Shown: piece after piece, positions 1 to 43,852 of the stretch | How the letters are laid out: the number at the start of each line of letters is the position of its first letter | Position numbering within the stretch: the stretch's first letter is position 1 | Assembly (NCBI GenBank): GCA_000934665.2 | Contig: JYFJ02003327.1 | Location: 1 to 43,852, forward strand | DNA: 43,852 nt | Reading direction: 5' to 3' | Source: Catajapyx aquilonaris | Lineage: Eukaryota | Program-made: the position numbers and the translations under genes | Notes under the pieces: model-generated | The model's database searches: none | The model's input: only the letters and a program-made list of their open reading frames with translations | What the model was told of the DNA's origin: nothing

Positions 1-215
1 CTTTATAGGCACAAAAGGGAAGCGCTACATTGGGGGACCCAACATGGGCGCCGGCGGCCATGTTGGGCCCACATGTACCTTTTGTACCTATAAAGTTCAG
101 CCTAGTCCGGTAGGGTCGCCACATAATTGCTCCGGGAAATGTCTCATGGCGCTCTCAGGTGAGCACCCGCTGCAAAACTCCTCGGCAGGGGGTGGGTGGG
201 AGTGACCTAACCTGA
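1..215. mobile_element. Partial palindromic MITE, same family as 32515-32803, cut by the window start
   Basis: Shares cttttgtacctataaagttcagccta..ccggtag..gtcgccac..atggcgctctcaggtgagcaccc..ctgcaaaa with 32694-32803; central spacer is in the opposite orientation. Confidence 0.75.
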
Positions 216-228
216 GTCTTCTAAAACC

Positions 229-480
229 CAGGGTCACCTACATGAGTGCCTCCCCCACCTAGACAGGGTATTGTCTCTCCGCCATATTGGAGCTAATTCA
301 CATAGGAGCTACATACTGCTACATACAGTGAAAAAAACAATTGAAAAAAACAAAAACGAATCGCTTGCCAATTTTCTATCCTGCAGCATGGGGCGACCAT
401 ATTGGAGCTAGATTGCATAAGGACTACGTGAAGACAATACCCTGGTTAGGGTGGGGGAGGCAACCATGTAGGGGACCCTG
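229..480. mobile_element. hAT-type MITE
   Basis: About 48-bp imperfect TIRs (cagggtcacctacatg... / ...catgtaggggaccctg); 8-bp TSD ctaaaacc at 221-228 and 481-488. Confidence 0.85.
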
Positions 481-1277
481 CTAAAACCATGGACGGTACT
501 TTGAAGAAAAAGGCGCGCTGGAAGTATAGTAAGGGGCTGAGAGATGGCGCCTCGTCCAAATGCGGCAGATACTACCACCTAGCGGCAATTTGTTGACATA
601 ACATGCGTCATCAATTTTTAGAGAACTGTGTTTTTTTATGAAATATAGCACTTAAATAGTGATAAAGCCTCACTAGCATCTAAATATTTTAATTGGAACG
701 AATACGTTTGCAGTCTGAGCAAAACAGCAAGCATTAATCCAACTTGCATGTTTGATATATTAGATATTAGCTGTAGCAGCTACAATGTCAATAGTAGTTA
801 CACCGTTATTTAATTTTCGATCCATTATTTTGCATATATATGCTGGTTCTGATAAAACTTTAAAATGTGAGATTTTATACGAAGGTGATCGATATGCCGG
901 TATGCCATCATATAATTGTGTTTCTCGCTTCCGTCGTCTCAAAATATATAATAAAGCTACTAAAATTTGTTTTAAAAAAAACAACACAATCTCATTCGTA
1001 CATAAAAATGTGGCTTACCGATCCTTCTAACTAACTAAGTCGGTACATGTACATGTTATCAGCATATAGTACTCATCCCTCTGTTAACCTACTATCCCTG
1101 CATTTCATTAGCTCTTGATTTTCATGTGTTACACCACTAGCTAATAACAAGCACGGCTACTCCAATATAGCTATTATAACAACCCTTGAGTTCCAAGCGG
1201 TTGTGAGTAACCGTTACGCTACTTAGTTAGTGTTCTGGCAGTTCTGTGTTCTGGGCACTGGGCAGGCAGTCAGGCAC

Positions 1278-1369
1278 GCTTCTTCTCCCGGCTTGGATCT
1301 CCCTTCTTTTGTCGTGATCGAATCAGGCGCCGTAGGCACGGACTCAATCCGGCCGTATTACCTTCATCA
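1278..1369 (+). promoter_or_regulatory. NACA: Probable non-coding first exon of NACA with pyrimidine-rich (TCT/5'TOP-like) start region
   Basis: Pyrimidine tracts cttcttctccc and ctcccttcttttg in a CpG-rich patch, followed by donor GTAAGT at 1370-1375; the coding exon has an acceptor 1 nt before ATG, so an upstream exon is required. Exact TSS is inferred. Confidence 0.45.
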
Positions 1370-1448
1370 GTAAGTCATCAGGTAGGCAGGGGCTTACATA
1401 TTCGGGGGAAAGGTTCCGCTGGTTTATGCCACACCCGAGAGAAAGAGC

Positions 1449-1550
1449 TGCCGTAGTGATGACCTGAGAATTTAGCCCTTGAAGTGACACCCGGTCAACG
1501 GGGATACTGATCGACCGCGTGGATGCGGTTATTTTCACGTCTGAGCGGTG
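1449..1550 (+). ncRNA. Candidate intronic C/D-box snoRNA A
   Basis: Box C GTGATGA 1456-1462, box D CTGA 1541-1544, terminal stem tgccgt/gcggtg; shares ttagcccttgaagtga with the candidate at 7695. Confidence 0.65.
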
Positions 1551-2214
1551 CCCTTTCTTTCCAAATGTGTTGAGTCGCGGGTGTGCTGTAGGACCCGGGG
1601 CTGTTGAAAGGGATTAGTGATAAAAGGGTGGTGTTGGGTTAGTGTGGGGACATGTGCATTACATTGCCATATGTTGTGTGACTAGGTAGAAATGCCCTGT
1701 GCTCAGGAATGCCAGGTCGGTGATGTGCATATGTGTAGTAACAGGTTGGTGGGCCAGAGACAACGGAACAGACTTGGCCTTTCCAGGCCCCAAGTGATCA
1801 TGTGGCTTATATTCCGCTGCCAAAACCGAAAGCAGTTATTTGCATTGCCAGTCTATAATCGAGGCATACTGCGAGCGACATTTTCCGAAGCGGCAGAGGA
1901 AGGAATCTTGCTCGCCCGGCTTGCAGTATCCTTATCTTCGATTCCTTCTTCTGCCGATTCGGAAAATGTCGCTAGCCACCAGTCCCTCGAATGCCTCGAT
2001 TAATGTCCAACACTGTACTTACTGTGTTTTAGGTTATGGTGGCAGTATTGCAGCTTGCTTGAATTTTGTGGTTTTACAACAACGACAATTAATTAGGCTC
2101 TCCAACTTTGAAATCAGTCTAGTAGATGTGGTGGTGTTGATCAGTTCACACTGCTTGAGAATTGACTACTTGGTTTTTGCCCAACCTTTTTAATCTGGTC
2201 CTTCCTTTGCCATA

Positions 2215-2303
2215 TTTACATGATGACTGCTGCTACCCAGATTAAAATCCAAATAGTGGGATTTGTTGAAGGTAATGTAATTGGGCTAGTCAGTCTGATT
2301 TGG
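2215..2303 (+). ncRNA. Weak candidate intronic C/D-box snoRNA
   Basis: ATGATGA 2220-2226 and CTGA 2295-2298 at typical spacing; terminal stem is poor. Confidence 0.3.
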
Positions 2304-2562
2304 GTTGTTTTTCATGGGGGTTTGTTGCGGGGATAGACCTCAGGCCACCCCTGGGCAGAATGGAACAGGTCATGAGATTGCATTATTTCAGGAACACCAC
2401 TAAAGGAAGGGTTGGGCCCCCCCCTGTACCAAGTGTGGTTCACTTTTCCCTTGTGGTTCCTTCATAGCTGAGAACAAAAACAAATACAAAAAACTTTGTT
2501 GGGCAGTGTATTATTGCAAAGGGGCAACAAATGGGAGATGTGAGTTTCCAAATTCAGAATAT

Positions 2563-2928
2563 TTATATATATATTTTTTTTACGTTACCTCGTGATATGG
2601 CAGAGCCTTTTTTGGGGGGGAGGGGGGGGGGTGGCACACCACCATCAGTTTTCTCTGTCTATTATACTTTTCTTCATTCACCTGTGCAAGGAGTCAAGGA
2701 TGTAGGGATGCAGTAGGGATTTTTGGGGAGGGAACATAGGTGCAAGTGTAAGATCTATAAAGGGGTCATGTGCTGTTCCCCAGGAGGTTAGGTTGCCAGA
2801 CACCTCCTTGGTGCAGGTCAGAGACCCTCCTGACGCAGGTGAAAGGAAAGTTCCCCAGGCGGGGATCGAACCTGGGGCCTTTCACTCAGCAAGCCGAGAC
2901 GTTACCATCACGGCCACCACACCTCCCC
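2563..2928 (-). mobile_element. tRNA-derived SINE family A
   Basis: Minus-strand head GGGGAGGTGTGGTGGCCGTGATGG...GGTTCGATCCCC (A/B boxes); TSD caaattcagaatat on both sides; homologous to 31383 and 39196. Confidence 0.85.
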
Positions 2929-3612
2929 CAAATTCAGAATATGCAATTAATGACAATGGAAGATGCTGGGAACCTGCCAGAATTTTTATTATTATTTATA
3001 GCAATGGTAGATGTACAATTTTTTGAGGAATATTTTCACTAAAACTTATATTTCATAAAATCCATGCATGGTCAGTACTGGTTGCACAATGTAGCAACAC
3101 CTCTTATGGGGGCTATTAAAATGTGCAATCATGCATATGCACACTCATAATTATTGCTAGTGAAAGCAGGGATTTAATAAATTTGCCTTCATCTGCCATT
3201 GTTACAAAAATTAAAATCAAAATTTTGAAATGCTCTTGGGGCCTTCTGTGGCCATTTTAGCTTGTGTAAAACTGGCCAGCTCGCCATCCGCTGCTTCTTT
3301 CACTACTCTCAGCTCTGTGACCCCATCCATTGCTTTTTCATATTCATATATCCCCCCTGCCACACAGTGCATGCTCCATGAGCTTGGCCTCCAATCAGTG
3401 CAGTTCACTTAGCTGAATGACAACTATTCTGATGGCTTATTGCAAGGCTGCGCTATGGAGACAATAAGGATACAATGGATCTAATAGCTTTTCTCAGCTA
3501 CATGCACCTATTGCAGGCTGGTTTTCAGCCCCATTTACTGACAAGGAAAGGGAGCTTGTGACTTCTCCATCAGTATTTTGTTTGGTCAATTATATGTCAG
3601 CATGTACTATCA

Positions 3613-3719
3613 GTCCAACAAGAATTGTTGCAGCGGCAGCGCGCGAACTACAATCTACGAGCACAGGGACACGAGAGACTGTAGTTCGTGCGCTGCCGCT
3701 GCGACAATTCTTGTTGGAC
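3613..3719. mobile_element. Small palindromic MITE
   Basis: Inverted arms gtccaacaagaattgttgcagcggcagcgcgcgaactaca / tgtagttcgtgcgctgccgctgcgacaattcttgttggac. Confidence 0.7.
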
Positions 3720-4088
3720 AGCAGGTACCATTTTTTGCCCCCATCAGCTGCCATCCAAGTAGGGAAGTCCCGCATGAAATTTGCGTGTATTATTTCCAGC
3801 AAAAAAGAAAAAGAGTATCAGCCCATGGCCATGTACTTCAAGCATCTGTTATTTTGTTGAAAACTGGTAGTAAACTGGGGTTGAATGATTCTTAGATCTG
3901 GCTATCTAATAAACCAAAGGAGAATGCACTTGATTATGGCTTACTTGTTATTTACAATCCACTCCTTGTCCATCAGTTCATTTTCTCCATTTTGGTTCGT
4001 TTTTAGCCATTCTGTAGAATGTAGATAGTGCAAAAATGCCCTAATGTTCAGTGACTTGTTCCAGTGGAAAAAAATTGCATGCACCATT

Positions 4089-4159
4089 GCTCCTATAGCT
4101 CAGTGGTAGAGCAGCACTTGTATAAAGTGTGGTCCTGGGTTCGATTCCTAGTGGGAGCT
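4089..4159 (+). tRNA. tRNA-like cloverleaf with non-canonical anticodon loop (probable pseudo-tRNA, Thr-like)
   Basis: GCTCCTA-TA-GCTC-AGTGGTA-GAGC-A-GCACT-TGTATAA-AGTGT-GGTC-CTGGG-TTCGATT-CCTAG-TGGGAGC-T; all four stems pair and A/B boxes are intact, but the loop lacks U33. Confidence 0.6.
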
Positions 4160-4292
4160 TTGCTTACTGTATGTGCAATGGCCACCCTGGAGAAAGACAC
4201 TTGCATTACTTGGCATACACTTGGCTACACTTGGCATTTTTGAAGAGCAGGAACAGTACTTATGTTTCATACTGCTTTTATGTACATTCAGC

Positions 4293-4589
4293 ATGCCCGA
4301 ATTGACGGAACTGCCCAAGAAGGGGCAAACCAGTGACGAGAAGTGTGCAGGGATGTCTGGAGCTGGAGCTGCCGCTGCAGCTTCTGGATCAGGCACTGAG
4401 TCTGATTCAGAGGAGTCAATCCCTGAGCTCGAGGATGTGTCCCCAGGAGCAGGGGACGGTGCTGGGGCACAGGGTCAGAGCTACGCTGCTGCTGCTGCTG
4501 GTTTGGGGGAAGAGATGGTGTCCAAGGCTAAGCAAAGTCGTGGTGAGAAGAAGGCCCGTAAGATCATGTCCAAGCTGGGCTTGAAACAG
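4293..4589 (+). CDS. NACA: NAC alpha, coding exon 1 (MPELTE...[21 protein letters not shown])
   Basis: Acceptor AG 4290-4291, ATG 4293, donor GTAGG 4590; NACA motifs [16 protein letters not shown] and [11 protein letters not shown]. Confidence 0.96.
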
Positions 4590-5081
4590 GTAGGCTAAAT
4601 TGGCATTTGACTGGTCAACAGCTATTGGTTTTGTGCAGCTTGTATGCTGTGTACTTTAAGGGTACAGGGGAAGGATGGGCGTATGTTCTTGAGAACTAAT
4701 CATGCCAAGAGTGCTTTTAAAAATCAACCTATGCATGCTCCATTGAATATAGTTGAATTTCCCACCCCTCAATCTGGTCCTCCCTGTCGATTTCATCCAG
4801 GTCTGCTCCACATGAAAGTTCACAAACTGCATTCAAGAATTTTAAGGGTTGCAGAAACCTTGTGAGAGATATGATGTGCTGCTTAAGCGACTACCATTCA
4901 AGTATTTGCAGGAACTAATTTATAAAACTATAATGTATAGATAATGTTACAAAATAGAAAGCACCTTCAAGGCATGGTTCTGCAATGCCAGCAACGATAT
5001 GTTTTGTCGATCTCGGACATCCTGGATGTTTCTCCTGGCATGCATGTGCATGCCTGCGTCTTCCTTACACAGTAGCCAGTA

Positions 5082-5249
5082 CTGCCGTCAGATGTAAGAA
5101 GACCGTAACTCAAAAACTAGTATGGGTGCAAGTCGCATGCATGTCCTCCACTAATCCCCTCTGAGTCACGGGGATTAGTGCAGCGGATATGCATGCGACT
5201 TTCACCCTTACTAGTTTTTGAGTTACGGTCTGCTTACATCTGACGGCAG
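5082..5249. mobile_element. Palindromic MITE
   Basis: About 60-bp arms ctgccgtcagatgtaag..accgtaactcaaaaactagta / tactagtttttgagttacggtc..cttacatctgacggcag. Confidence 0.75.
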
Positions 5250-5348
5250 AGTAGGTGATTAATTCTGTTGGAGTTGGAATCCGGTCACTGCTGTCATTGT
5301 TTAACTTCATCACTGACATCTGACACAAGTCAGTATTGTATTGTGCTA

Positions 5349-7353
5349 CTGTACTTGCCCAACACCAATGAAGTTCAATGATAATCACCTGCATGTCGAT
5401 ATTACAAATACGAATTACTAGAGAATCAATCGTGTTTTAATCACACAACTTATATGCCAATGTTGAGGCGAGATATCAATGCATTTGTCAGTGGAACAAG
5501 ATGAATAGGACTGTATTTATTTAGCACGCCGGGGGCAATGGAGTTCGCCCAGAGCGCTACATGCGCCACAAAGTTCGCCTAGAAGCAGGTGACATCGCCA
5601 TGGGCAGCAATGACGGCCTCCACACAACACGACGTGTTGAATGAGCTCTGGCACTCGGCTGGAGTGATGGTGTCCCGAACCTCCCGTAGTTTGGCCCTCG
5701 AGGGATGTCTTGGTGCAAGGATGTTTCCTCTGAAGTGCCACCTTCATGATTTTCCAGTCTGTCTCAATCGGATTGAGGTCCAGGCTGCGTAAAATGTCAA
5801 TCCCCTTGTCTGCCAGCCACTTGCTTCCGCTGTTTTGGCAAGATGCAAAGCCCTGTTGAATTATTACGTTGAAATTCGGATGTGAGGTGGCTATTGAGGG
5901 CACACACAGTAGATGGTCTCTCAAAATCTCCTGAAACATGGCTGTATCGATGGTGCCACTGAGCTGTGAAAGTTGCCAAGGCCGACACTACCCATGCATC
6001 CCCACACCATAATGCTGTGTGCATGTTTGACAGTTCTAGTGAGACATTGGGATGGTATGCCTCTTCCTTTGTGTGCAGTACTCAATTATGGATGTCCATG
6101 TACTGACTAATTCATCACTAAACTTGACTAATTCCACATCTGATGTGCCCAATGCTTCCATTCCTTCTCCCAAGCAAGTCTTTTTCCTGTTCCAGTGCCA
6201 TCAAGAGTGGTTTCTTCTGGCCCTATTGTCAAGAGGGTAGGTCCTGATTTCATGAATTCCCCGTTAGTCTTTGAGAAGTTACGCATAAAAGTTCATCTTC
6301 ATGTCATGGATGCAGAGTTGACAGGTTGTTGTGGGGACCACCTTTTGGGTCACCTCTGGCCGTTTTGAAACTGATTGTCGCTGCTCCCTTCACCGATTTT
6401 GCGACACATATTTTTCAACTCGCAGTTTTTCCTTGCTGCTGTTGCCTGGTGACATCCATAATAAGGTTTTTCTGGATGGTTCTTGTAGTTTTGTTACTTC
6501 ATGCGATGCCCCTTACCATGGAGCATGGCACATGCCCTTCTTCTCCAACCACATACGCAGACTTTCCTTCTTCAGAGCTCTTCCATATACAGTGGAGCAT
6601 CGATTATCTGAATACCGATCAACCGAAGCATAATTTAACCGAAAGCGGTCGAGTCGCCAAATTCAAATTTGCGCACGAGATTTAACAGCAAAACAAAACG
6701 AGTGTCAGCTCCGAAGCAAAAGAAAATACATGTATTGGATTTCTTTTCCTAAACTGTAGGATGTAGTGTACTGTATATTACTTTATGTAAGGTATGAGTA
6801 TTTTTAAGACGTGACTGTGATACAAAATATACAGTTTGTGTTTAATATTACTGTTTCTTTGTTTCATATTGCTCCTATGACACTGGTACTATTTTTTTCT
6901 GTAAAAGATCGGTCATCCGAAAAATCAGTTATGCTCCACTGTATATCACCTGGCATACCTCTAGAGGAAGGGGCTTACCACCTCCCGTGATTGTTATTAT
7001 CAGAACAGAGTGCAATGAGTAATGGCATTGTGGTGCAAGGCAAGAGACGTGCACTTTTTTCCCATCTGGCACAACTGCATCAGTCTGTATTTAACAGTGG
7101 GCGAACTTTCTGACGCATCTAGAGCTCTGGGCGAACTCCATTGCCCCCGGAGCGCTAAATAAATACCGTCCTATTCTTGTTTCACTGACAAATACATTGA
7201 TATCTGGCCCCAACATTGCTCTTCCATGTGGCTCATTACCATATGAGATGTGCAATTAAAACATGATTCATTCTCAAGTAATCCGTATTTGTAATATAGA
7301 CATGTAGGTGATTTTCATGCTAGGCGAACTTCATTGGTGTTGGGCAAGTATTG
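5349..7353 (-). mobile_element. Degenerate Tc1-like transposon
   Basis: About 230-bp TIRs (5349-5580, 7099-7353) flanked by TA; minus-strand transposase remnants including SLDLNPIETDW (Tc1 SPDLNPIENLW motif) in ORF 5517-5939; frameshifted. Confidence 0.88.
6590..6941. mobile_element. Tc1/mariner (Tigger-like) MITE nested in the Tc1 relic
   Basis: TIR cagtggagcat / atgctccactg with TA on both sides. Confidence 0.75.
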
Positions 7354-7694
7354 TAATCCTACGAGACAGTACTGTAATGTCAGATGTGCCCCTGCCTTGA
7401 TGTATGGGATTTTGCGTCGCAAGTCGAGATGGTGGTGTTCCTATTGTACGTTTCCATCCGATCATTTTTATTTAATTTGCGAAGTGGCCATTGCTGCAGG
7501 CCGATCAATTTAAATAAAGCCATTGATTTATTGATTGCGTTCATTTGCTGTACCTACTGACCAATGAGTTGATATACAGAACCCAACCCAGTGACCTGGA
7601 TGACTTAGTCACTAAATGGCATGGATTCTGGAATTACACTGTGAATGTGACATGGCCTTGGCAATGATATTTTTAACTTTGGGACAGCATTTTA

Positions 7695-7777
7695 AAACCA
7701 CTATGATGACTAAATTAGCCCTTGAAGTGATGGATAGTGATCTGCCATTCACATGGCAATACATGTCTGAGTGGTTT
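7695..7777 (+). ncRNA. Candidate intronic C/D-box snoRNA B
   Basis: 7-bp terminal stem aaaccac/gtggttt, box C ATGATGA 7703-7709, box D CTGA 7767-7770; shares a 16-mer with snoRNA A. Confidence 0.75.
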
Positions 7778-8254
7778 GATCTGGTCAAATTTACTGCTCT
7801 GAAATGAACAGCAGCAGTGAATGTTCTTATTAGATGTATACATATTTTCAGTATAATTATATTGTTAGAAGTTGAGTCAATCATTGCTATTTGTGTGGGT
7901 TAGGTTCCTCGAGAAAACTGAATATGGAACCCCCCTCAGCGCAACTCAACTTTTTTCATATGCAAAATAGTCACATATGTACGTTGTCTCCACACCTTCA
8001 CACATGTACGAAACGAGTCTCTCTGTGTACTGCAATGAAATTTGGACTATGCCCTTTGAACGTATAGAGAAAATTTTCTCCTACGATAATTTTTTTTCCA
8101 TGACTGTCATGTTGACATTTTCGTGGAATTGCTCCAAGACATAAGCAACAAGAGACATGAGAACAAGGATGGGCCCCATCTACAATACTGCACAATATGC
8201 TTATAGAAATTCTTGGCATACTGTACATACTTGTACCTGTGGATACCTATGAGG

Positions 8255-8344
8255 TGCCCATGATGATAAAAATTTCTTACGCATTATCATCCATGAACCA
8301 GACACATGAATAGCAAGCGGTGACTTGTCAGACTTCTGATCGTA
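8255..8344 (+). ncRNA. Candidate intronic C/D-box snoRNA C
   Basis: ATGATGA 8260-8266, CTGA 8336-8339, about 64 nt upstream of the 3' splice site; external stem acttgtacctgt / gcaggtgtaagt (12 bp with G-U pairs). Confidence 0.55.
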
Positions 8345-8400
8345 TGTTGTTGTTGCAGGTGTAAGTCTTACTTATTTTTCATCGAAGTACTTCTTCTTGA

Positions 8401-8547
<147 letters not shown>

Positions 8548-8585
8548 TGAAATCATTTTTGTTAAACATTCTTGTTTTCCTATAG

Positions 8586-8684
8586 ATTGAGGACTTGAGC
8601 CAGCAAGCTCAAATGGCCGCTGCTGAGAAGTTCAAGGCACCTGAGAGCAACCCAGCTGCAGAACCTGGTGGAGTAGGTACTGCG
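8586..8684 (+). CDS. NACA: NAC alpha, coding exon 3 (IEDLSQQAQMAAAEKFKAPE...GTA)
   Basis: tag|ATT...GCG|gtatgt, phase 0; IEDLSQQAQ motif. Confidence 0.94.
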
Positions 8685-9292
8685 GTATGTATTGCAACTT
8701 GTGTGTAGAATTTTCATTCCTTTTGGGGTAGGGTTGATTAGTAAATGATAGCTAAGCCCTGGTACTTTTAATCCTCTTGATGCAAGTTTATTTATTTATA
8801 GTTCCTAATGTTATTACAATATGTGAGTAACTTATTGCCTCAGTTTGGCAACCCCAAATTTCAGAACGAGAGAAAACTTGGCACATAAAAGTGTTTATGA
8901 CCTTATCACCAAAGAACCAATAAGGACGGGAATACCCAATAATACAATTGAATTTATTGCAACATCATCTTAATCTGTATTTTTGTTTGTGAGTTTGTTC
9001 GCTATAGAAATCCAGGGGAATGCACTACACTGCTGTGAACTTGATTTGGTGAAGTACTGCATTGCATAGTGTAATATTTAAATTTATATTCACTGTCTGT
9101 CTGAGATGGGCAGGGGTGGGGGGTGGGACAGGTTGTCTAGAGTTTTATTTTCACAAGTTTTAATTTAGTTCATATGTTGGGTTAGCTTGCATCTCCCTTC
9201 ATCACTGACTACCCCTCATAGGGAAATGTCATGGTGATGATAGCTAGTTTTCATTCTTAATTTCTAGTTGTTAACCTGAAATATGTTTTTAG

Positions 9293-9550
<258 letters not shown>

Positions 9551-9573
9551 TGACATGGCAGTGAGCCAGTGTA

Positions 9574-9881
9574 AGGCCTGTGTATGCCCTTTGCAATTTG
9601 AGCATTGGTTGTGCGACCAACTTTTCTGTTAGCACACAAGAATTGCACCATGTATACACCATTCCAACTAAAATCATGGAACAAGGGTGATATCGCACAG
9701 TCAAGTAGCAGGGGAAAGCATAGGAGCAAGAGCCTGATTGCAGCCAACCAAAACCATCTCAAACGGAAATGGTCACATGCCTGCAGTTGTTTCGGACCAG
9801 ACCTGTGGCAACCCCATTTTGTCAGTCAGTAAGCATCTGGTTGTGCTAACAAGGCTCAAATTGCAAGGGTATAAATAGGCC
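9574..9881. mobile_element. Old MITE present in both NACA copies (counterpart 27553-28108)
   Basis: Arms aggcctgtgtatgccctttgcaatttgagc / gctcaaattgcaagggtataaataggcct. Confidence 0.6.
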
Positions 9882-11724
9882 TTTAGTGACTTTGACAACT
9901 TTGATCATAAAACTGTTGTATATGTTACCAACAATGTGTGAAAAGCAGGCATTCTATAGAATTCCATTATTAGGCAGAGTATGAAATGGTTGTGTTGTTT
10001 TAGATATGTTGTCATACTTTGTCTTGACACTGTATGGAATGCCTCGGCATTATGTAGAATGACTAGTACTATTTAGGCAATGTATGAAATGAGCGCCAGT
10101 GTCTGGCGGGACTGGAGAATCTACAGCTTTTAGTTGCTGGTCAATTAGCTGCTGCCTGTTGGTTTCTGATCAAATTGGCTGTGGCCACAGTTTCTAGATC
10201 AAATGGCTATGGACAATCGGTTTTTGCAGGTTTTCGCTGACGAGTAACAGGGTTTTACTGTTTGTAACACCGACAATGTCGCCAAGTGAAATTGGCTGGT
10301 GTTGGGACCGTGGAGGAATAATAGTATGGAGTGGCCTTGCCTATCCCTTTAGCATAGCGGGGCCCCGTGCCATTTTGGCACCTCGGTGAGCGTAGGGCGG
10401 CCATGTTGAAGTTGGAATGAAATCAATGAGCGGCTACGGACTTAGCCACCAAAAACTCCTTATTACCAGTAAAAGAATATCAACATTGCACTGTCATCAG
10501 TCGTACCTCTCAGACTATGTCCTCATACCTTGCAGCATACAATAATGGATCCTAATTGGATATCCAATATATCCATATTGGTATATCCAATATGGATACA
10601 ATAATGTTTATCCTGATTATTGAGCATTATTCCCAACCTTAATTCGACAAAACCCTATGGACAACCTTTTCTGGACCTCTGGTGACTCGTATGAACCATC
10701 CTGATTTTTAAATACAAATTTTAATGACCAAAATGTTCAACCCTGTGCAATGCTTACGTAGATTTGATGTGAATTTTCCCCCTAAAATTTTCTTACTTAG
10801 CTTTGTTTTTCTCTCCTCTTTTTTATTTTATTTTGATTCCCTTTTCCCGGACTTCCTCGTGACCCCTAAAAACATGCTGGCGACCCAGGGGTTGGGAACA
10901 GAATAAACATTTCCTCCATATAGAGTCGTACCATTCTTTATGAACAGTACTGTACCTTTGTCGCCCCTCTTCCATCGACTTGTGCATCCAAAGGCTGCAC
11001 AACTTAGCACAATGACGGTAGATCTTTGGGTAGCCGATGTCACGCTCAATGGGCACTAGAAACTTGGAGGAAGTACTCCCAGACTAGATCTCTTAATTTG
11101 CTGCCAACCAAGCCTGGACCAAGGCTTTCACATGTAGGCTTTGGTCACTTGGGCTCTTGGAGCTTGGGCTGGCAACTGCCACTGCCAACCATCTTCCAAC
11201 TCCAAGATGGCCGCCGCGCACAAGAATCGTCACGCGCCAAGCAGGGTCAGGGCCACTCCATGCTATTATTCCTCCAAGGTTGGGACGGGCATGTCTTGCG
11301 TGTATTTGGAACCCCCCTTGCAAGGGAGATGCACCTTACGTGCATCACCAAATTGTTTGAATTGACAAATTTATCGAATGTGAGAGCACATCATCATCAT
11401 CTTCACGGCGTTTCCGAACAGATATGGGGTTACCAGCGAATATTAAGGAGGAGGCCCTTAATATCCTCGCATGACCAAATACATATACAAAAAAATATCT
11501 GAAGCCTGGTCAGGTACTCGCAGATAATGGGGGGGAGGGGGGCTACAACAGATTGCCGACAGGACAGGCTATGCCATGGAATGTGAGAGCACAATAAATG
11601 ATAAATCTGCATGAGATTGGCGAAGCCACAATAATGTTCATTGGCCTGCGGCAACACTTGATGAAGAGTGAGTGTTGCAGATACAACCCATAATAAGTGC
11701 ACAGCTTGCTACACTCACAATTAA

Positions 11725-12167
11725 AGGGACACACTACTCAAAATGCAAGTTGGGCTCTAAAAATCGGGCAAAAAAAAGGGTATAAACAGTTTTCTGAGAG
11801 AGAAACGGTAAGGCCAGTGCGAGCTATCAAAATTCGGCAATTCGTATCTGCCGCAAAACAGCAGCACCTCCACCGGGACTGGGCAGAAATTGGCCTCAGG
11901 TTGCACCATCTTTGGTGCATGCCACAGCTTCATCCGGCCACGTCCCGACCCGACTTACAACCCTAAACCAGTTTCGCCTATACCCAGGCGGCAGCGGAGG
12001 TCTGGACTGGAGGGGGACCTCACTAGCAGACGACGCAAATTCTGAGGCCTAAAACACCCCGTCCTGGCTTTTTCGTTTCGTGTAGAACAAAAACTATTGC
12101 ACCTTCGGAATCAGGATTTTTTGCCAGATTTTTAGAGTCCAACTTGCATTTTGAGTGGAGTGTCCCT
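11725..12167. mobile_element. Kolobok-like non-autonomous element
   Basis: TTAA TSD; TIR agggacac..actcaaaatgcaagttgg.ctctaaaaatc and its reverse complement. Confidence 0.8.
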
Positions 12168-12583
12168 TTAACTACAATCATTGGGCAATGTGACGTTCAT
12201 TGCTTGGCAGGGCCACATGACAGACAGTGCTGATGTGGTTACCCCAAAGCCATACAGATGCCACCAACGCAATGGGCACACAACACAGTCACCACAGCAA
12301 ATTGAAGACACAAGTCATATATTTGTAATTGGTTTCAATCTTTTTCCATTAACAAACACCAAGATGTATTGATGTACTCTGATTTGCATTCTGCAAAAAG
12401 CTTATGTCCATAGCTATTTGATCTGGCAACTGTGACTGCATCCAATTTAATCAGCAACCAAAAGGCAGCAGCCAATTTGACTGCTGCGATTTGACCGGCA
12501 GACAGTTTTCATGCATCACAACCGCCGAATGAGGACCCAAACGTCACTGGAAGGAGTATTCTTACTCTGCCAGTTTGCCTTAA

Positions 12584-13239
12584 GGGGGTGCAGCAGCAAA
12601 AATACGGTACACCAGATGGCTCTGTAGCTATAACTGTCGAAGTGAGCCTATGGAATGGGTGTACAACAGCAGAAGGCATTTGTTGTCCTGTCTCAAACAA
12701 TCCCCGTCCTGTTGCCAAGCTCAACACTTGAACTCTAGAGACTCGCCTAGAGCCTCTCCTGCAACAATTATCGCCCCTGGCGACGACCACAAAATACTTG
12801 TTTGCCACATAAGAGGCTTCGACATGTGTACACTTTTGCGGCCGTACGGCCACAAAAATGGTTCAGACGACACAGAAATTGCACCAAAAACTAGATGATC
12901 TGGCGCAAGGCACCTAGTTCGTTTTTTTTCCTCTTCTTTCTTTTTTCTTTTTCATTGTCGGCGTAGAAATAACCTTTTCGGCGATTTCAAGTTAGGTAAA
13001 TGGCGTTCATGAAAAGTCCATTTGAATAACATGGCAGCAAGAATCGCAACAAAATCGGGCACGCTTCTGCAGCCATATGTCTGCATTTTTAATGCAAAGA
13101 TGTCGAGTATGGTATCATTGTAAAGGCCTAACCTTTGCGCAGGGCACCTAGTTCGTGATTTTCCAGATTAATGGCGCGTTTTGGGGCAAAAAAATAGTTC
13201 CTACGAAATGCACCTACTGTATTTTTGCTACTGCCCACC
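12584..13239. mobile_element. Kolobok-like non-autonomous element
   Basis: ttaa|gggggtgcagcagcaaaaatac ... gtatttttgctactgcccacc|ttat; imperfect TIRs. Confidence 0.55.
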
Positions 13240-13410
13240 TTATGGAATATATAGAATGCCTAGGCAATGTGTGAAACATTATGCATTTCATACTTTGCCA
13301 GGCCAATTTAGGCATTCAGATTCTACAGAATCCCTGCTTTCATACGTTGCTGGTAACATAGAGGGTGTTCCAAGTTTGTGGGTCGTTTTTTAAAAATTGA
13401 TGTCGCCCGA

Positions 13411-13539
13411 AGTAGTTATATTTTTGTAGCTTGTGTGCCCCTAACCAGGTGCCCCATTCTATAGAAACTGCTATATTCGACCCCGTGGGAGTAATGGGGA
13501 ATCTGGATCAGGGCACAACAAGCTACACAAAAATAACTA
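13411..13539. repeat. Small palindromic repeat; second copy near 23779-23920
   Basis: gtagttatatttttgtagcttgtgtgccc ... gggcacaacaagctacacaaaaataactac. Confidence 0.6.
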
Positions 13540-13598
13540 CTCCAGGCGATGTCAGTTATATAAAGAACGACAAACTGACTTGGAACACCATGTATATA

Positions 13599-14046
13599 CA
13601 GGGTGAAAGAAAACTCGCAGATAATCACCAGGCAGACTGATACTACTCGCAAAACTAATCTAGGGATGTGCAATTAGTATTGGGCGTCATTGCATAGTTA
13701 ATGTGTACTTAAATGTGCCTTTAACGTGCAGAGGGCCGGATGGTAAAATACAAGGGAAAAACAACGAAGTGCACGGGTGTCGTACCAGGATTCTTACTCG
13801 GACGAGATTTGATCACCTATTGCACATGTACGCTGTGTTACGGACCCAAGGCTGGATTGTTCGGAGACCCTCGAGCTGGCTTTTTCTTCTTGAAGCTGGC
13901 AGAACGGATGTGACGTCATGAAACTTTAAAAGCGCAGTACGCATTAACTATGCAACGGTGTCCCAAACTAATTGCACATCCCTATATTAGTTTCATTATT
14001 ACTATCAGTCTACCTGGTGATTGTCGGCTAGTTTCCCTTCACCCTC
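13599..14046. mobile_element. Tc1/mariner-type MITE
   Basis: ta|cagggtgaa...ttcaccctc|ta with about 110-bp imperfect TIRs. Confidence 0.75.
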
Positions 14047-14051
14047 TATAC

Positions 14052-14440
14052 CAGGGGTGAGCAACCTTTTTTCTCCGTGGCTGCGTAGAGATTTTTAAAA
14101 ATTTGACAGGCCGCATCTAACAAGAAATTTGAACTTATTAAAAAGTTTACAATTATACGAGTAAATCCATTGTTTTAAATGAACTTCCATTAATTGCAGA
14201 AATTATCATTAAATTCTCAGAGAATCGATAAAATTAGCTAAATATATCAATGAAAATGGCCTATATCAGAAAACCAATATTTTAGTGGATTTAAAAGAAT
14301 TAAAAAGAAAGGCACAGGAATAAAATTATGCAATTTTAATTTTTCAAAATTTTTGGGAATGTCGAAATTTTTGCGCTGGCCGCACAGATTGTCTTCGCGG
14401 GCCGGATCTGGCCCGCAGGCCGTTAAGTTGCCCACCCCTG
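14052..14440. mobile_element. hAT MITE
   Basis: TIR caggggtgagcaac / gttgcccacccctg; 8-bp TSD ctctatac. Confidence 0.88.
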
Positions 14441-15107
14441 CTCTATACACTGTACTCCCCATTATCCAGGCTAATGGCTGCTCAGCTGTGGCGGGATAAT
14501 TGGAAAACACTGACAATTCAAAAATGACCTGAAGTACCGTAGAAATGAGCTATTCATAGGTTATTAATTAATTACTATACGTACTGTACGCTGCTTTAAA
14601 TAAGGTTTAATCAAAATAATGAAACTGACAATACATTTTGAGTTTGTCTTCTGGAAATATTCTGTTATATTTCTTTGTGTGCGAGACATTCTGACATTTT
14701 TTCGGACTAGGTATTTTCTTTAGTTTTGGGTGATGCACGGATAATCCACATGAAGATAATCAGGAGTACAGTGTATTACACGAATTGCATTGCAAGTGTT
14801 ATTTGACTAGTTTTTGAAATTAGGACAAGTTCATATGGTTTAGGTTTTAGGGTTTTGTCACTTGGTACTGTTCCTTGCACTTAGCAAAGCTTGTTTTATT
14901 GCTGTTAGTTATTTCAGCATGTGAAAGCTAGCATATTAAGAAAAAGCCAGCTCAAGGCTTATTCATGTCAGTTAACTTGCTGGTTACAGGTGGAAACACC
15001 TTAGCAGTTATTTCAGTTGTTGGTACTTTTCCTCCGGTATTTTCGAATACTGTAATACCAATGAAGTGCAGATGATTTGCGACTGAGCTATGCATTCTTC
15101 TCAACAG

Positions 15108-15122
15108 GAACTGACCATGTGA
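15108..15122 (+). CDS. NACA: NAC alpha, last coding exon (ELTM-stop)
   Basis: ttcttctcaacag|GAA CTG ACC ATG TGA completes the conserved C-terminus NAIMELTM; total 231 aa. Confidence 0.93.
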   Translation, partial: ELTM

Positions 15123-15996
15123 AGATTGTACTGGCAGGATGTTCTGAAAGTTCCAACAACTTGCGTCAGTTAATTTTCAGGAGGTTCTTGGTAATTGCTA
15201 TCGACTAAATTTTAAGTAATGATATTGCGGTTTTGCCACATTTTCTCTCATTGACGATCGTGAACAGCATCGTGAAGATTTTTACGACTGTGTATTTTCT
15301 AATTGGAGGCTAGGGATGGCTGGATTGAAGTTTTATAATTTTTCAAGATGCAGAAAGGCATCTGTGGAGGTATTACATACAATGGGTGTTAGTTTCATAT
15401 CACTTATTTTGTTTGGAAAGGCATGCCATTTCTCACTGATGTGGTTATTAGCTGGCACACTTTCAATGAGGAATGACAGATGGAGACAATGGGCATATCA
15501 AGTCAGAAATGTGCAATCCGTTGAAAAGAAAATTATTCAAAAGAAGTACAGGGTCTGTTTTACTTGGTACTTCATAGATGCCTCCTCCATGTCATTAAAA
15601 AGAGGCCTCCTAAACCTGCAAACCAAGGAACCCCCAGCCTGTAGCCTCATTACTTTATCCTGACCATTTATTTTAGGCCCACATGTATGTTGTTGTGTCT
15701 AGAGATGAATCCCATACAATGCAAGAAGGTACTCCTGTAGGATTGTAATGAGATAGTGAAATGATAACGATTCAACGGCTGCTGTTAAAAATTGGCTGTT
15801 TTCTGAACTATTTTCATTCGATAAGTATGAGGGAAATTGTGGCAATGCAAGCAGCTGCTGTACATCTTGGTGTGATGCAAACTATTCTGTGAAGGAAGTG
15901 GCAAACATGCATCCATACACGAACTTTAAAGCAACATACTTTGGATTATTATTTTTTGTCATGGTGTGTATGATGGCTGAGTCATTAATTTGCATT

Positions 15997-16002
15997 AATA
16001 AA
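15997..16002 (+). terminator. Candidate polyadenylation signal of NACA
   Basis: AATAAA about 875 nt after the stop; also present in the paralog near 30515. Confidence 0.45.
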
Positions 16003-18133
16003 TAGCAATGTGGAATATTCATGCCCCCTGTTGAAGCAAGCTGTGAAATAGGATATGACACTTAACTAATTAAGTTGTGAAATTACTGAATCAAGCCAAG
16101 TTAAAGCATATCCTGGCAAGAAGTACCAGGAAAGGTTTTGTACACTTTCAGCTTAATACATAGCTGAGATCCACTTGTGCACCTTGTTCATTTTCTTTTA
16201 AACCAGTTTTTCTCCCAAATGCCTCAAAAGCTGCTGGCAAATCCATGTGTCTTCCCAAGTCAGTATTTTGTAGCAAGACCTGTATACTGATTGAGGCCTG
16301 CCGCACTCAAGACTCCTGAATGACGTCAAAGAGGCATCTCTTGTTCGCCTCCCCCTGCCTGGGATTGGTTGGTTGGGGAGGCTACCTCTCACATGATTGA
16401 CACTGCCCCTGGATACTGGTGAGCAGGCTATAGTTGGTTGTATTTGCGTGGTAATACCATCCACTCAAATCTTCTGCTCATCAGCTGAAGAGCTGTTGAG
16501 TGGCCTCATGTTAGGCCTTTTTTTGGAGATTTTTTTTTTCTTCGGTTAGTGGAGGTTTTCAAAACTCAATGAACATGTATATCAAACGAAGGAGAAACAC
16601 CGGGAGAATGCGCCTATGGAATTAGTTTTCCTCTAAAATGTAAAAGTAAAATTTTATAGCATTTCATTGGTCACTTGCTCAGTCACATGCCCAAGAACTG
16701 TGACCTCCACAATTAGTGATGCATTTGCGTTGCATCAGTCACATTTGGTGACACTAGTTGTGACCAATATAAGGTTCAGTATGTTATGTTTGAGGACTGG
16801 GTCATGCATGGTTCGCGAGAAAATAATAGGTATGTTTTGCAGATATACCATTAATTTCATTATTCTATAAAAGACCATTTTGCTCTTTCTGAAGATACGA
16901 ATAATGATTCTTATAGTACTTTTCGCCCTGATTCCAAATCTGCACTTAGAATATTTTCTGCTGTAAGGCACAGTTTCTGAGATATACCGTCAAGCCACTT
17001 TTCAATTTCAGACATCTGCCAATTCAAGAGCATTGGCTCTAGAGATTAACTAATTGTTGTAAAACATGGGTCTACAGTTACGGTCGACGTATACATGGAT
17101 GAAAGTTTCCTACAACATGTATGATAAAAACAACAAAAAAGAGGGGGTGGCTTAAGTTACCTCTCTCTCTCTCTTCTTCCCCCCCCCCCATATGGGGTAA
17201 CTTAAGCCAGCAGGAAGAATTCAGTGTTTCGCTTATGTTAGACGATGACACGGTAACAAAGTCCGTTGGCAGGGCGAAAATAAACATTTGCATATTGCTC
17301 CAGATATTCATTGTTCAAAATTTCAGTAAAATATTGCAAACCGACATCGCAAAATATCGCAAACCGACATCGAACCGACATCGAAAAATATCGCAAACCG
17401 ACTAATGGATGGACTGTAATCCTACCTGAGCAGCAACCCCTCCCGTCGTTCACACCCGGAGCACAGATGGGAGGCAAATGACGGTTGGCAGGCGGACAGA
17501 CCTATAGACAGAAAGGCAGACAGACAGACTTACAAATGGCTTTATATAGATTTGTTCTTGCAGGTGCTGTTCAAATGACACGTAGAATTGCACTTAACCC
17601 AGATATGCCGAGTGTCCCCTATAGGGGACACCTGCACAGTTGTTACATTTTAATTTTTTGCGCAGGTTCTTCTGCCGCTAAAGAGCTGGCAGTAGTGACG
17701 GGGGCTTCAGTAGAGTCCCAGCTAACTATACAAGTTCAAACCGGCTCAATATTGCTACAGATTTTTAAGATACAGGTGTTTGAATTTTAACGCAGGAAAT
17801 AATGGCTGCACCTCCACGTTCCGAAGACGATTAGTAATTAATTGTCGAATGTTGATTAGCATTGTGAGTTATTTTTTGTTTGTAATACTTAGAAAACTTA
17901 TGAATGATGATGTCCATGTGGAAATATAGGCATATTTTTTACTTTCCTTGTCTGAGGGTGGCGTTGAAATCGGGTGTCCCCTATGAGGGACACTCGGCAA
18001 ATGCACCACAAATGGACCGGCAAGTCAAGCACCGGTACTCTCGGCTACTGTATGTGTCCGGATTTTGTGCGTTTTGTCGAACTGAATTTTTATGAATCCC
18101 TATTTTTAAAACGAGGGTTACCCGGCAACTGGG

Positions 18134-18252
18134 TTGCCATGGCAACCATCGTAGCTATGCTGGTAACCCATTGCCATGGCAACCATCGTAGCTATGCTGG
18201 TAACCCATTGCCATGGCAACCATCGTAGCTATGCTGGTAACCCATTGCCATG
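18134..18252. repeat. 37-bp tandem repeat, about 3.2 copies
   Basis: Unit ttgccatggcaaccatcgtagctatgctggtaaccca at 18134, 18171, 18208. Confidence 0.9.
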
Positions 18253-18298
18253 TATACAATCAAACATTATCATGCATACAAACTTTCTCTTTTCGGTA

Positions 18299-19110
18299 CA
18301 GTGAAGCCCAGTGGCGGATCTAATAGGGGGGAGGGGTGATCGGGGTGATCCCCGCCCCCCCCAAGCTGAAGCAAGAAACAGAAAAATGGCCATGTCTCAA
18401 TTGTATTTTACTTGCTTTTATCCGATGTGCTTACAGAGTTTGAAATTTTTTCGCCTGCGGCGGGCTCACTTGGTTTGGGGGGGGGGGGGGGGNGGCGACA
18501 AATCACCCCCCCACCAACGACATCTAGATCCGCCACTGGTGAAACCTGTGTATAGCAGAATAGCACGGTGCCCTAGAAAAATCGTAATTGACAAGTTTCC
18601 GCTGAAAATTAAGATTTTCCTAGTCATCAGCACCAAACGGGTAAGATTGGAAGTGAACGCTGCAACGGCGCAAAGCATTGTGGGCGGAGAATGGGGGAGG
18701 AAAAAATGTGGCGCTGTTGTTGCGGATCGCGCCCGAACCATTTAACGATGTCGGAACCGTGATGTCGGATATACATAGTACGGTATATCAGCCGTTTCCG
18801 CTATATTCGACACGGTATTTGTGTCCGATACATACGCCCGTTCCCGGGAAAATTTCGCAATGGACAAGTTTTTGTAACACTCAGGGTATGTTATGGACAG
18901 GTTTCACTACATATTTATCTAGAGTGAAACCTGAACGTAACGGAAACTTGCCTATTGAGGAATTTTCTGGTAACGGGCGTATGGAAAGTACACGATTTCC
19001 GCGTCGAATATAGCTGAAATTGTGTAATATTCATACGACAGTTACCAGAAAAATTCCACAATAGGCAAGTTTCCATTATACACAGGGTCCGTTGTGGCCA
19101 GGGTTCACTG
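18299..19110. mobile_element. Tigger-like MITE
   Basis: ta|cagtgaa.cc ... gggttcactg|ta; left end split by the hAT MITE. Confidence 0.6.
18309..18538. mobile_element. hAT MITE
   Basis: TIR cagtggcggatcta / tagatccgccactg; TSD gtgaagcc / gtgaaacc. Confidence 0.85.
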
Positions 19111-19639
19111 TATATTTATATATAGCTAAACCTGTACATCTATGAATAGCAAGTGACTCTAAAATTCCGCAATGAGCAAGTGTCCGCTATACCCTCCTGA
19201 GACCCAAGAAGCCATTTGTGCAATTATTTAGTAATACTTTGAAAGAACCTTCTGTAGTGGAGGTGTAGAATCCCATTTTTCAGAATATTTCATATTTTTG
19301 TTGCAATCACTCATTGCAAATTTAGATGTCCTATATATAGGACACTGGGTCTTAGCTATAACATTCCTTCTCTATATTTTTCAATGAATTAAAAAAACAC
19401 TTTCATCTTTATTTCAATACAGCAGCCTATATCTTACGTTTTCCTTGTATATACAGTATAGCCATACTAGATGGTACATTTGCCGAGTGTCCCCTATAGG
19501 GGACGGCACTTTTCTTACAAACTATCATTCCATAAATTTTTTTATCATTTTTGTTGTGTTATGGGGACTATTATGAACTAATAAAATCAAACAAAAACCA
19601 AAATTTCAACAAAAAATCTTTCAGGCATATCTGGGTTAA

Positions 19640-20028
19640 TATTGCTTAATCGGCATTTACATTTCTTATCAGTGCAGTACTTTTTGCAACTGCAACTTAT
19701 GAATCCCTGCTTACTACCTGAACTTAAAGCTGAAGCCGATCGAAGAGATACAGAACTGGTTGAAGGAACTTAATTCAGATCGATAAAATTGGAATCGGCA
19801 GGTGTAAACTCATTGCGAGCATACAGCCTCTCTCAAATTCCTTCTTTGGTGCCCAACTGGTAGAGCTCAGATGCATTAATGTCGACAACAACAGCTGGCA
19901 CATTCCTGGGAACCAAACGTTCTCGATCTGCTTCAGCTTTCAAGTTCACGTAGTAAGTAGGTATTCGTAAGTTGCAGTTGCAAAAAGTACTACATTGATT
20001 AGAAATGTAAATGTCGTTCAAGTAATAC
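19640..20028. mobile_element. Palindromic MITE
   Basis: About 100-bp arms containing gtactttttgcaactgcaactta / taagttgcagttgcaaaaagtac. Confidence 0.7.
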
Positions 20029-20538
20029 TGAATGTAATTCTTTGTGTGACTTACCGGTAAGTGTCAGAACGCTAGAGGTGGATTGCTAGGTCTCCATAAG
20101 TCAATTTTCAAGAAAAATTAGCTGAGGATATCGATTGGTAGCTTATGGTACACCCCACCCCCTCCTGAGGTCAGAATACACCAAATGTCTCTAGGTCCAA
20201 GCACGGAAATCGGAGGATTTTTCCAAAGCCATTAAGTCCATATATACAGAACAAAAACTCAAATCTCAGAATGACACAAATGGACCTAGGGGACATTGGA
20301 ATCCCGCCTCTTATGGTGAAGCAGGTAATAGTTCCTGGAAAATAAACAGGATCATCAAATGTTAAGTATTTCAACCATTTGCCAAACAGCAATAGGGTGA
20401 TTTATTTCCAGCATCTACATGGCATAGTGGGAAACAGGAAACTGCCACAACGAGTTATGGGCGTCTTCTAAACCAGCCATCCCGACACGAAATAGACGTT
20501 GGTAATTGTGGTGGGCCTGACTGTATTCCCCGACTTAA

Positions 20539-21307
20539 AGGAAGGGTTCAGTGATTTTGCATGTTGGGCTTCAGAGATCAAGGAAGACTCCCTGATTCCA
20601 AAAATGTGGTCAGTTTTGGAATCTGACGCCGCGTAAACAAATGCCGTTAGGTGAAAGTCCATATCCGCTACTGTATTCGATACGGTAAGAGTACAGCCAG
20701 CGCCTCCCGCGGAAATTCCGGTAACCTGCCACCACCGTGGCCAATGAGATTGGCTTAGTCTCGGAGCCCATTTTTGAACTAGGAAACTGCTTGCGGCTGG
20801 ATTTGGAACAAGGAAGTGAGAGGGAAGAAGGTGGGGGTAGGGCTCGAACTGGTATGGAAGTATCCCGTAGGCATAACTCGGAGTCGGCTGCCTTGTTTGG
20901 TCACTCGCGCCCGTGCTCGCCCCTGTGCTCGCGCCTGTCTCTCCCTCTCGCCCTCCGTCTGCCCTCCCCGCTGCCTTTCCATGGCCCTTGGCACTCGGGG
21001 CAGGTTCCACTCGGGTCGAAAACCCAACCATCTGGCTTGAATGCGGCTTGTCTCTGGGGGCTGCCATCTTTTCACGGGACACGGGTTCCCTCTAGCCACA
21101 AGAGTGGAAGCTTCGACCGCTGCATCGAAGTTTCCACTCTTGTGGCTAGAGGGAACCCGTGTTCGGCGCTGATTTTCAAAAAAATCAACTTTGACTTGAA
21201 ATTTTACGCTTATGGTGCATTTACCACCAAAACGGACCGGATATTCAGAATCAGAGAGTCCTGCTCGATTTTTGAAGCTCAACATGCAAAATCACTGAAC
21301 CCTTCCT
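20539..21307. mobile_element. Kolobok-like non-autonomous element
   Basis: ttaa|aggaagggttcagtgattttgcatgttg ... caacatgcaaaatcactgaacccttcct|ttaa. Confidence 0.85.
21079..21162. repeat. Near-perfect 84-bp hairpin
   Basis: acacgggttccctctagccacaagagtggaa ... ttccactcttgtggctagagggaacccgtgt. Confidence 0.9.
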
Positions 21308-24060
21308 TTAAGCACTTCTTCCACTAGTCTTGCTGAATAGCGAAAGAGCTGAATAGGCTTGAGTCATGGCACAAGTCATCGCTAACTATATTGCAAAAGT
21401 ATGGATACTGCTTCCCCAATAAGCCACACACGTAAAAATTGAAACCTGATTTATTTATTTTCTGCCAGTGATAACTTCGTATTTCATTTGGGAGTAGGAC
21501 TGTCCAATTTTCAGCAAAGTCGAAGTGCAAAACCAAGTGAAACATCTGTTTTGCAGGCTTAAGCAAAAAATACCACTTTTCATATAATATATGTGTGTAA
21601 GAGCGGAAAGTGGGAAGTGTGGCCAATGCTGCTCAAAAATAACACAGGAACATGAATGAATTTTGTTAGAATTCAGCGGTACGAACTTAGAGGAAGCCAA
21701 TCGGTCCGCTAGCTGCATGGAAAGTTGACGAAAGCTCTAAGCAGCTAACCGAAAAGTTATGCCCGCGGTTAGCGGATTAGCAGCGCTAATGTCCACCACT
21801 GCATTTTGTGCAGTACTGAAAATTCCTTAGAATAAGCTTTGGGTCAAGTATAGTAACACTTGACCGACCCAGGCCCACCCTTATTTTGAATTGTGCGCCT
21901 TCCTACGGGAACGTGGCTACAGTAGTCAAGTTAGGTGCAGAAATATTTCATGGAACGTGTAAGGAATACATTCTGGAGGACATTTATGGGTATCTAATTT
22001 TTTCCCCCTAATGTTTCATTCACAAAATGGCATGTTTTAAAATGTCCGGTAATTTTAGCCGAAATACGGAAATTTTGACTCTGGTGGTGCTGTTGCTTCA
22101 AGGCGTCAGGTTGCCAACGCTGCGTCGCTGCCAGAGAGAGACCAGTAGACCAGTAGACCAGTAGACCACTTTGGAGCCGACCAAAGATTCACTGCGTTCC
22201 TTGGCTCAGACCACTCAGACAATATCTAGGAGTCTACGTCAACGAGGTGAGTGATGCCCAGGCCCTGACCAGGAGCAGATCCGTGGGCAAACGCAGGGTA
22301 AGGGCCATTGCGACATAGGGAGAAGGCGAGAAAAGGGTGGGGGCGCGGGTGGGAGGCTGTGGGTCAGGCAGGAATAACAGTTGGCGGGAAGAGTCGCGGG
22401 TGGGGGGCGGGGGGACCAGGGGCAGCTCAGGGGCAAAGCGGCATAGCCAGTCTGAATCCTCAAAAATGCTATTTCCTCGTACAGACGTATTTGAGTGACC
22501 GGCACCAAGTACTGTACGTGTACGCCGCGTGGCCCTGTGACTTTAGTTAGATGTGAGCGTACTGTATCGAACTGGGTGCTAAATAATGGGTTTGCATTAG
22601 CGCAGCATCGGTGTCAGCAGGTGTCGGGTCTTGTGCTTGGCCCCCAGTTCAGGCCTGGAAAGAGAATCCCCCGGTGGGGTCTCCCCCCACCTCCCTCCCC
22701 CGACTACAGAAATGTATCCGTGGTTTTTGCCATTCTGGAACCACTGTCTGGAACTTACTGACTGGAGGGAGGACATTGGCCAATATGGCGGCGACACCCA
22801 TATCTCAGTACTTCATCCCGGCCCTCCTTCCCGCCAATATTTCCCGCCAAATATCCCCACCACCACCACATGGACTCCCTCTCTCCCTTCCCCCTCCCCC
22901 TGATGTGACGCATCTGGCAACACCGCCGAACACGTGGAGGGGGGTGAGTGGGGGTGACGCCATTCATGACGTCATCTGCGGCGGGGTTTGTCAGCGTCCC
23001 TCGCTGGCGTCCCCCCACCGAAAATCTGTAATATGCATCCGGGCCACCATGGACAATCCGTGTTTGCCGAATCAGTCGTATGTTGGCTCCACGTTGTTTA
23101 GTTCGGGTACACCCTGGTAAGTCATGGGAGTTTGCGAATCTCCAGTAAGGGCAATAACACTTTCTAGAATTTCCGGGGCCAGAATTCGGGAGTTTCCAGC
23201 GGAAACCCTCCTGATGGTGTAACCAGCCCTATAATGGGACTGTACATGACACAGGGGAGAGTATTGTTGAACTATGGGTACGTTTTCCTACTTAGTCTGC
23301 TGGAGAGGAGCTCCAGTGACATAGCTGGAGAGGGCCGTGGCCTCCTGTGGAGAGTACGGAAGTGCACTGTCAGAAAACAAACGCTCTGGAGGGCGCTTCC
23401 TTGTTGACCAACCACGGAATTCAAAACCCAATTCCTCGCCATTGAAGATGCCTGCCACCCATGAAGAGTGAACTGCAGTGACCTCCCCCTATATCCCCCC
23501 CCCCCCCCCAAATTGTTGCCACTCCTCAGCATAAAATTTCATCCCCTCTCCCTCTTTAGTGTTGGACTTATGGAATAGGTTAAAAATAATCTGGTATATG
23601 TGTCCAATAATACAGATTCCTGGTAAATGACGTCTTACTCCAGGAATAAGTCAGATTCAGGGAAAACACTTACTGCAAAAAAAAATTGTTAATTGTGTAG
23701 ACTGTAGACCTATGTGATAATAAAATCAATACATACTAGCCTACACCCTACAGGGTCTCCTGAATATTTGGGTTTTAGGTTTCATATTTATTGCCAAAGT
23801 AGTTATTTTTGTGTAGCTTGTTGCACCCTGATTCAGATGGCCCATTATATTTACAGGCGGTCGAATGTAACAGTTTGTGTATAATAGGGCACCTTGATCA
23901 GGGTGCAACAAACTACACAACAGCAACAGCTTCGAGCTGGTGCTGCAAACATGAAGGAAGCATAGGAAAACATGAAATTACTTTTACTACAGATCCAATA
24001 ATAATAGTACTGTACATGGTTTCAAAACCTGCTGTGATATGTGATATGACCCCAAATTTT

Positions 24061-24061
<1 letters not shown>

Positions 24062-24103
<42 letters not shown>
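24062..24103. repeat. (CT)n microsatellite
   Basis: Direct reading. Confidence 0.95.
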
Positions 24104-24106
<3 letters not shown>

Positions 24107-24440
24107 CTTCCCTTTCTCCCCTTCCCTCCCTCCCCCTCTCTCTTGATGCAGTTTTTTATACCAGCAAAAAAAACAGTAGCCGATGGCCACAAGCTTAAAG
24201 CATCAGTTCTTTTGTTCAAAACTGTTGTATATACTGGGATTGAATGATTCTTACCATACTAGATCTTGCATTGTAATAACTGCAGGAGAATGCACTTTGC
24301 AGCTTCTTTGTTATTTGTACTCCCCCGTCCATCAGTTCCTTTTTCACCATTCTGCAGAATGCAGGGAATGAAAAAAAAATTAACGGCCCAATATGTGGTG
24401 ACTTGTTTTGATGGCAAAAATATATTGCGTATACACCTGT

Positions 24441-24511
24441 GCTCCTACAGCTCAGGGGTAGAGCTGCACTTGTATAAAGTGTAGTCCTAGATTTGATTGC
24501 TAGTGGGAGTT
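24441..24511 (+). pseudogene. Degraded duplicate of the tRNA-like element at 4089
   Basis: Same position relative to the coding exon; B box and T stem mutated (ctagatttgattgctag). Confidence 0.65.
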
Positions 24512-24628
24512 GTAGTGCTTATGCGCAATGGTCACCCTGGGGCAGGACACTTGCATTACTTCCTGCATTGGCATTCTCAAGAGCAGGAACAATACTTATG
24601 TTTCATACTGCTTTTATGTACATTCAGC

Positions 24629-24925
24629 ATGCCCGAATTGACGGAACTGCCCAAGAAGGGGCAAACCAGTGACGAGAAGTGTGCAGGGATGTCTGGAGCT
24701 GGAGCTGCCGCTGCAGCTTCTGGATCAGGCACCGAGTCTGATTCAGAGGAGTCAATCCCTGAGCTCGAGGATGTGTCCCCAGGAGCAGGGGACGGTGCTG
24801 GGGCACAGGGTCAGAGCTACGCTGCTGCTGCTGCTGGTTTGGGGGAAGAGATGGTGTCCAAGGCTAAGCAAAGTCGTGGTGAGAAGAAGGCCCGTAAGAT
24901 CATGTCCAAGCTGGCCTTGAAAGAG
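24629..24925 (+). CDS. NACA-like paralog, coding exon 1
   Basis: 3 nt differences from 4293-4589; ends KLALKE|gtagg; splice sites intact. Confidence 0.85.
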
Positions 24926-25419
24926 GTAGGCTAAATTGGCATTTGACTGGTCAACAGCTATTGGTTTTGTGCAGCTTGTATGCTGTGTACTTTAAGGGTA
25001 CAGTGGAAGGATGGGCGTATGTTCTTGAGAACTAATCGTGCCAAGAGTGCTTTCAAAAATCAACTTATGCATGCTCCATTTAATGTAGTTGAATTTCCCA
25101 CCCCTCAATCTGGTCCTCCCTGTCTATTTCATCCAGGTCTGCTCCACATGAAAGTTCACAAATTGCTGACCGATTCAGATGAAAAAATGCATAAAATTGC
25201 TGTCTCATGACTCCTCCGATCAGGTACTTTTAGATTGCAAGGGTTTCCAGATGACAGTTTTTCTCTTCTTCTGTAAAATTTCTTATTATCGACTTACACT
25301 TAGCTGCTTTTGCTTTCGAGCTCTTCATATACTCTGGTACCAATTCACATGCAGCTCTATAAAGCGACTTCAGGCCAAATCAACTAGATGATGATATTAA
25401 TATTAATAATGATAGTGAT

Positions 25420-25652
25420 GGTAGGCCTCCTTGGGCCTTTTAGGGGATCATCTTTTAATCAACCATCTTTAATCATTGCCTGTCCTGTGATGGATTTTGA
25501 TTATGGGAGGAAATGGGAGCGCCACAAGAAAACCCACGCGAACACAGAGAGAACCCCTCGAAACTCGATCCACATGAGCATCCTCTGTCTGACCCGGGGA
25601 TTGAACTCAGGACCTCAGAGGTGGAAGGCTATGGCACTAGCCACTACACCAT
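25420..25652 (-). mobile_element. tRNA-derived SINE family B (V-domain-like), older copy
   Basis: Homologous to 25746-26007. Confidence 0.7.
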
Positions 25653-25745
25653 TCCTAATGAATCCCTTACTATCTATTTGATTTAGGGGCGGCACACCCC
25701 TAAATCCGGATCAACCTGTACTAGAAAACTGTATTTTAGGTATTA

Positions 25746-26007
25746 ATAATAATGGATACCCCGTGCTAGGCCTCCTTGGGCCTCTTAGGCGATCATCTTT
25801 TATTTAACCGACTTTAATCATTGCCTGCGCTGTGATGGATTTTGATAGCGGGAGGATACGGGAGAACCCCGAGAAATCCCACGCGAACACAGAGAGAACC
25901 CATCGAAACTCTATTCACATAAGTATCCTCCGTCCGACCCGGGGATCGAACTCTGGACCTTAGAGGTGGAAGGCTGCGGCACTAACCACTCCGCCACCAT
26001 GTCGCCC
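25746..26007 (-). mobile_element. tRNA-derived SINE family B (V-domain-like)
   Basis: Head GGGGCGACATGGTGGCGGAGTGG...GAGTTCGATCCCC; central GTTCTCTCTGTGTTCGCGTGGGATTTCTCGGGGTTCTCCCG; 17-bp TSD ctgtattttaggtatta. Confidence 0.82.
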
Positions 26008-26071
26008 CTGTATTTTAGGTATTAGGTATCACACTTGTAAAATTTGTTTGTGTGCATAAAAACAGACATTG

Positions 26072-26955
26072 CTGTGTGTGTGTGTTCTTGTCTTCAATAA
26101 GGTGTGGGGACGTAGGTCAGGGTTTCTACTGAAGCTGTGGGGACTTCGTCCCCACAGTCCGCATTGTGGGGACATTTCTCGGTCCCTACAGTGTTTCTCA
26201 CACAATGTGTACTATTAGAGTGGGGACATGTGTAAATTAGTGGGGACATGTCCCCACTATTTTCAGTTGTAGGGTTTCCCAAAAGTCCATTTTTCTCAGC
26301 CTACGTAAGTTAGGGTAGGGTAGGTTAGGTTAGGTCAGTTTACACAAGCTTCCAAAAGTAGAATTTTCACGTCTCCACGCCTTAGTGAAGACAGGTCTGT
26401 GTGTGTGGGTGTGTGTGTGTGGGCGCGTATTGCTATCCTTGTGAGGTATTTTTTTACGCGTTTTTCCTATCCTTGTGAGGAATTTTGTCATTACGAGGTA
26501 GTTTTCCTGTACCTCATAGTGAACACACGCCTCACAAGGATAGGGAAAAATCGAAAAAATTCCTCATAAAGACAGTAAAAATATATTTCACCAAAATTTC
26601 GCGTGTTTCCTTGTAGGTTAGGTTAGTTTTAAATTTTAAATTTTGGAAAAACCTCACAAGGATAGGAATGCGGCCCTGTGTGGGTGTGTGGACGTGCATT
26701 GCTACCTTGTGAGGAATTTTTTTCGCGTTTTTCCTATCCTTGTGAGGAATTTTGTCATTACGAGGAAGTTTGTTTTCCTGTACCTCATAGTGAACACTCG
26801 CCTCACAAGGATAGGGAAAAATCGACAAATACCTCATAAAGACAGTAAAAATATATTTCACCAAAATTTTGTGTTTTTTGTAGGTTAGGTTAGTTTTAAA
26901 TTTTGGAAAAACCTCACAAGGATAGGAATGCGCGCCTGGGTGGGTGTGTGTGTGA
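26072..26955. repeat. Composite repeat with internal direct and inverted motifs, possibly Helitron/Helentron-derived
   Basis: (GT)n tracts, repeated gtggggac, taggttaggttag tracts, two about 260-bp units built from tatccttgtgagg / cctcacaaggata. Confidence 0.6.
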
Positions 26956-27296
26956 TTGAGACATTACTATAGTCTTGTTTAAGGGACTCCACTGGAAAAA
27001 AAAACTGCCTATTGCAAAGTTCTTAGCCTGTGCTGTCTCCTGCATGTGATGGAGCTTCTTGCAGGCCTACTAGGCAGTTTTTTCCAGTAGTGTCCCAGTT
27101 TCAGGAGCTAAGGAATTAAGAATTCTGCAATGCTAACCCAAGTACTACTGGAATCAGAATTGCCTAATTCTCACTCTTTGGAGACTATGGGAGACCATAG
27201 GCATAGGTCATGGCTGGAAAACTATTCAAAATTGCCTTCTGATAGCTAGTTTTCATTCTTAATTTCTTGATGTTAACCTGAAATATATGCTTCTAG

Positions 27297-27437
27297 GGTC
27301 ACAGTCATTACGAAGAGGAGGCACTTGAAGTCCGACAGAAGGACATAGACCTGGTGATGGCGGAAGCCCAAGTCAGCCAAGATAAGGCTGTAGAAGCATT
27401 GCTAAAGAATAACTGTGACAGTTTTGATGCCATCTCG
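27297..27437 (+). CDS. NACA-like paralog, coding exon 2 (divergent UBA: GHSHYEEEALEVRQKDIDLVMAEAQVSQDKAVEALLKNNCDSFDAIS)
   Basis: ttctag|GGT...TCG|gtgagt, 141 nt, phase 0, no stop; 17/36 aa identical to the NACA UBA; flanking intron sequence homologous to that of exon 9293-9457. Confidence 0.82.
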
Positions 27438-28411
27438 GTGAGTAAATTTGCCCACAGTTGCTTAGGCAACTTCTTTCCAAGGAAAATGCGACATTTCAAC
27501 TTTACTTACCCTTGGTTGTTGGCTTGTTCTTGACATGGCAGTAGGCCAGTGTAAGGCCCTTTGTGATTTGAGCATTGGTTGCACAACTGACTTTTCTGTC
27601 AACACACAAGAATCGCACCATGGGGTTACACCATTCCGACTAGAATCATGTGACGTGTGATATCACACAGCCATCAGCATGAGTGCGAGTCCCGATAGGT
27701 CTGCTTCTCTGGCCGTGCTCCTGTGCAAGCTCCTTCTGAGTTGCAGCCTTCTTGGGGAGAAGAACAGGGGCAGGCTCTACCTATACCAGGACGCTGATTG
27801 GTTCTGATAAATAAGGATCAGTGGGAAGGCTGTCGTGCAAAACTTGGTCTCAGCTGTGGGCGCCTTGGGACTAGCTCTTGGAGTGGAGAAGGAGTGTAAG
27901 GCTCTGATTGGTTATATATTATGATTGAGACGGAACAGGGGAAAGGCATTAGAAGCAAGAGCCTGATCGCAGCCAACCAAAACCATCTCAAACAGAAATG
28001 GTTGCCTGTCTAGTAGTTTCTGATAAGACCTGTGGCAACCCCTTTTCGTCAGTCAGTAAGCATCTGGTCAAACTACCACGGCTCAAATAGCGAGGCATGA
28101 ACAGGCCTTTAGGGACTTGCATTGTCCTAATCACAAGACTGTTATAAATACAGTATGAATTGTATTACAAGTGTTATTTGAATAGTGCTTGAAATTAGGA
28201 CAAGTTCATATGGTTTAGGGTTTTGTTACGTGGGGCTGATTCTTGTACTTTGCAAAGGCTTGTTTTAATGCTGTTTCAATAGATCCCCGATTGTAATCAG
28301 GGTTCTACTGTAATTATTTCAGCAGCTGAAAGTAGGCATATTGTTGAGAAAACCCCGCTCAAGGCTTCTTCATGTCAGTTAACTAGCTGCTGACATGTAA
28401 GTAGGTTCCAG

Positions 28412-29492
28412 CAGGGCCGGCCCTAGGTCAGTGCAGGGCCTAGGGCAAGAACTAAATGCGGGGCCTATTGTCAGTGAGTGAATTTATGACCAACACGAAT
28501 TGCATATCCAACAATTTTGTTGGCTGACTTTCTCTAATAACATAAAGTCTCGCTCATAAAGAATGGTACGACTCTACGATGTGTTTATTCTGATTATCCA
28601 GCATTATTCCCAACCTGATTTCGTCGCGACACTATGGACAACTTGTCCTAGATCTCTGGCGACCCATATGACCCCCTCCCGACTTTTTCCGAAATTTTTG
28701 TTCAACCTGGTACAATGCTTACATAGATTTGAGATGAATTTCCCCCCTTAAATTTTCTTACTTTGCCTTGTTTTTTTTTCTTCTCTTTTTTTCTTGATTT
28801 TAATTGCCTTTTCCCAGCCTTCCTCATGACCCCTAAAAACATGCTGGTGACCCAGGGGTTGGGAACAGAATAGCCTAAGCAGATTGTCCACAGAGTCGTA
28901 CCATTCTTTATGAGCAGTAGGCCTACTGTACAACTGAGGTGCGTAAGCAGAAAATTTTCGTGTGCATATGTGCATATGAAGTAGAGGGCGGAAAGCGAAA
29001 GCCCACTGCAGGCGAGAATTTTTTGGGGGTTCAAGGTTACACGAGCTTAGTTGAATGTGGTAGAGTTGAATGGGTGTGTATTGATGAAATTGGTAGCACT
29101 TTTTTCAAAAAAAACATGAATTAGTAATGAATAATTGGGATTTTTGGAAGCGCGGGGCCTGGCAGTGATTAGGGAGGGAGACCCCACTGCGAGGGAGAAG
29201 CAAGTGCCTCGCTGCACTTATCGAAGGCGAAGGCTCGCAAATGTTGTTATCAGATAACATAGTTTAGGTTGGGGAGTCCTTTTTACCAGACGTGTTCGTT
29301 TCAAGAATCTGGCATATGATGCAGGAAGGATTTGTAATTTTTTTATTTTTAAATTTTTTAGCAAGACAATGAAAGAATGACAATATATGCGAGGATTTCT
29401 CAGTTTTGTACAATTCCGTAAGTTACCCGTTGTCTTCCCAAGCGCGATTCCTGCGGCAGGGGCCCTTTGTGCCCCCCCCCGAGCCGGCTCTG
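28412..29492. mobile_element. hAT-type non-autonomous element
   Basis: TIR cagggccggc / gccggctctg; TSD ggttccag / ggttctag; empty site ggttacag in NACA at 14982-14989; interior resembles about 10600-10950. Confidence 0.8.
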
Positions 29493-29623
29493 GGTTCTAG
29501 GTGGAAACACCTTGGCAGTATTTCATTGTTTTGGTACTTTTCCTTCCCTCCGGTATTTTCAACTATCGTAATACCAATGATGTGCAGATGATTTGCGACT
29601 GAGCTATGCATTCTTCTCTACAG

Positions 29624-29638
29624 GAACTGACCATGTGA
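29624..29638 (+). CDS. NACA-like paralog, last coding exon (ELTM-stop)
   Basis: ttcttctctacag|GAA CTG ACC ATG TGA, followed by about 1.4 kb nearly identical to the NACA 3' region. Confidence 0.82.
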   Translation, partial: ELTM

Positions 29639-31382
29639 AGATTGCTGGCAGGATGTTCTGAAAGTTCCAACAACTTGCGTCAGTTAATTTTCAGGAGGTT
29701 CTTGGTAATTGCTATCGACTAAATTTTAAGTAATGATATTGCGGTTTTGCCACATTTTCTCTCATTGACGATCGTGAACAGCATCGTGAAGATTTTTACG
29801 ACTGTGTATTTTCTAATTGGAGGCTAGGGATGGCTGGATTGAAGTTTTATAATTTTTCAAGATGCAGAGAGGCATCTGTGGAGGTATTACATACAATGGG
29901 TGTTAGTTTCATATCACTTATTTAGTTTTGAAAGGCATGCCATTTCTCATTGATGTGGTTATTAGCTGGCACACTTTCAATGAGGAATGACAGATGGAGA
30001 CAATGGGCATATCAAGTCAGAAATGTGCAATCCATTGAAAAGAAAATTATTCAAAACAAGTACAGTGTCTGTTTTACTTGGTACTCCATAGATGCCTCCT
30101 CCATGTCATTAAAAAGAGGCCTCCTAAACCTGCAAACCAAGGAACCCCCAGCCTGTAGCATCATTACTTTATCCTGACCATTTATTTTAGGCCCACATGT
30201 AACTATGTTGTTGTGTCTAGAGATGAATCCCATACAATGCAAGAAGGTACTCTTGTAGGATTGTAATGAGATAGTGAAATGATAACGATTCAATGGCTGC
30301 TGTTAAAAATTGGCTGTTTTCTGAACTATTTTCATTCGATAAGTATGAGAGAAATTGTGGCAATGCAAGCAGCTGCTGTACATCTTGGTGTGATGCAAAC
30401 TATTCTGTGAAGGAAGTGGCAAACATGCATCCATACACGAACTTTAAAGCAACATACTTTGGATTATTATTTTTTGTCATGGTGTGTATGATGGCTGAGT
30501 CATTAATTTGCATTAATAAATAGCAATGTGGAATATTCATGCCCCCTGTTGAAGCAAGCTGTGAAATAGGATATGACACTTAACTAATTAAGTTGTGAAA
30601 TTACTGAATCAAGCCAAGTTAAATCATATCCTGGCAAGAAGTACCAGGAAAGGTTTTGTACACTTTCAGCTTAATACATAGCTGAGATCCACTTGTGCAC
30701 CTTGTTCATTTTCTTTTAAACCAGTTTTTCTCCCAAATGCCTCAAAAGCTGCTGGCAAATCCATGTGTCTTCCCAAGTCAGTATTTTGTAGCAAGACCTG
30801 TATACTGATTGAGGCCGGCCGCACTCAAGACTCGTGAATGACATCAAAGAGGCATCTCTTGTTCGCCTCCTCCTGCCTGGGATTGGTTGGTTGGGGAGGC
30901 TACTTCTCACATGATTGACACTGCCCCTGGATACTGGTGAGCAGGCTATAGTTGGTTGAATTTGCGTGGTAATACCATCCACTCAAATCTTGTGCTCATC
31001 AGCTGAAGAGCTGTTGAGTGGCCTCAGGTGGTGAGCAGAGATACATTTAGGTCAAGTCAGGTAGCTGATAAGTGCTTTGCAGGTGGGTTCCACTCTGCTT
31101 TGTGTGTCTGTGTCATGGCATAATCCACGTTTTCCCCGCACCCCTATTTGGTTGTGCCCCTGTGAGGGGATGTAAAACTCAGTTACTGAGGTAGGTTCGT
31201 TAATGTTAGGCCTGCACACATTTGCAACATTTCTGTCTACCCTCTACACCCAGTCACAGGTTCCAATAAAAGGGCAATGAGCCGCCCTCCGTAGGACCAC
31301 AGACAGCTCCACACTCACACACCAAATGGATTTATTATGAGAGAAGAAGAAATGTACACCAAATGTCTTATTGAGAAATATT

Positions 31383-31727
31383 GGGGAGGTGTGGTGGCCG
31401 TGATGGTAACGTCAAGGCTTGCTGAGTGAAAGGCCCCAGGTTCGATCCCCGCCTGGGGAACTTTCCTTTCACCTGCATCACCTGCACCAAGGAGGTGTCT
31501 GGCAACCTAACCTCCTGGGGAACAGCACATGACCCATTAGCAATGGACACTGCATCTTGAACTCATGTTCCCTCTCCAAAAATCCATTTCCTTGCCCACT
31601 CTCCTTGTTTCCTTGCACCTGTGGTTGAAGCAAAAATATACAGAAAACTGATGGTGGTATGCCACCCCCCTATAGCTCCCATAGAGGGACATCACGGGGT
31701 AATAAAAATAAGAAATAAAAATAAAAA
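31383..31727 (+). mobile_element. tRNA-derived SINE family A
   Basis: A/B-box head, A-rich tail, 14-bp TSD tattgagaaatatt. Confidence 0.88.
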
Positions 31728-32514
31728 TATTGAGAAATATTTGATACTAACTTCATGAAATGTAAAATTAACATAACCTATAGGGTGTGTCAAGTGCAAC
31801 ATTTTTTTTGTAATACAGATGTAAAAAGAAAAGAACTGCAGTAATAATTCTGTATTTCCTTCATCGAGTACCAAATCAGTGGATGAGTTACTGTCCTATT
31901 GTACAAACACTGTCATTTGAGGCGTGATATGGAAGATGTACAGTACCTAAGTGCCATAAACAGAGGGGTTGAGGAGAAGGTTTTTTAAAAATTGACTGGA
32001 ACTGAGAACTCCCTGCAAATGAGATAATGAGTTGCATTTTTGACGAAACTATTGTCAGCGGGTGTAGAATAATAAGGATCTTGGACAGAGACATACTAAG
32101 GACGAACTTGATTTTTCCAAATGGCACTTAGGTGCATCTTCCGTATCACGATTCATTTATATTCATTTTTATTTAGTGATGTGTGACTTGTCATGGTTCT
32201 AACAGACTCAGGTAATATTTTTAAAGTGATACCACTGCAGGAAGTTGACCATGGTGACGTGTGTGCATATGTGGAATAATATTGCCTGCCCGCCTGGCAT
32301 GAGCTTAGTCAACCATCCCCTAAGGCCATCTCTTCTCCAGCACTCTTGGCTCTTGGGAGAGATTAAGGAGGCTATAATTTAGGCCACTGATCTCTAGAGA
32401 TTAGTGATTTGGGCGTCTGCCAGCTGGTGGTGCTGGCACTTGCAATCCACCATTGGCTGTCCTTTGTCATACCCATGGTCATTGAAAGACAGGTCTGGAC
32501 ACTCCCACCTACCC

Positions 32515-32803
32515 CCTGCCGGGGCGTTTTGCAGGAGGTGCTCACTTGAAAGCGCCATGAGACATTTCAGTCTCCGGATAAGTGGCGACCCTACCGGACT
32601 AGGCTGAACTTTATAGGTACAAAAGGGAAGCGCTACATGCGGGCCCAAAATGGCCGCCGGCGCCCATGTTGGGTCCCCCAATGTAGCGATTCCCTTTTGT
32701 ACCTATAAAGTTCAGCCTAATCCGGTAGAGTCGCCACTTATCCGGAGAGTGAAATGTCTGATGGCGCTCTCAGGTGAGCACCCCCTGCAAAATGCCTCGG
32801 CAG
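32515..32803. mobile_element. Palindromic MITE
   Basis: About 125-bp inverted arms around a short GC-rich spacer; second copy at the window start. Confidence 0.8.
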
Positions 32804-34128
32804 GTGATAACATCAGAATGTAGTATAAGTGTCCGGGGGCTGGTCATACCCCAGCTATTGAAATCACGGCTTAATACCACCAGGACCCTTGAGCGCCTGG
32901 CCACTCCCCGTCACTCAAGAGGTCATTTATGACTCTTGAGCCATATATCCTCTAACAGTATAAGGGTCCAAGTGCATATAATTAGTTTTCCCAGATTAAG
33001 ACTGCAAGAGATTTCATGGATATTTTGAAGTCCAGATGCCTGTCACAAATAAAAGCTGCTGATATATGCCATACCCAGGTTGACAAAAAAACAAAAACAT
33101 CTAATCCCACCAGGCACTGCAGTAAAATACACTCCTCGCGCTGGAGTGTGAAGCACGTGCTGCAAAGAGCTCCCCGTGTGATTGTTAAATCTGCGCACTG
33201 AGTGAAATGGGGGCCACTAGGGAAGACATACGGCAGTTGCTAACGGAGATGGAAGCCAGGATGGAGGCCAAAATGAAGTCCGTAAATGAAGGCTTGGCTG
33301 CCCAAATCAAGGAGGACCTGATAAAGGAACTACACAAGACCATGCAAGTTCAGGCTGACGTGATAAACGCCAAGATAGACGATTTGGCAAGTAACCTGCA
33401 ACAGACGAGAGACAAGGTGAGCCAGTTGGAGGCCATGATCATTGGCATGGAGGATAGGGAAAGAAGAAAAAATGTTGTGGTTTTTGGTCTGATGCCGGAT
33501 GAAAAAACCAGTTGGCAGGAGTGCGAAGATATGACCTTGAGGACTCTAGCTCGATACTGAGTGGTTGATCGTGGCTACAGGATGTCTGTGGAGAGATGCC
33601 ATAGAATCGGCCCATATAGAGCAGGTGGTGTGACGTGTGAGGCCGGTGATTATGCGATGCACCTATGATAAAGACCGGGAGGATACCCTGGCTAACAGGT
33701 ATAAACTGAAAAGTATGAAAAGAATATATTTTTTTGGACACATGTGGAAATTTCCCAGGAAGCAGCTGCAAAGACTAGGGAATTTGGTCGAGCTTGCGGT
33801 GAAAAAAAATGGGAACCAAAATTAAGTGTACAATATATTGTTCAAATTTAATTGCTGTCTAGATCAACAAGTTATTACCGACTAGATTAGTTGTGCTGAT
33901 ATATTTACCCCCAGATAAGAGGTCAGCAAAAATTGGATGTTTGAACGGTGCTTTTGAGTAAGTGGATAGAATAGATGAAGGCTACCAGATATGTATACTG
34001 GGTGAGTGGGTGACTTCAATGCACGAATAGGGAGGGTGGATTACGCCCCTCCAAAGGGTATTATGGAAGGAGACTGGGAAGAACAGGCTAGAAAAGTTAG
34101 TGTGATGAAGTAATAAACCCACTTGGCA

Positions 34129-36270
34129 GGGGAGGCATGGTGGTCTAGCGGCTACGCCGCTGGCCAGCCAAGCGGGAGGCCGGGGTTCAAATCCCGTCCC
34201 CGTCACCTCTGCTTGGCCGGGTCTTTTCCGCTTTTCACCCGACATGCCTGGGCAGAATTGCACTCCCTACTCTGCCCGGGGCCCGGAGAAAAGGTCTGGT
34301 GGTTACAGTTTATATCATACAGAGCCCCCCTCTTGGGAACCTCCTTTCCCCCCTTAAGGCCGATTGTAACCCCTTTGGTATGGTCAAACTCTGCCACGAG
34401 GTGGCAGTAGTTTTGGCCTATCTTATAACATGGTGTGCGGAAGCATTTTTTCCCGCCTTTTTCTCCTTTATAACACAACCTAGAGACATGGAATCTTCGC
34501 GCGCAGAACGTCAACGTTTCACAAAATTGTTTGGTAAACCCAGATATTTTTTAAGTGTCTTGGTTTTTTATTTGACGCCTATATGAAAATTGGACTATTT
34601 TCGGATAAACTCGACAAATTGTCCTTTCCCACACTCAAGAAGGTATATGGTTGTGGGGAGGGGTAGAGGGGATGGGGTCAGAGAAGGGGGATAAGGGCCG
34701 GGGATAAGGAGTTTTGTAGGTTGTAAATGTAATGAGGAGGGTGTCCCAAAACCACCCTACCCTCCTCATTACATTTACAACCTACAACCCCGCATCCCGA
34801 AATGTTGGGGTCATTCGTTCCAACTCAAGTGAGCCGAAATGTTTCTGGGCCTGCAGGATTTTGGTGATGGGGAAAAATCACATGAGTACAAACTTCAGGC
34901 ATAACCCGAAATATCAAGTTTCAGTCAAATTATTGCGCAAAACCGTGTGGAGGGAGGAGGGGCACCCAAAATTTTGGAAGGGGCTGAAAATGAACTATTT
35001 TTAGCGCATTTTTCGAGTTAGTGGTTCCAAGTAGTCAAAACCCATACAACATCATGATCAAAAGAAAGAGAAAGACGAGGAGAATGAAACTTGTAATAGG
35101 TTTTTCTCATAAATGTAACCATGATGTGTGTGGCATTCCATCGGTCATGTGTCCAATTACGCGTATGGTGCTCCCAAAAATTCGCCAAAAAGGGCTTATT
35201 TTCAGCCCGTTACAAAATTTCGGGAGAACCCCTCCCAACGGTATAGAACAATATGGCTGAAACATAATATCAGCTTTTTATGGCATAGGTGTGCACTTCT
35301 GTGATTTTTTTTCAGCAAAATCCGACATGGTTCAGTCAGGGTAGGGTGGTGGAAAAGGGTCTGAGGCGGGGAAATGGATGCCTGGACTCTGGAGGGATCT
35401 GGGTAGGGGATGAGGTGAGATGGGGACAGAATAGACTGGTTTTCTTTCGCCGTATTCGCCCCTGCCCCCGCCTAATCTGTCAGAAAAGGTTCCAATTGTC
35501 CATCGTCCATCGAGTCATGCATTTCAAACACTAAAATACATACAACTTTGAAATTAATAAATCACGGCACCAATCGAATGCAGCTCATCCTGCGGCCGAA
35601 AAACCGTGGATTTCTGACGTTTACATGGCCTAGCAGAGATTTACGGCAATAACGGTTGTCACTGCCTGTCGTCAAAATCTCACTTTAGTACATATTGGAT
35701 TTTTTTGTTTTTTTACGAAACGCCCGGCCCACTGGCAGGGGAATTGTGAGGAGAGGTGCAAGGTGCAAGTGCAAAGGTCGTTTTGTGAGTCCCCCGGCCG
35801 CGGTTATTCTCAAGAAATCCCACTAAAAAGGGGTGAGGCTCGATGGCAGGTGGGGGAGGGGGTTGTAAATGATACAAGGGGTCTCCAAAGAAAACAGGTC
35901 CTTCCCCCCTTCTCTGGCCCTTCCATTTTATTAAATACGCCCGATTTCACGCCGCAACCTGACCTAGGTTCTGAATGGAAATATGTTGGGCTGCTCGGAA
36001 ATCAGTCCAGTTTTCATATAGGCGTCAAATAAAAAACCAAGACACTTAAAAAATATCTGGGTTTACCAGACAATTTTGTGAAACGTTGACGTTCGGTGCG
36101 CGAAGATTCCATGTCTCTAGGTTGTGTTATAAAGGAGAAAAAGGCGGGGGAAAAATGCTTCCGCACACCATGTTATAAGATAGGCCAAAACTACTGCCAC
36201 CTCGTGGCAGAGTTTGACCCTACCAAAGGGGTTACAATCGGCCTTAGGTCAGCATAGGGGTAATTAAATT

Positions 36271-36330
<60 letters not shown>
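34129..36330 (+). mobile_element. tRNA-derived SINE family C with (TAA)n tail, split by a DNA element
   Basis: Head ggggaggcatggtggtctagcgg...ggttcaaatccc; tail (TAA)n 36272-36330; TSD aaacccacttgg / aaacccacgtgg. Confidence 0.75.
34358..36243. mobile_element. Non-autonomous DNA transposon with about 240-bp TIRs (Kolobok- or Harbinger-like)
   Basis: ttaa|ggccgattgtaacccctttggta ... taccaaaggggttacaatcggcc|ttag; TIRs nearly identical. Confidence 0.85.
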
Positions 36331-36334
<4 letters not shown>

Positions 36335-37327
36335 CCCACGTGGTATAAAATTACTTGATGTAATAGAACAACAATCCCTTCAGGTGTTGAATGGAACAAC
36401 CAAGGGTGATGAGTTGGGAAGCTATACTTTTTGTGGGGTTCAAGGCCAGTCGACAATAGATTATGCAATCGTTACCCAACTGTTGTGGGGACGTGTAGTT
36501 GACTTTAAAGTTGGAGATTTGATGGGGTCTGACCATTTCCCGATTACCATCTCCTTGGTTGTGGCAAGACTGGATGACGAAAAGAAACTGGAAACCCAAA
36601 AAATTTCGCATATAAAAATTCCCCCAGGTGGTAAGTTATTTGGCACAATTATTGGATGAGGAATTGGCGGGTAGGGAAGAGGCACAGGACGTGCATGAGT
36701 TGGCCCAGATGCTCTGCTCTACTCTCTATACCCTTTGGCTGGGAAATGAGAAAATTTTCCGTACTTGCCAGCATGAACTTCGACTTAGGGAGACTGAAAA
36801 TACATTGATATCCCATCGTAAGGCCCTGCCTGCACTTCGAGTTAGGGAAGTTTATTTCCTATTATTTTACATTGTGACCAACCAAGCTCATCATTTTCTT
36901 CCACTTACAGAGAACTTCGACTTAGGGAAGTTCGACTTATAGAAGTTTTACTGTAATTTTATTAATTACAGGCAAAAATATTCAGATCAAAATGCTACTG
37001 TTGGAAAAAGGTCATATATTTATTTCTAATAAGGAAAGGATTTTTAGGTTCTTAAAAAACACTCAAATAGGTATAGGCATTTAGGCCCTGAAAACAGTCA
37101 AAATTAAGGCTCGTAATAGACAGTAAATATCAAGGAGGTCCTAATTTATTTTCATTCTATATTACAGCCTATACGATTGGCCACAGAATTTTGCAGCACA
37201 GTATAACAAACTAGCCGTTGGTTCATATTTTCGTTGATTAATCGCAGTTTTTCTGCGACGTCTGTCTAACATTACATTTCTACATGCTGAAAATGACCTT
37301 TTCGTCACACAAAGCAACTGGATCATA

Positions 37328-38678
37328 CACTCTTAGTCCGGTCACCTTTACTAAAGGTGACAAAACAGCCTGTTTTGTCACCTTTATTTTAGAAGGGAAT
37401 ATGTCCCCTTTAAAATAAAAGGTACCGTTGTACCCTCTAAAGTTTTAGTCAGGTCACCTTTATTTAAAGGTGACAAAACAGCTTGTTTTGTCACCTTTAT
37501 TTTAGAAGGGAATATGTCCCCTTAAAAATAAAAGGTACCGTTGAATCCTGTAAAGTTTTAATCAGGTCACCTTTATGTACAATTGTACATGGGACAAAAT
37601 GGCCGGTTTTGGCCCCCTTTATTTTAGAAGGGTAATGGTATATGTATCCTTGGCTTGCCCGGAATCTTGCTCCAATTCAAACCCACCACAGCTGGTCACA
37701 ACAATGGGGCATTGGGGCGTGCAGAAGGTGCAACCCAGCAAGAAGAACACAACGGGAAGCCTGCAAAAAACATACCAGGCTTGGAAGCATGGTCGAAACG
37801 ACTGAGAACAAGACACCAAACTGACCTGGACACTGCGGTGGCAATCCCCAGTCTGGCTAAGCTTGGCCCGTCTGCACGGCCCCTGCGTCACCAAGCTGAC
37901 CTCAAGCACTGGCAGTCAACTGCTGGTCACAACAGCCGCGCAACAGGTGCAACACAGCAAGGAGAACACAAAAGGAAGCCTGAAAAAAACATATCCGACT
38001 TGGAAGTATAGTCGAAACACTGGGGCCGTGCAGACGGGCCAAGCTTAGCCGCGGCTGGCCGCGACGGTTCACACCTAGCGGCCCCCTAGCAACGCCACGG
38101 CCAGGCCACGGGCCAACTTCCTGGAAGTTGACCAGGGCTGGGGCTGGGCGGCCAATCTTGGCCCGTCTGCACGGCCCCACTGAGAGCAAGACACCAAACT
38201 GACCTGGACACTGCGGTGGCAATCCCCAGTCGGGCCAGGCCCAGTGGGCCACTGTATGACCAACCTCACCTCAAGCACTGGCAGTCAACTGCTGGTCACA
38301 ACAGCCGCGCAACAGGTGCAACAACATTACAACAATGAGCAAAGCGATTCCAGCAGCAGCCGGCAGCGGCCATTTGCAAAATGTCACCAACAGTCACGTG
38401 ACCACTGACGTCACGAGTCTGCCAATTTTAGAGGTGATATTTCCCGTTTAAAGGGGACCACGGCAGCTCCCATCTCAGCACGTCACCTCTAAACCAGTGT
38501 CACCTTAAAATCCACCTGTCATTGTCCCCTATACATTGACGTCACCTTTATTGATGCGGAAATTACTTCCTCCTGTCACCTTTATTCAACGCATCCCTTA
38601 TAATTCCCACCTGCCGCATTACGGATCACCTTTAAAACAACTCTAAAGGGGATATTAAAGGTGACCGGAGTAAGAGTG
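37328..38678. mobile_element. CMC/EnSpm-like non-autonomous element
   Basis: ta|cactcttagtccggtcaccttta ... taaaggtgaccggagtaagagtg|ta; many subterminal gtcaccttta repeats and internal tandem duplications. Confidence 0.8.
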
Positions 38679-39195
38679 TACTTGAAAAGTGAAATGTCTT
38701 CTATAGCGAGTTCATCTGGCATGTCTACACCTTCTTCAGAAGAATGACCTTTGGATGCATTATATCACGGTCCAGAACAAAAGTTGACTAGAAATATTTC
38801 TGTCAGGTGATGACATCCCTTCATGCCATGGAATCACAGTTATTTCAAAACATTATTAATATTGTAGACTATTTTTCAATGGGAGTTGCAACACCACAAG
38901 CTCAGGGCCTCAGGCTCTTCTTTCTATCGATAGTGGTACGAGTACCCTCTGCACAAAGTCTTTCTGGCTGCCCATCTTTATTCTTCCTTTGCCTGACTCT
39001 CGCTGCCCCCTATCTAGCTGCCGTATTACCCCGCATAGAGCGGCATGCCAGTATGATACGGTGTCGACCAGCAGAGGGCCTTAGTACAGTACCACGGCGG
39101 AACCGGCCGGCTTGTAATAATAAGTAGGATAAGTTTGTTGATTTTCTGCCCTTTAACATTACCGACCTTCCCAATAAAGTAAATAGGCTAAAAAC

Positions 39196-39552
39196 GGGGG
39201 AGGTGTGGTGGCCGAAATGGTAACGTCACGGCTTGCTGAGTGAAAGGTCCCAGGTTCAATCCCCGCCTGGGAGCTCCCTTTCGCCTGCGTCAGGAGGGCC
39301 TCTGACCCGCATCTTGGAGGTGTCTGGCAACCTAACCTCCTGGGGAACAGCACATGACCCATTTATCGGTCGGTATCGCACTTGCACCTATACGTTCCCT
39401 CCCCAACAATCCCTATCCTTATACCCATTGTCCTTGATTTCCCTGCACCAGAGTCTGAAGAAAAAACAGAAAAATTATGGGAAAAATCAAATGGGGGTAA
39501 TCCACCTCCCTAAAAGGGTTCAGCCCCTTCTAATGGGGTACAATAAGAAAAC
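39196..39552 (+). mobile_element. tRNA-derived SINE family A
   Basis: Homologous to 2563-2928 and 31383-31727. Confidence 0.82.
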
Positions 39553-40499
39553 GTAAATAAAAACACTTTAAAATGTTTAAACTATTTTATGCGTATATCG
39601 ATATGAATATCTCCTTTTATTTTCCTCTGCAGTGGTTCACTTACCGAAACTTTATGGTACGTAGGCTATGTTATACTTCATATATCTTATCTCTGCTGCA
39701 TTATCACGTGGAATCGTCATGTTCTTGGTGTGCAGCCCAAGAAGAAGAATGTAGCCGGAGATGATGTGATGTAACAGCGGAATGCGGATAATTAATAACG
39801 AGCGTGTAACCCACTGGGAGTTCATAATGGTGCATATATTCTTGGAAGTCTTTGAAGGGCAAGGTCGTGCAAAAATACCGGGACAGGTCGCTATCGGTCG
39901 TTGGAAAGGAGGCAGCAGGCAGGCACGCAAGGCTGTAGGTCAGGATAGACGTCGGTATGCCCCACGACACCCCTGCCGAATCCTTGAGCTATGATGAGAG
40001 TGAACAAAAAGAGTGGCTGGCCCGCCACCACACCCTGGAGGTATTCTTCCTTCCTGCCTGCCTATAGGTAGACGGCACGCGCGGCGCCGTGGACGGCGCC
40101 GTCCTATTCTGGCACAGAAACCCAGCTCCACATCGGCCAAATTCCGCGCGAGATTTACAACTATTTATTCCTCCTCCTTCAATCCCTCCTTGTTTACCAC
40201 CCCAGCTAGCCCCCCCACGGCCGGCGAGCGATGAATCAGCGGACCGACCGACCGACCAATTCCCGCTATGGAGGCTCGCAAGAATCCATGACAAGCGCCC
40301 GGGCGCAAAATATAGACCCTGGAGTCCCCACCGCCACCACCCCTTTATTCAATCTTGGCAAGTACCCCTGTACCCACAGCCCGCCCACCCACCCACTGCC
40401 AATTTGAATGTCGACTGTACTGATGGCCGAGCAGTACCGGAGACAAGAGGGGCAAAGACACGGCGGCGTTGCGTAGGCGCCGGCGCCACCACCCTCGCC

Positions 40500-40573
40500 T
40501 ATAAAGGGCCAGGAAGGAAGGACACGGCGACACACAACCACATTGGGCCAGTTGGTAGCAGACGGGAGCACAG
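40500..40573 (+). promoter_or_regulatory. TATA box and short non-coding first exon of the MATH gene
   Basis: TATAAA 40500-40505 in GC-rich DNA; donor cag|gtagg 40574; 56-nt intron ending ttctgtttgcag 40629, 2 nt before ATG. Confidence 0.65.
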
Positions 40574-40631
40574 GTAGGCATCGTGTGTCGGTGCTACTGT
40601 GAGGTGTGGTGACCACTTTCTGTTTGCAGAC

Positions 40632-41177
40632 ATGGCGCTGGTGGTGGCATCGGCAGTGAACCGAGTGGACGAGAGCAGTTTTCTGGACAGCGACAGCACA
40701 TGTGCCCGCGTGGCTGCGCAGGCCATCCCGTTGACCCCTGCACTGCAAGCCGTACCTTTCACCTACCGCTGGAACGTCCACCGCTTCTCTGGGTTCTGCA
40801 CCGGCGAGCTAGGGGAGCAGGTCAGCTCTCCGCCTTTCTCCTCCGGATGGTTGGGTCCCGAAGAACGCTGGGTGGTGCACCTGTACCCCAACGGCTGCCG
40901 GGAGGACCGCAAGAAGCACATTGGGCTCTTCGTCTTTCTGCTGCAATCAGGGGTACCCCGCATCAGGGCATCGGTGCGATTGGCCCTGGCTCGCCCCGAC
41001 GGCAGCCTGATGACCAGGCCGGCTCAGGGTCAGATGTGTGAGTTCAGACCCGGGAGGGCCGGGTCCGGACTGGCCGACTTTATTCTGCAGTCGGATGTGG
41101 ACGAGTATTTGCGAGACGATGTCCTCACCGTGGTCTGCCGCCTCAAACTCTTCCTGGAGGAGGAAGAGGAGCACTAG
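40632..41177 (+). CDS. MATH (TRAF-like) domain protein, SPOP/roadkill-like, no BTB domain, 181 aa
   Basis: FTYRWNVHRFSGFCTGELGEQVSSPPFSSG...WVVHLYPNG...HIGLFVFL...LRDDVLTVVCRL aligns by eye with the SPOP MATH domain; stop follows the domain; AATAAA at 41253-41258. Confidence 0.88.
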   Translation: MALVVASAVNRVDESSFLDSDSTCARVAAQAIPLTPALQAVPFTYRWNVHRFSGFCTGELGEQVSSPPFSSGWLGPEERWVVHLYPNGCREDRKKHIGLFVFLLQSGVPRIRASVRLALARPDGSLMTRPAQGQMCEFRPGRAGSGLADFILQSDVDEYLRDDVLTVVCRLKLFLEEEEEH

Positions 41178-43852
41178 GCACATACCGGGTGACGACGACT
41201 CAAAAAGCATACATTAATCCAATGTAATTTAACCCCCATTTATTCTGGTACCAATAAAGACAATGTTTGAATAGATGTCGAGGGTTTTCTTCCGTGTGCT
41301 AGTCATGTCGGGGGCGATTTGCCAGGGGTCAGTTCCGCTCTGGTGCCAAGGGCGCGATGGCCCTCCCTTCTCATTAATTTCTTCTCTCGATCCTGGGTGC
41401 AGGCCAAATTATTCCACACACGCATTGTACATTCTCCCATGCTCCTGTGTTGACAAAACTAAGCCAATCCGGAACATAGCCAGGAAATGCAATCTTGGCC
41501 ACCAACAACATACTATACCATAGTGGCTGGCTGGCCTTCTCTTTATTCAAGTTGCAAGCCAGTCCACCAGCTCGCTAGCGATATAGGAATCTCTGACCAT
41601 AGCGGAACCAGCGATAGTCAGGAGTCATCCTATTTGCTCCATCGGTCAATCAACAGGTGTGATGAGGCCGTTGAGGTATTGGATAATCCACAATGCTCCT
41701 AATAAAACGAAACTGTTGGATTTTAAAAACTGAAATTCATTTATGAATGTCTTTGAGACAAAAATAATGATATTACAAAAATTCTGTATATAAGGTACAG
41801 TACGTCGTGATGTCACTGAAGGTTCCGAAAATCTTTGTTAATATTATTTTTTGAAGCAGATTTTGTGCTAATGAACATTGTTTACTTGACACACCTTCTG
41901 ATTATATTCTTTAGTATTCGCATGAAAGTTATACACTGAAATCATGAAAACCTGAAACGATGAGTCACACTCCGAAATATTTGTGTAGGACTTGTGTAAT
42001 AAGAGTTCGATACTTGACTCCTGTTCAGCACTTGCTTCTGATCAAGTGTTATGATAGACTAAGATAGATCAATTATTATACCCTCCTTTATAGTAACGTT
42101 TGAAGGAAATTTATCTCGCGTAAGGGAGAGTAGACCCTCACATTTAAAAATAATTTCAACGTCACTCTGAACATTTTCAAGTTCAGATCTTCACGTGCTT
42201 TGTAGTACCGTACGTATTATTCCATTCCACCTGTTCTACTGCATTTGCTATTATTTTAGTACATTTGTCCTTACGTGGTGTCAAGGTATAGTATTTTGAG
42301 ATTAAGTACAGCATAACTCAAACTGTAGCCAGAATAATCGTAAGACATATTAATTCACTCTAAATGTGTTCCCAAACACTCGAAGTAAGTTTCTTTGCAT
42401 ATCTGTATTAACACTGAACTAATAAATCTTTTCGAGGCCACTCTCAGTGCTACTTCGACACACACACATTTGTTATGTCCTGAACGCAAGATTGTCCTCA
42501 AAACAAAACCGCGACAACAAAACGTACGAGTGTGCAGACTAATGATTCAAAATGCGGGTACAAACCACAACAGCTACTAATATGTATCCAAGGTGCGGCA
42601 TTGTAGGTGACCTATTTTATAAATATTTTTCGTCACTTGCTTCCTGGTGCACTCATTCGCATTTTTGCCCATCAGCGACTCCTTTCTCAGAAAGCGAAAA
42701 TAAAAAGAAGCAAGTAGAAAAAAGCGGCGCAGATTATAAATACTTTCCAAAACAAAACGTAGCCGGTTAGTAGGGCAACAGGAAAGATAAAATTTGCCGT
42801 TGACAAGCAAAAAGCATTAAGTGGTTCTAAAAACGGTATAAGGCGGCACGATGTTTTTCATTTAATGGTAACTTATATATTTTCGATTCAAGTGAGAATG
42901 GGGTCAAAATTGCCGACTGACCCACTCTTTTCCGAAACAGAGATGCAATTTAGACCGAATTACGAGGGCGTAAACCGGTTGAATAGCACTTATATTATAC
43001 GGTAGTGGTAATATCCTTATAGCCAAACTCGTGGAGAGAGTGGTCTGCCCAGTCGATCGGGTTTATTTACAAACACAAGCACAACAACATGGAAGGTAGA
43101 GGACGTTTACCGACGTGGAGCCAAGGAGGTGGGAGTGGGGTGGAAGGGGTGTTGTATAGGGATGCCGATGGATCTGAGTAACCAAGCAGGCAACTGGGGA
43201 CTATCCAGCCAAGATGCATGGACATGAGCCAATGGGGCATGAAGGACGTGCCGCATGCTTGCCCAAATTCACTCATTAGCCACGTTCTTCTCACAGGTCT
43301 TACATGTATTACATGTTACATGTGTGTGGTGCCAGGTGAATAAGCCGGTTCAACCTGGATTAAGAGTGAGATACTCGTGTGTTTAGGGCATTTTGTTTTG
43401 TAGGAGATGAAAGTTTTGATTCAGGAACAGCATTCAGCACAGCATACAGGTATCCCCGAAGCTACAAATGGTCAACGTGATAAAAAAAAAGTATGGATCT
43501 GTATCATAATAATATTCGCCAATAAGCAATTCAGCAACAATACTATGAATGCTGCTGTCACGTCGGTTAAAAGAAATTCTTGAAGATTATGTATTACGCC
43601 TTATTTATTTTAGCCGTAAAATACGCGATATCGTAAAATACCATATTTGTTGAGAGATATGATAATGGTTTATAACTTTATATTATTACGGCACTATACA
43701 ACGCGCAGAAGTGACACAAAAATGCTTCAATGCAGACCTACAACTTACCACAAAGTGGCACAATATACGTACAAAGTACCGAAGCAGTTTGGTGGAGTGG
43801 ATAAGGTGTTCGACTGCTAATCGGGAGGTTCTAGTCCCGGGGCCGGCAATCC

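Follow-up and report, generated by a model that had tools for sequence, protein, structure and literature searches.

The 43,852-nt window, by which we mean the whole stretch of DNA analysed, carries a complete NACA gene (copy 1). Downstream of it, on the same strand, lies a second set of NACA-like exons (copy 2) which, from sequence comparison, is a tandem, partial duplicate of the adjacent gene and spans 24161-31029. The features of copy 1 are the following:

1278-1381 (start approximate), plus strand: 5'UTR exon, in a CpG-rich stretch and outside the duplicated segment
4292-15122, plus strand: complete NACA coding region, product of 231 aa
4293-4589, plus strand: coding part of exon 1
8404-8523, plus strand: NAC exon (Pfam NAC, 53.4 bits)
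8586-8684, plus strand: contact-helix exon, with a QQAQMAAAE stretch
9293-9457, plus strand: UBA exon
15108-15122, plus strand: last exon

The features of copy 2 are the following:

24161-24583, plus strand: upstream block, 77.6% identical to copy 1, not recently converted, holding a decayed tRNA-Ile
24584-25166, plus strand: high-identity, gene-conversion-like tract with exon 1; homology stops abruptly at 25166
24629-24925 (297 nt, 99 aa), plus strand: coding part of exon 1, an acidic disordered N-terminus and a basic stretch of 13 residues
25167-27239, plus strand: intron 1, largely composed of high-copy repeats, among them a 267-nt unit that is repeated twice
27240-27296, plus strand: intron flank 5' of the UBA exon (55 nt; identity to copy 1 92.7%)
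27297-27437 (141 nt, 47 aa), plus strand: UBA exon, diverged from that of copy 1
27438-27555, plus strand: intron flank 3' of the UBA exon (118 nt; identity to copy 1 93.2%)
28390-29498, plus strand: repeat insertion in the last intron, missing from one form in the DNA contigs
29624-29638 (15 nt including TGA), plus strand: last coding exon, encoding ELTM, with the stop codon at 29636-29638
29624-31029, plus strand: 3' stretch made up of the last exon, a 3'UTR (AATAAA at 30515) and the DNA beyond it as far as the duplication extends

Copy 2 keeps three exons and lacks the NAC exons

The preliminary description of this DNA proposed three phase 0 exons with GT-AG sites, splicing to an open frame of about 150 aa, and coordinates and translation bear this out. 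Joined, the three exons give 453 nt encoding 150 aa with 0 internal stops. Donors (GT at 24926 and 27438), acceptors (AG at 27295-27296 and 29622-29623), stop codon and polyadenylation signal are all intact, and the three exons with their splice sites show no disabling mutation (stop, frameshift, or splice defect). The ATG lies at 24629 while the exon itself begins at 24628, preceded by an AG acceptor at 24626-24627. Because exon 1 begins at an acceptor, an upstream non-coding exon is required, as in the neighbouring gene.

Equally borne out, for copy 2 as assembled, is the absence of the exons equivalent to 8404-8523 and 8586-8684. Searching the window by tblastn with the 40-aa and 33-aa exons of copy 1 returned only the exons themselves, all other matches having E values of at least 0.5. 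Sensitive blastn found no DNA homology between 25167-27239 and 4831-9237, the span that contains both NAC-region exons of copy 1. Copy 2 has no match to the Pfam NAC domain (PF01849), the sole match being the NAC exon of copy 1, and its exon 1 matches no Pfam family. The place of the NAC exons is taken by the 2.1-kb block of high-copy repeats in intron 1, which looks like damage and speaks against a living gene.

The 5' end of copy 1 was located through a spliced contig of run X5, whose loose end of 30 letters is identical to 1348-1377 and has no second match in the window when up to 3 mismatches are allowed. The donor of this 5'UTR exon has the context CAG|GTAGGC at 1381/1382, and CpG observed/expected is 0.7-1.3 over 600-2000. 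A 1773-nt contig of this run carries the copy 1 letters at the positions equivalent to 24733, 24915, and 24923, and has 381 letters between its exon-1 match and its last-exon match. The duplicated segment begins at 24161 (equivalent to 3796) and so leaves out the 5'UTR exon and the CpG-rich promoter; no second copy of this exon was found within the window. Copy 2 has in this way undergone the loss of promoter and essential exons that marks an unprocessed pseudogene. Just upstream of its coding region, copy 1 has a tRNA-Ile(TAT) at 4089-4159 (56.5 bits); at the equivalent place in copy 2 (about 24449-24520) no tRNA match was obtained even at E ≤ 10. The parental promoter and 5'UTR exon lying outside the duplicated segment, together with the decay of the neighbouring tRNA, also count against a living gene.

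DNA contigs give a partial check of the assembly. The left breakpoint (25166/25167) is bridged in three runs of one sample (25133-25448, 0 differences), the contigs reaching 34 letters to its left. These runs also cover 27268-27475 with 0 differences, and an unchanged UBA exon is present in DNA contigs of other runs. None of the listed contigs bridges the right breakpoint (27240) or the repeat-rich interior from 25449 to 26918, and contig depth over 25422-27080 climbs to thousands in the DNA runs. The place of the UBA exon within copy 2 is taken from the assembly, since its 93-98% identical flanks break short-read contigs. Further downstream, a joint 28389>29499 that skips 1109 letters occurs in one contig each of runs X1, X2, and X3, and in copy 1 the equivalent flanks are adjacent; the 28390-29498 insertion looks like an insertion polymorphism.

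Identity between the copies alternates along the duplicated segment

Tracts of high and lower identity to copy 1 alternate along copy 2 with sharp transitions and include non-coding DNA, which is the mosaic expected of gene conversion. The upstream block is the most diverged of the non-coding tracts (90/402 mismatched). Identity then rises to 97-99% in the exon 1 tract, where mismatches number 1/45 before the ATG, 3/297 in the exon and 8/241 in the intron. Further intron blocks are 81-86% identical, and the 3'UTR with downstream DNA (to 31029) is 98.3% identical.

Exon 1 retains the acidic N-terminal extension and basic stretch of NACα, and a stretch of 20 residues is common to the exon-1 ORFs of 10/10 fetched relatives. 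Three substitutions separate it from copy 1: a silent one at 24733 and two replacements, Gly to Ala at 24915 and Gln to Glu at 24923. They leave 97/99 amino acids identical. As an argument for the gene, this near-identity does not hold, because the exon lies within a 97-99% identical tract that takes in its non-coding flanks; the pattern points to gene conversion. The preliminary description also gave weight to the two replacements in the last four codons, beside the new junction. Their location is correct, but their clustering is explained by the boundary at this point between tracts diverged by 0.6% and 3.3%.

The UBA exon departs from this pattern, and its divergence, overlooked in the preliminary description, is the real signal at this locus. 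Over its last 37 codons it shares only 56% of nucleotides and 46% of amino acids with copy 1 (55.9% over 111 nt, 49 mismatches), and of the 38 residues of the domain 20 are identical to the neighbour's, with a net charge of -5 compared to 0 in copy 1. The exon is far more diverged than its intron flanks (49/111 vs 12/173, Fisher p = 1.5e-13) and even more diverged than the oldest non-coding block (90/402, p = 1.1e-5). Identity changes no more than about 10 nt from the acceptor and, at the other end, right at the donor. That an exon should differ so much more than the non-coding DNA around it suggests that it may have been kept as a distinct part of a protein.

Substitutions in the UBA exon indicate past constraint on the protein

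Synonymous sites of the UBA exon are saturated (pS 0.80-0.82 vs pN 0.28-0.34; synonymous vs nonsynonymous p = 1.9e-5), and identical nucleotides are distributed unevenly over the three codon positions (22, 27, and 13 of 37; chi-square p = 0.004). This codon-position pattern is partly expected if copy 1 alone is constrained, and a test that allows for it gives only p ~0.01. Replacements are conservative: in simulations that held the differences per codon position fixed, the BLOSUM62 total equalled or exceeded the observed one in 0.98% of 39,824 stop-free outcomes, and amino-acid identity reached at least 17/37 in 4.0% of them. The neutral substitution pattern of a pseudogene is absent from this exon, which reflects its history and not necessarily its present state. 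After 44% change the UBA is still recognisable, whereas the tRNA-Ile of copy 2 is beyond detection after only about 11%. The data fit an old, protein-constrained variant shielded from recurrent gene conversion.

The open frame, offered as evidence for a living gene, carries little weight and is near automatic. With every exon in phase 0, and with exon 1 and the last exon refreshed by conversion, the UBA exon (47 codons) alone has had room to decay, and 37-40% of neutrally mutated UBA exons kept an open frame in simulation. What lies far beyond chance is the substitution pattern of the UBA and not the open frame alone. Even so, the constraint is a long-term average, from which present-day activity of the gene does not follow.

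The UBA exon encodes a NACα-type UBA with a confidently predicted fold

The UBA exon of copy 2 passes the Pfam UBA_HYPK family (PF19026) with 30.5 bits against a cut-off of 27 and still scores as a C-terminal UBA of the NACα/HYPK type; the invariant columns of an 11-row alignment are retained. The structure prediction proposed earlier was run with AF2 and gave a UBA three-helix bundle (pLDDT 83.6; 33/47 residues at 90 or above). Foldseek placed a NACα chain as the best match to this model (rmsd 0.5 Å over 35 columns), with HypK chains ranked under five NACα chains and one archaeal NAC chain; E-values are weak for so small a domain (best 0.046). A phmmer search of the PDB at E ≤ 0.01 returned NACα chains alone (3/3 distinct sequences). 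Among 1.84 billion representatives, no protein was found nearer to the UBA exon than ordinary NACα UBAs (at most 51% identity).

Possible functions and alternative readings

Our favoured reading, held tentatively and with somewhat less than even confidence, is that copy 2 is a functional NAC-less paralogue whose old UBA has been preserved by selection. Gene conversion holds two parts nearly identical to the neighbour, namely the exon 1 tract including its flanks and the 3' end from the last exon through the 3'UTR into downstream DNA, and has also largely homogenised the introns beside the UBA exon. The UBA exon itself would be an old, independently evolving NACα UBA, still foldable and spared conversion. 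Most simply read, selection preserves this distinct UBA, and the locus would thus be a real gene. In the predicted 150-aa product, the acidic disordered N-terminus and basic stretch of NACα would be followed by a short acidic linker and then by a UBA that is markedly more acidic. Lacking a NAC domain, it would not form the NAC β-barrel with NACβ; lacking the contact-helix exon, it would miss the second Naa15 contact of NACα. The protein is therefore predicted to work independently of the NAC heterodimer; by means of its UBA it would target a changed partner or else compete. We infer that transcription would start from a new upstream promoter, possibly in the CpG-rich DNA of 20400-23200; both splice junctions of copy 2 and any binding function are likewise predicted.

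A less probable but serious contender is that copy 2 is a recently dead relic, i.e., a NACA paralogue that was long complete and functionally diverged, which would explain its constrained and protected UBA exon. A deletion and repeat insertions would then have removed the NAC exons and possibly the promoter as well. What is left would be untranscribed or of no use, with a frame open only through phase 0 and the renewal of exon 1 and the 3' end by conversion. The replacement of the NAC and contact-helix exons by repeats, the missing parental 5' exon and promoter, the decayed tRNA gene of the upstream block, and the polymorphic 1.1-kb insertion in the last intron all agree with this. Neither the uninformative open frame nor constraint tests that gauge the past speak against it, and heteroduplex rejection by an already diverged exon could have spared the UBA exon in the absence of selection. 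Yet 47 codons have gone free of stop, frameshift, and splice-site defect, the domain still scores above the Pfam curated cut-off and is confidently folded in the model, and homogenised flanks (about 7% diverged) around a distinct exon imply that the exon was spared until not long ago. The earlier wording 'rather than a dead copy' is upheld insofar as UBA constraint and exon-specific deep divergence rule against plain recent decay. As to plain decay, a recent partial duplicate drifting free of selection would account for the partial structure, the missing promoter, and the repeats in the intron. It also predicts equal divergence of exon and flanks, and leaves unpredicted both the synonymous excess and the conservative replacements (p ~0.01). 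Contradicted by the identity profile, the substitution tests, and the conservativeness simulations, this is the least credible of the explanations considered, and a very improbable one.

Two other explanations bear on how the UBA exon is used or placed. Read-through transcripts of copy 1 might join 8684>27297 and yield a complete NACα with a second kind of UBA, the exon 1 of copy 2 being a bystander. With the copies in tandem on the same strand and all exons in phase 0 this junction would be in frame, and the UBA constraint would be explained with no promoter or NAC exons needed in copy 2. Such a transcript would nonetheless have to pass the UBA exon, terminal exon, and AATAAA (15997) of copy 1 plus an 18.6-kb intron; the one spliced contig seen stops at copy 1's own 3' end, direct evidence was not found, and we consider this reading unlikely. 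Slightly more unlikely still is an assembly artefact, in which copy 2 would be complete and its diverged NAC exons lost in assembling the repeat-rich intron. High-copy and tandem repeats do fill 25449-26918, and the short-read contigs leave this interior and the right breakpoint unbridged. Against this, the stretch contains no N (the window's only N is at 18493), the left breakpoint is bridged with 0 differences in three runs, and no NAC-like coding remnant occurs elsewhere in the window.

Comparison with known systems

Statements of the preliminary description about known proteins agree with the portions of the literature consulted: the NACα UBA makes contact with both SRP54 and Naa15, and HypK, which has a UBA, is homologous to the C-terminus of NACα (PMC11372111; PMC13186951, both in excerpt). 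The long helix that precedes the UBA of HypK lies on the Naa15 TPRs, and the NACα contact helix corresponds to it (PMC11372111, in excerpt). Copy 2 derives from a NACA tandem duplication, with the same exon-intron positions, the same ELTM end, and a UBA of the same Pfam family whose closest solved chains are NACα; it differs from NACα in lacking the NAC domain exon and the contact-helix exon, so that the part for dimerisation and the tunnel exit is gone. Judging by the absence of the NAC domain, a canonical NACβ heterodimer is implausible for its product.

The resemblance to HYPK noted earlier stands in that HYPK and the predicted product are both small, lack NAC, and combine a disordered N-terminus with a PF19026 UBA at the C-terminus, but it is architectural only. 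Copy 2 is not an orthologue of HYPK: it arose by duplication of the NACA gene beside it, and its UBA is nearest to NACα chains. Nor has the long contact helix of HypK a counterpart, the exon for the equivalent NACα helix being missing and merely 13 low-confidence residues standing ahead of helix 1 in the UBA exon model.

Other NAC-less proteins with a NACα-type UBA occur in the 1.84-billion-protein library (P0126, P0129, P0130, P0132, P0127, and P0122; 37-49% identity to the copy 2 exon). Unlike copy 2, they carry two or three tandem UBA repeats and lack the NACα N-terminal exon, and they are no nearer to the copy 2 UBA than ordinary NACα UBAs. Lineage-restricted extra genes derived from NACα, such as the mammalian NACA2 and NACAD and the Drosophila germline NAC paralogues, are not known to have lost the NAC domain; copy 2 is likewise an extra NACα derivative, but one that lacks this domain.

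The primate L/M opsin genes are the classic example of tandem paralogues with distinct exons but introns that gene conversion has made uniform, and introns more alike than the exon they flank are taken in such cases as evidence of selection removing conversions of the diverged exon. Both opsin paralogues are complete and expressed, whereas copy 2 lacks its central exons and is a putative gene known from sequence. As in the opsins, the introns beside the UBA exon of copy 2 are more alike than the exon itself.

A partial NACA duplicate without the NAC domain

The window is eukaryotic DNA with a mosaic of CpG depletion, and it holds two NACA-derived loci on one and the same strand: copy 1, a complete gene, and copy 2, a tandem partial duplicate. 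Their exons are as follows:

End at about 1381, + strand: non-coding first exon of copy 1, in a CpG-rich stretch
4293-4589, 8404-8523, 8586-8684, 9293-9457 and 15108-15122, + strand: coding exons of copy 1 (231 aa)
24629-24925, 27297-27437 and 29624-29638, + strand: exons of copy 2 (150 aa), with GT-AG borders and phase 0 throughout

The second coding exon of copy 1 encodes the NAC domain (Pfam, 53.4 bits) and the fourth the NACalpha/HYPK-type UBA (Pfam, 41.4 bits). A 1773-nt contig of sequencing run X5 represents its spliced mRNA, with 381 letters between the first and last coding exons and the copy 1 letter at all three positions where the two exons 1 differ. For copy 2, the preliminary description had proposed a three-exon open frame, three substitutions in exon 1 and the loss of the equivalents of 8404-8523 (NAC exon) and 8586-8684 (contact-helix exon), and all of this was borne out. 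The substitutions are silent at 24733, Gly to Ala at 24915 and Gln to Glu at 24923. The open frame itself is nearly uninformative, since all exons are in phase 0 and 37-40% of neutral simulations also remain open.

Self-comparison of the window places 3796-16511 of copy 1 against 24161-31029 of copy 2. The homology begins within the first intron of copy 1, and therefore its promoter and 5'UTR exon were not duplicated; a 30-letter tag of that exon occurs a single time in the window. Between exon 1 and the UBA exon (27297-27437, 47 aa), copy 2 carries 2.1 kb (25166-27240) that do not match copy 1's 4831-9237 and consist of high-copy and tandem repeats. The NAC and contact-helix exons are absent both from this stretch and from the rest of the window, where tblastn returned only the exons themselves and other matches at E >= 0.5. 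A 267-nt unit with internal inverted repeats occurs twice at 26409-26950 (89% matches) and a 233-nt pair lies at 25419-25996 (85% identical); both reach depths of thousands in DNA contigs and are therefore abundant short repeat families of the genome.

Gene conversion has probably spared the UBA exon

Identity between the two copies is a mosaic and falls lowest, within the whole locus, in the UBA exon.

Identity between copy 1 and copy 2 by segment
Upstream block: 77.6% (312 matches, 90 mismatches)
45 nt ahead of the ATG: 44/45
Exon 1: 294/297
241 nt of intron downstream of exon 1: 96.7%
55 nt upstream of the UBA exon: 92.7%
UBA exon, final 111 nt: 55.9% (49 mismatches)
118 nt downstream of the UBA exon: 93.2%
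Other intron blocks: 81-86%
3'UTR and 0.9 kb further: 98.3%

Divergence in the UBA exon exceeds both that of its own flanks (12/173; p = 1.5e-13) and that of the oldest non-coding block (p = 1.1e-5), and identity switches no more than about 10 nt from the acceptor and exactly at the donor. The near identity of exon 1 is no sign of purifying selection because the surrounding non-coding DNA is equally identical; judged from its sequence, this tract looks like gene conversion. The clustering of the two exon-1 replacements beside the new junction, noted in the preliminary description, needs no special cause, because they sit where a 0.6%-diverged tract adjoins a 3.3%-diverged one. Over 24593-25162, contigs from three DNA runs of the same sample (X1-X3) disagree on which of the two copies their letters at 24915, 24923 and 25038-25125 match; whether de Bruijn paths jumped between copies that are 98% identical, or conversion alleles segregate, cannot be told from contigs. 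An RNA element was considered as the reason for the conserved intron flanks and rejected, as Rfam at gathering scores finds in the window only the tRNA at 4089-4159.

In a neutral pseudogene, conversion homogenises exon and intron alike, and without conversion both diverge alike. An exon far older than its flanks would thus require recurrent conversion between the tandem copies together with a barrier to conversion in the exon. Selection for a distinct UBA would be the simplest such barrier, the logic classically applied to the primate L/M opsin genes. Alternatively, an already diverged exon could trigger mismatch-driven heteroduplex rejection and so halt conversion tracts with no current selection; the pattern is for this reason proof of past, not present, function. 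With introns 93% and exon 56% identical, the locus is a clean small case of exon-sparing conversion, a pattern that can point to function, from sequence alone, in partial duplicates which annotation pipelines would call pseudogenes.

The UBA exon carries the marks of constraint

The divergence of the UBA exon is not neutral decay. Over the final 37 codons synonymous change is saturated (pS 0.80-0.82) and pN is 0.28-0.34 (synonymous versus nonsynonymous, p = 1.9e-5), and of the 37 codons, 22 agree at position 1, 27 at position 2 and 13 at position 3 (p = 0.004). When the 49 differences were placed at random, 17 or more of 37 residues stayed identical in 0.09% of 200,000 trials. Because constraint on copy 1 alone would add only silent changes and thereby produce part of this pattern, the test was repeated with the differences per codon position fixed. 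The observed BLOSUM62 total of 80, against a simulated mean of 55.8 (sd 10.3), was then reached in 0.98% of 39,824 stop-free simulations, and the observed identity in 4.0%. This test replaced an HMM-based null whose family rows had been selected as matches to the UBA exon. The BLOSUM62 result gives moderate but consistent support for the view that the lineage of copy 2 itself evolved under constraint.

Further, the exon clears the curated cut-off of the Pfam family UBA_HYPK (30.5 versus 27 bits), retains the invariant columns of an 11-row alignment and is predicted to fold as a three-helix bundle (residues 14-24, 28-37 and 42-46; 33 of 47 residues with pLDDT >= 90). In Foldseek it is matched best by UBA chains of NACalpha (9syr_Na: 54% identity, with rmsd 0.5 A over 35 columns); five NACalpha chains and one archaeal NAC chain come ahead of those of HypK, and no Foldseek match has E <= 0.001, as expected for 47 residues. 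With phmmer against the PDB, three distinct sequences were found at E <= 0.01, each of them NACalpha.

A neighbouring element provides a comparison. The first intron of copy 1 contains an intron-less tRNA-Ile(TAT) gene (4089-4159, + strand; Rfam 56.5 bits, also called by ARAGORN), 134 nt upstream of the NACA ATG. The duplicated stretch of copy 2 (24449-24520), with about 8 changes in 70 nt, has lost letters of the T-arm/B-box and is not recognised as a tRNA even at E <= 10. Function that is not under constraint thus erodes in copy 2, and the UBA has been preserved. We consider it probable that the UBA exon was long maintained as a distinct protein domain.

Present-day expression and competing explanations

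That the 150-aa NAC-less protein is made today is a reading we hold tentatively, at somewhat under even chances. Five runs are listed over 24161-31029, none of them as RNA: four are DNA runs from a single sample and the fifth is of unspecified kind. The contigs of X5 cover exons and repeats only and are transcriptome-like; over 24000-31100 the copy 1 mRNA is their sole NACA contig, and they give no cover of 27081-27554, a blank that says nothing about copy 2 expression. Exon 1 of copy 2 begins at an acceptor site, the inherited promoter and first exon being absent. The sole candidate start is an unannotated GC- and CpG-rich stretch at 20400-23200 (GC 0.5-0.6, CpG o/e 0.6-0.87) without a Pfam match, whose end lies 1.4 kb before exon 1. 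Long ORFs occur in it in several frames of both strands, and it could serve copy 2, or else an unrecognised gene, as a promoter island.

These features, along with the repeats that fill the copy 2 intron in place of the lost essential exons and a polymorphic 1.1-kb insertion in its last intron, tell against a living gene, as does the lack of any closer relative of this UBA in the protein collections searched. They suit a recently dead relic of an older paralogue, a possibility to be taken seriously, under which the constraint on the UBA exon would date from the paralogue's functional past; against it, the exon shows no stop, frameshift or splice-site defect. Use of the UBA exon by read-through transcripts of copy 1 would dispense with a promoter of copy 2, and the copy 1 mRNA contig runs on to copy 1's own last coding exon; we regard this explanation as very unlikely. 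Loss of copy 2's NAC exons in assembly seems a shade less probable still. None of the short-read contigs spans the interior of the repeats or the right breakpoint, but contigs of three runs of one sample bridge the left breakpoint with 0 differences and carry the UBA exon and its immediate flanks without difference. A plain young pseudogene would account for the partial structure, the missing promoter and the intronic repeats, yet the evidence from the UBA exon contradicts it, and we consider it highly improbable. If copy 2 is dead, it is no more than an ordinary relic whose conversion pattern is instructive.

In DNA contigs of X1-X3 a joint at 28389>29499 skips 1109 nt of high-copy repeat sequence, and other contigs cover the insertion (28390-29498), which is probably a heterozygous transposon insertion; a further joint, 28223>28349, skips 125 nt.

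Predicted product and its possible partners

Judged by the anatomy of the gene, the product (150 aa, predicted pI 4.6) would consist of the acidic disordered N-terminus and basic stretch of NACalpha, a linker 8 codons shorter than in copy 1, and the UBA. The two UBAs share 20/38 residues, and net charge is -5 in copy 2 versus 0 in copy 1, owing to several replacements of Arg, Asn or Ala by Gln, Glu or Asp in helices 1-3.

The NACalpha UBA is studied as a flexible arm recruiting SRP and the enzymes of N-terminal acetylation to the ribosome, and HypK is a free UBA protein of the NACalpha/HYPK family that can regulate NatA. According to two reports, this UBA docks on Naa15 and SRP54 through an exposed hydrophobic patch with polar and charged contacts around it, and the contact helix (motif QQAQLAAAE) forms a second Naa15 contact, homologous to a HypK helix (PMC11372111; PMC13186951). 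In the window the motif is encoded by 8586-8684. As copy 2 lacks this exon and the NAC exon, it has neither the contact helix nor the barrel for NACbeta; if made, its protein would act away from the NAC dimer on the ribosome, by its N-terminal tail and altered UBA only.

The HYPK-like reading of the preliminary description stands as far as architectural resemblance goes but does not make copy 2 an HYPK proper, given the missing contact helix and the origin as a duplicate of NACA. In its fullest form, which we regard as rather unlikely, copy 2 would be an independently evolved HYPK-like regulator: a soluble 150-aa protein with the NACalpha disordered N-terminus and a strongly acidic, re-tuned UBA, driven by a new promoter, kept distinct by selection against gene conversion, and competing with NAC for SRP54/Naa15-type UBA clients or serving a new client. 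If so, the recruiting arm of NAC would be uncoupled from the ribosome-bound barrel. A NACalpha derivative without barrel and contact helix, its UBA charge-shifted and selectively kept, would, if real, be a ready-made separation-of-function variant and would mean that free NAC-type UBA proteins arose a second time, independently.

Relatives and neighbouring features

In the protein collections searched, no UBA closer than NACalpha UBAs was found; since even the exon of this organism itself seems to be missing from these collections, such a negative result does not argue that relatives lack it. A word-index search of longer proteins with the UBA exon gave 24 candidates, of which 0 scored, near-length proteins gave none, and 291 pattern stretches from a metagenome contig scan yielded none confirmed. 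HMMER over 1.84 billion representatives returned 13 hits at E <= 0.001 (best identity 49-51%), and all ten that were fetched are ordinary or repeated NACalpha-type UBAs. With the exon-1 protein, 407 of 564 candidates had E <= 0.001, with a best identity of 77% among the matches listed; the ten fetched, out of 120 listed, are exon-1 ORFs running into the intron, none with a UBA. No NAC-less NACA paralogue is described among the literature matches listed.

A Pfam scan of 31 ORFs of at least 90 aa found nothing between 16.5 and 24.6 kb, and downstream weak KIF21A-like and DUF5932 matches only, apart from two features:

36264-36656, + strand: endonuclease-reverse-transcriptase fragment (29.2 bits) of a LINE-like element
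40578-41174, + strand: MATH-domain ORF within a CpG-rich region (39.8-41.2 kb); Pfam MATH_2, 56.1 bits

Six small proteins of the 1.84-billion-protein library (P0126, P0129, P0130, P0132, P0127 and P0122) consist of NACalpha-type UBA repeats, two or three in each, without a NAC domain, and may form an undescribed family of free NAC-type UBA proteins.

What the first reader, a model, noticed from the sequence alone, without database searches (positions are those of the whole stretch)
27241..27545. UBA exon is an island of deep divergence between near-identical introns
Manual count: the last 34 codons match NACA at 58/102 nt (about 57%), and 9 of 15 conserved degenerate codons differ silently. 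The next about 105 intron nt differ at only 6 positions (about 94%), and the upstream about 55 nt are about 90% identical. The boundaries coincide with the splice sites, the reverse of the usual exon-over-intron conservation. The hydrophobic UBA core is largely kept (KD-x-x-LVM, VS-x-x-KA-x-x-AL, AI) while helix 2 turns acidic (R>Q, A>D, R>E). Of the positions matching human D205/N208 implicated in SRP binding, D is kept and N becomes D. Inference: either an old duplicate whose flanks are homogenised by gene conversion while selection protects this exon, or exon-precise replacement from a cDNA of another paralog.
Basis: partly seen in the sequence, partly recalled or inferred. Interest (0 to 1): 0.78.

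Follow-up and report, generated by a model that had tools for sequence, protein, structure and literature searches.

The report
Diverged UBA exon in truncated NACA duplicate
A second, tandem copy of the ribosome-chaperone gene NACA has lost its core domain exons and carries one very diverged exon set between intron stretches that still closely match the first copy, a pattern best read as patchy copying between the two genes.

Summary
The window carries two same-strand NACA (NAC alpha) copies: A at 3808-16511 and B at 24166-31029. The flanks are 51/55 and 100/108 identical.

- **Significance.** The exon is the least similar 137-column stretch of 3,345 aligned columns (exon vs flanks, Fisher p = 8e-8).
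- **"Near-identical introns" is only local.** Homology ends 57 nt upstream. Beyond +108 nt, identity falls to about 82-86%.
Copy B has no NAC-domain exons; high-copy repeats fill that space. Exon 1 (294/297) and the 3' 1.4 kb (98.5%) are near-identical to A, so the locus is a mosaic.
- **The B exon is still coding-like.** It scores as a UBA above Pfam's cut-off. pS is 0.84 against pN 0.33. Random decay is rejected (P = 0.001).
- **No closer donor found.** Protein libraries and metagenome contigs gave none.

Best reading (0.45): repeated A/B gene conversion left this exon unconverted. Expression, orthologues and the rest of the genome could not be tested. This is a known kind of pattern in a new gene, of moderate interest.

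The parts
3808..16511 (+). Copy A: complete NACA (NAC alpha) gene, the reference for the comparison
   Evidence: blastn blocks collinear with copy B. Exons read from ORFs and splice sites. UBA exon 98% identical to P0001, a 227-aa NAC+UBA protein.
4293..4589 (+). A coding exon 1 (99 codons, ends in phase 0)
   Evidence: matches the N-terminus of P0001
8404..8523 (+). A NAC-domain exon 1 (120 nt, phase 0/0); no counterpart in copy B
   Evidence: Pfam PF01849 NAC, 53.4 bits against a cut-off of 21.3. tblastn finds only itself plus 3 hits at E 4.4-8.3, none inside copy B.
8586..8684 (+). A NAC-domain/linker exon 2 (99 nt, phase 0/0); no counterpart in copy B
   Evidence: tblastn gives three hits inside the B span (26596-26706 at E 0.84 and 29% identity, 26330-26419 at E 1.7, 25507-25536 at E 6.1), two of them in repeat DNA, all taken as noise.
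9293..9457 (+). A UBA exon (55 codons), canonical NAC alpha UBA
   Evidence: Pfam UBA_HYPK 41.4 bits. The 34-aa core is 27-34/34 identical to 120 listed NACA homologues.
15108..15122 (+). A last coding exon (4 codons plus stop), followed by the 3' UTR
24166..31029 (+). Copy B: truncated NACA duplicate (exon 1, UBA exon, last exon; no NAC exons)
24571..25166 (+). High-identity tract 1, holding exon 1 CDS 24629-24925 (294/297 identical) and 241 nt of the next intron (96.7%)
   Evidence: The three exon differences are one silent change and G96A and Q99E in the last four codons.
25167..27239 (+). B-only filler where A has 4.4 kb including the NAC exons; mostly high-copy repeats, with a 267-nt tandem repeat at 26409-26950
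   Evidence: No blastn match to A. Summed contig depth in the thousands to 285,000 over 25270-27141, against about 24-57 for unique parts. TRF.
27240..27296 (+). Upstream intron flank still matching A (51 matches, 4 mismatches, 2 gap columns); acceptor ...cttctag|
27297..27437 (+). B UBA exon: 47 codons, phase 0/0, open frame, highly derived NAC-type UBA
   Evidence: Pfam UBA_HYPK 30.5 bits against a cut-off of 27. 58/102 nt over the last 34 codons, pS 0.84, pN 0.33. 16-20/34 identical to any of 120 NACA homologues.
27438..27545 (+). Downstream intron flank (100/108 identical to A; 65-nt identical run at 27478-27542; donor |gtgagtaaa)
27546..28398 (+). More distant collinear intron blocks at 82-86% identity, used as the background divergence
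   Evidence: 86 mismatches in 541 aligned columns
29592..31029 (+). High-identity tract 2: last exon (CDS 29624-29638, 15/15) plus 3' UTR and downstream (98.5%)

Best explanation
Copies A and B are tandem paralogues of the NAC alpha gene that have exchanged sequence by interlocus gene conversion several times. The most recent tracts cover exon 1 with its neighbouring intron and the whole 3' end. An intermediate-age homogenisation covers the short intron stretches on either side of the UBA exon. The remaining intron blocks were last homogenised, or duplicated, longer ago.

The UBA exon of B was never overwritten. It keeps a much older history of rapid protein change under continued coding constraint. 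Once it was about 40% different from A's exon, it would itself stop heteroduplex extension, so tracts that start in the introns end at its edges. That would explain why the boundaries sit on the splice sites.

B has also lost the NAC-domain exons. It can therefore only encode a 150-aa protein made of the N-terminal tail plus a UBA, or it is a decaying copy.

Shown: the mosaic, the excess divergence of the exon, its coding-like pattern and the loss of the NAC exons. Inferred: conversion as the cause, the order of events, and why the exon was spared.
For: - **Mosaic identity in collinear blocks.** 294/297 in exon 1; 96.7% in the next 241 intron nt; 98.5% over 1,391 nt of 3' UTR and downstream; 92.6% in the exon flanks (151/163); 82-87% in other intron blocks; 77% at the 5' end. 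The flanks are more similar than the other intron blocks (p = 0.0045). Non-coding DNA at 97-98.5% next to 82% blocks is what conversion tracts of different ages give.
- **The exon is older than everything around it.** pS is 0.84 (17.6 of 20.8 synonymous sites) against 16% mismatch in background introns. Nine of 15 same-amino-acid codons differ silently (P = 1.3e-4 at the background rate).
- **It diverged as a coding sequence.** pN 0.33 is below pS 0.84 (Fisher p = 1.2e-5). The frame is open and both indels relative to A are in frame. The Pfam UBA_HYPK score is above its cut-off. In 20,000 simulations of unconstrained substitution to the same 44/102 distance, amino-acid identity averaged 9.6 (sd 1.9) against 16 observed (P = 0.001).
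- **The high-identity downstream flank ends at a heterology.** It stops at about 27545-27556, where a 10-nt indel lies, as expected if heterologies end tracts.
- **Hint that the B exon lineage predates the split from the P0001 species.** B keeps Ile in the K-D-I motif and Val in K-A-V, the states of most outgroup NACA proteins. A and its closest relative P0001 share Val and Ile respectively.
Against: - With only two sequences and no outgroup DNA, conversion cannot be formally tested. Purifying selection on UTRs and splice-regulatory intron sequence could account for part of the mosaic.
- A model of selection-protected islands predicts divergence highest right next to the protected exon. Here the adjacent 57 and 108 nt are the most similar intron parts. 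This needs the heterology-barrier version, or a single tract whose central heterology was restored.
- The 57-nt upstream flank is too short to be converted on its own in its present context.
- The B-type exon is unlike any NACA in 120 homologues from sponge to lamprey (16-20/34), and no orthologue was found. An 'old paralogue' is therefore inferred only from saturation at about 21 synonymous sites.
- B lacks the NAC domain, and its two non-silent exon 1 changes hit a motif otherwise conserved in 14 of the 15 aligned homologues that cover it. This suggests relaxed constraint now.
Confidence: 0.45

Rival explanations
1. Exon-limited accelerated divergence after a fairly recent duplication. The intron background (about 16-18%) gives the true age. 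The exon alone changed far faster, through positive selection for a new UBA surface and/or an exon-targeted mutational or segment-switch process, as proposed for snake toxin genes (ASSET).
For: - The boundaries sit on the splice sites.
- The adjacent introns are the best conserved parts.
- B changes residues that are invariant in 18 of 18 other aligned NACA UBA sequences. Three of the four partner-contact positions named for human NAC alpha change: V207 to F, N208 to D and M211 to S, with D205 kept.
- No B-like sequence exists in other organisms. This fits a young, lineage-specific origin.
Against: - Selection on the protein does not raise synonymous change. Nine of 15 silent differences is 1.3e-4 under the intron rate, and pN is below pS.
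- No exon-targeted mutational mechanism is established outside special gene families.
- NACA is a housekeeping gene, not a toxin or an immune gene.
Confidence: 0.2
2. Exon-precise replacement. B is a young duplicate of A whose UBA exon was overwritten from a spliced transcript or cDNA of, or another genomic copy of, an old and very diverged UBA-bearing paralogue lying outside this window.
For: - It explains the sharp boundaries at both splice sites together with saturated synonymous divergence and a purifying-selection signature inherited from the donor.
- Proteins built only of NAC-type UBA domains, without a NAC domain, exist in nature (13 hits), so diverged UBA donors are conceivable.
Against: - No donor was found. 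The best of 1.84 billion representative proteins is 51% identical. Word searches were empty. All 18 of 18 confirmed metagenome loci are canonical NACA. The only other UBA in the window is A's.
- In the laid DNA contigs only two forms join these flanks, the B form and one form with other sequence in between, which I read as copy A.
- At 57-69% identity, with no long shared run, homologous recombination confined to the exon is mechanistically unlikely.
- A cDNA template would be expected to remove neighbouring introns.
Confidence: 0.15
3. No conversion near the exon. The flanks are similar because they carry splice-regulatory elements under purifying selection in both copies, as around regulated exons. 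The exon is then a relaxed or neutral relic of a moderately old duplication.
For: - The flank similarity is limited to about 57 nt and about 108 nt next to the exon.
- The identical 65-nt run contains a 9-nt complement (one G-U pair) to the 5' splice site, which pairs with it in the minimum-energy fold.
- The least similar alignable intron block is 73.7% identical, so neutral divergence may be higher than 16%.
Against: - Neutral decay of the exon is rejected (P = 0.001 for amino-acid identity; pN below pS).
- The fold of the flank is no more stable than shuffles (z = 0.19; 108 of 200 shuffles fold as well) and it has no Rfam match at E up to 1.
- This reading does not explain 98.5% identity over 1.4 kb at the 3' end, or 96.7% in the intron after exon 1.
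Confidence: 0.1
4. Assembly artefact. The exon, or the whole copy B, is misplaced: a chimeric join at repeats shared by A and B, or haplotypes laid out in tandem.
For: - A single N at 18493 lies between the two copies.
- Short-read contigs break at the A/B-identical stretches on both sides of the exon (27268 and 27475-27478). They therefore do not phase the exon to the wider B locus.
- The three DNA runs come from one sample, which may be the assembly's own source.
Against: - Contigs of 3 of 3 DNA runs carry the B exon together with B-specific flank variants, with 0 differences.
- Only two forms join these flanks.
- A and B differ by 14-23% in introns and by kilobase-scale insertions and deletions. 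That is too much for alleles.
Confidence: 0.05

Closest known systems
Islands of divergence that persist between paralogues despite ongoing interlocus gene conversion (for example the GOT1p1/GOT1p2 paralogues of the copepod Tigriopus californicus; Willett 2013, PMC3728101, abstract read)
   Same: A mosaic of regions of high and low divergence between duplicated genes, attributed to gene conversion, with divergent islands taken as candidates for new function.
   Different: - The island here is exactly one exon and reaches synonymous saturation.
- The adjacent introns are the most similar intron parts.
- The copy has lost its main domain.
- No population or multi-species data are available here, whereas that study had several populations.
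[quoted passage not shown] 2008, PMC2474615, abstract read). The older reports of venom phospholipase A2 genes with introns better conserved than coding regions are recalled; I saw only a search listing for them.
   Same: Introns are highly similar among family members while corresponding exon segments are 'distinctly different'. The fold is kept and surface and charge are changed.
   Different: - Those are secreted toxins in large, fast-evolving families, and the switched parts are sub-exon segments.
- This is a single whole exon of a housekeeping ribosome-associated chaperone.
- Here pN is below pS rather than showing clear positive selection.
Canonical NAC alpha (NACA) with its C-terminal UBA adaptor domain (PMC13356037, passages read; PMC10462106, passages read; PMC13186951, one passage read)
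   Same: - The B exon is a NAC-type UBA (Pfam UBA_HYPK above cut-off).
- It sits at the same exon position, followed by the same 4-codon last exon.
- It keeps the residue matching human D205.
   Different: - B has no NAC beta-barrel exons, so it cannot pair with NAC beta in the known way.
- Positions matching human V207, N208 and M211 are F, D and S. The mapping counts back from the C-terminus at 215; the four residue identities quoted in the papers fit copy A's own sequence.
- Helix 2 turns acidic.
Proteins made only of NAC-type UBA domains (unnamed proteins P0121-P0133 from the representative library)
   Same: They show that a NAC-type UBA can exist without a NAC domain, as B would.
   Different: - They are 37-51% identical to B and mostly carry two or three tandem UBAs.

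Membership tests
NAC alpha (NACA) protein family | NAC domain (Pfam PF01849) that forms the barrel with NAC beta | tested here: not met
   Copy A has it (53.4 bits). For copy B, tblastn with both A NAC-exon peptides finds nothing better than E 0.84 within 24166-31029. B's exon 1 keeps only the first ~15 profile positions.
NAC alpha (NACA) protein family | C-terminal NAC-type UBA domain (Pfam PF19026 UBA_HYPK) | tested here: met
   B exon 30.5 bits against a cut-off of 27; A exon 41.4 bits. ESM Atlas nearest clusters all carry PF19026, but the score of 0.89 is a lead only.
NAC alpha (NACA) protein family | Descent from the NACA gene: same exon positions, phases and flanking sequence | tested here: met
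   Collinear blastn blocks; identical donor gtgagtaaa; matching acceptor context; identical last exon.
Divergence island under interlocus gene conversion | Mosaic of near-identical and diverged tracts between paralogues that coding constraint does not explain | tested here: met
   non-coding tracts at 96.7% and 98.5% beside 82-86% blocks; heterogeneity tests.
Divergence island under interlocus gene conversion | Phylogenetic or statistical proof of conversion (GENECONV-type test; flanks grouping by species while the island groups by locus) | not testable with these tools
   Only two sequences are available. No genome is held for the window. No related loci were found.
Divergence island under interlocus gene conversion | The island is maintained by selection, so the copy is functional | tested here: inconclusive
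   For: pN below pS, an open frame and kept splice sites. Against: the NAC exons are lost and 2 of 3 exon 1 changes are non-silent. No RNA evidence was obtainable.
ASSET-type exon segment switching | Introns more similar than the corresponding exon segment among gene copies | tested here: met
   Flanks 92.6% against exon 55-69%.
ASSET-type exon segment switching | Recurrent switching across several family members | not testable with these tools
   Only two copies are visible, and the genome is not held.
Processed (retro-copied) NACA pseudogene | Intronless copy | tested here: not met
   Copy B keeps introns homologous to A's on both sides of the exon and before the last exon.

The most novel reading that the evidence does not exclude
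Copy B is a working gene module that supplies a re-surfaced UBA adaptor for the ribosome-associated NAC system. It could act in two ways. One is as a 150-aa protein made of the N-terminal tail plus a UBA, without the NAC barrel. The other rests on the fact that every exon of both copies is phase 0/0 and B lies 7.7 kb downstream on the same strand: read-through splicing from A's NAC exons could make a full NAC alpha with an alternative UBA. That UBA's contact positions differ from those used for SRP and the N-acetyltransferases (F, D and S in place of V207, N208 and M211). The exon would then be held apart from A by selection while the rest of the locus is homogenised.
Probability: 0.12. Interest if true: 0.7.

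Novelty: new member of a known kind. Interest (0 to 1): 0.4.

Why it matters
The NAC alpha UBA domain is currently described as a shared docking module for SRP and several N-terminal acetyltransferases at the ribosome exit. It is almost invariant from sponge to lamprey. A natural variant with the fold signature kept and the contact residues changed would, if expressed, be a ready-made probe of which partners depend on that surface.

For genome evolution, the locus is a compact example in which one exon carries a far older or faster history than the introns touching it. That pattern bears on how conversion tracts end and on how paralogues escape homogenisation.

If B is only a decaying copy, the case is still a useful caution. 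Identity between paralogues can mislead about duplication age, and annotation pipelines may call B a NACA gene although it lacks the NAC domain.

Tried and rejected
- **Expression.** No RNA holder of the 305-nt stretch was listed. Run X5 (kind not on record) holds a 1,773-nt contig that I read as the spliced copy-A mRNA: exon 1, then 381 nt, then the last exon, carrying A's letters at 24733, 24915 and 24923. It has no cover on B's UBA exon. This says nothing either way about B's expression.
- **Word-index protein searches with the B exon.**
  - 'longer': 24 candidates, none at E up to 0.01.
  - 'near', with the 78-aa ORF that runs into the intron: no candidate.
- **Metagenome contigs.** Of 217 pattern matches, 18 were confirmed. 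All 18 are canonical NACA UBAs of other eukaryotes that share only one 8-residue word with B. The other five patterns gave nothing confirmed. A first attempt failed because the query was one residue too short.
- **Single-sequence AlphaFold2.** The B exon came out as one long helix (pLDDT 92.8), but so did the canonical A exon (pLDDT 79.0). The test therefore cannot tell whether B folds as a three-helix UBA.
- **Non-coding RNA as the reason for flank conservation.** No Rfam match in 27200-27700 at E up to 1. The fold z-score is 0.19.
- **Contig depth as a copy-number test.** The B-exon contigs (30.7, 35.9 and 40.1) lie in the range of neighbouring B-only contigs (24-38.3). The tool warns that such depths cannot rank parts, so I draw nothing firm from this.
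- **GENECONV and separate trees.** These were not possible with two sequences and no outgroup DNA.
- **Earlier findings of this scan.** None by place or by words.
- **Considered and rejected.**
  - Processed pseudogene: introns are present.
  - Allelic haplotypes: the divergence and the indels are too large.
  - Random decay of an A-type exon: rejected.
Full report
**What is in the window.** The sequence is eukaryotic and holds two same-strand copies of the gene for NAC alpha (NACA).

Copy A spans 3808-16511 and is complete:
- coding exon 1 at 4293-4589;
- two NAC-domain exons at 8404-8523 and 8586-8684 (Pfam NAC, 53.4 bits);
- a UBA exon at 9293-9457 (Pfam UBA_HYPK, 41.4 bits);
- a 4-codon last exon at 15108.

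Its UBA exon is 98% identical to P0001, an unnamed 227-aa NAC+UBA protein. Among 2,630 candidates it had 2,581 hits at E up to 0.001.

Copy B spans 24166-31029 and matches A in collinear blastn blocks. A single N at 18493 lies between the copies.

**Check of the observation.**
- The last 34 codons of the two UBA exons share 58 of 102 nt.
- Of 16 codons coding the same residue, 15 are degenerate and 9 of those differ silently.
- The intron after the exon has 6 mismatches in its first ~105 nt, is 100/108 identical over 27438-27545, and contains a 65-nt identical run at 27478-27542.
- The 57 nt before the exon have 51 matches, 4 mismatches and 2 gap columns.
- The switch from similar to dissimilar sequence occurs within a few nucleotides of the acceptor and the donor.

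Statistically, the exon is the least similar 137-column window among all 3,345 aligned non-gap columns. It scores 68.6% even when the nucleotide alignment is allowed to optimise gaps, against 73.7% for the lowest window elsewhere. It differs from its flanks (43/137 vs 12/163 mismatches, p = 7.7e-8) and from more distant intron blocks (86/541, p = 8.3e-5).

'Near-identical introns' holds only for the immediate flanks. Upstream of 27240 there is no homology to A at all. Downstream of 27545, identity is 85%, 82% and 86% in successive blocks.

More important, copy B has no NAC-domain exons. tblastn with A's two NAC-exon peptides finds nothing in B better than E 0.84 (29% over 38 residues, inside a tandem repeat). 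Where A has 4.4 kb including those exons, B has 2.1 kb of mostly high-copy repeat DNA. Summed contig depth there reaches thousands to 285,000, against about 24-57 in unique parts. A 267-nt tandem repeat lies within it.

All exons of both copies are phase 0/0, so B's three remaining exons still join in frame into a 150-aa product (99 + 47 + 4 codons). B's splice sites are intact.

**The locus is a mosaic.** Identity to A runs as follows:

| B region | Identity to A |
|---|---|
| 5' end | 77% |
| intron before exon 1 | 87% |
| exon 1 | 294/297 |
| next 241 intron nt | 96.7% |
| flanks of the UBA exon | 92.6% (151/163) |
| other intron blocks | 82-86% |
| intron before the last exon | 91% |
| 1,391 nt of 3' UTR and downstream | 98.5% |

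Non-coding DNA at 97-98.5% beside 82% blocks points to sequence exchange of different ages, not one duplication date. The three exon 1 differences are one silent change plus G96A and Q99E in the last four codons. Those two changes fall in a motif conserved in 14 of the 15 aligned homologues that cover it.

**What the B exon is.**
- It is still recognisable as a NAC-type UBA: Pfam UBA_HYPK scores 30.5 bits against a cut-off of 27, and the nearest ESM Atlas clusters carry the same family at a score of 0.89, which is a lead only.
- It diverged as coding DNA. Nei-Gojobori counts give pS 0.84 (17.6 of 20.8 sites) and pN 0.33 (26.4 of 81.2) (Fisher p = 1.2e-5). The frame is open, and the two length differences from A are in frame.
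- It is not random decay. In 20,000 simulations of unconstrained substitution from the A sequence to the same 44/102 distance, amino-acid identity averaged 9.6 (sd 1.9) against 16 observed. P was 0.001 for identity, and 0.0005 together with absence of stops.
- It is nevertheless extraordinarily derived. A's 34-residue core matches 120 listed NACA homologues at 27-34 of 34, while B matches any of them at only 16-20 of 34.
- In an alignment with 18 other sequences from sponge, molluscs, arthropods, hagfish and lamprey, B alone changes many otherwise invariant positions.

Papers name D205 and N208 of human NAC alpha as the SRP-recruiting contacts (legend and methods passages, PMC10462106). They name D205, V207 and M211 as NatB contacts, with V207 used by three acetyltransferases (passages, PMC13356037).

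**Search for a donor, and assembly check.**
- No closer relative of the exon turned up in 1.84 billion representative proteins: 13 hits at E up to 0.001, at 37-51% identity, several of them proteins built only of tandem NAC-type UBAs.
- Two word-index searches found nothing.
- All 18 of 18 confirmed metagenome loci are canonical NACA UBAs that share one 8-residue word with B.
- The only other UBA in the six frames of the window is A's.
- The genome itself is not held, so a donor elsewhere in it remains possible.
- Contigs from three DNA runs of one sample, possibly the assembly's own source, carry the exon with B-type flank variants and 0 differences over 27268-27478 (or to 27475). They bridge the downstream edge by 38-41 nt and reach 29 nt past the upstream edge.
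- Only one other form joins these flanks, and I read it as copy A.

**How it most likely came about.** I favour repeated interlocus gene conversion between old tandem paralogues that left the UBA exon unconverted (0.45). Once the exon was about 40% different, it would itself end heteroduplex extension. This explains tract ends at the splice sites without requiring selection at every edge codon. The downstream high-identity flank also ends at a 10-nt indel.

A small hint that the B exon predates the split from the closest available relative: B keeps the Ile and Val states common in outgroups, where A and P0001 share the alternative states.

Weak points:
- There is no formal test with two sequences.
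- The 57-nt upstream flank is too short to convert in its present context.
- A simple protected-island model predicts the opposite gradient of flank divergence.
- The 'old paralogue' has no known orthologue.

Rivals:
- Exon-limited acceleration of the ASSET kind (0.2). It fits the sharp edges and the surface changes but not the excess silent change.
- Exon-precise replacement from an unseen donor (0.15). It fits the edges and the saturation but lacks a donor and a plausible recombination mechanism.
- Flank similarity through splicing constraint alone (0.1). There is a 9-nt complement to the 5' splice site inside the identical run, but no structural or Rfam support.
- Assembly artefact (0.05).

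**Comparison with what is known.** Mosaics of high and low divergence between converting paralogues, with islands read as candidates for new function, are in print (Willett 2013, abstract). So are gene families whose introns are more alike than exon segments (Doley et al. 2008, abstract). The venom phospholipase A2 and primate opsin cases are recalled, not read here.

B is a descendant of NACA and carries the family's UBA. It fails the defining NAC-domain test, so it should not be filed as a NACA gene proper.

My searches of the paper library were aimed at NAC-UBA function and at the intron-versus-exon pattern. None listed a NAC-less NACA paralogue with a diverged UBA, but I ran no search dedicated to that question.

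**Verdict.**
- The phenomenon is a new instance of a known kind of paralogue mosaic, in an unexpected housekeeping gene, with an unresolved cause for the exon-exact boundaries.
- Whether B is expressed is unknown.
- Interest 0.4.

Noticed in passing
window 4089-4159 (+): A tRNA-Ile (anticodon TAT) lies in copy A's intron before coding exon 1 (Rfam tRNA 56.5 bits; ARAGORN). The homologous stretch of copy B (about 24436-24506, 74-88% identical in 50-column windows) is not detected by either tool.
   Followed up: partly
window 18493: This is the only N in the window, and it lies between the two NACA copies. It may mark a scaffold join, so the tandem arrangement itself rests on the assembly.
   Followed up: no
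window 27438-27446 and 27501-27509: The 5' splice site of the UBA exon (gtgagtaaa) has a 9-nt complement (one G-U pair) 64 nt downstream, inside the 65-nt run that is identical in both copies. The two pair in the minimum-energy fold, but the fold is no better than shuffles (z = 0.19).
   Followed up: partly
window 28223-29499: In run X2 one 1,879-nt contig covers 27613-28223 (1 difference) and then 29499-30632, with only 139 nt in between. All three DNA runs show a joint from 28223 to 28349. Either a haplotype of copy B lacks the 1.1-kb repeat-rich insertion, or the contig graph crosses between A and B.
   Followed up: no
window 25270-27141 and 28312-29481: These are very high-copy repeat families (summed contig depth up to about 285,000). 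They include two ~350-nt related units at about 25450-25650 and 25800-26000 (joints, ORFs) and a 267-nt tandem repeat at 26409-26950.
   Followed up: partly
window 40578-41177 (+): An open frame with a MATH domain (Pfam MATH_2, 56.1 bits) lies in a GC-richer stretch (0.53-0.54). It is probably an exon of a neighbouring MATH-domain gene.
   Followed up: partly
window 36264-36659 (+): This is a fragment of a non-LTR retrotransposon endonuclease (Pfam Exo_endo_phos_2, 29.2 bits), preceded by a long run of Asn codons.
   Followed up: no
proteins P0121-P0133: The representative library holds unnamed proteins that consist of two or three tandem NAC-type UBA domains with no NAC domain. One (P0125) looks like a NACA with an internal duplication of the NAC-to-UBA part.
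   Followed up: no
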